Source: Heptranchias perlo (lineage: Eukaryota). Taken from it: a stretch of 64,000 nt of DNA. Location: NCBI RefSeq assembly GCF_035084215.1, contig NC_090340.1, positions 3,844,001-3,908,000 on the forward strand, in the 5' to 3' direction. The notes beneath the pieces were generated by a model. It was not told where the DNA came from and searched no databases. It was given only the letters and a program-made list of their open reading frames with translations. Each line of letters opens with the position of its first letter. The stretch's first letter is position 1. Shown here in pieces: positions 1 to 64,000 of the stretch. A program made the translations under genes and the position numbers.

Positions 1-181
1 ACAATTAATTGACACAACGCTGAAGAACGGTTTATCTGCTATACAGGACCGTAATATACATTAATAACAATCGTGTTTTATTTTAAATCTACACACATGA
101 ACCCGATGCATGAGGCAAGTATTTCGATAAATTTAAATTTCTGATTCGAATCAGTTGCTATGTTAGCCATGGGACGATCCG

Positions 182-270
182 AGAATCATAGAATCAGAGA
201 AACGTTTTAGAACAGAAGAAGGCTATTCGGCACATCCAGCCCACGCCGACACTTTCTAAGAGCAAACCAG
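182..270 (-). mobile_element. CR1 LINE 3' end fragment
   Basis: AGAATCATAGAATC tail followed by the CAGAAGAAGGCTATTCGGC terminal motif shared with the other CR1 3' ends in the window (e.g. 33160, 60930). Confidence 0.6.
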
Positions 271-467
271 TTACATCAGCAGACAGAAACTGCGAAAAAA
301 AATCCCATTTTCATATTGGGCTATGGGCTAAAGGGGTAATTTCAACTTCTGGTGATAGCGTTGACAGGAAAACACTTTTCTTAAACTGCGGACCAGGCAG
401 TTTTCGAGAAACGGTTTAAAGTGACTCAACTGTGAGAAATCTACATCTCAATTTTACTCCATAGCTG

Positions 468-2035
468 CATAGGAACAGTAATAGGCTATTTAGCCCCTCT
501 AGCCTGTTCCGACAGTCAATGAGATCATTGCTGATCTGTATCCTGACTCCATGCATCCGCCTTGGCTCTATAAACTTTAATACCTTTGGCTAGCAAAATT
601 CTATCTATATCAGATTTAAAGTTATTAATTGATCTAACATCTGCTGCGTTTTGTGTAAGAGAGTTCCACACTTCTACCACCCTTTGCTTGAAGAAGTGTT
701 TCCTAACGTCTCTCCTGAATGGCTTGGCTCCGATTTTAAGGTGATGTCCCGTTGCCGTAGACTCCCCCAGCCGCAGAAAAAGTTTGTCTCTACCTACCCT
801 ATCAATTCCTTTCAAAAACATAAAAACCTCAATGAAATCACCCCTTAACCGTTTGTATTCCAGGGAATACAAGACTGGTTAATGCAATCTCTCCTTCTAA
901 TCTAACACTTGGAGCACTGGCAACATTCTGGTGAATCTGCACCGCACTCCTTCCAAGGCCAATATACCCTTTCTAAGGTGCAGTGCCCAGAAATGTACAC
1001 AGTACTCCGGAGGTGGTCTAACAAGGGCTCTGTTTCCCTGTCGCAATACTTCCTCACTGTTATATTCTCGCCCTCCAGTTATAAAGGCAAACATTCCATT
1101 CGCATTTTTGATTATTTTTTGTACCTGACTACTACATTTTAGTGATCTGTGTATATGGACCCCAAAATCTCTCTGTACCTCCACTGTTCCTGGCTTTTCA
1201 CGTTTGGAAAAGTGCTTGGATCTCTCCATTTTTGTTCCAAAATGGATGACCTGACACTTTCCTTCAATGAAACCCATTCGCCACAGGTTTACCCACCAAC
1301 TTAATCTCTCAATGTCTCTTTGTAATTTTATGCTCCCATCTACACAACTTACTATGCCAACAATCTTTGTTTCATCAGCAAATTTGGATATATGTCCCTC
1401 AATTGTGTTCTCTATGTCATTAATAAATGCAGTGAATAGTTGAGGCCACAGCACAGATCGTTGTGGGAAATCACTAATCACTTCCTTGCAATTGGAATAC
1501 ATAGACATTATCCCTACTCTCTGTCTTCTACCGCCTAACCAATCTCCTAACCAGGTCAATAATTTGTTTTCAATTCCATGAGCTTTCATTTGAGCTAGCA
1601 GTCTCTTATGTGAAATCTTTTCAAATGCCTTCTGGAAGTCCATATAATCGACATCTATAGACAGTCCCTTGTGTACTACTTTAATTACTTCCTCAAAAAG
1701 TTCAATTAGATTCCGTAGACATGACCTACCGTTTAAAAATCCACATCAGCTCTCTCCAATCAGTTCAAATTTCTCTAAGTGCTCAGTCACCCTGTCCTTA
1801 ATTATAGATTCCAATAACTTCCCCATAACAGATGTTAGACTAATAGTCTGTAATTCCGTGGTTTCTCTCTCTCATCTTTCTTTAATAATGGAGGTACATT
1901 TGCAATTTTGCAATAGAAAGGCAAAATTCCTGAATTGAGAGAGCTTTGGAAGATTATGGCTGAAGGATTTGAATATCATCACTTACTTCATTCAATACCT
2001 TGGTTTGGAAACCATCAGGTTCTGGGGAGTTGTCT
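468..2035 (-). mobile_element. Degenerate CR1 LINE, 3' half of ORF2 (RT) plus 3' UTR
   Basis: ORFs 897-1643 (MDFQKAF, PQRSVLWP, KFADETK, LVRPPPEYC) and 525-872 (YSLEYKRLRGD, VWNSL) are typical of the CR1 RT and C-terminus; interrupted by stops and frameshifts. Confidence 0.9.
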
Positions 2036-2761
2036 AATAGTTTATTCAGTGTTCGGGAGATCCGAACGACCTTATAGACCAAGCCTCAAGTCTTAGCGGG
2101 CTGATTCTCCAAGTGTGGGGAATCTCACACTAGAAAAGCTTGTCTCCAGCTATCTCTCGATTAAATTCGGAAATTGACTGACGAGCTGTGTTGCCACTTT
2201 AGCCATAACCTGACGTAACTGTAGCTGCAGAGTTCATAACAAAAGACCTAATTCCAATGGTCCAAAGACCGCTCACAAATTTGTAATAATAGCCCGAAGA
2301 TAAATTTGAAACTCTACACATTTATTACATTTACATTCAATTACCTCCTCTTCCACAATCTATTCGTGCCATCAGGTCAGGTCATTTTGACGCTATACAA
2401 GAATCGATGGGACATCTTTCTGACAAAATTTTATTTGATACACGAATGAACCCGATTGATGGAACCATTAGTCCTCAAGCGATCCTCTTCAGGTCAACTA
2501 TGCAAACATTAAAGAGATTCTTCAGAATCAAAAACAGTAAAGACTTGGAAGATTCGTCCATCGTGGCGGGCAAAAAGACGATGAATTATGGACTTATGAG
2601 CTCATGTATAATATTAATAAACTCCCCCTACTTATGCTGCAACTACACTTTCTTATTTTCTGTTACCGTTTCTGGTCACAGCTACACCCACAAATCTTAC
2701 TCCAAAGGGCATGTTTTTCTCCACTTTACGCCACTGCGCAATTAAACAGTCATGTATCAAC

Positions 2762-2807
2762 TGACGTCACAGATAATTATTAAATTATATTAAATACACA
2801 GCCGCCC
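2762..2807 (+). promoter_or_regulatory. Putative upstream promoter: CRE palindrome TGACGTCA (2762-2769), AGATAA (GATA), CCGCCC (2802-2807)
   Basis: Motifs lie ~70-115 bp upstream of the copy-1 leader ATG (2876) and are identical in copy 2. Confidence 0.5.
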
Positions 2808-2875
2808 ATTCTCCGAAACTTCGTCCATTCGGTTCTCATTCACAAGGGTGATCTACGATACATTCAGTGCACGAT

Positions 2876-3441
2876 ATGTCGATGAGGGTGTCTCTTTGGA
2901 GCATTTGTTCCTTGGGAATTTTGATTCCAGGTAGACTTTTATTTTTGTTGTTATCAATCAATTTTTCCCGAACAAGAAACAGCACATGAAGTCGATCGGA
3001 TATTGTTTTGTGCTGGTTTAATTTGATATAATTGTTATCCTGTCCCTTGCCAGAGGGAAGCATCTAGTTGAGAAAGGCATGTTACTTATGATCATTCAGC
3101 GAGGAAACCATTTCAACAGATGGATAATAATTCTCAGGTTTACGTACATTGAATTACGAATGCATCAATAGAGTGGATGGACGATCTTATTTTAGCGGTT
3201 CAGATCATCTTCCCTGTATATGAATTATTTAACATTGTGGCTTCGTTTGTTGATAGTTGCTGTGCACACTTCAGGCAAATTGATTCCGGATATTGTACAA
3301 AATAAGGCGCTTGAAGTGTCCTGTTCCCTTCGATCTCAATCATTCATTCATAAAGGTTCACTGGTGGAGAGAGGGCAACGGTACCTTTCTGCAAAAAGAG
3401 AATAGAAAACAGTTCCAAATAAAGAAAGGCTGCGCCTATCT
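2876..3441 (+). pseudogene. Truncated duplicate of the Ig gene: intact leader exon 2876-2930 and V-exon remnant 3257-3441
   Basis: Leader MSMRVSLWSICSLGILIP ends in a phase-1 CAG|GTAGAC donor. The V remnant lacks 20 nt (TAAGAGGTTCGAACATAACC in the intact copy), causing a frameshift, and ends before the F-strand Cys. Confidence 0.85.
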
Positions 3442-3457
3442 ACAGTAATTTGGAATT

Positions 3458-3503
3458 TGACGTCACAGATAATTATGAAATTATATTAGATACACAGCCG
3501 CCC
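3458..3503 (+). promoter_or_regulatory. Putative proximal promoter: CRE TGACGTCA (3458-3465), AGATAA, CCGCCC (3498-3503)
   Basis: Motifs lie 70-115 bp upstream of leader ATG 3573 and are conserved between the two duplicates. Confidence 0.55.
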
Positions 3504-3572
3504 ATTCTCAAAGACTTCACCCATTCGGTTCTCAGTCACAAAGGAAGATATACTGTACTTTCAATGCACGAA

Positions 3573-3627
3573 ATGTCCATGAATGTGGCACTTTGGTGCA
3601 TTTGTTCCTTGGGCATTTTGTATCCAG
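3573..3627 (+). CDS. IgSF VJ-C1 receptor, exon 1 (signal peptide MSMNVALWCICSLGILYP)
   Basis: ATG with a purine at -3, hydrophobic core, and a phase-1 donor CCAG|GTAGAC; the same exon is conserved in the duplicate. Alternative in-frame ATGs at 3564 and 3579. Confidence 0.75.
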
Positions 3628-3973
3628 GTAGACTTTTATTTTTGTTGTTATCAATCAATCTTTCCTGAAAAAGAAACAGCGCATGAAGTCGGTATTATAT
3701 TTGAGGTACAATTAGATATTGGTTTATGCTGGTTTAATTTGAAGTAATTTTTATCATGTCCCTTGCCGAAGGGAAACATCAAGTTGAGAAAGGTGATGTT
3801 ATTTATGGTCATTCAATGAGGAAACAATTTCAACAGATGGAGAATAATTCTTAGAGTCAGGTACATTCAATTATTAATGTATCAATGGATTGGATGGAAA
3901 ATCTTATTTTGGTGCTTCAGATCATCTTCCCTGCATATGAATTATTTAATCGTGTGGCTTCTTTTGTACACAG

Positions 3974-4285
3974 TTACTGTGGACACTTCAGGCAAATTGG
4001 ATCCGGATATTGTACAAAAGAAGGCGCTAAGAGGTTCGAACATAACCTTGAAATGTCCTTTTCCCTTCGATGTCAATCATTCAAACATAAAGGTTCAATG
4101 GTGGAGAGAGGGCAACGCTACCTTGCTGCAAGAAGACAGTAGAAAACAGTTCCAAATAAAGAAAGGCCGCGCCTATCTTGATCTCCTGAATGTGCCTGTC
4201 CTGGACAACGGGATGTATCATTGTGCAATTAAAAATCAGAAGGAAAGTTTTGGAAAAGTAACTCGTGTACAAGTTGTTGTATATG
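3974..4285 (+). CDS. IgSF VJ-C1 receptor, exon 2: V-set Ig domain with J-like G strand
   Basis: Acceptor CTTCTTTTGTACACAG|TT (phase 1; alternative AG before 3992). Motifs: ITLKC (B-Cys), VQWWR (C-Trp), AYLDLLNV, DNGMYHC (DxGxYxC), FGKVTRVQVVV (FGxGT-like). Phase-1 donor G|GTAAGT. Confidence 0.9.
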
Positions 4286-5152
4286 GTAAGTATGAGTGGA
4301 GCTGGAAACGTGAAGAGTTTAGTTGCTGTCGATGCTTAAAATGCGTTTGACATTGAATTCCAAGAAGGAAAAGCACTGTGTATAAAAGAGTACAGCTTTC
4401 TACTTGTTCATAACGACACGCGTTCAACTATATGGAAACTTTCCCACTTCCAGAGTCTCTGCAAAATGTGACAACTGACCTATATCTTCAATTGTTACTT
4501 AATGTTATGTTCATCAAGGGAAGTAAATTCAAGGCCGGGAACTAAAATGCTTCTTTCCAATTTTAGCACGAAGTATCCCTATGAAACACTTCGTGGTTAT
4601 TTGCAATATTATAGATCTTTAAAGGTCCAGTGGAAAGAAGAGTTTCGAAGAGGAAGATCCCCATTCCCTCATTTAGACGGCGCACTTCCCGCTTCTGCGA
4701 TCCAGATAATATTACTGAATCGGTGGAACAGAGGAGACACACACGATAAATCAGGTGTCGTAGTCCAGACCGAGGTTTAAACTGGATCCTTTACGTACAA
4801 ATGAAGGAAATGATCTCGATGTAACAACAGAACGCGTTCTGTACTATTTCAACTGTTTTCGCGCAGCATGGCCATTCGTACACCATAATATGAATAAAAA
4901 GAGGTCCAACTTTGCAAATAAATGTTGTTGAATTCAACAGGGATACATCAGTATTGCTGGGGAGGAAATTGGGTAATAATACCTGTAGATACAGTGACAA
5001 AAATTAGGTTGAATTCTATTCAGGATAAATCATAATTACAGATACAACTACGATGCCAGATCACAAGCATTCGTTAATTAATGAAAACAGAGTGTAGATA
5101 AGAGAACAGGCCAAATATTTTGCTTTATCTCTTTTTGTTCTTTACCATTCAG

Positions 5153-5458
5153 CTGTTCCCGCTCCGCTGAAGATTGTCGCCATAACATCCGAAGGGGCTT
5201 CATCCGCTTTTCTGCGACTCGAGTGCAGAACGGCTGCTTTTTACCCGAAGGACTTCAACCTCATCTGGCAAAAAAATGGTACCGAAATCGTGACTGGAGT
5301 TGGAACTGAAGAACAGGTAAACACAGCGGGACTGTATGAAGTTATTAGCTCCATAGAAGAGAAACGGCCAATCGAGCGCGGCACAATTTACACCTGTCAA
5401 GTATATCACGTTTCAAACTCAATTCCAACAAATGACAGCTACACTGTTGGTAACGATG
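5153..5458 (+). CDS. IgSF VJ-C1 receptor, exon 3: C1-set Ig domain
   Basis: Strong pyrimidine tract then CAG|CT (phase 1). LECRTAAFYPKDFNLIW ... GLYEVIS ... YTCQVYH are C1-set signatures. Phase-1 donor G|GTAATA after 5458 (alternative G|GTAACG after 5449). Confidence 0.9.
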
Positions 5459-5910
5459 GTAATATTATTGCACAAGTCGTACTTGTATTGATTTCTGTGT
5501 TTCTTCGCGCAGTAATTGAGTTTCCATCGCAGAAAATGCGGGAAGTGTTTCCTGCAGTTGTTTGCATATCATTCTGTCACATCCGAAGTCTGGGTTTACT
5601 CCATCTCCCCTCAATCGGGTGAAGATTCCCTTTCTGTTGGTTATTGGGATATGATGAGAAATAATTTGGACACAAGCAACAGAGCCAATAGTGAACACCA
5701 GTCCTCAGCATAAGAACATAAGAACATAAGAAATTGGAGCAGGAGTAGGCCAATCGGCCCCTCGAGCCTGCTCCGCCATTCAATAAGATCATGGCTGATC
5801 TGATCCCAACCACAAATCTAAAGAACACAAGAAGTCGGAGCAGGACCCGGCCACATAGCCCCTGGGCCCTCTCCGCCACCCACAGGGCATTGACCGATCC
5901 GAACTCAGCT

Positions 5911-8826
5911 TCATGTCCAATTTCCTGCCCGCTCCCCATAACCCCTAATTCCCTTTACTTCTAGGAAACTGTCTATTTCTGTTTTAAATTTATCTAATGA
6001 TGTAGCTTCCACAGCTTCCTGGGGCAGCAAATTCCACAGACCTACCACCCTCTGAGTGAAGAAGTTTCTCCTCATCTCAGTTTTGAAAGAGCAGCCCCTT
6101 ATTCTAAGATTATGCCCCCTAGTTCTAGTTTCACCCATCTTTGGGAACATCCTTACCGCATCCACCCGATCAAGACCCTTCACAATCTTATATGTTTCAA
6201 TAAGATCGCCTCTCATTCTTCTGAACTCCAATGAGTAGAGTCCCAATCTACTCAACCTCTCCTCATATGTCCGCCCCCTCATCCCCGGGATTAACCGAGT
6301 GAACCTTCTTTGTACTGCCTCGAGAGCAAGTATGTCTTTTCTTAAGTATGGAGACCAAAACCGTATGCAGTATTCCAGGTGCGGTCTCACCAATACCTTA
6401 TATAACTGCAGCAATACCTCCTTGTTTTTATATTCTATCCCCCTAGCAATAAAAGCCAACATTCCGTTGGCTTTCTTGATCACCTGCTGCACCTGCATAC
6501 CAACTTTTTGATTTTCTTGCACTAGGACCCCCAGATCCCTTTGTACTGCAGTACTTTCCAGTCTCTCGCCATTAAGAAAATAACTTGCTCTCTGATTTTT
6601 CCTGCCAAAGTGCATAACCTCACATTTTCCAATATTATATTGCATCTGCCAAATCTCCGCCCACTCACCCAGCCTGTCTATATCCCCTTGCAGATTTTTT
6701 ATGTCCTCCTCACTCTCTACTTTCCCTCCCATCTTTGTATCATCTGCAAATTTTGATATGTTGCACTCGGTCCCCTCCTCCAAATCGTTAATATAGATTG
6801 TAAAGAGTTGGGGACCCAGCACCGACCCCTGTGGAAAACCACTGGTTACTGGTTGCCAGTCCGAAAATGAACCATTTATCCCAACTCTCTGCTTCCTGTT
6901 TGATAACCAATCCTCCACCCATGCCAGAATATTACCCCCAATCCCGTGATTTTTTATCTTAAGTAATAATCTTTTATGTGGCACCTTGTCGAATGCCTTC
7001 TGGAAGTCTAAATACACTACGTCCACTGGTTCCCCTTTATCCACCCTATACGTTATATCCTCGAAGAACTCAAGCAAATTTGTCAGACATGACTTCCCCT
7101 TCATAAAGCCATGCTGACTTTGTCCTATTAAATTATGCTTATCTAAATGTTCCGTTACTGTCTCCTTAATAATAGACTCCAAAATTTTACCCACCACAGA
7201 TGTTAAGCTAACTGGCCTATAATTTCCAGCCTTCTGCCTACTACCCTTTTTAAATAACGGTGTTACATTAGCAGTTTTCCAATCTGCCGGGACCTCTCCT
7301 GAGTCCAGGGAATTTTGGAAAACTATCACCAAAGCATCCACAATCCCTACTGCCACTTCCCTCAAGACCCTAGGATGGAAGCCATCAGGTCCAGGAGATT
7401 TATCCGCCTTGAGTCCCATTATTTTACTGAGTACCATCTCTTGAGTGATTTTAATCGTATTTAGCTCCTCCCCCCCGAGAGTCCCCTGTTTGTCCAGTGT
7501 TGGGATATTCTTAGTGTCCTCTACTGTAAAGACTGAAACAAAATATTTGTTCAGCATTTTTGCCATCTCCATGTTTCCCACCATTAATTTCCCGGTCTCA
7601 TCCTCTAAGGGACCTATGTTTGCCTTAGCCACCCTTTTTCTTTTTATATAACTATAGAAACTCTTGCTATCTGTTTTTATATTTTTTGCTAATTTCTTTT
7701 CATAATCTAACTTCCCTTTCTTAATCAATCCTTTAGTTACTTTTTGCTGTCTTTTGAAGAATTCCCAATCTTCTATCCTCCCACTAAGTTTGGCTACCTT
7801 ATATGTCCTTGTTTTTAGTCGGATACTATCCTTGATTTCTTTACTAAGTTTGGCTACCTTATATGTCCTTGTTTTTAGTCGGATACTATCCTTGATTTCT
7901 TTACTTAGCCACGGGTGGCTGTCATTTCTTTTACACCCTTTTTTCCTCAGTGGAATATATTTATTTTGAAAGTTGTAAAATAACTCCCTAAATGAACACC
8001 ACTGCTCATGTACCGTCTTACCCTTTAATCTATTTTCCCAGTCCACTTTAATCAATTCCGCTCTCATACCATCATAGTCTCCTTTATTCAAGCTCAGTAC
8101 GCTTGTTTGAGAATCAACCTTCTCACCCTCTAATTGGATATGGAATTCAACCATGTTGTGGTCGCTCGTTCCAAGGGGATCCTTAACTAGGACATTATTA
8201 ATTAATCCTGACTCATTACACAGGACCAGGTCCAAGGTTGCCTGCCCCCTTGTAGGATCAGTTACATACTGCTCAAGAAATCCATCCCTGATGCACTCAA
8301 TGAACTCGTCCTCAAGGCTGCTCTGCCCAATTTGATTTGTCCAGTTAATATGATAATTAAAATCCCCCATAATTATGGCTGTTCCCTTATTACATGCCCC
8401 GACTATCTCCTGATTAATACTTCTTCCAGCAGAGTTGCAACTATTAGGAGGCCTATATACTACGCCCACTAATGTTTTTTTTCCCTTATTATTCCTTATC
8501 TCCACCCAAACTGTTTCATTATCTTGATGCTTTGTCCCAATATCATTTCTCTGTATTACAGTGATTCCTTCCTTTATTAACATAGCCACCCCACCTCCCC
8601 TTCCTTCCTGCCTGTCCTTCCTGATTGTTAAATACCCTGGCATATTTAATTCCCAGTCGTTGTCACCCTGCAGCCATGTTTCTGTAATGGCCACAAGATC
8701 ATACCCATACGTAGTTATTTGTGCCGTTAACTCGTCCATTTTATTACGAATGCTACGTGCATTCAGATAAAGAACTTTCAAATCTGTTTTGTGACGCTTA
8801 GTTCCTGCTTTTTCCTTTTTTAACAC
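5911..8826 (-). CDS. CR1 ORF2: APE endonuclease plus reverse transcriptase, 971 aa, uninterrupted
   Basis: YLNARS, ITETW, YRPP, GDFN, LDLVL and SDH (APE); YRPVSLTS, LDFQKAFD, PQGSVLGP and FADD (RT). Confidence 0.95.
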   Translation of the reverse strand: MLKKEKAGTKRHKTDLKVLYLNARSIRNKMDELTAQITTYGYDLVAITETWLQGDNDWELNMPGYLTIRKDRQEGRGGGVAMLIKEGITVIQRNDIGTKHQDNETVWVEIRNNKGKKTLVGVVYRPPNSCNSAGRSINQEIVGACNKGTAIIMGDFNYHINWTNQIGQSSLEDEFIECIRDGFLEQYVTDPTRGQATLDLVLCNESGLINNVLVKDPLGTSDHNMVEFHIQLEGEKVDSQTSVLSLNKGDYDGMRAELIKVDWENRLKGKTVHEQWCSFRELFYNFQNKYIPLRKKGCKRNDSHPWLSKEIKDSIRLKTRTYKVAKLSKEIKDSIRLKTRTYKVAKLSGRIEDWEFFKRQQKVTKGLIKKGKLDYEKKLAKNIKTDSKSFYSYIKRKRVAKANIGPLEDETGKLMVGNMEMAKMLNKYFVSVFTVEDTKNIPTLDKQGTLGGEELNTIKITQEMVLSKIMGLKADKSPGPDGFHPRVLREVAVGIVDALVIVFQNSLDSGEVPADWKTANVTPLFKKGSRQKAGNYRPVSLTSVVGKILESIIKETVTEHLDKHNLIGQSQHGFMKGKSCLTNLLEFFEDITYRVDKGEPVDVVYLDFQKAFDKVPHKRLLLKIKNHGIGGNILAWVEDWLSNRKQRVGINGSFSDWQPVTSGFPQGSVLGPQLFTIYINDLEEGTECNISKFADDTKMGGKVESEEDIKNLQGDIDRLGEWAEIWQMQYNIGKCEVMHFGRKNQRASYFLNGERLESTAVQRDLGVLVQENQKVGMQVQQVIKKANGMLAFIARGIEYKNKEVLLQLYKVLVRPHLEYCIRFWSPYLRKDILALEAVQRRFTRLIPGMRGRTYEERLSRLGLYSLEFRRMRGDLIETYKIVKGLDRVDAVRMFPKMGETRTRGHNLRIRGCSFKTEMRRNFFTQRVVGLWNLLPQEAVEATSLDKFKTEIDSFLEVKGIRGYGERAGNWT

Positions 8827-8909
8827 TTTACCTATTACTCCATACCTTCTGTCCCTTCCTGTTACGCTTTCCTCTCTCTCCCTGCTCAGGTTCCCAACCC
8901 CCTGCCACT

Positions 8910-9197
8910 TTAGTTTAAACCCTCCCCAACAGCACTAGCAAACACTCCTCCTAGGACAGCGGTACCGGCCCTGCCCAGGTGCAGACCGTCCGGTTTGTAC
9001 TGGTCCCACCTCCCCCAGAACCGTTTCCAGTGTCCCAGGAATTTGAATCCCTCCCCCTTGCACCATTCCTCTAGCCACGTATTCATTTGAAATATCCTCC
9101 TATTTCTACTCTGACTAGCACGTGGCACTGGCAGCAATCCTGAGATTACTACCTTTGAGGTCCTATTTTTTAATTTACCTCCTAACTCTCTAATTTC
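8910..9197 (-). CDS. CR1 ORF1 C-terminal fragment (SGNH/esterase-like)
   Basis: VVISGLLPVP ... N.WL..WC ... DGLHL (DxxH). Truncated at the 5' end; the track ATG at 9200 is junction-derived. Confidence 0.8.
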   Translation of the reverse strand, partial: EIRELGGKLKNRTSKVVISGLLPVPRASQSRNRRIFQMNTWLEEWCKGEGFKFLGHWKRFWGRWDQYKPDGLHLGRAGTAVLGGVFASAVGEGLN

Positions 9198-10717
9198 CAT
9201 AATTCATGCGAACTGGCAAATAATATTGCAAGTTCACTGAGAGGGCACGGTGAGGGGTGATGCCGGAAAACGAACCATGCGTCATTGGGATTGGAATAGT
9301 TAGTGAGGGTTGACGGCGTGGACTGGGGGAATTGATTTCTTTCACGTTCCCGCAGCCATGTCGCAATCCAAGGTCATTCCCGCATCATCAGATTCACAGT
9401 GCGGAGCCGTTGACAATGCACCAAGTATGGAATACTTAGGTTGCTCTTGTGGAAAGATGGAAAAAAGTTTTCGTGAGCATTTGCTCCGAATGGCAATTCT
9501 AGCGCATTTGTAAATACGCCCCATTGTCTTTAAGAGTTCGCCCTAAATAAGCAATTGTTATTTAATGTTATGTTTATCAAGGAAAGCGGTATGAAGGGAA
9601 CGTGGCAGTGGAAGGGTGAATAGGTCGGAGTTGGTCGAGCAGCAAGTGGGTAGGTGAAGCATGAATAATTGCGGAGAGAATGGGAAAGCAGCCACTTAAG
9701 GCAAGTGTTTCCCTGCAATATTACCTAAAATATAGGCTGCAGCCATTAGTTAGTCATTTCTCTTTTACAACACACTGTGCCAATCGTCACCTACCGTTCG
9801 CGCAATAATGCAGAGAAGATAGCAAAAGAGGTTAGAAAGAGAAACAAAGAGAACTTAGGGGCAGGTAGCAAAAGAGGAAAGAGAACGATTCAGAAATAAA
9901 AGAGGGGAGAAAGAGAGAGAAACAACAATGACAAGAGAACTGACAGGGATAAGGGAGAGACGACGACCTTGAAATGACATGGCGTACAAGTGATCTAGCG
10001 TCAGAATTCGGATGCGAGCCCAGCGAAAACCCCAAGAAACTAACACGCCTGAACATGCAGACACGAGAATGATCGCCTAGAATTCTCCGGCTGGATATCG
10101 GCCAATGCAGCGGAGAATCATCATAAGCGTTAGGAAGGAGATCAGTGGAACGAGCGTAAATTCGTCCCTAATTGTAGACGTTCAGCAGAAAATGTAAAAT
10201 AGGACAACGTCAACCCACGGCAGTCGACACAGCTGGAATGTCAGTCGGTGAAGGATCTGCCAGGAAATGCAAGACTTTTACGGTTTTACAATCAGGAAAC
10301 ACGACGTCTAACATCAGTATTCGCAAATTTAAGATTTATCGAACGTGTGTCACGAAGTATGCACGGATCCCTCCTCGCTCAAGTACGTGAAGATGTCTCA
10401 TGCTCATTGTTTCTAGCGACATTTAAAATCATTTCTTTTAGAATGTATTTATATTATTGCGAGAAACAACGGACAGAGAAAATCTTCACCAAAGCATTGA
10501 CGATATCACGACACACGGCCAGCAATGGAATTCTTATTCCAGTAGATTGTATAACTTCAAATGATTTTCTGTGGTTTTGTTATATAAAAAAAGAAAGATA
10601 ATGGGACAAGCATGAAGTGGATAATGTTTGATTCCGTGGCATAGTCAGAAATATCATCAGATTGACATGGTTTCTGGTTTTGAGTGTGTATCATTGACCA
10701 ATTTATACCTTTTCCAG

Positions 10718-10836
10718 ACGATCATTCTGTCCTACCCGTCCACCAGATTTATCGATCTACAGTGGGGTTACTGGTCATTATTCTACTGACGATAATCATC
10801 CTCAACCATGTTACATCAGATAACTTTAAAAGGTAA
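10718..10836 (+). CDS. IgSF VJ-C1 receptor, exon 4: stalk, transmembrane and short tail (DDHSVLPVHQIYRSTVGLLVIILLTIIILNHVTSDNFKR*)
   Basis: Acceptor ATACCTTTTCCAG|AC in phase 1 continues the frame; hydrophobic TM. AAG|GTAAGA donor after 10832 overlaps an in-frame TAA (10834-10836); AATAAA at 10926-10931. Confidence 0.7.
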
Positions 10837-11019
10837 GAGATTATTCAATCTTAAACAACATTATTCAATTTATAACATGGAAGAAATATGTGACATTTCG
10901 TAATCAATTGTAGAGATTTCTACTCAATAAATACAAAATAATGAAATGCCTGAAACCATGAAAACCAATAGGAAGTCGTATCAAGGCCGTTGTTTAATGT
11001 TGGCTTTAGAAAATAAGTT

Positions 11020-12975
11020 AAAATAAGAAATAGGAGCAAGAGTAGGCCATCCAGATCATGGCTGATCTTCTACCTCCACTTTCCCAGCCTATCCCCATAT
11101 CCCTTGATTATCTTAGAGTACCAAAACCTATCGATCTCAGTCAGAATATACTCAACGACTGAGCATCCGCAGCCCACTGGGGTAGAGAATTCCAAAGATT
11201 TGCAGCCCACTGTGTGAAGAAATTTCTCCTCATATTAGTCCTAAATGATCGATCCCTTATCCTGAGAATATGCCCCCTAGGTCTAGACTGTCCACCCAGT
11301 AGAAGCAGCCTCTCAGCATCTACCGTGTCAAACCCACTCAGATTCGAATATGTTTCAATGAGATCAAACATCATTCTCAAAACTCCAGGAAAACCCATTC
11401 TGCTCAATCTCTCCTCATGCACCAATCCTCTCATCCCAGGAATCAATCCCGTTAACCTTCGTTGAAACACATCTGAGGCAATTGTATCCTTCCTTAGGTA
11501 AGGAGGCCAAAACTGTACACATTACACCAGGTGTGGTCTCACCAAAGCCCTGTACAATTGCAGCAAGACTTTCTAACTCTTGTACTCCAACCCCCTTGCA
11601 ATAAAGGTCAACATGTCATTTGCCTTCCTAATTGCTTGCTGTGACTTCCTGTGTTTCGTGTACAAGGACGCTGAAATCCCTCTGAACACCAACATTTAAT
11701 AGTTTTTCACCGTTTACAAAATGTTAAGCTTTTCTATTCTTCCTACCAAAGTGAATAACTTCACATTTCACCACATTATACTCCATCTGCCAACTTCTTG
11801 CCCACGAACTTAACCTGCCTTTATCCCCTTGCAGTCCCTTTCCCACCTAGCTTTGTATCGTTAGCGCAATTGGATACATAACACTGGATCCTTTCGTCTA
11901 AATAATTAATATGGATTTTAAATAGCTGCGGCCCAAGCACTGATCCATGCGGCTCCCCAGTAGTTGCAGCCTGCCAACCTGAAAATGGCCTATATATTCC
12001 TCGTCACTGTTTTCTGTCCGTGAACCAATCCTCAATTCCTGCTAATATATTACGCCAACCCCATGGGCCTTTAACTTGTGTAAAAATCTTTTGTGTGACA
12101 CGTTATCGAATGGCTTTTGAAATTTCAAATATACTACATCCTCTGGTTCCCCTTTCTCTACCGTGCTAGTTCGATCATCATCAAACAATAATAGAGTTGT
12201 CAAACACGATTCCCCTTTCATAAAACCATGTTTACTCTGCCTAATCATATTATGTTTTGCTAAGTGCCACCTTACCGCGTCCTTAATAATAGATTCCAGC
12301 ACTTTCAGGACTACTGATGTCGTACTAACTGGACTGTGGTTCCCTGCTTTCTCTCTCCCTGATTTCCTGAATAGCTCTGTAACGTTTGCTACCTCCCAAT
12401 CCACTGGGACAGTTCTAGAATCTAGGGAACTTTGGAAGATCACAACCAATGCATGCACTATCTCTGCAGCCACCTCTTTTAGAACCCTAGGATGCAGGTC
12501 AGCAGGCCCAGGGGATTTTTTTGTTTTTAGTCCCTTAATTGCTTCATTACTTTTTCTTTACTAATATTAATTAATTTAAGCTCCTCACTCTCATTGAACC
12601 CTGGGTTCCCCATTATTTCTGGTGTGTTTTTTTATTCTTCTATTGTAAGGGCAGATGGAATATATTTGTTCAACGCATCTGTCATTTCCTGATTCCCCAA
12701 TATAATTTCTCCTGTCTCAGCCTCGAAGGGAATTCACATTTACTTTCGCTCCTCTCTTCCTTTTTACATACTTTACATACAATCTGATTTAATCTGTCTA
12801 TTTTCTCCCTCTTCCGTTTTTTTGACTTCCTTTGCTGGTTTCTAAATCGTTCCTAATCCCCAGGCTTACTGCTCTTCTTGGTAAAATAATAAGCCTCTTC
12901 TTGTAATCCAATACGACACTTAACCTATATAGTAAGCCAGGGATGCATCATTTTTACCGTCGAGTTTTTATTTCT
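11020..12975 (-). mobile_element. Degenerate CR1 LINE (linker, RT and 3' end)
   Basis: ORF fragments 12042-12473 and 11141-11470 are homologous to the intact ORF2; tail-like TAAGAAATAGGAGC at ~11025. Confidence 0.9.
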
Positions 12976-13029
12976 GAATGAAAATTGTATTAGTAAAGAA
13001 TTATGAAAGATTTATTGAAATGATTTTGA

Positions 13030-14265
13030 GTATTTAACTGGTCGAATAGACAAGGGAGAACCAGTGCTTGTGGTTTATTTAGATTTTCAGAAGGTCTTTG
13101 ATAAAGTCCCACATAAGAGGTTAGTGTGCAAATTTAAAGTGCATGGGATTGGTGGTAATTTACTGGCATGGATTGAAAATTGGTTCACAGACAGGAAACA
13201 GAGAGTAGGAATAATTGGATCTTTTTCGGGGTGGCAGGCAGTGACTAGTGAGGTACCGCAGGGATTAGTGCTGGGGCCCCAGCTATTCACAATATATATC
13301 AATGATTTGGATGAGGGAACTAAATGTAATATTTCCAAGTTTGCTAACGACACAAAACTAGGTGGGATAGTGAGTTGAGAGGAGTATGAAAAGAGGCTTC
13401 ATTGCGATTTAGACAAGTTGAGTGAGTGGGCAAATACATGGAGGATGCAGTCTAATGTGGATAAATGTGAAGTTATCCACTTCGGAAGGAAAAACAGAAA
13501 GGCAGAGTATTATTTAAATGTTGATAGATTGGGGAATGTTGTTGTACAAAGGAACCTGGGTGCCCTTGTACACCAGTCATTGAAAGCAAACATGCAGGTG
13601 CAGCAAGCAGTTAGGCAGGCAAATGGTATGTTGGCCTTCATTGCAAAACGATTTGAGTGTATGTGCAAGGATGTCTTACTGCTGTTATACAGGGCCTTGG
13701 TGTGTCCACACCTGGATTATTGTGTGCAGTTTTGGTCTCCTTACCTCAGAAAGCATATGCTTGCCACAGATGGAGTACAGTGAATGTTCACCAGACTGAT
13801 CGGTAGGATGGCAGGACTGTCGTATGAGGAGAGATTGGGTAGACTTGGCCTGTATTCACTCGAATTTCGAAGAATGAGAGGGTATCTCATTGAAACACGT
13901 AAAATTCTGACAGGGCTAGACAGAGTGGACGCAAGGAGGATGTTTCCCCTGTTCGAGGTGGGGTTGTCCAGAACGAGGGGTCACAGTCTCAGAATACGGG
14001 GTCGGACATTTAGGATTGAGGTGAGGAGAAATTTATTCTCTCAGAGGCTGGTGAACCTGTGGAATTCTGGACCATAGAAGGCTGTGGAGGCCAAGTCACT
14101 GAATGTATTTAAGAAGGAGCCAGATAGAATTCTCGAAACAAAAAGCTTCAAGGGGTATGGGGAGAGAGCGGGATAGACGATCAGCCAAGACCATATTAAA
14201 TGGCAGAGCAGGCTCAAAGGGCCGAATGGCCTACTCCTGATCCTATGTTCTATGTTTCTATGTTC
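13030..14265 (+). mobile_element. CR1 LINE 3' part (RT to tail)
   Basis: ORFs 13064-13378 (YLDFQK, VPQG), 13418-13783 and 13784-14077; tail TCCTATGTTCTATGTTTCTATGTT. Confidence 0.92.
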
Positions 14266-14274
14266 ATGATCGAC

Positions 14275-14570
14275 CTTCATATATGTTAACCGAATTTATC
14301 AATCAACCTTAGCCAACTCGATAATCATACCTCTGTAATTGGCTTTGTTTAAGTTTAAAACTATAGTTTCTGACTAAGTACGTCATTTTCGAACTCAATG
14401 TGAAATTCTATCACAGTATGATCACTCTTCCCCAGACGATCCCTTACTCTTTGATTCCGAATTAATCGTGTCTCATTGCAAAATATTACATCTAACATTA
14501 CCTGTTGCCTGGTTCGTTCCACCACGTACTGTGCTACGAAACTGTCTCGAATGCATTCCATGAACTACAA
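14275..14570 (-). mobile_element. CR1 endonuclease-domain fragment
   Basis: ORF 14361-14561 ECIRDSF..QYV..TR...LD....LGKSDH. Confidence 0.8.
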
Positions 14571-15261
14571 TTAAAATCGGCCGACAAATTCTCGTCAAAT
14601 TCATTGTCTCACCTAAATTCATCGAAGAGACAAGCTTTGTTATCGTTGTGATTATCGGTTATGCGCCATTTATAACATTTAAAATTTCTCCATTACCTTT
14701 CAGCCTCTAACTTATTCTTCGTTTTAAATAATTCTGCATTCAACCCATTCAAATGCCTCGATTAGATACTAATTTGTAATGCACTTTTGGATGCACGTTG
14801 TTCCTATTAACCCGCTCAGCTACCACCAGACTCCCGGTGGTAGGTTCGGTGAAGTTGGGGGTGGGGTTGCATATGCCAGAAAAATGGATAAATGTCCAAT
14901 AGGATTATTTGCACCGTTTGTCTGCGATTTAAGCTGGTGTCCCGAGGTAAGGACTGGGGTGATTGGATTCTGATTGTGAAACCTTTCAAGACCTGAGCAC
15001 TCTGCAAGGGCTCTCCGCATATCTGGCTTTGACCTCAGCAGGACACCAGGCGAAGCCCCAAGAGAAACAGTGTGAATGACGGGAAGATAGATCGGGAAAG
15101 CGAGCGAACCCTGGCGCGATTTGAAGATTATAATTAAAAAGCACAGTTCATTGAATTTCCAAAATGTAACTTCCATTAAAAGTTGAATTTATTCCTCAAA
15201 CACTACTTGAGCTTGTGCCAATTTGATGGTGTTCAATTGAAGCTCATCACAAGCTCGAAGA

Positions 15262-17650
15262 AAAAAATGTATATACTTCAATGCACGAAATCTAGTGAAT
15301 AAGGCAGATGAGCTGAGGGCAAAGATAGATACGTGGAAGTATGATATCATAGCTAATACTGAAGTATGATATCATAGCTATTGTGGCTTAAAGATTGACT
15401 GGAATGGCAGCTCAACATTCCTGCTTACAGGGTATTCAGTCGAGATAGGGAGTGAGATGAAATAGGATGTGGGTGGCAATGTTGGTTAAAGAAACAATTA
15501 CAGTCGTGTGGTGGCATTATTTATGAGAAGGATCATCAAATGAGGCCATATGGATTGAGCTCAAGAACAAATAAGGGGCAATCACTCTGCTGGAAGTGGT
15601 GTCAACCAGTAAAGGGATATTGGAGAGCAACTATTTAGGTAAATTTCTGAGACGCGCAAAAACAATAGGGTAGTAATAGTAAGGGATTTCAACTACCATA
15701 ATATTAACTGGGATAGAATCAGTGTAAAAAGCATAGAGGGCGCAGAATTCTTGAAATTAATTCAGGAGAACATTTTCAGGCAGTACATAGCAAGCTCAAC
15801 TGGAGAGAGAGAGCATCTCTGGACTTAGTTTTAGGGAATGAAGATGGGCAGGTGGAAGAAGTATCAGCGGGAGAGAATTTTGGCGGTAGTTATCATAATT
15901 CAGTTGGATTTAGAGCAGTTAGAGTAGAGTAACTAAGGAAAAAGTAGGGCCTATTAGAGACCAAAAAGGTAACGTCTGCGTGGCGGAAGAAGATGAGTAT
16001 GATTGTGAATGAATACTTTGCGCATGTCTTTACAAAAGAGGGGGACATTGTATTTAAGGAGGAGGAGTTCGAAATATTGGATGGGATAAACATAGTGAGG
16101 GAGGAAGTATTCAGGGGATGAGCATCTTTGAATATAGATGAATCGCTAGCCCCGGACGAAAAGTATCCCAGGCTGTTAGTAGAAGCAAGGGAAGATATAG
16201 TGGATGCTCTGACCATCAGTTCCCAATCCTCTCTGGCAACAGGTGCGTGCCAGAGGACTGCTAGCGTTGTGCCACTGTTTAAAAAGAGAGAAAGGAATAG
16301 ACCGAGTAATTATAGGCCAGTCAGCCTAACCTCGGTGGTGGCCAAATTATTGGAAACAAATATGAGTGACAGTATAAATCGTCATTTGGAAAGGCAGGGA
16401 TTAATGAAGGACAGTCTGCAGGTATTTGTTTCGTGAAGGTCGTATTGACCAACTTGATTGCATTTTTTGAGGAGATAACGAGGAGGGTCGATGAGGGTAG
16501 CTCGTTAGATGTCGTCTACATAGCAAGGCTTTTGACACGGTCCCACATGGCAGACGGGTCAGAAAAGTAAAAGCACATGGGATCCAAGGGAGTGTGGCAA
16601 GTTGAATCCAAAATTGGCTCTGTGGAATGAAGCAAAGGGGAATGGTCGATGGGTGTTTTTGTGACTGGAAGGCTGTTACCACCGCGATTGCGCAGGGCAC
16701 AGTACTAGGTCCCTTGCTTTTTGTGGTATTTATCAATTATTTGTACCAAAATGTAGACTGCATGAGTAAGTAGTTGGCAGATGATACAAAAATCGGTTGT
16801 GTGGTTGATAGTGAGGAGAACAGCTGTAGACTGCAGCAGAAAAGTGGCAAATGGAATTCAATCTGGAGAAGTGTGAGGTAATTCATTTTTGGGAGGGCAA
16901 ACAAGGCAAGAGAATACACAATAAATGGAAGGATACTGAGAGGTGTAGAGGAACAGATGGACCTCGGAGTGCACATCTACAGATCCCAGAAAGTAGCAGG
17001 ACAGGGAGATAAAGCGGTTAAGAATGCCTACGGGATACTTTCCTTCATTAGCCAAGGTATAGAATATAAGAATAAGGAGGTTCTGCTTGAACTGTAGAAA
17101 ACATTAATTAGGCTAGAGCGTGACAGGATTTCCTGACAGGAAAGATGTGATTGCACTAGATAGGGTACAGAGCAGATTTACGAGGATGTTGCAAGGACCG
17201 GAGAATTTTAAGTATGAAGTAAGATTGGTTAGGCTGGGGTTGTTTTCTTTGGGACAGAAGAGGCTCAGGAGAGATTTAATTGAGGTGTATAAAATTATGA
17301 GGGGCCTGGATAGAGTGGATAGGAAGGACATGTTTGCCTTAGCAGATGGGTCAATAACCAGGGGGCATAGATTTAAATAATTGCTAGAAAGATTAGAGGG
17401 GAGCTGAGGAAACATTTTTCATCCAGAAGGTGGTAGGGGTCCGAAGCTCATTTGCTCAAACGGTCATAGAGGCAGGAAACCTCTTCGCATTTAAAGGGTG
17501 ATTGAATGTGCACTTGAAGTGTCGTAACCTACAGGCCAAGGACGAAGAGCTGGGAAGAGTCATTCGTCTGGATTGTTGCTTTTTCGGCCGGCACAGACGT
17601 GATGCACCGAATGGCCTCCTCCTGCACCATAATATCTATGATTCTATGAA
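15262..17650 (+). mobile_element. Degenerate CR1 LINE with internal deletions (EN start to tail)
   Basis: YFNARNLVNKADEL at the start, NYRPVSLTS (ORF 16128), LEKRRLR-like motif (ORF 17120), tail TCTATGATTCTATGA. Confidence 0.9.
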
Positions 17651-20065
17651 CAGCACCCCATTTTTCTACGAACACATGAAGCACTTTCAGGTTCTGCTCT
17701 CCTCTGCCAAAACTGCTCACAACACCAGGATCATCCTGGAATGCGAAGATGACACACGGTTTCACTGCTGCACTATCTTTTAAAGCCCCACTCCACTGCC
17801 CGCTCAACCCTCACCTCCAACAACAAGTGCGATGAGCTCATGGACATTTATGTCGACTAAGTTTGAGCGCCTCTGTTCAATTAACTCTGCTGCTTTCCTC
17901 CCTCCCCCTTGGCCACCAAACTAAACATCACCCAAAAATTCCCACTACACTCGCCCTTAACTCACATCATTCTGTAGTTTTTCTCCTATCTCCCCTAATG
18001 CCATCTCCGAAATCATCTTGTCCACGAGACCCACCTCTTGCTTCTGCACCCCTGCTTCCCAGCAAACTACTGACCACACAACTTTCATTCCTGGCCGCCA
18101 TGCTATCTGATATTTCCAACAGTTCCCTCCTCTCAGGTACCGTAACGCTCCAATTAGGATCTCCATCATTACCACCTCATTTAAAACCCACCCTTGAACT
18201 CTGTGTCCTGGCAAACTGCCGCCCAATCTCCAAATTCAAGTCCATCTCCAAATCCTTGAACTTGTTGTCCCCATCCAAATCCATGCCCACTATTCCTGTG
18301 ACTCCATGTTTGACCATCCCAAAACAGGCTACCGCCCCGGCCACAGCATGAAATGGTCCGTACCAAGTCACAAATGACATCCTATGTGACTGTTACTGAG
18401 GTCAGCTATCCCTCCTCATCCTGCCCGACATGTCTGCAGCCTTTATCTCGTTTGACCACACCATCCTCCTGAACCACTTCTCCTCTGGGTAGGACTGCCC
18501 TCCCCTTGCTCTATTCTTATCTGTTATGATGCAGCCAGAGGCCCTACTGCAATGGCTTCTCTTCCCGCTCCCCAACCATTTCAGCTAGAGTCCCCAAGGA
18601 TTTTACTTGCCCCCCTCCTATTTCTCATTTACATGCTGCCACATCTGAAAATACAATGCCACATTCCACATGTACGCTGATGATAAGAAAATAAGAACAT
18701 ACTCAGCTCTCCATCATTATCACACCTTTTGACTCGTTCATTGCCTTTGATTTAACATGCTGCTTGTCAGGCATCCAGCCTTGTTTGCACAGAAATTTCT
18801 TGCAATTGAATATTGGAAAGACTGACATCATCGGCTCCACAACTTAAGTTTAACTGGAAGTGAGGGGGAGGCCCGAGCTGTCGGCTGCCAGTCAGCTGAT
18901 CCGATGTGGGAGCTGTAAACTCCAGGAGGTAAGTTCCTTCCGCTCACCCACCCCAGGTCCCGAACTCTGCCTCCCGCTGGCCCCAATCTCTAGCCTCCCC
19001 CGGCGCCCATCTCCAGCCTCCCCGTGGCCGCGATCTCCAGACTCACGCACTCTGAATCGTGGCCCGGAACCGATGCTCCCATTCTGATGCTGGTGGCAAT
19101 TCCCGCTGGGGACGGCTGCGGCATCCTGCTGTCAGACATGGCTCCCGCCAGCCAAACAGGCTGTCAATTTGTCAAGCCCAACAAGATTCAAATGAGGCAC
19201 TGCCGTTCAGATCGGTAGGCCTTCCACGGCCCCAACTTTGCCGGCTTCTCAACCCGCCCCCACCGCACCATATCCAGCTCCCCATTAATATTGGGGCCAT
19301 TGTATTCCGTCCTGCCACAAACTCAGTTCCCCAGCCACAGACCTCCGGCCAATGTCTGCGGTTAAACCAAACTTTTCGCAAACTTAATGTCCTATTTGTC
19401 CCTAAGGGGAGCTTCCAATCCTATAATCATCTCAATCACCAAGACCACCAACTTTCACCTTATTAATATTGCCCGTTTACACCCCTGTCTCAGCCCATCT
19501 GCTGCTGAAACCCTCATCCATGCTTTTCTTACTTACAATCTCGACGATTGCAAAGCTCTCCTGGCTGATCTGAAACCTTGCACCCTATTAAGCTGATCCA
19601 AACCTCTGCTCCCCTTATCCTAACCCATACATCCAATTCCACTATGCTCACTAAACTACCTTGACTCCGGGTCCGGCATTGCTCCCAATTTAAAATCCGC
19701 ATCCTTCTGATCAAATCCTTCAATGACCTTGCTCCTCACTATCTCTGTAACCACCCACAGCAGTACGACTCAGAGAACTCTGTGCTCCTCCAATTCTGGA
19801 ATCTTGCACGTCCCCAATATTCCTCGGACCAACACTGGCGGCCGTGCCTTCAGCTGTGCAGGCCCTAATTTCTGGAATTCCCTGCATAAATCCGTCCCTC
19901 TCTCTACCTCTTTCTCCTCCTTCACGGCGCTCGTTAAAACCTACCAATTGGACCAAGCTTTTGGTCACCTGCCCTAATATCTGTGACTTACTGTCATTTT
20001 TTTTTTCAGAAAGCGGTCCTGTGAAGTGCCTTGGGACAATATACTATGTTAATGGCGCTATATAA
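17650..20065 (+). mobile_element. L2-clade LINE (degenerate), interrupted by a ~470-bp GC-rich insert at ~18826-19295
   Basis: C-rich strand. Remnants of KVTNDIL, DLSAAFD/DHTILL, GVPQG and FHMYADD (~18664-18684); GRAFS..P..WNSL; L2-type 3' end GTGAAGTGCCTTGGGAC...GGCGCTATATAA. Confidence 0.8.
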
Positions 20066-22078
20066 TAGAACCAGAGAACCATAGAAAAGATACAGCACAG
20101 AAGGGGGCCATTAGGCCCATCGTGTTCGTGCTGTCTCAAAGAACAACCAGGTGCCCATTCGAATCTAATTTTCCAGAACCCGGTCCGTAGCCCTGCAGCT
20201 TACAGCAATTTAGGTGCACATCCAGGTACTTTTCAAAAGAGTTGAGGGTCCCTGCCTCTTCCACCAATTCGGGCAGCGATTTTCATACACCCACCACCCT
20301 CTGGGTAAAGAAGTGTTTCCTCATGTCCCCTCGAATCCTTCCGCAAATCAGCTTAAATCTATGTCCTCTCGTTCTTGAGCTCTCTGCCAGTGGAAACAGG
20401 TACTTCCTGTCTCCTCTATCTCGGCCCCTCATAATTTTGTGCACCACAATCAAGTCACCCCTCAGCCTCGTCTGCTCCAAGGAAAACTACCCCAGCCTAT
20501 CCAAACTCTCATTGTAGCTGCAATTTTCAAGCCCTGGCAACATTCTTGTAAATCTTCTGTGCACTCTCTCCACAGCAATTACCTCCTTCTGTTATGTGGT
20601 GACCAGAACTGCGCACAATACTCCAGCTGTGGCCTTACTAGCGTTTTATACAGTTCCATTATTACATTCCTGATTTTGTATTCTATACCTCGGCTAATAA
20701 CGGAGAGCATTCCGAATGCCTTCTTCACAACCTTATCTACCTGTACTGCCACCTTCAGGGGCCTATGCACATGCACTCCAAGGTCTCTCACTTCCTCTAT
20801 TCCTCTCAATATATTCCCGTTTACTGCGTATTCCCTTTTACTCTTAACCCTACGTAAGTGCAATGCTTCACACTTCTTCGGGTTGAACTCCATTTACCAC
20901 ATTTCCGCCCACTCCTCCAACCCATTGGTATCTTCTTGGAGTCCACAGCTATATTCTTCACTATCAACTACACGGCCAAATTTTGTGTCGTCTGCAAATT
21001 TGCCAATCAAGCCCGCTACATTCAAGTTCAAATCATTAATATATACCACAAAGAGCAAGAGACCCAACACTGAGCCCTGTGGCACACCACTGGAAACGGA
21101 TTTCATTCGCAAAGACATCCATCGACTTTTACCATTTGTATCCTGTTCCTGAGACAATTTTGGATCCAATTCGCCACATTGCCCTGTATCCTCTTTACCT
21201 CAGAAAGGGCTTTTACCTTTCTGACCAGTGTGCCATGTGGGACCTTGTCAAATTCCTTACTAAAATCCATGTAGACAGCATCCACTGCAATACCCTCATC
21301 AATCCTCCTTGTCTCTTCCTCAAAGAATTCAATCAGATTTGTAAGGCATGACTTTCCCTGAGCAAATCCATTCTGACTATCCCTGATTAAACCATGCCTT
21401 TCCACCTGACAGTTTATCCTATCTCTCAGTATTGATTCGAATAGTTTGCCCACCACCGAGGTCAGACTAACCGGCTTATAATTGTTCGGTCTTTCCCTCG
21501 TATAGTTTTCAAACAATGGTACTACGTTAGCAGTGGTCTAATCCGCCGGTACCGCCCCTGTATTTAGTGAGGATTGGAAAATGATCCTCAGAGCATCCGT
21601 TATTTCCTCCCTGGCTTCCTTCCATAGACTACGAAAGAATCCATCCGGCCCTGGTGACTTATCAGCTTTCAAGGATTCCAGTCCCTCTCGTAATGCCTCC
21701 CTCGCTATGTTCACCATATCCAATATTTCACACCTCCCCTCTTTAACTACTACGTCCGGATCATCCCTTTCCCTTGTGAAGACGGAGAAAAAAATTATTC
21801 ATTTAAAACCCGACCCACATCCTCTGCTTCTACACCCTTATCATCCCTGATGGGTCCCACCTTTTCCTTTGCTATCCTCTTATCCTTGATGTACTGATAA
21901 AACATCTTTGGGTTTTCTTTAATCATACTAGCTAATATTTTTTCATGCCCTCTCTTTGCTTTCCTTATTTACTTTTTTTACATCATCCCTGTACTTTCTA
22001 TTCTCCTCGAAGCCTTCTGCAGTGTTTAGTTTTTTTGTAATAGTCACAATTTTTCTTTTTCTGCTTCATCTTGCCCCA
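20066..22078 (-). mobile_element. Degenerate CR1 LINE (linker to tail)
   Basis: ORFs 21538-21723 (KSPGPDG), 21103-21516, 20894-21169 (GVPQGS, KFADDTK), 20579-20893 and 20283-20480. Confidence 0.92.
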
Positions 22079-22197
22079 TCAATTCTGTCATTGAATCAAC
22101 TCCTGCCATCCACTCAGTAACAAAGCTCCCTTTTTCATTTACGGTCCATTTTTCTTGGCTATGTAGCTGCCTGAAAGATTTTATTCTCAGACATTTT

Positions 22198-22335
22198 CAG
22201 TGGTGACGATAGGCCGTTCACCTGAAAAGTTAACCCTATGTTTTTCTCTCCACGGGTACTGCCTGACCTGATAATGGTTTGTAGCATTTTCTATTTATAT
22301 TTCAGATTTTCAGAATCCGCACTGTTTTGATTCTT
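22198..22335 (+). repeat. Short interspersed Penelope-terminus-like repeat with a decayed hammerhead motif
   Basis: Homologous to 56421-56552 (TGACGA..GG...CCTGAAA..TTAA..CT...TCTCCAC...CCTGAC.TG...ATTTCAGATTT). Confidence 0.6.
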
Positions 22336-23499
22336 CTTTGGTACAGTTGCAATGACTGATGAAGTATCCGAAATCATCGCCCTTAAATTCATTGGCCCCG
22401 AATTTCTTCGGGGTTTTCTCGATCTCCCTGCGCAAACCCAGCCAAAACGGTGTAGATGGCTGTTTTCAACCGTTTACGCTGTTTCTCTGGGATTCTGCTG
22501 TCTCCAGTCGAAGTGGTTGCTGTAGATCAGGGGAACCCCCTGCGGAATTTCTGGAACTTTCTATCCTGAAATTTTGAATTAGTTGTATACATCTCTTAGA
22601 GTACAAGAGCCCGTGGTAGAATAGCCCGGCATCTGGAAGATTTTGAACACAGAGATCCAGAAACTTTTGGTTAAAACGTTTTTAAAAGTTTGGAACTGGA
22701 ACAGTAAGCAATGAAAACATTGATCAAATCCTCTCTTATTAGAAAAACCCCAATAACGCCAGAGTAATTTGCGAAAACCGTGGTCCCCATTATCAATCCA
22801 TCAATGTAGCTGGCGATGAATGGGGGATATTTCCCCGGTATAGAGAGGAATTATAAGATAATGAAGGGCACTTTAATCAGATGAACATAATTATTTTGAA
22901 AGACTATAATTGACGTGAAATTAGAACTTCATCGGCACAGGTGTGGACTCGTACATTACGTTTAAAATATGTGATTAATAAAAGGGCTGATTATTTCCAG
23001 GCGATTGTAAGCTGCACCAGCGATGTAGAATGCTCCAAGCTTTAAGACGAAATGGCAATTTCTCAGAAGTGAAGACAGCCACTGGATGAAACGCAACAGA
23101 GTATGCTGGAATAGGCAACAATATATTCTACCTTCAAAGAGATCGTGTAATTGTCACCAACGGATCTATATATAGTTAAGGAAAATGTGACACTCAATAA
23201 CAGCCAGCCAGATTACGGAACTTTTCCACAATGCGTTTAAAAGGAGCTTCAGAAGCGTTTTCTGCTGTCTCTGTTTCAACTAATGTCACTTGTGAATAAA
23301 TTGACTGCTAATGAAGAGTATGCACGGAAATCAGTAATTTAACTGAAATAAGACGATCCAATTACACAATAAGTAGCGCATAGAATATTTATGTAAAATG
23401 TGCAAATTAGAGTTGCATGGTACAGAGTTTTTAAAGTTTATTCAGAAAAGGGAACGACTAGGAACAGGTTTATCAAATTTCCCAATCTGAAAAAGATTA

Positions 23500-23960
23500 A
23501 AAATTCAGAAAATATTGGTTGGAGTTCACAAAACCTCGTGCACATCATCTTCCAGAAGGTCTCGGGTGCCATTTTTAGCCAGTTACAGCGACGCGTGGCC
23601 TATGGTTTACGAAGCACAATTCTCTATATGCAAGTAGCAAAATGAGTCGGTGTAGTTGTTGATAACACTAAAGAATATCTAATATGACGATGTATCTCTG
23701 GCCAAGACACTTTTGCAAATAGTCAACTGGTACAAGAACAGTTCTTTTAAGGGCGGAAACCACATTAATTGTTGACTGGCATGGACAACACACAGTGCAG
23801 TATTTAGTTCCAAAATGGACCTGTGTGCAAGTATCATGGATGGAAAATAGGTATGCCGAAAAAAACTGTATTCAGGGTGTACAAATGAGTGTTTTGGATG
23901 CATTCGGGCAATATCTGTTGAAAAATGCAGGTTAGACATAAAAAGATGAAAGGACATGAC
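23500..23960 (+). mobile_element. Possible ancient PIF/Harbinger (DDE_Tnp_4) transposase fossil
   Basis: Ordered, frameshifted remnants: SQNLVHIIFQKVSGAIFSQL, GVV.DNT (cf. GAIDGT), KGGNHIN (cf. RKG.HSIN), DWHG, a GD.GY-like stretch, and R..SVEKC. Confidence 0.4.
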
Positions 23961-25277
23961 GGAAACAAAAGTTCCCGTCGCCCATTCTCTTATGAAAAAT
24001 TCGGTGTCGAGTGAAGATTGTATGGACGAACATTATCTCGTTGGTCACACTGCATGTCAATGCTACAGTGCAGCTTAGGTTTCCACTTCCTCCCCTTTCA
24101 GACCAGCGAAGCAGAAACAAATTACCAGACAAGTCTTCGCCCGGATTTCGATGCGCAGGTTGCGCGTCTGCCGCAGTTGCATGCATCGCGTGCAAGGATA
24201 CCAAGTGCACAGCGGTTCAGCTCCGCGCATAAAGGCTATATGAAATTGACGGGGCAGGGAACCTAATCGGATCTTGCACCCGTTGTTCTTCAGCTACTTT
24301 GATTTTCGCAGGTCTTTGGTGAGAGGAATGGGGCAAAATAAGCAGGCATTATGCAATGCACAGAGCCCCGCTTATAGTGGAGTAGGTCAACTGGCCCTCA
24401 GTGTCACTGAAAGTTGAGCCAAAAGGTAAGCTGTTTCCCTCCACAGCGCCAGGCGGAAGACTCTCGTGGCCGGGGGTCTTCTTGCTACTGTATTTTGAAC
24501 AGTCGCCAGCAGGCTACACAGTCGGAGGTCATGAGCGCTGCTGCAGGCATCTCAGGCCACAGCACCAGTAACGGCTGGATTACGCTCTATGCTTGCGGGT
24601 GCAGGCACTCTGCCAAGGGGAGCGAGGTACTGAGAATATTATATCTAAATAAATGATCTATACCTTTCAATGTCTGCTGATTCGGGCCGTCGGGTGCACT
24701 AGATTTTGGTTCCACTCCATGGCATCTGCGTTTTGATGATTGGGCGTGGGAAATGGTTAATTGTCCAAAGTCTTGCGCCGCCTGCATCCAACTTTTAATA
24801 AATTAGAACTTGCAATTTTTGATGGTCTCACAGGGCAGGGTATTTTCATCAATGATAAAATTGATCAAATATTTCACTCGGTAGGGTACAATTTAAACGG
24901 CGAGACACCGATCTCCCCAGTTAACATCGGAGGAAGATGGACCGAAACCTTGAAGATTGGGCGGATTCGACCGTTTCTGCCCTTTCTCCAGAGATTCCAT
25001 CGATATTTCGCCAATGTTAGGGTGGGGTATCGGAAGAACGTCGCAATCCCTTATGGAGAACAGATTGGTGTCGGATCCTCTGACTCTGAGGAGGCCAATC
25101 AAAGGAAAAGCTTATGGTTATTCATTTTGTGTAAATCAACATAGGAGATCAGCTCCTGAAAAGGTTTAAACTCTTCATTTTTCTTTCAATTCCGGATTAT
25201 TGATAAAATGTCGTTTCATGATTAAAATGTAATTTAATGATAAGTTTGAATTAGAGAATGCAACAGAATGTGATGCA

Positions 25278-25915
25278 TTTTAGAAGGAAGAATGAGGAGA
25301 GGCAATATAAACTAAATGGTATAATTTAAAAGGGGACACACGAACAGAGGGACCTGGGACTTCACATGTACAAATCTTTGAAGTGGTAGGACAAATCGAT
25401 AGGGCTGTTAATAAAGCCATGGGATCCTTGTCTTTAAAAATAGAGGCATTGCACACACACAAAAGGAATTTATGACAAATCTTTATAAATCACTCGTTAG
25501 ATCTCAACTGGAGTATTGCGTCCAATTCTGGGTCCCGCACTTTAGGAACGATGTGAAGGCTGAGATGGTGCAGATGAGATTTCCTAGAATGATACCAGGG
25601 AAGAGGTATTCAGTTATGTGGAGAGACCAGCGAAGTTGGGATTGATGCCCTTGGGGATCAGAAAGTTAAATGAAGATTTAATAGAGGAGTTCAAAATTGT
25701 GAGGTGTTTTGAGACAGTGAATAAGATAAAACTGTTTCCACTAGCAGGAGGGTCGGTAACCAGAGGACACATGTGTAAGGTAATTGGCAAAAGAATCAGG
25801 GGGTAGATGAGGTGAAATTTTTATGCAGCGAGTTGTTGTGATCTGGTTTATACTGCCTGAAAGGATGGTGGAAGCAGATTTCACAGTCACTTTCAGAAGG
25901 GAATTGAATATATAA
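25278..25915 (+). mobile_element. CR1 3' fragment
   Basis: LVRSQLEYCVQFW-like DNA and ORF 25618-25806 (DLIEEFKI, TRGH). Confidence 0.85.
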
Positions 25916-26103
25916 TGTACATCCTTTTTGCTGAATGACCTCCATCTTTGCTGTATGATTTATGATTCTGTGTAATGTTTCATGATAATTGGAGAGCAAA
26001 TGACTAAGATAATCAAGATGTGGAGATGCCGGTGATGGACTGGGGTTGACAATTGTTAACAAATTTACAACACCAAGTTATAGTCCAGCAATTTTATTTT
26101 AAA

Positions 26104-26142
26104 TTCACAAGCTTTCGGAGGCTTCCTCCTTCCTCAGGTGAA
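26104..26142 (-). ncRNA. Minimal type I hammerhead ribozyme motif in the Penelope 3' terminal region
   Basis: Minus strand UUCAC-CUGAGGA-A-GGAGG-AAG-CCUCC-GAAA-GC-UU-GUGAA: intact CUGANGA and GAAA boxes, 5-bp stem I, 5-bp stem II, palindromic AAGCUU stem III. Confidence 0.8.
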
Positions 26143-26377
26143 CGTTTGTTGGAAATGAAATCCTCGAAATGAAATCGCATTTATAATTCACAGAACAATG
26201 CTTGGTGATTACAGACAGTTTTTTCAACTGCCCGTTGCCAAGGCAATCAGTGTGCAGACAGACAGGTGTTACCTGCAAGGTCTCCGAATATACAAATCAC
26301 CAAAAAAAAACAATAAACAAAACAAAATAGAGATAGAGAGGTAGAAACATAGAAAAGACAGCAACTGACCCGTTATA

Positions 26378-27722
26378 TTAAAAACAGATAACATTTGTTC
26401 GCTGGTGGCGTGACATGAACCCAAGATCCCGGTTGAGGCCGTCCTCATGGGTGCGGAACTTGGCTATCAATTTCTGCTCGACGATTTTGCGTTGTTGTGT
26501 GTCTCGAAGGCAGCCTTGGAGTACGCTTACCCGAAGGTCGGTGGCTGAATGTCCTTGACTGCTGAAGTGTTCCCCGACTGGGAGGGAACCCTCCTGTCTG
26601 GCGATTGTTGCGTGGTGTCCGTTCATCCGTTGTCGCAGCGTCTGCATGGTCTCGCCAAAGTACCATGCTCTGGGGCATCCTTTCCTGCAACGTATGAGGT
26701 AGACAACGTTGGCCGAGTCACAGGAGTATGAACCATGCACTTGGTGGGTAGTGTCCTCTCGTGTGATGGTGGTATCTGTGTCGATGATCTGGCATGTCTT
26801 GCAGAGGTTACCGTGGCAGGGTTGTGTGGTGTCCTGGACGCTGTTCTCCTGAAAGCTAGGTAATTTGCTGCGAACGATGGTCTGTTTGAGGTTGGGTGGC
26901 TGTTTAAAGGCGAGTAGTGGAGGTGTGGGGATGGCCATAGCGAGGTGTTCGTCCTCATTGATGACATGTTGAAGGCTGCGGAGAACATGGCGTAGTTTCT
27001 TCGCTCCGGGGAAGTACTGGACGACAAAGGGTACTCTGTTGGTTGGGTCCCGTGTTACTCTCCTGAGGAGGTCTATGCGATTTTTTGCTGTGGCCGGTCG
27101 GAACTGTCGATCGATGAGTCGAGCGTCATATCCCGTTCTTACGAGGGCGTCTTTCAGCGTCTGTAGGTGTCCATCGCGTTCCTCCTCGTCTGAGCAGACC
27201 CTGTGTATTCGCAGGGCCTGTCCATAGGGGATGGCCTCTTTGACGTGGTTAGGGTGGAAGCTGGAAAAGTGGAGCATCGTGAGGTTGTCTGTGGGCTTGC
27301 GGTAGAGTGAGTTGCTGAGGTGCCCGTCTTTGATGGAGATTCGTGTGTCCAAGAAAGAAACTGATTCTGAGGAGTAGTCCATGGTGAGCTTGATGGTGGG
27401 ATGGAACTTGTTGATGTTATCGTGTCGTCTCTTTCGTGATTCCTTGCCGTGGGTCCATAGAAAGAAAATGTCGTCGATGTATCTGGTGTATAGTGTTGGT
27501 TGGAGGTCCTGTGCAGTGAAGAAGTCCCGCTCGAACTTGTGCATGAAAATGTTGGCGTATTGGGGTGCGAATTTGGTCCCCATGGCTGTTCCGTGTGTTT
27601 GGGTAAAGAACTGGTTATCGAAGGTGAAGGCATTGTGATCCAGGATGAAGCGGATGAGTCGTCGGATGGCGTCGGGAGATTGGCTGTTGTTGGTGTTGAG
27701 TATTGATGCTGTCGCAGCGATG
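26378..27722 (-). CDS. Penelope ORF, C-terminal part (RT C-half plus GIY-YIG), open frame
   Basis: Part of track ORF 26378-27967; residues encoded beyond 27722 lie outside the TSD and are flanking DNA. Confidence 0.85.
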
Positions 27723-28479
27723 CTAAGATAATCAACGTTTCGAAGGCAGATTTGCATTGCTATTTTTGTTTTTGTGTTGTTGCTCTTGTTGTTGAGTCGA
27801 GTTGCTGTTGTTGTTGAGTCGAGTTGACAATTGGCAGGAAAAGCTTTTGAGGGGAATGTGCAACGAACAATAACCTGGCGACAGGGGGAACGAAAGAAAC
27901 AGAGAAACGATTTACCGAACGCTGAGAGAGGTATGCATCTTTCTGCAGAGTGGAATGGAGGTGACAAAGACCTGATGTGGGAAGGTTAAAATATATGTAT
28001 TTATTAATAAATTTCCCCAAATCCTCTAGGACAGTGTGAGGTCGAAAAAGGGAGTGAGCTCGAGAGAAAGCAAAATGTAGGCAATCTGTGAAACAAAATC
28101 CACTAAGACCGGACTGAAGAAAAGGAGGGGCATTCGCCTGTGCCATTCACAGGTCAGTGAGTTTGCTGCACCTGTCTACCAGCGGGAGTTCCACACGTTA
28201 ACCAGATCTTTTCCGACCCATCTTTCCTCGGTAATAGTCCATTAATTGTGCCGGCTTAGATGGTACCTTCACCCCTTAGAGGGAACCCCACACTGCCGGG
28301 GTAGAAATGAGCTGGTGCGCCAGTGAGTCACTGGCTGCACCGTTAGAATGGACGGTCCAATGTGAAAGGGGGAAGAATCCCTCCAAATAAAACTGCCCCT
28401 GAAATGTTCATGGTGTTTTAACTAAGCCCAGCATCAATAAAATACTTATTTGGACAATTTGGAAGAGGGAAATTTCGCC

Positions 28480-28625
28480 ATTGCTTATGTCTCACGAGGA
28501 CGGGTTTCATCATCTTGGGTTGTGTTGCCTTGAGCTTCGAACGTTGCGGGGTAATTTAATTAAGAAGCTTAAAAAATTAAAGGGATTCGATATGATAGGT
28601 ACAGAGAAACTATTTCCTCTGGCAG
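28480..28625 (+). mobile_element. Short old CR1 fragment
   Basis: LGL..LELRTLRGNLI....KGFD...EKLFPL. Confidence 0.65.
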
Positions 28626-29689
28626 ATGAATGGATTAAGGGTATCCAGCGTGACACCAACTTTATATGGAGGGAGATAGTTTTTCAGGTATAGCCAAGGA
28701 TCCAGTGGATATCATAGTTTAAGATATTTTAAACTGTAGTATGCGCACTACTTATCATTTGATGCCTCATGTCTACAAGAAAGACATTAACCAAACATAC
28801 CTTGTAAAACTTACAGAGAATAATTTTTAGAGTTATCACATTTCGAGTACATATCCTTCATCAGGTATACCTGAAATTTTGATATCAGCCCATTACCTTT
28901 CATCATTGATATGCTGTGCATTTCCATTTTTTTCTTATTGTAAGTGAGATTTGAAGTGTTTGATTTATTTATCTTTTATTGCACGACGGTAATTCTGCTT
29001 ATTTGGAGAAAATATCGTGCATTATGAAAGGCCATGACGATTACTGTAAAAGGATCGGGTCCTCGAAGCAGCTCCAGATGAGGAGGGTGTGGTCGAATGA
29101 TCAAGAGGGCAAAATGTTCAAACAGTTACCGAAACACACTGGTCAGTTTGCGGCATCACAACTGTCGTTGTGTTGTCCCGTGGGCAGAAATCCGGAAGCT
29201 GCTAACGTCCAACCAGTCAATCGTTCGCTGAACCAGCTGAACCGTGAGCCCACGACATTGCCACATAAGGGGTTAAAGTGAGCTAAAACGCTGGATATGT
29301 CCTTGATTTACCGCCGTTGTGGAGTACTTTTGTTGCGGAAAAACTGAATAAGATGCTATAGCAATTGCTGAGGTGTTCTTTGATGTGAAAAATGGTCCAC
29401 ATTTTTACCTACACACTTACGCTTATGAAAGAAAAGGTGTTTCCAATCAATGAAGGAATGATAACAATAATTGAATTAAAATGTTATTGGGATTCTTGTA
29501 TTTTTATACCTATCTTTAGTGTGCATCTGTTCCCTATCGTAATGTCCATCTCCCAATATTCTCAGTTCACTGGATCTGTGGAGAGCATGTGGTAACTGTT
29601 TCTTTATTGTGTTCACTTTACTATTGTACTTTTTGAAATGTTACTTGTGCTCCAGTATTATTTCGTTTAATAACATTAACCAAAATAAA

Positions 29690-30028
29690 TGCTTTCATTT
29701 TTGTGTATCGTCTTTCACGACTTCAGGATGTTCCAAAGCGCATTACGGATAATCTGTTTCTAATGACGTTGGTTGAGGGATACATATTGGCCAGGATATT
29801 GGGGAAAATTCCCCTGCTCTTCTTGGAAATAGTGAAAAGGGAATTTTTACGTCCACCTGAGATTGCAGAGGGGGCCTCGCATTAATGGTACCTCTGATAG
29901 TGCAGCACTCCTTTAGAACTGCACTGAAGTACCCGTACAGCTTTTGTGCTCAATTATCTGGAGTGGTATTTGATCCAAAAAACCGTCTGAATCAGAGGCG
30001 AGAGTACTACCACTGAGCCCCAGCTGAC
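29690..30028 (-). mobile_element. tRNA-derived SINE, SacSINE1/DeuSINE-like, internally deleted
   Basis: Minus strand starts GGCTCAGTGGTAGTACTCTCGCCTCTGA (A-box-like); central CAGTGCAG...GTGCTGCACT and TCAGGTGGACGTAAAA...CCTGGCCAATAT; L2-like 3' end GCGCTTTGGAACATCCTGAAGTCGTGAAAG. Confidence 0.75.
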
Positions 30029-32479
30029 ATAGCTAAGTGTATTTTCCTTTTTTGAAGATTAACCATTTTTGGGTTTTATTTTGAGAAACTGATCCGTGGT
30101 CGAAAATAATCAACATCATGTTTTACAGCTTTAATGACTGGACACCTTGAAAATCCACAGGCAACAATTGGTGTCATGTCGTTACCCCACAGGACACCGA
30201 CGCAAATGCGGGAGAAACGGGGACAATTTCTTAAAATGGCAGATTTTCTGTTATTTACATGGGTCTTCCTTAGATGTTAGCGTAAAGAATGGCGATCATC
30301 CAAAGGTATTTCAAACCTGGGTACATGAACGTCTTGCATATTTATATTTTCTTGTGGAGGTTTTGATTTATTTCAACGTAACTTCAGTGGATGGGGCAAT
30401 TTTAACTTTTGGTCAAAGTGTTAAACCAACAATAATGGAAAAGCCGCCCGCTTTAAGCCTCGCTTGACTTTACTTTCTATTAAAGACAATTGAAAGGAAA
30501 ATCCGGTGAGATGCACAAATGGCTGTCATCCGATATTTCCAGAATTACACTATCCCAAAAGTTAAAATTACAACCGATGATCGGAAGAAATATGTATAGA
30601 GAAGGCCAAAAGCGGCCATTTCCAATGTTTCCCAGGGTGTTCGTCGATTTTATGCAAATGTTAGTGCAGAAATTATCTACTATTATATAATTTATTATAC
30701 GGCCCTATATATTAATGGTCAACCAATCTAACATGATCAATCATAAAGAGACTTTGAAGTGAACGTCATGGTATAGATCCAGTGAGGCGGTTAGTTTCCT
30801 CCAAATAATAGCAGGTAAGGTTATTTTCATGCGGTATTTGCTATGAATTAATAAACTACTTTACAAAAAATTTGATATAGATATTTTAAGATTCACGGTG
30901 TGAATTTCCAAGAGGTTTCTTCCAATCCCTGCCATTTATGCTGTTTCTTTGGTGTTTCCACGGATGTTCCGCTGAAGTTACGACAAATGAGCGGGGTAAT
31001 AACATGGCCGCAATTCATCCCTTTGTCGCGCTCTGTGTGAAATTCAGTCTGAATCTATTCTCCAGATTGCGCACTCGTGTTTTGGCCACTTGGAGGCGTA
31101 GGGGCATTAATTTTGTTAAAGTGCAGCGGAGTGAATGTGAATACTTGCTGTTAAACTAAAAGTTAAATGCATCTGAATTTGTTTTATAAATTTGAACTGA
31201 ACAGGGTGAACGATTTGATAAGATTATGCTGCTGCACCACTCACTGCGAGTTTGGAGGTTAGAATATGAACATAACGCTTTCACAGACAGCACTTGCTTC
31301 TCCGAAGTTCACTGTGGTATAAATTCGTCCGGGGCGTCAGTGCAAATCGGGCTCCCGATTCGTCATCCAGCGTCTTGCATTTACGCTCATGACGAATTTC
31401 TACCCCATAGTCTCCAGATGGCGTTAATTTCAGGCAGTTACTTCAGAGAGCGGGAGAAACCACGCGGAAATTCACTTCCGTTCACATCTGAAAATTAAAA
31501 TGACTTGTATAATGCCTTTGATGCAAAAAAAATAACAGAAGGCGTCACTAGCTAGAAGTGCCTGGACGCAGGGATACCTTTTTTTTTAAGGATGTGGTAA
31601 AATTGCATGGAGGGTTAATTGGGCATCACCTGTGCAAACTACGGCCCATATGAGCATAAGTCCACAGGAATTGCTAGACTAAGAGAATAAGTTCCATCTC
31701 GTTCACCTTCTACTATCCTGGTAGTAATTATGATACCAGCAGAATGGAGTTGGTGATGAATCATAACCATCAATCTCCATCAATTACTCTACAACCGAGC
31801 CAAACATGTGGCGAGGAAAATTCCATTGGTAGAAAGCTTTAGAAACCATGGCACACATTCATCAGTTCCTCCCAAGCGTGCTACACTTACCACATATCAT
31901 GTCTCAAATTACTGATTCATGATTTCCCAAAATATTTTTTCTCAAAGAAATCTATCTAATTTGAATTTCAATTAATCAACACGTTATGCTTGCACTGGCA
32001 AGATGGGGAGCCTGTTGGATACATTTACTATTCGCTCATACAAATCATTTTTCTCCAGATTAGTTTGAATTTAGACCTTCAAGCGCAGACCATTTCATTC
32101 AGATTGTTACTGCGGAGCTTTCCCTGTCGTAGCCAATTGGGCAGCCCTCTTTATACGCATTAAGTGGTTGAGTCTTAAATCCCTGAGGGAAACCAGCGAT
32201 GGGCGATGAATGTTTCCATGCCAGTGTTCACCACGTCCCAGGAACAAATGAAAATGCTTAAATCAATTGACATTTACAGTATTAATCGCAGCACCTAAGG
32301 ACCAGTAATGTTCTGTCCATGCAGATGTGAGGATTTTGAGTAAGTGTTTTTTGTGTAAACGAATAGAAATGCGAGAATCATTTACATTTAAGATTAATTG
32401 ACTAAATAATCTCAGAAGTTAAGACAAAGTTGAACACAATCCGACACATCAGTTTTATTGAAGTCATTCTTTCAGCTGG

Positions 32480-33030
32480 GTTTGTAATTAACCACGGGAC
32501 AAAGGAGAGTGAAGAGGCACAAGTTGAGCAAATAATTCCAGTTCAAATTATCCTCTCCAACGAGTTTGAAGGACTGTCTTCCTGTGGAGAGCATTATGAC
32601 TCAGACCATTATCATCAAATGTACTACAACAGCACCAATAAATCAGATGACACAAGGGGAAGATTATCAATTTAGATCGGATGTAGCAGGTTAGAGGAGT
32701 CGATATTCTTAATTTTCAGTCCAAGCTGAGAAACCTGGATGCTTTGTTAGCTATTACGTGGTGGGTAAGGGGCATTTTGGATCAGCTGGAAAAGATTCTG
32801 GGCGAGATGGAGGACAACCAGCCGCTATGCATAAGGTGCAAACCAATTATCTAAGAAAGCAAATGAAAGAATTGCTGCAGAAGATTTAGGAGATTAAGAT
32901 GAATGCATAGGAGCAAGAATTCTACAGCGATAATCTTCAATTAGCACCCCTGCCCGTAAGCAAGGTGCTCGAGTCAAGGACAGCAAGGTAAGGGAGATCG
33001 GCACATGGCTGAAGGGAAGGTGAAGCTTGC
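32480..33030 (+). mobile_element. Highly decayed CR1 ORF1 remnant
   Basis: IILSNEFEGL (cf. LSNRF..L), followed by HVGTND-like and IISGLLPVP-like DNA in order. Confidence 0.4.
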
Positions 33031-33159
33031 TTGAACAAACATTCCAGTCCCATGACCTCTGGGAATTCGGTGATGCAGAGAGGACTTAATATTTTGTTTG
33101 TTCCTAATTATCCTGAAAAGGTAACGATAGACCTATTTCTTCAACCGCTGTTGTTCTTG

Positions 33160-33940
33160 GAATCACAAAATCATAGAATGCTACGGCACAGAAGGAGGCC
33201 ATTAGATCCATTGTGCTTGTGTCGGCTATATAAAAGAGCAACCAATTAGCCCCACACTCCTGCTCTTTCCCGATTGCCCTGCAATATTTTACCCTTTAAA
33301 TATTTATCCAATTCCCCTTTGAAAGTTACAGTTGAATCTGCTTCCAACAGCATTTCAGGCAGTGTATTCCAGATCATAACAACTTGCTGCGCACTTTTTT
33401 CCTACCGTCACCTCTGGTTCTTTTGCCAATTTCTTTAAATCTGTGTCCTGTGGTTACCCACCCCACTTCCACTGGAAACAGTTTCTTCTAATTTACTCTA
33501 ACAACACCCTTCATGATTTTCAACACATTTATCAAATTTTCCCTCAACCTTCTCTGCTCGAAGGAGGACAATTCCAGCTTCTCTAGTCTTTCCAGATAAC
33601 TGAAATCCCGAATCCCTGGTACCTATGTAACGAATCTCCTCTGCACCCTCTCCAAGACCTTGACATCTTTCCTAAAGAGTAATGCCCAGAATTTGGCACA
33701 ATACTCCAGCTGGGACCTAAATACAGTTTCATAAAGGTTCAATATAACGTCCTCACTTTTGCATTCCATGTCTCTATTTATAAAACCGAGGATCCCTTGT
33801 ACCTTTTTAAATCCTTCTCAACTTCGCTTGACACCTTCAAAGATTTTTATACAAACACCCCACGTCTCTCTGGTCCTGCACCGCCTTTAAAATTGTGCCA
33901 TTTAGTTAATATTGCCTCTCATTCTTCCTACCGAAACGAA
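33160..33940 (-). mobile_element. CR1 3' fragment
   Basis: AATCATAGAATG tail, CACAGAAGGAGGCCATT motif, and antisense RT C-terminal DNA. Confidence 0.85.
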
Positions 33941-34269
33941 TTCTGATGCTCCTGGTGTTACCATGATGGTGTCAATTCGGGAATTTCAATGTTTGAACCA
34001 AATTGTGGTAAGTTCACAGGGATATTTGCCAACCTTGGATTTGTGTGCATCTTGGCGGCGATCTTGGTAGTGAGGATGTCCACATGATCTTGCTGCTCAC
34101 GGTGTTTGAGGTCTCACTAACGCAACGGACTTTTGAAGCAAGATTGGTGAGTTACTGCTAAGAATCCCGTAGATAGTATATACTGCAGTCACCTTGCGGT
34201 GGTGTATGGAATTGTGATAAGAGTCTGGTAGCAAAGACAATTAACAACCAACCTGCTTCTCTTGGATCA

Positions 34270-35780
34270 TGCATAGAAATATAGGAACATAGGAACATAG
34301 GAAAAGGTGTAAGCCATTCAGCCCCTCGAGCCTCTTCCGCCATTCATGAGATCATGGATGATCTTTACCCAACTACATCCATCCGCCTTGGCTCATATGC
34401 CTTAATGCCCTTGGCTAGCAAAAAGCTATCGATCTCAGATTTAAAATTAATAATTGAGCTTGCGTCTACTGATTTTAGTTGACGGCAGTTCCACACTTCT
34501 GCCATACTTTGTGTGAAGAAGTGTGTCCTAACTTCTCTCCTGAACGGCTTAGCTCTGATTTTAAGGTTATGGCCCATCGCCCTGGACTCCCACACCAGAG
34601 GATAACGTTTCTCCCCATCTACTCTATAAATTCCTTTCAAAATCATAAGAACTTTGATGAAATCACCCCTTACCCTTCCATATTCCAAGGAATAGAAACC
34701 TAGTTTTTGTAATCTCTCCTTTAATTTATACATTGGTACCCAGGTAACATTCTGGTGAATGTGGGCAGCTCTCCTTCCAACGGCCATATAGCCGTTCTAA
34801 GGTGCAGTGCACAGAACTGTACACAGTACTTCAGATTTGGTCTAATCAGGGATTTGTATTTCTGTAGCAAAACGTATTTATTTTAATGTTCTAGTCCTCG
34901 AGATATAAAGGCTAACATTCCATTAGACTTTTTGGGTTTTTTTGTACCTGAGCACTACATTTTATGATATATGTAAATAGACTTCTAAAGCTCTGTGACC
35001 CTCCACTGTTCCTAACTTTTCACCATTTAAAAAATAATTAGATCTATCCTTTTTTGCTTCAAATTGGATGAACTCACACTTACTTGTGTTGAAATCCATC
35101 TGCCACAGTATTGTCCACTTACTTAATCTGTCAGTGTATCTTTGTAATGTTATGCTCCCATCTGCACTCCTTTCCATGCGACCTGTATTTGTTTCATCGG
35201 CAAACTTGGATATATGTCTCTCTATTTTGTTATCGAAGTCATTAATAAATATCGTGATAAGTTGATGCCGCAGCAACGACCCTTTTGGGAAACCACAAGT
35301 CATTTCCTTCCAATTCGAGTACATACCTATTATCCCTACTCCCTGTCTTCTAAGCCTAACCAAGCTCCTAACCAAGGCAATAAGTTACCTTCAATTCCAT
35401 GAGCTTTAATTTTAGCTAATAGTCTCTTATGTGGAACCGAATCGAATGCCTTCTGGAAGGCCTTTCAAATCGCATCCATAGTTATCATCTCCTACTAATT
35501 TAGTTACTTCCTTAAAAGCATTCAATTTGGTTCGTTCGACATGACCTATCCTTTGCATATCAGTGTTGGTTCTCTGTGATCAGCTCAAATTTATCCAAGT
35601 GTTCAGTCACATTGCCCTTAATTTTAAATTCCAGTAACTTCGCCAGAACAGGCATTAGACCAACAGCTCTATAATCTACTCGTTACGCTCTGTCACCTTT
35701 CTTAAATAAACATTTACAATTTTCCAACCTAAAGGGACAATTCCAAATTAGAGAAAGCTTTGGAAGATTATGGCTACGGT
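34270..35780 (-). mobile_element. Degenerate CR1, similar to the 468-2035 copy
   Basis: (CATAGGAA)n tail; ORFs 34365-34787 and 34962-35375 (KFADET). Confidence 0.9.
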
Positions 35781-36029
35781 AGATATAGTAATGAAAAAGA
35801 GGGGAATCCAAGAAACACAATGTCGCCTATCACCTGTGCCCTCGTTGAACTACATTAACTCCTGATGCCACAAAACGTCAAATTTAAAATTTGCATCTTT
35901 CGGCGTAATGCCCTGTTTTCCACTCCTCAGATATGCGTTTCTGAATGATTATCTAGGATAAGTTCACGTTCTTCTTCTTATCGTTGTTGTCGTCCACCAC
36001 TGCAGATTACTTGGGAACTGTAAGAAGGT

Positions 36030-36450
36030 ATGGAAAATGATTCGTGCCATTGAATGATATTCATCTCCATGAACATTCTCAAATGAATCCCCACTGGAAC
36101 GAATGAATAAGACAGAAGATTTCTCTCAGACGCTGGAAATCTTAATATTGGGTCTGTGTACATTCAGATGCAAAAGTCTCTCATTGCATAAAGAAATAAT
36201 TATTGGACGATCATTTGTAAAGAATATTGACGGCAGGTGTCATTCACAATCGAGACACACAACAGAGTGAACTCCTGCGGGCTGCCTATTCATCCAAATG
36301 GGAGACCAGCTTTATGGCCTCAGTTGAAGAAAGGAGTACGTAAAATAATGCACGTCCTACCACTTCCTAAATGGCCTTCAAACGACTTTGGAAGTTCCAA
36401 AGAATGGGAGATGCTGGTAGAAGCAGCTCCAACATCTGTATGAACGTCTC
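36030..36450 (+). mobile_element. Possible ancient RTE-clade LINE C-terminal fragment
   Basis: Remnants resembling IL.I.W.D, L..A, QLK.G.R and WE.L. Confidence 0.3.
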
Positions 36451-37109
36451 AGGACTCTGCACCCAGAACTTCAAGGCTATTTCCAACCAAAGACAGGTTC
36501 GTAGCTTAGCTGTTTACCTGCTGCCAGAACGCTCCGGCCTTTTCAGGGAACAATGAGACATCGTTTGAAAATAATTTGAAGAAGTGCACATTTTCGGCTT
36601 AGTTAACATTAGTTTTCCATAACGACCAAAATAATTTTAATCTCTCTGTTGCTTACTAATAGGATCAAAGTGTTCGGAGATGCAGTGTAAATTATCCAAG
36701 AGTTGGAAGGGGGACAAGATAACAACTCTACATCATAAAGCGACGATGGTGCATAGAATGAGTTTTCCATTACTGGGAGTAAATCCATAGCACAGAGTTT
36801 CACTCCAATCTGCACGGTAGGACATCACATCTCTCTTTGTTTCCCTGATGCTAATTGCACTACTTCATCCTGTGGGAATGTTGCCACATCAGCCAATACA
36901 TCGTCCTTCTGTAAGCCAATCTTTCTTTTAGTGGCTACATTTCACGACAGAAAAGTTGGGTTTGCAGACTTTGGATCGACTGTAAAGTACCAGCCTTTTA
37001 AGTGGACTAAATAATGGCATCAGTCCGTAAGTATCCATATGGCATGCTCAGCGACAAGTTTTGAGGTTGCCAGGGCCGCTCGGTATCTGCGCTTTGTTGC
37101 TGTGTGAAA

Positions 37110-38750
37110 GTTTCTAATTGTGGTCGTCAGAAAGGGTAGGATAGGAAATGATGAAGGTGGTTGCGGGGTGGGTTAGCTGTACTAATTAGAGACAACATAA
37201 CGGCAATTGAAAAATGGGATATTAGTAGCATGAAGATAGAAACAGAATCCATATGGATTGAGACAAATGAGAAGACGTGGTCCATCAGGTTAGTTGTTAT
37301 ATTTTGCAGTCCAACATTCGTGGAAGGGAAATGGAGGGTGAAATATACAGATAAATCTATGAAACGAGTAATAAACATCGAATAATAAAAATGGGAGATT
37401 TCAACTACCCCGAAATATACTGGCAAGAAGAGGTAGGGAAAGGAGAAAAGGGAATGGAGTGTTTATAATGTATACGGCTGCTGTCTTACTCCGTCTGTGA
37501 GAAGCCCAACACGAGAGGAATCACTGCCAGATCCAGTAATGGGAAATGAAGCAGAACAGATAAGAGAAGTAAGGGTAACATCGAGGTAATAGCGATCATA
37601 ACATAATAAGGTTTAAAATAATGATTGAGAAAGGCATAAGTTAGACAAAAAACAAAGTAATAGATTGGAAAAAAGCTAATTTTTCGGATTTGAGCATGCA
37701 ACTACGGCAGGAAAACTGGAAATAAATCTTGATAGACAAAGAGTGGAGGAAGAACAGCGGATAACATTTTGAAACGGTGACCAATAGAGTTTTGTAGGAA
37801 TATATCCCTCGAGAAAGCAAGAACAACTATCCAATAATGAAACACGACGAATGAATAAAGAGATAAGGGTAAAATTGAAACAAAAGAAAAATGCATACTC
37901 TAAGTGCATAAATAATAAAGGAAAGGATGACAAAAGGAAACATGAAGAGGTAAGGACAGAAGTCAGAAAAACAACCAGCAAAGCAAAGAGGAACGACATA
38001 TTAAATTACCATGGAATCTATTAAGAAATAGTAATGTATTCTACAGACACATAAATAACAAATGAAAAATCAGAATATGGATAGGGCCAATAACGGATGC
38101 ACAAGATAAACTCACAGGTAACCATAGCGAAATGGCAGAAATAATAAATAGATATTTTGTCTCCTTATTTGCGATGCAGAATAACAAGGTGGGCAGGACA
38201 TGAGAAGAAGAAATTCAAAAAGATATTGAAACGGAGAAAGGGGGAAGAAAATTGATGAACGAAACAAACTTAGTGAGGAAAAGAGTCCTGGTCCGGATGA
38301 ATTTCATCCACAAATATTAAAAGCCCAATGGAGGGTGCAGAGGAGATTTACAAGGATGTTGCCAGGTCTGGTGAATTTTAGCTATGAGGAAAGATTGGGT
38401 AGGCTGGGCTTTTTTTCATTAGAACAGAGGATGCTGTGGGATGATTTAATTCAGGTGCATAAAATTATGAGGGGCCTAGATAGAGTAGATAGGAATGACC
38501 TCTTTCCCTTAGCTGGGGATGGGGGTGGAGTCAATAACCAAGGGGCATAGATTTAAATTAATTGGTAGAAGCATTAGAGGGTAGCTGAAGAGATTTTTTT
38601 TTCACCCAGAGGCCTGGAACTCTTTGCCTGGAAGGGTGGTAGAGGCAGAAACCCTCAACACATATAAAAATAACTTGGATGTGCACTTGAAGCGCTGTAA
38701 CCTAAAAGGCTACGGACCAAGTTCTCGAAAGTGGAATTTGGCTGAATAGC
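37110..38750 (+). mobile_element. CR1 fragments: EN/linker (37110-38325) joined to an RT C-terminal/3' piece (38325-38750)
   Basis: RGGLAVLIRD..ETESIWIE; GDFNYP; KSPGPD-like DNA; QRRFTRMLPG (ORF 38335). Confidence 0.8.
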
Positions 38751-39079
38751 TTGTCGATGATTCTCCGATTCCCTTATCATGCATACTGTGTGGATCACTG
38801 AATGCTCTAAGTGTCAACGTGTTTATTTATTATTTCCTGATGTACCTTTGTTTGTCCAATAATTCATTCATTGATTCATTAACTACATTTTGTTGTCGAA
38901 CAAATATTTCTGCTTATCTAATTGCATTACTGATGAACACACTATTACTGGTTTGTCTCGCCTTATTTCATCGAAATTTTGTCCCTTAGTTCTAACGGAG
39001 ATCCTCAAGTTTTATTAATATTTATAAACGATGTCAGACGACCTGAAGTGTTATATCAAAGAAGCTGGAGTATCGAATT

Positions 39080-41635
39080 TGCGAACATGGGAACAGGAGG
39101 AGGACTTCCATCCCCTTGAGCCTGCCCCGCTATTCACTTCGATGATCACTGCTCTGTACCTCAACACAATTTACCCGCGTTTTCTCGATGTCCTATGATA
39201 GACTTACCGAATAAACATCCATCGATCTCATCCTTGAAAATTTAAATTCACTCAGCATCCATTGCATTTTTAAGGAATAGAGTTCCGGATTTCTACTAAG
39301 TGTTACTATTGCCCCCTGTTCTGAGTTCCCCCACCAGAGGAAATAGTTTTTCTGTATCGACCCTATTAAATACTTTTATTATTTTAAAGACCTCGATATT
39401 TTAACAGCAACGTTCTAAACTCCAGCGAATAAAATTCAAATTTAATTGAGCCTTCCCTCATAATTCAATCCTTTAAAACCCAGGTATCACCTGCTAAATC
39501 TGCGCTGTACCTCGTCCAAGGCCAAAGTATATTTCACGAGGTGCGGTGTCCAAAACGAACGCCGTACTGCAGATGGGGTGTGTTCATGGCTGTGTACGAC
39601 TAAAGGACAAGTTCCTCCTCTGAATAGTCCATCCCCCTTGAGATAAAAGACAATATTCCATTACCCTCTTAGATTGCCTTTTTGCACCTGCTAACTAGCT
39701 TTCAGCGATTTGTGTACATGGACACCTATGTCCCTTTTATCCTCCACAGCATCCAGCTTCTCACCATTCATACGAACGTACGAACTTACGAATTAAGAGC
39801 AGGCGTAGGCCATTCGGCCCCTCGAGCATGCTCTGCCATTTGATAAGATCATGGCTGATCTGATTGCGACCTCAAACCTACTTTCCTGCCTACCTACTAT
39901 AACCTTTGACTCCCTTGTTAATCAGGAATCTATCTAACTCAGCCTTAAAAATATTCAATGAACCTGCCTCCACCGCTCTCTGGAGCAGGGAGCTCCACAG
40001 ACTCACGACCCTCTGAGAAAAAAGAAAAATCTCCTCATTTCCGTCTTAAATGAGAGACCCCGTTTTTTAAAGTCTGGCCCATAGTTCTAGTCCCTCCCCC
40101 AAGGTGAAACGTTCTCTCAGCATCTACTCCTTCTAGTCCCCTCAGGATCTTATATGTTTAAATAAGATCACCTCTCCATCTTCTGAATTCCAGTGGAGAC
40201 AGGCCCAACTTGTACAACCTTTCCTCATGGGATAACCCCCTCATACGAGGAATCAGTCAAGTGAACCTTCTCTCAACCGCCTCCAAAGAAATTATGTATT
40301 TTCTTAAATAAGGAGACCAAAACTGCACACAGTATTCCAGATGTGGTCTCACCAATGCCCTATACAACTGTAGCAAAACATCTCTATTTTTATATTCCAT
40401 TCCCCTTGCAATAAATGACAAAATTCCATTTGCCTTCCTAATCACTTGCTGTACCTGCATACTAAATTTTGTGATTCATATACTAGGGCAGCCAGATCCC
40501 TCTGTACCTCAGAGTTCTGCAATTTATATCTATTTAAATAACGTACTGCTTTTCTATTCCTCCTGTCAAAGTGGACAAGTTCACGTTTTCCCACATTATA
40601 TTCCACCTGCCAATTTTTTCCACACTCACTTAAGTTATCTATATCCCTTTGCAGACTCATGATATCCTCTTCAGAACTTACTTTCCCACCTTCCTTTGCG
40701 TCATCAGCAACTTTAGCAACCATACATTCTGTCCCTTCATCCAAGTCATTGATATAGATTGTAAATAGTTGAGGCCAAAGCACTGATCCCTGTGGCATTC
40801 CACTCCTTACATCTTGCTAACCTGACAATGACCCATTTATGCCTACTCTCGGTTTCTTGTTAGCTAACCAATCCTTAATCCATGCTAATATGATACCCCC
40901 GACACCATGAGCTCTTCTTTTGTGTAGTAGCCTTTGATTTGGCACCTTGTCAAAAGTCTTCTGGAAATCCAAGTATACCACATCCGCAGGATCCCCTTTA
41001 TCCACGTTGCTTGTTACTTCCTCAAAGAACTCCAATATATTTGTCAAACACGATTTCCCTTTCGCAAAGCCTTGTTGACTCTGCCTGATTGCATTCAGAT
41101 TTTAAGTGCCCTAAGAGAACCTCCTTAATGATAGATTCTAGCATTTTTCCAATAACAGATGTTAAGCTAACTGGCCTGTAGTTTCCTGCTTTCTGTCTCC
41201 CTCCTTTCTTGAATAGAGGAGTTACATTCGTGATTTTCTATTCAGATAATATTCCCATTAGTCATTCTTGTACCTAAAGTGGATGACCTCATAATGCCGT
41301 ATTTGTCCCAGTCACTTAGACTTCTTTGTCCCTTTGCAAATTCCTGTACCCTTCTGCGCTACTTACTGTCCCTCCTAACTTAGTGTCATCTACAAATTTG
41401 AATATAACACTCTCTGTTCCTTCAACCTACTCATTAATATATATGGTGAAAAGCTGAGCAGCTAGTACATATCCATGGGGGACCGAACTTGTCACATCTC
41501 GCCAAAAAGAAAACGTTTCCTTTATCCCAAGTCTCAGTCGCCTACCTCCGAACAAATTAACAACCCATGTCACAAGGGCCCATCCAATTTCGTGCGCTTT
41601 AATTTCTTGATCTCTTGAGCGAAACCTTATCAAAT
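39080..41635 (-). mobile_element. Nested CR1 copies: old copy 39080-39770 plus 41250-41635, interrupted by a younger copy 39770-41245
   Basis: Second tail TACGAACGTACGAACTTACGAATT at ~39771; ORFs 40257-41047; the older RT resumes at ~41250 (ORF 41427-41633). Confidence 0.85.
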
Positions 41636-42229
41636 GAGAAAGCTCAAATAATGAAACAAAGTCAAATATTAAAATATGAAACTCTCATTTTATTACTTAT
41701 TCTATTTCAACCGTGGGTTGATAGCTGTGGCCAGGAACAGCAACATATCAGAATGCTGCTGCTGACCTATGTGGCACATTGGCAGAAAATGACGCATGAG
41801 CATTATGTCCGGTTCCCTGCTCCAAAAAGTTAATTAAGTACGAATATTAGTGAGAGTGGGATGTCTGATAGATTGCCAACTAATCTTGAAAAGATTCATA
41901 CTTCAGGTTAAGAATTTCCTGCGCAGAACAATGTACAAAATTTATATTCTTGTGTTAATTTCTGCAGGGATGATCCGGATGATCCGCAGTAACTTTGGAA
42001 GAGTAGCTGCGGAGCTCCAGAAAACTGTTTAAATTATATTGTGTTTCCAGGGTTTACGCAACTCCTTCCTGTATGTAACGGCAGAAGAGCAGCAGAACAT
42101 TGCCCCGCCCCCACCGCTCCCTCCCACAGAAATTCACCCTCAGCCAAATATGATCAGAAGCACTGACTGAAAATATTTGTTCCCTTTATTATAAAAACCC
42201 GTCTATATTCTGCAAAATGATATTCAAGC

Positions 42230-43085
42230 GCGGTGGAATGTGCAGATAAACATTTGCAAGGATATTAACAGAATTGAGAGGATGCAGCTGTCAGGGAAGA
42301 TTGAGCAGGCTAGGGCTCTTTTCTCTGGAAAAGAGAAGACTGGGAGGACAACTGATAAAGGTATTTGAAGTTATGAAGCTGCTCGACAAGTTCGACGTGG
42401 AGAAATTGTTTACACTTGTGGGTGAACGCAAATCAAGGGGTCATAACGATAACTTAGTAACTAAGAGATCAAAAGAAGAATTCCGATCAATTTCTTTACA
42501 CAGAGTGGTGCGAAAGTGGAGCTAGTTGCGAGTTAGAGTCATAGAGTCATAGAGTTATACAGCACGGATAGAGACCCTTCGGCCCATCGTGTCCGCGCCG
42601 GCCATCAGCCCTGTCTACTCTAATCCCATATTCCAGCATTTGGTCCGTAGCCTTGTATGCTATGGCATTTCAAGTGCTCATCCAAATGCTTCTTGAATGA
42701 TGTGAGGGTTCCTGCCTCCACAACCCTTTCAGGCAGTGAGTTCCAGACTCCAACCACCCTCTGGGTGAAAAAGTTCTTTCTCAAATCCCCTCTAAACCTC
42801 CCGCCTTTTACCTTGAATCTATGTCCCCTTGTTATAGAACCCTCAACGAAGGGAAAAAAGCTCCTTAGTATCAAGTTGCTTTGGAGTGGTTGAAACGTTA
42901 CCAATTCGACGTTTGAGTAAACGCTTACATGATGGGGAAGGGAATAGTGAGATATGGGGACAGGATGGGAAGAGATAATTAGAGTGGGAGAAAGCTCATG
43001 CGGAGTATATACTCCGGCATTGAACAGTTCATCCTTTTGGACCTGTTTCTATATTCTTGGTAAGTTACATGCAATTCTATGTAAC
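42230..43085 (+). mobile_element. Old CR1 3' fragment interrupted by a young antisense CR1 3' end (~42530-42870)
   Basis: ORF 42274-42525; the insert has a (CATAGAGT)n tail and clean ORF 42620-42904 (TRGHRFK...WNSLP); AGTTGC occurs on both sides. Confidence 0.85.
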
Positions 43086-44096
43086 GGAGAATTAGATTTG
43101 AATTTCCTTGCGATGTTCCCGCTCCCCTCCCGTAACTTGTGCGAAGGCGCCACGGAAATCTAAAAACAAACAACGCTGGCCTTTATTTATAATTCTAGAA
43201 TCAGCCTTGAGTTATTAAATTAATGAATTGTACTCATTCAGCTGCAATTAAATGTCATGTTTTAGCTTTTTTGGGCGTTTATATGAATTTTCTTTGTTGG
43301 TTCATTGACCAAGTGCAATGATATTGTATTGATATTGTTCTGCCAGAAGATGGTACTGCTGCACAGTGTAAGCTATGGCAAACGCAACCGCAGCATCATG
43401 AATGTCAATCAAGTGCAGGCAAAATAATTTCCGTGCCGTTCTCCCAGTCTCCCACCAACCTCAGTGTTAACCCTTCAGAAGTGACATGACGGCCTGTGTT
43501 TCCCACAATCTTCACTGACTTGATGATGGGATATTTTGAAAACCGGCGCGGAAATTGCAGGCATGTGGTTGATAGCCTATTACATCGTTCAAACTTAGTT
43601 TCGGCCTCAGTGGCCGACAGATAGCCTTGAACTTTTATGGAACTGGCTTATTTCAAGTTACCACGTGTTATTTTGAACCACGTGGAACTTCCAGGCTATT
43701 TTCTTTTGGATGCATTGGTGGCAAAAAATGCAGTCTTCTGCAAGAGCGGAGGACTCATGCACACAAATCTTTGAAAGTGGCAGCACAAGTTGAGAAGGCT
43801 GTTAAAAAAAATCATATGGGATCATGGACTTCATTAGTAGAGGCATAGCATACAAAAGCAAGGATGTTAAGCTGGACATTTAGTTAGGCGTCAATAAGAT
43901 TGTTGTGTTCAATTCTGGACACCATATTTTAGGAAAGATGTCAAAGCCTTAGAGAGGGTGCAAAAAAAAATAGTAGAATGGTAACAGGGATGTGGGACTC
44001 AGTTATGTGGTGACACTGTAGAGGCTGTGGTTGTTCTCCTCACAGCAGAAAAGGTTAAGAGGAGATTTGATTGATGTCTTTAAAATCGTGAACGGT

Positions 44097-44449
44097 TGTT
44101 TATTTATTCATTCATGGGATGCGGGCGTCGCTGGAAAGGCCAGCATTTATTGTCCACTACTAATTGACCTTGAGAAGGTGGAGGAGAGCCACCTTCTTGA
44201 ACCGCTGCAGTCTGTGTTGACGGTGCTGTTCGATACGAAGTTCCAGGATTTTGACCCAGCGATGATGAAGGAACGGCAATATATTTCCAAGTCAGAATAG
44301 TGGGTGACTTGCAGGGGATCGTGCAGCTGGTGGTGTTCCAACGCGCCTGCTGCCCTTGACGTTCTAGTTGGTAGGGATCACGGGTTTGGGTGGTGCTGTC
44401 GAAGATACCTTGTTGCTGCAGTGCATCCTGTAGATGGTACACACTGCAG
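44097..44449 (-). mobile_element. Zenon-like LINE 3' fragment
   Basis: Antisense match to ~46770-47125 (RSFIIAGSKSWN). Confidence 0.85.
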
Positions 44450-47143
44450 AGGTGGCGGTACAGTGATATACAGTCAGGAGGGAGTGGTCCTGGGAGTCCT
44501 CAACATTGACTCTGGACCCCATGAAATCTCATGCCATCAGGTCAAACATGGGCAAGGAAACCTCCTGCTGATTACCACCTACCGTCCTCCCTCAGCTGAT
44601 GAATCAGTCCTCCTCCATGTTGAACACCACTTGGAGGAAGCACTGAGGGTAGCAAGGGCACAAAATGTACTCTGGGTGGGGGACTTCAATGTCCATCACC
44701 AAGAGTGGCTCGGTAGCACCACGACTGACCGAGCTGGCCGAGTCCTGAAGGACATAGCTGCTAGACTGGGCCTGCGGCAGGTGGTGAGCGAACCAACACG
44801 AGGGAAAAACTTACTTGACCTCGTCCTCACCAATCTACCTGTCGCAAATGCATCTGTCCATGACAGTATTGGTTGGAGTGACCACCGCACAGCCCTCGTG
44901 GAGATGAAATCTCGTCTTCGCACTGAGGACAACATCGAACGTGTTGTGTGGCACTACCACCGTGCTAAATGGGATAGATTCAGAACAGATCAAGCAGCTC
45001 AAAACTGGGCATCCATGAGGCGCTGTGGGCCATCAGCAGCAGCAGAATTGTATTCCAGCACAATCAGTAACCTCATGGCCCGGCATATTCCTCACTCTAC
45101 CATTACCAACAAGCCAGGGGATCAACCCTGGTTCAATGAGGAGTGTAGAACAGCATGCCAGGAGCAGCACCAGGCGTACCTAAAAATGAGGTGCCAACCT
45201 GGTGAAGCTACAACTCAGGACGACATGCATGCTAAACAGCGGAAGCAACATGCTATAGACAGAGCTAAGCTATTCCACAACCAACGGATCAGATCAAAGC
45301 TCTGCAGTCCTGCCACATCCAGTCGTGAATGGTGGTGGACAATTAAACAACTAACGGGAGGAGGAGGCTCTGCAAACATCCCCATTCTCAATGATGGCGG
45401 AGTCCAGCACGTGAGTGCAAAAGACAAGGCTGAAGCGTTTGCAACCATCTTCAGCCAGAAGTGCCGAGTGGATAATCCATCTCAGCCTCCTCCCGATATC
45501 CCCACCATCACGGAAGCCAGTCTTCGGCCAATTCGATTCGCTCCACGTGATATCAAGAAATGGCTGAGTGCACTGGATACAGCAAAGGCTATGGGCCCCG
45601 ACAACACCCCAGCTGTAGTGCTGAAGACTTGTGCTCCAGAACTAGCTGCGCCTCTAGCCAAGCTGTTCCAGTACAGCTACAACACTGGCATCCACCCGAC
45701 AATGTTGAAAATTGCCCAGGTATGTACTTTCCACAAAAAGCAGGACAAATCCAATCCGGCCAATTACCGCCCCATCAGTCTACTCTCAATCATCAGCAAA
45801 GTGATGGAAGGTGTCGTCGACAGTGCTATCAAGCGGCACTTACTCACCAATAACCTGCTCACCGATGCTCAGTTTGGGTTCCGCCAGGAACACTCGGCTC
45901 CAGACCTCATTACAGCGTTGGTCCAAACATGGACAAAAGAGCTGAATTACAGAGGTGAGGTGAGAGTGACTGCCCTTGACATCAAGGCAGCATTTGACCG
46001 AGTGTGGCACCAAGGAGCCCTAGTAAAATTGAAGTAAATGGGAATCAGGGGGAAAAATCTCCAGTGGCTGGAGTCATACCTAGCACAAAGGAAGATGGTA
46101 GTGGTTGTTGGAGGCCAATCATCTCAGCCCCAGGGCATTGCTGCAGGAGTTCCTCAGGGCAGTGTCCTAGGCCCAACCATCTTCAGCTGCTTCATCAATG
46201 ACCTTCCCTCCATCATAAGGTCAGAAATGGGGATGTTCGCTGATGACTGCACAGTGTTCAGTTTCATTCACAACCCCTCAGATAATGAAGCAGTCCGAGC
46301 CTGCATGCAGCAAGACCTGGACAACATCCAGGCTTGGGCTCATAAGTGGCAAGTAACATTCGCGCCAGATAAGTGCCAGGCAATGACCATCTCCAACAAG
46401 AGAGATTCTAACCACCTCCAATTGACATTCAACGGCATTACCATCGCCGAATCCCCCACCATCAACATCCTGGGGGTCACCATAGACCAGAAACTTAACT
46501 GGACCAGCCATATAAATACCGTAGCTACGAGAGCAGATCAGAGGCTGGGTATTCTGCGGCGAGTGACTCACCTCCTGACTCCCCAAAGCCTTTCCACCAT
46601 CTACAAGGCACAAGTCAGGAGTGTGATGGAATACTCTCCACTTGCCTGGATGAGTGCAGCTCCAACAACACTCAAGAAGCTCGACACCATCCAAGATAAA
46701 GCAGCCCGCTTGATTGGCACCCCATCCACCACCCTAAACATTCACTCCCTTCACCACCGGCGCACTGTGGCTGCAGTGTGCACCATCCACAGGATGCACT
46801 GCAGCAACTCGCCAAGGCTTCTTCGACAGCTCCTCACAAACCCGCGACCTCTACCACCTAGATGGACAAGGGCAGCAGGCGCATGGGAACAACACCACCT
46901 TCACGTTCCCCTCCAAGTCACACACCATCCCGACTTGGAAATATATCGCCGTTCCTTCATTGTCGCTGGGTCAAAATCCTGGAACTCCCTTCCTAACAGC
47001 ACTGTGGGAGAACCGTCACCACACGGACTGCAGCGGTTCAAGAAGGCGGCTCACCACCACCTTCTCGAGGGCAATTATGGATGGGCAATAAATGCCGGCC
47101 TTGCCAGCGACGCCCACATCCCGTGAACGAATTTTTAAAAAAA
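44447..47143 (+). mobile_element. Near-intact 5'-truncated LINE of a second CR1-group lineage (Zenon-like): APE plus RT with one nonsense codon at 46035-46037
   Basis: GGG...YRPPS...GDFNVHH.EWL...LDLVLT...SDH; ALDIKAAFDRVWH; GVPQGSVLGP; FADD; YKAQVRSVMEY; LHHRR; WNSLP. ORFs 44304-46037 and 46038-47126 are in the same frame. Confidence 0.9.
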
Positions 47144-47159
47144 GTCACGGTGCACTCGT

Positions 47160-48085
47160 GTTTTTTTATCCGTTCGTGGAATGTTGGCGTCGCTGGCGAG
47201 GCCGGCATTTATTGCCTATCCATAATTGCCCTTGAGAAGGTGGTGGTGAGCCCCCTTCTTGAACCACTGCAGTCCGTGTGGTGACGGTTCTCGCACAGTG
47301 CTGTTAGGAAGGGAGTTCCAGGATTTTGACCCAGCGACGATGAAGGAACGGCGATATATTTCCAAGTCCGGATGGTGTGTGACTTGGAGGGGAACGTGCA
47401 GGTGCTATTGTTCCCATGTGCCTGCTTCCCTTGTCCTTCTTGGTGGTAGAGGTCGTGGGTTTGTGAGGTGCTGTCGAAGAAGCCTTGTCGAATTGCTGCA
47501 GTGCATCCTGTGCAATGCTGGTGGAGGGATTGAACGTTTAAGATGGTGGATGGATTTTCATTCAATCGGGCTGCTTTGTTCTGGATGGTGTCGAGCTTCT
47601 TGAGTGTTGTTAAAGCTGCATTCCTCCAGGCAAGTGGAAAGTATCATATCACACTCCTGACTTCTGCCTTGTAGATGGCGGAAAGGCTTTGGGGCGTCAG
47701 GAGATGAGTCACTCGCTGCAGGATACCCAATCTCCTACCTGCTCTTGTCGCCATAGTATTTATATGGTTGGTCCAGTTAAGTTTCTGGTCAATGGTGTCA
47801 CCCAGGATTTGATTGTTGGGGTTTTGTCGATGGTAATGCCGTTGAATGTCAATAGGAGGAGGTTAGATTCTCTCTTCTTGGAAATGTTCATTGTCCGGCA
47901 TTTACGTGGCTCGAATGTTACTTGCCTCTTAACAGCCCAAGCCTGGATGTTGACCAGGTCTTTCTGCGTGTGGGCACGGGCTGCTTCATTGTCTGAGGAA
48001 TTGCGAATGAAGCTGAAAACTTTGGAATCATCAGAAAACATACCCACTTCTGAACTTATGATGTGCGGGGAAGGTCATTGATGAA
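47160..48085 (-). mobile_element. Zenon-like LINE 3' part, older
   Basis: ORFs 47760-48047 (MGMFSDD) and 47209-47565. Confidence 0.88.
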
Positions 48086-49554
48086 GTAAAGAAGTAATGA
48101 AGAAGTAATAAAGAAGTAATGAATTAATGAAGCAAAGTTCTTTGAAGGAGTAAACGATGAGAAACTGTTTCCAGTAGCAGAATGGTCGGTAACCAGAGGA
48201 CACAGATTTAAGGTGACGGAAAAAGAACCAGAGGCGACATGCGGAAATATTTGTTACGCAAGGTGTTGATATGCTCTGGAATATACTGCCTCAAAGGGTG
48301 GTGGAAGCATTTTATTAATAACTTTCCAAATGGAATTAGATAAATACTTGAAGGGAAAAAAATACAGGGCTATGAGGAAAGAGCAGGGCAGTGGGACTAT
48401 CAAAGAGCCAGCACAGGCACGATGGGACGAATGGCCTCCTTCTGTGCTGTAATATAACATGACACTATGATACTGTGACACTGGCCTATGCAGACTATAC
48501 CTGTATGAACTGGATGTGAATCAGTGTCATGACAGGTATGAATCTTTTCCAAAGTTCTTTACCAGAGAACGAGGATAATGTAGATTATTATGAATAACGC
48601 AACCATGTGCAATTGTTTTATAACCTCTACAATATTCGTGCTTTTTGCATGATGCGAGCTGCCCTGTGTGAACCCTTCCACAACACTGAATGGAGATTAT
48701 TATATTGCGAATGAGGAAACTCAGTGAATTCCAATGAGAGCTGTTGGAAGGTACTTTCTACAGGTTTGGTCTGAGAATGCCAACTCCTATATCCGAATTT
48801 TCTTGTTAAGCTGCTACTGGATTCTACTTTGTCGTATGCTGTTATTTGTAGGGAAGCAGTGCAAAGAACGAAAATAATGTTAATACAAGGTTCAGACCAG
48901 CAATGTGAAGCAGACAAGGCCGATCCCATTAATTTGCAGCTCATGAAGTCGACTGCCTTAGTCAGAACTTTTCAAGGAGAATGCACACTTGTACTTAATG
49001 CATCCGCCAAACGATCGTTTGTCTACGGCAGATGCCATTGGAGACGCCCTATGTTCCATGGTGGAATGCAGATCGTCCAACTAGTCAAAGACGACTGCAC
49101 AGACGTTGCTTGTGAATGGATTCCAACCAGTTGTCCAGTCTGCGTTTTCCTGGTCCTCTGTTGCAAATTTCACTCGAAGCAGATACGCTGCTTCCTGAAA
49201 AATCTCAATGTCTAACTCCTACCAGACTGGTATTATTTTGCTGGGTTCCCGATTGGAAAAGTGCTTGATTATGTGGATGTGGATGCTCATCACGGTTTGC
49301 TTTGATTCTTGCCTCTTAAAGGAAATCGATGGAAACACCAAAATAAACATCTGTTACAATACGTGTTGTACGGAATTCCTCTTGCTCCATGAGAAAATTT
49401 TCCCGTGTTTTAGAACGAAGACGTGAATGTTTCAGTGTGCCAGGAAAGGAAAAGAATCAGTATTGATTCGTGCTGGTCTGTAACATGTCAAGACCCTTCT
49501 GTAATGCCCAGCATAATTTTGTCCATAGGTTTTGCATCACGAATTCTAAGAGAA

Positions 49555-49970
49555 GTCTGCGGCTCTTTTCCATCGAAAAGAGAAGTCTGAAGAGTGACCT
49601 GATTGAAGTCTTTAAGATTATGGAAGGGTTTTGTAGAGTAGACGTAGAGAAGAAGTTTCCTCCTGTGGGGGAGACCAGAACTAGTGGCCAAAAATATATT
49701 GTAGTCACTCATAAGCCCAATCGGGAATTCAGGAGAAAGTTATTTTCATCGAGAGTGGTTAGAATGTTGAACTCGCTGCCACAGGGAGTAGTTGAGGCCA
49801 CTAGCATAGATGTATTTAAGGGGCAGCTAGATAAACACGTGAGGGAGAAAGGAATAGATGGACATGCTGATAGGGTTAGATGAGGTAGCGAGGGAGGAGA
49901 CTCGTGTGGAGCATAAACCTATTTGGCCGAATGGCCTGTTTCTAGCTGCACATTCTATATAATTCTATGT
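49555..49970 (+). mobile_element. CR1 3' fragment
   Basis: LFSIEKRSLKSDLIEVFKIM...TRTSG...NSLP, ending in an ATTCTATATAATTCTATG tail. Confidence 0.85.
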
Positions 49971-50259
49971 AAGAACTCCAGCCATCTTATGGATTTAAAA
50001 TTGGGTAATATCCATCGATTCAGTGACACTGACACACGCTATGTCTGATTCTGTAAAAATGCATAATAATTAGATTGTTTGCAGTGTGAAGAACATAGGC
50101 ATTTTCCTGCAATTGGCCACCCTGGATCTGAAATAGGAGAATGGGCCTTTGACTGACAGATTCCATTTATTGTAGCTGAGCGTAATGGGTTATGCCAATG
50201 CCATGCTTGTATGCATGATGCAGGGTTGCGATCTTACAGCATTTAGGCAGGAGAAAAGT

Positions 50260-50840
50260 CCACGTGTCATACTAAATGAATCTCTGAAGGTTCACGACCA
50301 GTGCCACTAGACTATTGTAAAAGCAAATAAAGCATTGGGATTTATTGCCAAGGTGAGTAAATACAAAACAAAACCTACTATACCGTTTAAGAACATGGTT
50401 AGGCCAAATTTGGAATGCTATCTTGAGTTTTGATCCCGTCAAATGGTGAGTGATATCGAGGCCCAACTAAAGGTACCGAACAGGGGCATTAGATTGATAC
50501 TTAATTGGCCCGTAGTTGGAATGATAGGGTTAAACGGATGCGCCTTTTTAGACGAGATAATTCTAGACTTTGGGAACATTAAAATAATAAAAAGGATCAG
50601 ATTTGATCCATTTGGATAGGCTATTGCAGATAGACAGCTTCACAAGGGCGACGGGATATATTTATGAATTACATAAGGATATAAACGTGTTAGATGTCAG
50701 GCGGCATTTCCTTTCACAGAAGATCGTCTACCTTTGGAAGGAGTTGGCAGCTGGTACAGTCCCCCGTGTACATTCACGGCAGACATTCGAAAGGAGGCTG
50801 CACGAATTCCTGCCTGCGGCTGGCTTCACTAACTATCGTA
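50260..50840 (+). mobile_element. Old CR1-like 3' fragment
   Basis: KANKALGFIA-like DNA; LDVRRHFLSQKIVYLW.EL. Confidence 0.6.
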
Positions 50841-52339
50841 AGATGGTGGGAGACTGGGGCACGTTTCTCTCAGTCATTGAGATCTGTGGGAAGTGGTTTG
50901 ATCGTGTTTGTTTTTCTGCTTTGGCCTAGGTGTTTTTCTGTCACTGTTTCCTCATTGAGCAGTTTGTCTGGCTGGTTGTCAGAGGTGATGGCCGGAGGGA
51001 AAGCGGCTTGTGGTGTCATGGCGTGCATAAGATGTTCTATAACAACATGGGACTGGTTTGGCAGAGCTGTTGGTCCATTCCTAGCCTTCGTTGTTAGTAT
51101 GTTCGAGTTCTAATACGGAAGAGCAACAAAGTATCGCAATTCCTTATGAACTGCTACTGCGCAATATATTCTTCAATTGCGTAAGCAACTATGCTCCGAT
51201 CTCGAGGACCAGTATTAATCCAGGCACGAAAAAACGGAGGCATTGCTATATTATTTATTTCAGTGGGGGTTCCCGATCTCCCACCTCAACTTTGGCGGAA
51301 ATCAAGAAAAAACGATGGAAAGATCCAAAGCGCAGATTAATGGTGTTTGTGAATACCTCAGGGTGGACGGCAGAGCCTTATACTGACAGTAAACACGATC
51401 ATTATTCAACAAAAATACGTCCTCTGCGTTACCTGATTGCAATTATACACATGCTGCAAGCCAACGTGCACTTAGGCAAAAAAAGAAAATTAAAAGTCGA
51501 CAGTAGAATGACTATCTAAACTTTTGTTGTCCAAATCAAGGAATTAGAATGTAGAAATTATGGGTCAACCGACGTCTTCCTTTGTTATTAGTGGTTGCAC
51601 CTTAACGTAAGGGGACCATGGGCCAAAATATACTGCAGACGATGAACTAACGATGCTTGGCCATGAGGCTTTGCACTGGAAGTTGCTGTAAGTGGGAGAT
51701 GGAACAGGCACGGGGCATCTGGGATAAGAGCGAACAGGGCAAGCAATTGTGATTCTCCTTTGCCAAACAGATTGAAGGATTGTGAAATGAACAGCGTAGA
51801 TGCTCAACCAGGAAGTCTAAGGAAGAATAATGAATTCAATGTCAAATTAGGTACGCAAAGCGAAGGAAATAACGATTGGGTTACGAGAGAGAGAAAAGCG
51901 ATAGAAATAAAAATTAACACTTTTAAAAATTGATGTTTCTTTTTTTAAATTTCCAAGAATAATTAAAACATGAAGGAATAAGATTCCATGCTTGTAGTCG
52001 AAATCTCCTGCTATCTCAAAGGATAAAACTAATTTATATGGCGGCCGTTAAAAAGCCGTTTTAGCGACCACAACACCCATGGGAATAACTCTCCCCCTTT
52101 TAAATTATAAACTGTAATCCACCTGGATCCTATCCAATGAAGTCTCTTGCTTTTGTGCTTATCAAACGGAGGAACGCTGATACTCTGAAAAAAATTCTTG
52201 TTATCCAACGTCAGCATCTAGTACCCTGAGGTCAGGTGGAGCGCAAGTACTGCTGCAACATCTGAAAGGCGCCGCAACTGTTCCAGATTAACATTCGTAT
52301 ATTATTATGATGATTTATCAAACTAACAGATTGTAAGCA

Positions 52340-55300
52340 AATCAGAAATGTGAAGCCTTCAAAGAGGACAGTGTTCGAGTACAGACTAGACACATTCCAA
52401 CGAGGCCGAAAGGAAGGTCATCCAAAGCTGGAGCTTTTTGGATAAATAAAGACATAGAGATTAAAATGAAACAGAAAAAGGAGACTTATGATAAATGTCA
52501 GATTCATAATACAGTAGGGAATCAAGCAGAATACCCAAAGTAGAGAGGAGTTAAGAAAAATGAAATAAGTGGAGCAAAGGGAGTGCATGAGAAAAGATTA
52601 GTGGGTAACAAAAAAGGGAGCACTGAAGTTATTCATATGTACATAAAGAATAAAACAACAGTCAAAGGAAGCGTGAGGCTGATTGGAGAATAAAGAGGAA
52701 ATTGTTTAGAAGTGACAGACGGGCACGTCTGAGGTACTAAATAAGATCTTTACGTCTGTCTTCACAAAACAAGAGGGTGCTGCCAATGTCACCGTAAAGA
52801 AGGAAGTAGTAAAGAGATTTAATATGATAAAATGGATAAAGAGGAGGTAATTAAAAGGTTGGCAGCGCTAAAAACAGAAAAGTAACCAGGTCCGGATGGA
52901 CTGCAATCGAGGTTCCTGAGGCCAGTATGGGTAGAAATAGGGGAGGCACCAGTCACAATCTTTCTATCCTCTGTGGATATGGTAGTGGTGCCACAGGACT
53001 GGAGGGTTGCAAATGTTACACACCTCTTCAAAATAGAGAGAGAGATAAATCCGACAATTATAGGCCAGTCAGCCTGTTGTCGGTAGTGTGGGAAGCTTTA
53101 GCGATAATAAACCTGGACAAAATTAATTGTCACTTGGAAAAACATGGGATAATAAATGACAGCCAACACAGATTTGTTAAAGGCAAACTTGGTTGAGTTC
53201 TATACTGAAGTAGCAGAAAGGGTTGATGAGGGTTTAGCGGTTGATGTTTGGACGTAAATGTCGGGGGCGTAATTAAGAAGTTTGCAGATGACACAAAAAT
53301 ATCCGTTTGATTGATAGTGAGGTGGAAAGCTGTGGACTGCAGGAAGATATCAATTAACTGGTCAAGCGGGCAGAAAAGTGGCCAATGGAATTCAATACGG
53401 AGAAGTGTGAAGTAATACATTTGGGGAGAGCAAACAAGGCAAAGGAGCAAATAATACATGGGAGGATACTGAAAAGTGTAGAGGAAATGAGAGACCTTGG
53501 AGTGCATGTCCACAGATCCTTGAAGGTAGCAGGACAGGTAGATAAGGTGGTTATGAAGGCATATGGAATACTTTGCTACATGGAAAAAAAACAGCTGAAT
53601 TCCAGAGGAGAGGTGAGAGTGAATGCCCTTGACATTAAGGCAGCACTTGACCAATGTGGCACCAAGGAACCCTAGTAAAGTTGAAGTCAATGAGAACCAG
53701 GGGGAAAACTCTCCAGTGGCTGGAGTCATATCTAGCAAAAAGGAGGATGGTAGTTGTTGTTGGAGGCCAATCATCTCAGCCTCAGGACATTGATGCAGGA
53801 GTTCCTCAGGGCAGTGTCCTAGGCCCAACCATCTTCAGCTGCTTCATCAATGAGGTCAGAAATGGAGATGTTCGCTGATGATTGCACAGTGTTCAGTTCC
53901 ATTCGCAACCACTCAGACAATGAAGCAGTCCGTGCCTGCATGCAACAAGAACTGGATGAAATCCAGGCTTGGGCTGATAAGTGGCAAGTAACATTCTCGC
54001 CAGACAAGTGCCAGGTAATGACCATCTCTAACAAGGGAGAGTCTAACCACCTCCCCATGACATTCAACAGCATTACCATTGCCGAATACCTCACCTTCAA
54101 CATTCTAGGTTTCACCATTGACGAGAAACATAACTGGGCCAGCCATATAATAACTGTGGCTACAAGAGCAGATCAGAGGCTGTGTATTCTACGACGAATG
54201 ACTCACCTCCTGATTCCCCAAAGCCTTTCCACCATCTACAAGACACAAGTCAGGAGTGTGAAGGTATACTCTCCACTTGCCTGAATGAGTGCATCTCCAA
54301 CAAAACTGAAGAGGCTCGACACCATCCAGGACAAAGCAGCCCGCCTGATTGACAATCCGGCCACTACCCAAAACAATCACTAACTTCACCACCGGCGCAC
54401 CGTGGCTGCAGTGTGTGCCATCTACAGGGTGCACTGCAGCAACCCGCAAAGCCTTCTTCGACAGCAACTTCCAAACACGCGACCTCTACCTCCTAGGACA
54501 TGGGCAGCAGGCACAAGGTAACACCACCTTCAAGTCACGCACCATTCCGACTTGGAAATATATCGCCGTTTCTTCATCGTCGCTGGGTCAAATTCATGGG
54601 ACTCCCTACCTAACAGCACCGTGGGAGAATCTTCAGCACAGGGACTGCAGCAGTTCAAGTAGGCTGATCACCAGCACCTTCTCAAGAGCAATTAAGGATT
54701 GACAATAAATCCTGGCCTTGCCATCGACGCCCACATCCCATGAATGAATAAAAACAATATTAGACGAGGCATACAATATACGGGCAGGGAGGTTTTGCTG
54801 GAACTATGCAAAACATCGGTTAGGCCACAGCTTTAAGTACTGTTTACAGTTCAGGTCACCACATTACAGCAACGATGTAATTGCACTAGAGGGGGTACAG
54901 AGGAGATTTACGAGGATGTTGCCAGGACTGGAGAATTTTATCTATGAGGAAAGATTGGATAGGCTAGGTTTGTTCTTTTTGGAACAGCGGAGGCTGAGGG
55001 GTGATTTAATTGAGGTGTACAACATTATGAGGGTCTGAGATAGAGCGGATCGGAAGGACCTCTTTCCCTTAGCAATGACGTCAATAACCTGGGGACATAG
55101 ATTTAAAGTGATTGTTAGAAGGCTTAGAGGGGAGCTGATGAAAAAACTTTCACCCAGAGGGTGGTAGTTGTCTGTAACTCACTGCCTGAAAGGCTGGTAG
55201 AGGTAGAAACCCTCAACTCATTTAAAAAGTACCTGGATGTGCATCTGAAGTGCAGTGACCTACAAGGCTACGGGCCAAGGACTGGAAAGTGGGGTTTGAC

Positions 55301-55385
55301 TGGGTGGCTCGTTTTCGGCCTGCACGGACATGATGGACCGAATGTCCTCCTTCTGTGCTATAAATGTTCTATGATTCTATGATTC
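52340..55385 (+). mobile_element. CR1 (52340-53577 plus 54756-55385) interrupted by a Zenon-like copy (53578-54755)
   Basis: NYRPVSLLS, KFADDTK and KAYGIL, then an abrupt switch to ALDIKAA/GVPQG/FADD of the Zenon-like family; CR1 resumes and ends in TTCTATGATTCTATGATTC. Confidence 0.88.
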
Positions 55386-56405
55386 AATTGTGTTTTCAGA
55401 CTTTCAAAAGGCGTTAGATAAAGTGCCATATATTTGAGCTGTTCGCAAAATTGAAGCCCATGGGATTAATGCGCAAGTGGCAGCTTGGCTTTGAAATTCG
55501 CTGATGGGCAGAAAGCAAATAGTGGTTTACGGTTGTTTTTACGACAGGAGGAACTTATACCGCGATGTCTCACAGGGGCGGTATTTGGACCACTGCTATC
55601 TTTGATATATATATTGAGGACTTGGACTTTAGTATACAGGAGATAATTTCAAAGTTTGCAGATGTCATGAAACTCGGCAATGCAGCAAACAGTGAGGAGG
55701 ACAGTAGCAGACTGAAGGAGGACAGAGACAGACTGGAGAAATGGCAGATGAAATTTAATGCAGAGCAGTGTGAAGCGATGCATGTGGGAAATAAGAACGA
55801 GGATGGGCAATATGAACTACAATTTTATAGAGAGTGCGGAAACAGAGAGCCCTAGGGGATAACGTGCACAAATCTTTCAAGTTGATGAAGTTGCAGAAAG
55901 GAATAACGGATCCTGCGCTTTATAAACAGGTATAGCGTACAAAAGGAAATCAGTTGTGCTAAACCTTGATAAAACACTGTTAGGCCTCAGCTGGAGTTTT
56001 ATATCCAATTCTGGTCACCACACTTTAGGAAGGATGTCAAGTCATTGGAGAGGGAGCAGAGGAGATTTACAAGAATGGTACCAGGGATGAGGGACTTCAG
56101 TTATGTCGAGAAACGAGAGAAGATGGGATTGTTCTCCTCAGAGCAGAGAAGGTTAAGGGGATACTTATTCGAAGTGTTCAAAATTATGAGGGATTTTGGT
56201 AGTGCACATTGGGAGAAACTGTTTTCTCTGACAGCACTATCAGCAACCAAGGGGCTCAGATTTCAAATAATTGGCAAAAACGCCAAGGGGAGATGAGGAG
56301 ATTTTTTTTTTACGCACCGAATTGTTATGAAATGGAATGCAGTGCCTAAAAGCGTGACGGAAGTAGATTAAAATAGCAACTTTCAAATGGGAATTGGATG
56401 CATAA
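55385..56405 (+). mobile_element. Old CR1 RT fragment
   Basis: DFQKA.DKVPH, KFADVMKLG and QRRFTRMVPG. Confidence 0.85.
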
Positions 56406-56420
56406 TTAATCTCGTCAGAA

Positions 56421-56552
56421 CGAGTGTGACGAAGGGCCAGTGACCTGAAACGTTAAATCTTCTTTTCTCCACAGATGCTACCTGACTTGTTGAGTATTTC
56501 TAACATTTTCTGTTTTATTTCAGATTTCGAGCAGCCGCAGTATTTTACTTTT
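56421..56552 (+). repeat. Short Penelope-terminus-like repeat with a decayed hammerhead motif
   Basis: GTGACGA-AGGGCCAGTGACCT-GAAA-CG-TT-AAATCT, followed by the same body as 22198-22335. Confidence 0.65.
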
Positions 56553-56974
56553 CACCAAGCACCCTAATAGCGTGCAGGCAGAAGAGACTGCAATCTCACC
56601 AAAGTGATCGGAACCCAAGCCACAGAGGCGAATGAACCGTGACTAAATCACTGCATCACTCCGGCTCCTCGATGTTACTGGTTATTGGATTGATCGTTTA
56701 TCGTGATGTTACTGTGGAGTTTCCAATGCACAGTGCGCTGTGAATATCATGTTTTATTACGTGAATTAAAAACACCAAGACGTTCTAAATATCGATTGAA
56801 CCTGGTTATCGATTCTGCACACAGGGCTACAATTGATTCAGCTATTCTTGGTGGTAAGGAACTGAGACTTTCGAGTATGCATCTCGCAGGCCATGAACGC
56901 TATCTATTTCTTACCGGCTTACAATCCGGATCCTGATTGAGCCATACAGGCTCAGAAAAGGGAGTTTTCTGAAA

Positions 56975-59900
56975 CATAAGAACATAGGAACAGGAGTAGG
57001 CCATTCAGCCCCTCATGCCTGCTCCGCCATTTGATAATATCATGGCTGACATGTGATCTAACTCCATGCAGCAGCCTTTGGCCCATATCCCTTAATACCG
57101 TTGGTTGCCAAAAAGCTATGTATCTCAGATTTAAATTCAGCAATTGAGCTAACATCAATTGCCATTTGCGGAAGAGAGTTCCACACTTTTACCACCCTTT
57201 ATGTGCAGAAAAATTTTCTATTCTCGCTCCTGAAAGGTCTGGCTCTAATTTTTAGACTGTGCTCCCTACTCCTAGAATCCCCAACCAGCGGAAATAGTTT
57301 CTCTCCATCCACCCTATCTGTTCAGCTTAATATCTTATAAACTTCGATCAGATCACCGCTTAACCTTCGAAACTCGAGAGAATACAACCCCAATTTGTGT
57401 AATCTCTCCTCGTAACTTAACCCTTGAATTCCGGGTATCATTCTTGAAAACCTACGCTGTGTTCCCTCCAAAGCCAATATGTCCTTCCGAAGGTGCGGTG
57501 CCCAGAACTGCTCACAGTACTCCAGGTGCGGTCTAACCAGGGTTTTGTACAGCTGCAGCATAACTTCTGCCCCCTTGTACTCGAGTCCTCCAGATCTAAA
57601 GGCCAGCATTCCATTAGCCTTATTGATTATTGTCTGCACCTGTTCATGACCCTTCAATGATTTATGTACCTGTACCCCTAGGTCCCTTTGGACATCCACT
57701 GTTTTTAACTTTATAGCATTGAGAAATTACCCTGTTCTATCCTTTTTTGATCCAAAGTTGATGAACTCACATTTGTCTATATTGAATTCCATTTGCCACA
57801 GTTTTGCCCATTCACCTAATCTATCAATATCGCTTTGTAATTTTATGTTTTCATCTACACTGCTTGCAATGCCACCAATCTTTGTGTCATTGGCAAACTT
57901 GAATATGAGACTTTCTCTGCCTTCATCTAAGTGGTTAATAAATATTGTGAACAATTGAGGCCCCAAGACTGATAACTGCGGGACTCCACTAATCATATCC
58001 TGCCAATGAGGGAAACCACCCATTATCCCTACACTCTGTCGCCTTTCGCTCAGCCAACTTCCTAACCAAGTCCGAACATTCCCCTCGATTCCATGGGCTT
58101 CTATTATAGCTAACATTCTCTTATGTGGGACTTTATCAAACGCCTTCTGGAAGTCCATATAAATAACATCCATTTACATTCCCCTGTCCACTACTTCAGT
58201 GACCTCTTCAATAAAATCAATCAGGTTTGTCAGGCACGACCTACCTTTCATAAATCCATGCTGGCTCTCTCTGATTAACTGAAAATTCTCGAGGTGTTCA
58301 GTCACTCTATCCTTAATTATAGACTCCAGCATTTTCCCCAAAGGAGATGTTAAGCGAACTGATCTACAATTCCCTGTTTTCTCTTTCTCTCCTTTCTTAA
58401 AAAGCGGAGTGACATGTGCAATTTTCCAATCTAGAGGGACAGCTCCTGAATCTACAGAACTTTGAACGATTAAGGCATCTGCAATGTGCTCACCTCCTTC
58501 CTTTAAAACCGTGGAATGGAAACCACCTGGTCCGGGGGAATTGTCACACTTTAGTGCGATTATTTTCTTCATTAATGTTGCTTTACTTATGTTAATTTTA
58601 TCGAGTCCCTGTCCCCGATTCATCATTAGTTTTCTTGGGATTTACGGCATGCTAGCCTCTTTTTCTGCTCTAAATACTGATGCAAAGTAATTATTCAACA
58701 TGTCTGCCGTTTCCCCATTGTCGATGACAATATCCCCACTTTCAGTTTTTAAGGGGCCAACACTGCTCCTGACCACCCTCTTTTTCCAAATGTAACTATA
58801 AAAGTTATTCGTATTGCTTTTGATATCCCTTGCAAGTTTCTTTTCATACTCTCTTTTTGTAGCTCTTACTATCGGTTTTGTGACCCTTTCTTGATCTTTG
58901 TATCTTTCCAATTCGCCAGGATCTGTGCCATTTTTTGTCTTTTTGTATGCCCTTTCGTTATGTCTTATACTGTCCCTTACCTCTTTAGTTGTCCATGGCT
59001 TTTTTTTTGGTAAGTCGAGTCCTTGCCCCTCAGGGGTATGAAACGATTCTGTATCACGTTAAATCGTTCTTTAATTATTTCCCACTGATCATCAGCCGTT
59101 TTACCCATTAACAGATTTGCCCAGTTTACTGTGGACAGTCTCTGTCTCATCCCATTGAAGTCGGCCTTTCCCAAGTCTGGAATCTTAGCAGCTGATTCAC
59201 TTTTTTTCCCTTTCAAACACTACATTGAACTCGATCATGTTTTGATCGCTATTGGATAGATGTTCGCGTCAGTCAAGCTGTTAAATTAATCTGGTTCATT
59301 CCTCATTACTCAATCTAGTATGGCTTGTCCCCTTGTTGCCTCTAGGACATACTGCTGTAGAAAACTCTCCCGGACACATTCAAGAAAATCACTACCTTTC
59401 TGACAGTTGTTAGTCTGCTTTCCCAATCTATGTGAAGGTTGAAGTACCTCATTAAGACCACTATGCCTTTGTTACACGTTTGTCTAATCTGTGCATTTAT
59501 ATAATCTAGCACTTCAGAGCTGCTGTCAGGGGTCCTATACACAACTTCCACTATAGTCTTACATCCTTTCCTATTTCTCAATTCAACCCATAAGGTCTCT
59601 GTTGGCTGCTTACCTCTCGTTATATCCTCCTTTATCATTGAGGTGATTTCATCTCTTATCATTAAGGCTAATCCTCCCCCTCTTCCATTTTCCTATTCTC
59701 TCCTGTAGACCTTATTATCCGGTATGTTTAGTTCCCAATCCTGACCATCCTGCAGCCATGTCTCAGTAATAGCTATCATGTCATACCCTCCAATTTGAAT
59801 TTGAACCTATAGTTCATTTAATTTATTCCCTATAGTCCGTGCATTTGTATATAGAACTCTTCGTTGGGCCACACACCCTAGCCTGAATTTCAGCTTTGAT

Positions 59901-60455
59901 GTTGGGTTAATCACCTTACGCCTTCTAGTTTTCACTTTATCTGTTGTGTCTAAAGTGCATATTCTTTCTGCTGCTCTATGGCTTTCCCTTTCACTTGTTC
60001 TTAAACAATTGTTTGTACGATTTTATTGTAAATTTCCCCCGGGTCTTCCCCTCTCTTGCTGCTCTCAACTTTACTCTCTTCTGACTCCCCGCTCACGTTC
60101 CCATCCCCATGCCACTCTCGTTTAAACCTTCCCCAACAGTACGAGCAAACAGCCCCGCTAGGACATTTGTCCCAGTCCTACACGGTTGTAACTCGTCCAG
60201 CTTGTACTGGCCCCACCTTCCCCAGAACCGGTCCCAATGTCCCAGGAATCTAAACCCCTTCCTCCTACACCATCCCTGCAGCCACGCATTCATCCGGTCT
60301 ATTCTCCTGTTCCGAGACTCACTCGCACGTGGCACTGGTAATAATCCTGAGATCACTACCTGTGAAGTCCTGCTTTTTAATTTATCTCCTAACTCCTTAA
60401 ATTCATCTTGCAGGACCTCATCCCATTTTTTAGCTGTGTCGTTGGTACCGAAACG
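56975..60455 (-). mobile_element. Long degenerate CR1 (ORF1 C-terminus, broken ORF2, tail)
   Basis: GTND...VVISGLLPVP in ORF 60093-61106; ORF2 pieces across 57322-59662; CATAAGAACATAGGAA tail. Confidence 0.93.
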
Positions 60456-60929
60456 GCTTTCAGCCAAAATTGCCGGCTCTCTCAGCGTAGCGCAATGGAC
60501 TGAGAGGCGCCGTCGTCTCCCTGTAATCTCTGTGTATAGAGATAAAGTGAATGGATTCATGTGGGTGGTAGTGTGACGTAAATGAGAAAGATAACAGTCA
60601 ACGAGGGGAGAGCGATAGAAGTGCAGGCGGAGAAAGTGATAGCAAAAAATAGAGGGAGAGAACGAAGTGATGACGGAGATTACTGCCCAATTGAAGCAAA
60701 GAAAAGAAACGAAGTATATCGAATTGACAACTTCATCACCTGGACTAAGGAAGCACAAAAAAGTTTGGATACAGGATGAGGAATTGAGTCTGATTCGCGG
60801 ACTAAGGCGTGACTCATTCGCTACTTCTGACACCGATGGGATCGCAATTATCACTTGGCTCCTCCGAAGGCTCAAAAATGCGGTCCCGAATAGCAGCAGG
60901 GCTGCCACAGCTTTATTAGGATCACCGCA

Positions 60930-62306
60930 ATATAGAATCATAGAGCATAGAAGGAGGCCTTTCGGCCCATCGTGCCTGAGCTGGCTCTGAAATAGCGAAC
61001 CATTCGGAGCCACTCCCCCATTCTTTCTCCATAACCCTGCAATATTTTCCATTAAAATACTTTTTTTTCGTTCATGGTATGTGGGCGTCGCTGGCAAGGC
61101 CAACATTTATTCCCCATCCCGAATTGCCTTTGAGAAGGTTGTCATGAGCCAGCTTCTGGAATTCTGCATTCCGTGCAGTGAAGGTTCTCCCACAGTGCTG
61201 GAAGATTGGGAATTCCGGGAGTTTGATCCATCGACGATGAAGGAACAGCAAATTATTTCTAAGTTGGGATGGTGTGTGACTTGGAGGGGAACGTGCAGGT
61301 GGTGTTGCTCCAATGTGCCTGCTGACCTTATCCTTCTAGGTGGTAGAGGCTGCCGGTTTGGGAGGTGCTGTAGAAGAAGCCTTGGCGAGTTGCTGCAGTG
61401 CATCCTGTAGATGGTAAACACTGCAGCCACGGTGCGCCGGTGGTGAAGGGAGTGAATGTTTAGGGTGGTGGATGGGGTGCCAATCAAGCGGGCTGCTTTG
61501 TCCTGGATGGTGTCGAGCATCTTGAGTGCTGTTGGAGCTGTACTCATTCAGGCAAGTGCAGAGTATTCCATCACGCTCCTGACTTATCCCTTTTATATTA
61601 TGGAGACGCTTTGGGGAGTAAGGAGGTGAGTCACTCGCTGCAGATTACCCCGCCTCAGGCTTGCTGTTGTAGCCACAGTATTTATGTGGTTGGTCCAGTT
61701 AAGTTTCTGGTCAATGGTGACCCTCAGGATTTTGATGATGGTGGATTCGGCGATAGTAATGCCATTGAATATCAAGGGGAAGTGGTTAGACTCTCTCTTG
61801 TTGGAGATGTTGATTGCCTGGCACTTGTCTGGCGCAAATGTGTCTTGCCACTTATCAGCCCAAGACTGGATGTTGCCCAGGTCTTGCTGCATGCGCGCAT
61901 GGAATGCTTCATTATCTGAGGGGTTGCGAATGGAACTGGACACTGTGCATTCATCAGCGTACATCCCCACCTCAGGCCTTATGATGGAGGGAAGCTCATT
62001 GATGAAGCAGCTGAAGGTGTTTTGGAATTGGACACTGCCCTGAGGAACTCCTGCAGCAATGTCCTTGGGCTGAGATGATTGGCCTCCAACAACCACTAAC
62101 ATCGTTCTTTGTGCTAGGTATGACTCCAGCCACCGGAGCATTTTTCCCATTGATTCACATTGATTTCAATTTTACTAGGTCTCCTTCGTGCCAAAATTGT
62201 TCCAACTAATTATCTATTGAAAGTTGGTTGTGCTCCCATCACCCTTTTTGACAGCATATTCCAGATCATAACAATTTGTTGCGCAAAACAAATCCTTCTC
62301 ATCTCT
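60930..62306 (-). mobile_element. CR1 3' end (60930-61060 plus 62200-62306) interrupted by a Zenon-like copy (61060-62195)
   Basis: TAGAATCATAGAG tail; Zenon-like ORFs 61107-61547 and 61593-62150 (GVPQGS, YADE). Confidence 0.85.
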
Positions 62307-62840
62307 TGTAAGAATGTATCGACCTGACAACAGCTCGTTATGGTAATCATTTTTTATTTAAATAAGAGCAAGGATTAATACATGCACGCGCATAAGCAGG
62401 TAATTATCAATGAACAAGGAATCATATTACCCGGTTGTCCTCTGGATAGTGATCGTCAACCGATCACTGCCTCGAACCCTGCCTTCTACCTTCATGCTCA
62501 GCTGCTTTACTCCTCGACAACTAAATGTTGATTTGTTCTGGAATTTCTGGAATAATAATTCTTAAACTCACCCTAGGTGCTTGATGTGGTTCGGGGACCG
62601 TCTGTCTGCTCGTCTCTTTTTTTGCATTTTCTTGGCTAGTCTCCAATATTAGCACATTTTAGCAGACATAGGATGTCTTCCACGCACTATGCGGAATGGG
62701 GCTGACCTGTCTGCTAGTCCATGTTTTTCCACTGTCCTGGCAAAACGCCAATATTAGCACATCCTTTTCTGACAACGACCTTAGAATGTGATTAATTGTT
62801 CTTGAAAACAATTTTAAATGCTTCATCTTTCTAATTTACA
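62307..62840 (-). mobile_element. 3' LTR of an endogenous retrovirus (534 bp)
   Basis: Minus strand begins TGTAA just after a G-rich PPT-like stretch (ACGGGCAGGC) and ends TTACA; AATAAA ~50 nt from the 3' end; internal direct repeats; lies directly downstream of env. Confidence 0.65.
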
Positions 62841-62879
62841 GCCTGCCCGTGGTGGAAAAATTCTGAGTCTCCGTTAGAA

Positions 62880-64000
62880 AAATGCCAACTGCTGGATACA
62901 CTCCCAACCAAAGAGTAACTTCCACCAATGGTGCTTCGTTCGGGTCTTAACTCGTTCAAGAACCTTCGCGATCTGTATTCCACCCTGATGGACATTTGTG
63001 GTAATTACCATAGCATCACTTTCTACTGTATGCAATAGTTTAATTAACTCCTTATACTGTAAAAGTTATTGCACCAGTGCCAGGCTCATTCCCAATACTA
63101 CAAGTTCTCTGTGTCTATACAAAGTATAATTTCCATGTCCCTGATGGCGTAGCCATTTTAATATTACATTCCCGCATCGTTGTAACATTGCAAATACATA
63201 CATTATTCCAGTTCGGGAATTCTATGAACACTTCTTTAATAGTTATGTTGGGACAAGTCGTACGTACATACATTCACCCCTTTCCTATTACACGACTTTA
63301 GTTTCTCTTCTCCCATCAGATTTAAGATCAAAATGACACTTGTTTCTCGTCCCTTCTTGGGTTTAAACAAGGATCACTATTCTCAAGTTTACTTCCTTCA
63401 CAAACAAATCCAAGACCTCCTTCCTGTATGCATGCCTCCACTGACATAAATTCCCATCGTCCATCTGTCCCTTTAGTTGCGACTGAGCGAAGATCAGTTG
63501 GCATTACGAGTGTCGTATTTTGCTCTAATCTTAGACTTATTGTAGCATAAATGGAGAGGCAGGTCGCATTGTTCAAATTTAGTACATACCCAACATCATA
63601 TGGAAAGTTTACTATATGCCAACAATTCTGCCATTTATGTTCAAACTCTGAAGAGGTATCCCATCTTATCTTTTTGCATCTTTGGGTATATCATTCTTTT
63701 GCCCCATCCCTTTTCATTCCCATGCCCACAGTTTGTAGCCACGCTTGGCCTATTATGTGGAAATTGCTAAGAATGCATTCTCCTGTTCCATCCCTCGTGC
63801 TTCCAGGAGGAACAAATGATATTTTTCATTCCCGTGATTCCAATAAAGGAACAGGTGCGCTTGCATCCACTCACCCATTGCCATTTTCTCCAAACAGGTT
63901 ACCAGAGGTTTACCCATACCCCTTACTGAGTGACGTAATTTATTCGTCAATGTTTCCACATTCATACTATTCAAAACACTTACCGCAGCACCTGTTCCTC
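62880..64000 (-). pseudogene. env: Decayed retroviral env of class III (Ovex1/ERV-S/SnRV-related type); runs off the window
   Basis: Across frameshifts and stops: GTGAAVSVLNSMNVETLTNKL (fusion peptide/HR1), QAWLQ, WDTSSEFEHKWQNCWHIVNFPYD, EAC...GFVCE......PCL, IGKG..VRTTC, NVCICN, NYTLY...LGMSL.LV, VHQ....KVLERVK...HHWW.LLFGW. Confidence 0.75.

Follow-up and report, generated by a model that had tools for sequence, protein, structure and literature searches.

A germline-joined VJ-C1 gene of the sevengill shark Heptranchias perlo as a probable activating member of a large paired-receptor family

Overview

The window (64,000 nucleotides of the sevengill shark Heptranchias perlo, the host thus being a cartilaginous fish, as an earlier note made from the letters had supposed) contains a gene that probably codes for one of the activating receptors in a large paired family of sharks and would signal via an adaptor of the CD3zeta/FcRgamma type. 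Its product would be a type I membrane protein composed of a V domain joined in the germline, a single C1 domain, and a transmembrane (TM) segment that bears an Arg and is followed by almost no tail. The gene is one of about 80 to 100 copies on one chromosome, and the ectodomains of this family are common to forms with a charged TM segment and a short tail and to forms with a Tyr-motif tail. The earlier note rightly placed the gene in a germline-joined, non-rearranging VJ-C1-TM family, but missed the paired family of about 100 loci that explains it.

A wider reading, put forward tentatively, is that sharks and rays possess an undescribed germline VJ-C1 paired-receptor complex of about 100 loci on a human-16q-type chromosome. 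It would be functionally equivalent to KIR/LILR and stand as an old sister group to SIRP, with V-only relatives surviving among turtles and lizards. If true, this would prove that the VJ-C1 module expanded for germline innate recognition, parallel to its RAG-split use in Ig/TCR, and would link the shark locus to unnamed reptile receptors. Which germline receptors activate or inhibit NK-like and myeloid cells of sharks is, to our knowledge, largely open, and a large Arg-TM/ITIM family provides named candidates for ligand screens, for example with shark MHC class I or CD47. No larger collection of intact single-exon VJ-C1 genes is known to us, and the family feeds the debate over the precursors of RAG-split receptors.

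Gene structure and predicted product

The leader, V, C1, and TM exons described in the earlier note were all confirmed, with AG/GT ends and phase-1 junctions (Table 1). The ectodomain consisted of one C1 domain only, behind a VJ-type V domain, and Pfam recognized both V-set (36.4 bits; cut-off 26) and C1-set (37.3 bits; cut-off 21). The codon of Arg237 occupies positions 10753-10755. Translated up to the TAA at 10834-10836, the open frame gives the 263 amino acids reported earlier. That stop falls within an AG/GTAAGA splice donor, which is present in 14 of the 15 genes with the Arg-bearing TM type (class A, see below) and is used in RNA of the class-A paralog L067; just before this donor, AAA replaces the stop that the closest paralogs carry. 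In L067, RNA supports a fifth exon, and the region of this exon has a counterpart in the window that is 65% identical over 493 columns, with the acceptor in register. Given the stop inside the donor and this homologous exon at 23001, the spliced product is likely a protein of 265 amino acids ending in KRRL, so that the exons and the frame of the earlier model stand and its end probably does not. Upstream, a tandem copy that is 82% identical contains frameshifts and stops.

Table 1. Features of the VJ-C1-TM gene and its surroundings in the window
Feature	Position	Strand	Support
Decayed tandem copy: promoter/leader (2876-2930) and part of V exon (from 3257)	2762..3441	+	
Exon 1, signal peptide, ATG 3573, phase-1 donor	3573..3627	+	Same junction spliced in paralog L067 RNA
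Exon 2, short domain of VJ type, joined in the germline, with in-exon G strand and Cys46-Cys102; family GxG lost	3974..4285	+	
Exon 3, C1-set domain	5153..5458	+	
Exon 4, TM exon of class A (activating type), with Arg237 at outer end, Asn-His at inner end, phase-2 donor after 10832	10718..10832	+	
Predicted exon 5, completes frame R-R-L-stop, then 3' UTR, AATAAA 23295-23300	23001..23300	+	Homology to L067

Family size and chromosomal setting

In a genome search, chromosome C18 held 102 of the 112 C1 matches, which correspond to 99 loci, along with 81 of the 82 V matches; the related loci on this chromosome fall into two clusters. The clusters flank the human-16q-type genes NUDT21 and AMFR; left of the clusters, no genes were identified in 200 kb (cluster A) or 100 kb (cluster B; 150 of 171 candidates scanned). 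None of the 15 chemokine matches was on C18, and CIAPIN1 and COQ9 were placed on contig C1169, so these searches did not link the clusters to the chemokine locus. Similarly, none of the 43 MHC class I matches was on C18, all of them sitting on small high-numbered contigs. The gene of the earlier note, for which a paralog count and a check of synteny with the MHC had been proposed, turned out to belong to about 100 loci with 16q-type neighbours. Its automatic public names are inconsistent (SIRP-like, NCR3LG1-like, tapasin-related, CD276, and H-2 class I). No description of a shark cluster of this kind was found in the literature searched, and supplementary gene lists may already name the family; the earlier suggestion of a possibly uncharacterised gene apparently holds.

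Two TM classes on shared ectodomains

The TM type was determined in 80 stretches of 10 kb around the loci and in the window, resulting in 60 typed genes, namely 15 of class A (Arg-bearing and short-tailed), the window gene included, and 45 of class B (uncharged TM). Class-A TM exons contained Arg in 14 and His in all 15 cases. Tyr-repeat exons followed the TM exon in 18 of the 45 class-B genes versus none of the 15 class-A genes (Fisher p=0.003), whereby the stretches held no Tyr exon for 27 class-B genes and, for all but one of the class-A genes, the downstream search reached just 0.8-5.9 kb. Full class-B models (P0010, P0011, and P0181) combined a single C1 domain with two repeats that together carry four Tyr motifs. 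As no locus had both TM types, their alternative use within a single gene was rejected. A search of the PDB with the TM-class profiles returned nothing meaningful.

On a tree of the V domains from 55 genes, the distribution of TM classes required 12 changes versus 12.6 after shuffling, at least 11 being forced by well-supported branches. TM type is thus unclustered on the tree and genes of opposite types have near-identical V domains, which is the pattern of paired activating and inhibitory receptors. Indeed, the DNA identity of the A/B pair L088/L103 (91.8% over 4,075 bp) stops before the TM exon, and that of the pair L094/L108 is limited to the V and C1 exons. The V domain of the inhibitory-type paralog L070 is 83% identical to that of the window gene. 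Pairwise dN/dS values of 0.58 (V) and 0.47 (C1), from 19 pairs each, indicate that the family is under purifying selection overall; at such coarse resolution, no arms race was apparent.

Concerning the mechanism, Arg237 would pair with an adaptor of the CD3zeta/FcRgamma type, and the inhibitory partners would recruit SHP-1/2, presumably in NK-like or myeloid leukocytes. According to PMC6514059, NKp30 and NKp46 pair with CD3zeta/FcRgamma by an Arg-Asp contact. In the shark genome, a CD3zeta-type TM exon was located at C11:52.32 Mb and the search did not find an FcRgamma exon; a complex predicted for the TM exon and a dimer of CD3zeta-type TM segments scored 0.05, which speaks neither for nor against pairing. 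Duplication and gene conversion may keep the ectodomains alike, which would equip the activating copies against pathogens that bind to inhibitory ones. The likeliest ligand, presumably common to inhibitory paralogs such as L070, would be a surface protein of the shark itself or its microbial mimic.

Relation to known receptor families

Large clusters with opposite signalling on shared ectodomains are found among LILR/PIR/CHIR, KIR, CEACAM, and CD300 too, and LILRA and NKp46 have an Arg-type activating TM segment as well; we know of no VJ-C1 ectodomain in any of these families. The best-scoring non-chondrichthyan V domains found came from multi-V receptors of turtles and lizards (P0069, P0123, and P0252-P0254), which share the short V domain, the TM Arg..acidic spacing, and ITIM-tailed forms with the shark family, but contain two to six V domains and no C1 domain. 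Profile searches of the PDB with the V and C1 alignments and a search of 1.84 billion proteins were dominated by multi-domain proteins; of the 150 matches listed in the latter search, 10 were looked up by name.

A distinct if doubtful possibility is that the family corresponds, in sharks, to a non-rearranging family already in print, such as PRARP, Xenopus VJC1, or a non-MHC homologue of NKp30, and would thus be an expansion of it. PRARP (reports on PRARP and Xenopus VJC1: Fu 2019; Ohta 2019) is said to be a VJ(-C1) protein with ITIM/ITSM tails. Reportedly, PRARP and VJC1 resemble the shark genes as non-rearranging VJ-C1 genes with such tails, but occur in few copies and are not known to include many activating members or to form a cluster in sharks. 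The reptile relatives share the Arg..acidic TM register or have ITIM tails, and chemokine exons, in one case of CX3C type, are fused to two of their gene models, which points to the same 16q-type region. Against this, the reptile relatives examined are V-only by the family profile, the literature searched holds no such shark cluster, and the tree places an NKp30-like ray V domain apart from the family. NKp30/NCR3 shares a non-rearranging VJ domain, a Gly-Asn-Gly-like G strand, and a TM Arg for CD3zeta/FcRgamma; unlike the window gene, it has no C1 domain, and it is MHC-linked (PMC6514059; PMC10751288). The latter source also mentions several VJ-C1 genes in tetrapods, in favour of a described counterpart.

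Rather unlikely is an assignment to a cartilaginous-fish SIRP branch, either moved or a 16q ohnologue of the chromosome 20 SIRP locus, with the window gene as SIRP-beta equivalent. SIRP has a V-C1-C1 ectodomain, SIRP-alpha has four Tyr in its tail, the SIRP genes are located beside NSFL1C in human, and human 16q and chromosome 20 are paralogous. A germline VJ-type V plus C1 ectodomain, paired inhibitory and activating forms, and the four-Tyr inhibitory tail of class B speak for this assignment, as do the automatic SIRP-like names and a 'SIRBL' cluster at rank 2 in the ESM Atlas. In the V tree, moreover, a lungfish SIRP-like V domain and the reptile family grouped with the shark genes (94/86), albeit in a three-way fork with one lungfish SIRP-like protein as only reference. 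In contrast, the shark family has one C1 domain instead of two, about 100 loci on a 16q-type chromosome, and a shorter V domain (Cys-Cys spacing of 54-59 versus 66 in the lungfish SIRP-like V). With the family profile, reptile V domains reach as much as 61 bits, compared with 22-30 for SIRP-like V domains, and no V or C1 exon was found in 190 kb around the NSFL1C-type gene on C22. Finally, the activating TM of the shark family uses Arg, unlike the DAP12-type coupling of SIRP-beta given in PMC3533184.

Expression and state of the window copy

RNA contigs from one sample matched the class-A paralog L067 with zero mismatches across four GT..AG junctions (leader-V, V-C1, C1-TM, and TM-exon 5). The sole contig that fitted the window copy proved to be L067, and none from its own exons occurred in three runs of one sample. 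Likewise, no RNA data set was listed as containing positions 3500-5500 of the window; neither result carries weight on the expression of this copy. The splicing proposed earlier is therefore seen at the same junctions in a paralog, not in a transcript of the window copy. A duplicate (L057) that is 99.5% identical to the window copy has a C1 frameshift and has lost a donor; together with the lost usual stop and the loss of both G-strand glycines, this suggests that the window copy may be drifting. These features and the decayed V copy upstream would fit a recently dead or dying pseudogene inside a functional family. Such a state is nevertheless unlikely, as the splice sites, both disulfides, the core Trp, Arg237, and the poly(A) signal are all intact and the stop loss costs just four extra residues.

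V domain and comparison with antigen receptors and B7 proteins

The V exon of the window gene includes its own G strand and terminates at a GT donor. No recombination signal sequence (RSS) was found at up to three mismatches near this exon or in any of 61 family V exons, in agreement with the earlier description of a germline-joined, non-rearranging V domain. The single perfect heptamer, 89 nt into the V-C1 intron (4374-4380), is inverted, has a 5/9 nonamer, occurs at roughly chance frequency, and cannot serve the V exon. A rearranged or processed Ig/TCR gene is ruled out by the intact introns and the family-wide joined V. In the family, the J-type GxG is positioned at Cys+12/+14, with both Gly in 41 of 55 exons and Phe at Cys+9 in 4 of 55. 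The window copy has neither glycine (Val114 and Arg116); its 'FGKV' lies two residues off the family GxG, leaving an effect of an FGxG-to-V change on V-V dimerisation, as once proposed, without support. Its Cys-Cys spacing is 56 (54-59 in 57 of 58 measurable family exons), shorter than in antigen-receptor V domains, and modelling indicates that a C'' strand is likely lacking. The first matches of the predicted V fold were CRTAM/I-set domains. For one paralog, a model of the V-C1 tandem agreed better with extended B7-type monomers (TM-score by query 0.48-0.61; best superpositions PD-L1, ICOSL, B7-H6, and BTN) than with Fab/TCR chains (0.30-0.35).

These structural data do not support the earlier view of the window gene as a chain of a non-rearranging antigen-receptor-like dimer conserved since before RAG, which is highly improbable. 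It accords with the leader-VJ-C1-TM exon plan with phase-1 introns, the charged TM residue, and a C1 profile search headed by Ig constant and UrIg2 domains. Besides the short V domain and the poor fit of Fab/TCR chains, a stalk without cysteine, a location off the MHC class I scaffolds, and rapid copy turnover argue against it. UrIg/UrIg2 are likewise elasmobranch, non-rearranging VJ plus C1 proteins, but are described in PMC12227049 as dimers with at least three C1 domains, encoded in the MHC or IgH/TCR complex, as opposed to the one C1 domain of the window gene. Tapasin has its own N-terminal domain and an ER-retention tail. B7-family or tapasin-related ligands instead of receptors, to which the names NCR3LG1-like, CD276, and tapasin-related and the B7-type superposition point, are likewise highly improbable, given the absence of a tapasin N-terminal domain or KKxx end from the sequence (the trees being without B7H6 and tapasin), the short V with a J-type G strand (BTN/B7-type V domains compared had a Cys-Cys spacing of 74-76 and no GxG), and the paired Arg-TM/Tyr-tail design.

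The window gene and its V domain

The window gene is real and is an activating-type member of a non-rearranging VJ-C1 paired-receptor family of elasmobranchs that comprises roughly 100 loci. Its four exons had been correctly placed by the earlier note: the splice sites are canonical, the junctions are phase-1, and 263 aa are encoded if the frame is read to the TAA codon behind the transmembrane (TM) exon. Exon 2 encodes a V-set and exon 3 a C1-set domain, both over the Pfam cut-offs, and no second V or C1 exon was found elsewhere in the window. The V exon is non-rearranging, as proposed before, with its own G strand inside exon 2, a donor at the exon end, and no nearby RSS at up to three mismatches. 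At this threshold, none of 61 family V exons had an RSS; at four mismatches, five of the 61 did, versus 74 of 2,000 random windows, three of these five being due to one inverted heptamer in an intron, present in near-identical copies. This V-C1 intron element is a perfect heptamer and has a spacer of 23 bp and a 5/9 nonamer; it is about as frequent as expected by chance and common only to the window gene and the paralogs L056 and L057. A decayed leader and V copy is located directly upstream of the window gene, and the rest of the window consists mostly of interspersed repeats, belonging to several mutually similar families (64-87% identity).

The Cys-Cys spacing was 54-59 in 57 of the 59 intact family V exons; of the other two, one had a spacing of 77 and the other gave no value. 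In 55 family V exons, the stretch between the second Cys and the donor is 21 residues long; +12 and +14 are both Gly in 41 of these, Phe occupies +9 in four, and Val occupies +12 in two, those of the window gene and L057. These counts place the FGKV motif, previously taken for a J-type bulge, two residues off the GxG of the family, both glycines of which are lost in the window gene. In an AlphaFold2 model made with 52 family rows (pLDDT 84.6), the window V domain has seven strands and only a short bridge as C-to-D link, and it is predicted to lack a C'' strand. CRTAM, neuregulin, IgLON, and titin domains ranked highest in Foldseek. The full model of P0003 (pLDDT 80, pTM 0.61), a paralog with the same TM type, gave TM-scores by query of 0.48-0.61 on PD-L1, ICOSL, B7-H6, and BTN and of 0.30-0.35 on Fab and TCR chains, this being a single-chain model with an uncertain inter-domain angle.

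Two TM classes and the C-terminus

Two classes of TM exon occur behind the shared ectodomains. In class A (15 genes, the window gene included), an Arg marks the outer end in 14 genes, an Asp or Asn and an invariant His follow 17-18 residues later, and the tail is a few residues long. In class B (45 genes, of which profile searches found 41 and tblastn four), the Arg motif is missing and the TM exon has, as a rule, a phase-1 donor. Tyr-repeat exons were found behind the TM exon in 18 of 45 class-B versus 0 of 15 class-A genes (p=0.003; fetched DNA only, with limited search room), and full class-B models contain two pairs of Tyr residues, with a spacing of about 23 residues in each pair. When the 55 genes with both an intact V exon and a TM label were placed on a V tree, TM class needed 12 changes, as many as with shuffled labels (12.6). 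Pairs such as L074/L075, L076/L078, L077/L055, L103/L088, and L108/L094 combine nearly identical V exons with opposite TM classes; within such pairs, DNA identity ends ahead of the TM exon or covers the V and C1 exons only, as would be expected under exon exchange or gene conversion. Pooled dN/dS ratios (V, 0.58; C1, 0.47) do not support positive selection on these domains. A Lys is present in the TM segment of the class-B paralog L052.

The TM Arg of NKp30 and NKp46 pairs with an Asp of CD3zeta or FcRgamma (PMC6514059), and the inhibitory SIRP-alpha signals via SHP-1/2 (PMC3533184). Read with these precedents as the activating half of receptor pairs, the window gene probably encodes an activating receptor, which would have an NKp30/NKp46-type adaptor partner, and its inhibitory counterparts would have the same ligand-binding domain. 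The adaptor, the cell type, and the ligand of the product are inferred. The shark family would work like SIRP and LILR.

Concerning the C-terminus, the 263-aa frame of the earlier note exists, but splicing to a fifth exon predicts a different end. Contigs from a presumed RNA run match the paralog L067 with zero mismatches and lack all four of its introns, each bordered by GT..AG, that between the TM exon and exon 5 among them; this last junction also appeared in another run of the sample. The homologue of this fifth exon in the window has its acceptor in register, with AATAAA at 23295, and a spliced product of 265 aa is predicted. The donor behind the class-A TM exon was retained in 14 of 15 genes; TAA directly precedes it in seven of the 15, and the window gene has AAA there. 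In L067, Tyr replaces the second V cysteine, and the canonical disulfide is absent.

Family size and genomic position

The C1 exon gave at least 112 matches in the genome, 102 of them on the chromosome carrying the family (C18), corresponding with 99 loci once the parts of three split exons were joined: 63 at 2.70-5.97 Mb (cluster A), 35 at 14.5-15.6 Mb (cluster B), and one at 19.0 Mb. Similarly, the V exon gave at least 82 matches, 81 on C18, three of which are decayed upstream copies. Both counts are lower bounds that include pseudogenes and near-identical blocks; 66 V and 71 C1 exon candidates were recovered from 80 fetched 10-kb stretches and the window. L057, located 838 kb away, shares 99.5% identity with the window gene, has a C1 frameshift, and has lost the TM donor. 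Two pairs of near-identical family blocks were present on C18, with offsets of about 800-838 kb and about 300 kb. Such repeated blocks, those with the window gene and L057 included, may reflect real recent duplication, or an assembly artefact or uncollapsed haplotype. The divergent family gene L109 stands alone, 3.4 Mb past cluster B, and has a long V-C1 intron; no TM exon was found in the 20 kb fetched. Two paralogs on C18 agree with Heptranchias perlo protein models at every residue of the V, C1, and TM exons.

As to MHC linkage, raised earlier as a check, none of 43 MHC class I matches lies on C18, all being on small high-numbered contigs. This chromosome carries ZFHX3 (homeodomain matching ATBF1) and, about 11 kb from the end of cluster B, a NUDIX_2 gene and next to it a RING/G2BR gene, which are NUDT21 and AMFR. 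OSGIN-like and SLC38A8-like genes come after cluster A, and all five are human 16q genes. The 16q-type genes CIAPIN1 and COQ9 are on a separate contig, C1169, which may belong to C18. An NSFL1C-type gene is located on C22, without V or C1 exons within the 190 kb fetched around it, and a CD3zeta-type TM exon is located on C11. No description of the C18 cluster was found among the papers that could be searched; its novelty is uncertain.

Coordinates of features in the window and elsewhere in the genome
Feature	Sequence	Positions	Strand
Exon 1, leader	window	3573-3627	+
Exon 2, V	window	3974-4285	+
Inverted RSS heptamer	window	4374-4380	
Exon 3, C1	window	5153-5458	+
Exon 4, TM	window	10718-10832	+
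TAA of 263-aa frame	window	10834-10836	+
Exon 5, predicted	window	23001	+
AATAAA	window	23295	
Interspersed repeats	window	460-2034, 5700-9200, 11100-14260, 16040-21760, 25285-25916, 33170-35775, others beyond	
Tyr for second V cysteine	L067	1251-1562	
TM with Lys	L052	4098-4226	
L109	C18	19024693-19032676	
Near-identical blocks	C18	~3.46-4.02 vs 4.26-4.85 Mb	
Near-identical blocks	C18	14.68-14.75 vs 14.98-15.05 Mb	
CIAPIN1 and COQ9	C1169	154312-262117	

Relatives in other species

Close relatives, with inconsistent automatic names, were found in Scyliorhinus, Stegostoma, Heterodontus, Pristis, Mobula, Hemitrygon, and Hypanus. The family does not fit SIRP in domain number or genome position. 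Outside the chondrichthyans, the V domains with the highest scores found were those of unnamed multi-V proteins of turtles and lizards, mostly at 39-61 bits, versus 22-35 bits for SIRP-like and NKp30-like V domains. These proteins have either an Arg..Glu TM segment in the register of the shark family or Tyr-motif tails. Chemokine exons are joined onto two of the gene models, which suggests that the genes lie in the 16q chemokine neighbourhood. In a 42-row V tree, which excluded most family rows as well as near-identical repeat domains and had no named SIRP, PRARP, B7H6, tapasin, Ig, or TCR among its rows, the shark family formed one clade (92/93); this clade, the reptile family, and a lungfish SIRP-like protein made up a fork without settled order (94/86), a ray NKp30-like protein being outside.

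The reptile multi-V paired-receptor family (P0069, P0123, P0184, and P0250-P0254) includes misleading automatic names (titin-like, pIgR-like, and NCAM2), and fusions with chemokine or selectin exons occur in some of its models. Among the shark relatives, Heterodontus P0012 and P0014 are isoform models without C1 exon (V-TM-tail), and P0013 has a duplicated Tyr-repeat block. Stegostoma P0007 combines a charged residue in an otherwise inhibitory-type TM segment with Tyr motifs, and is possibly a dual-signalling form.
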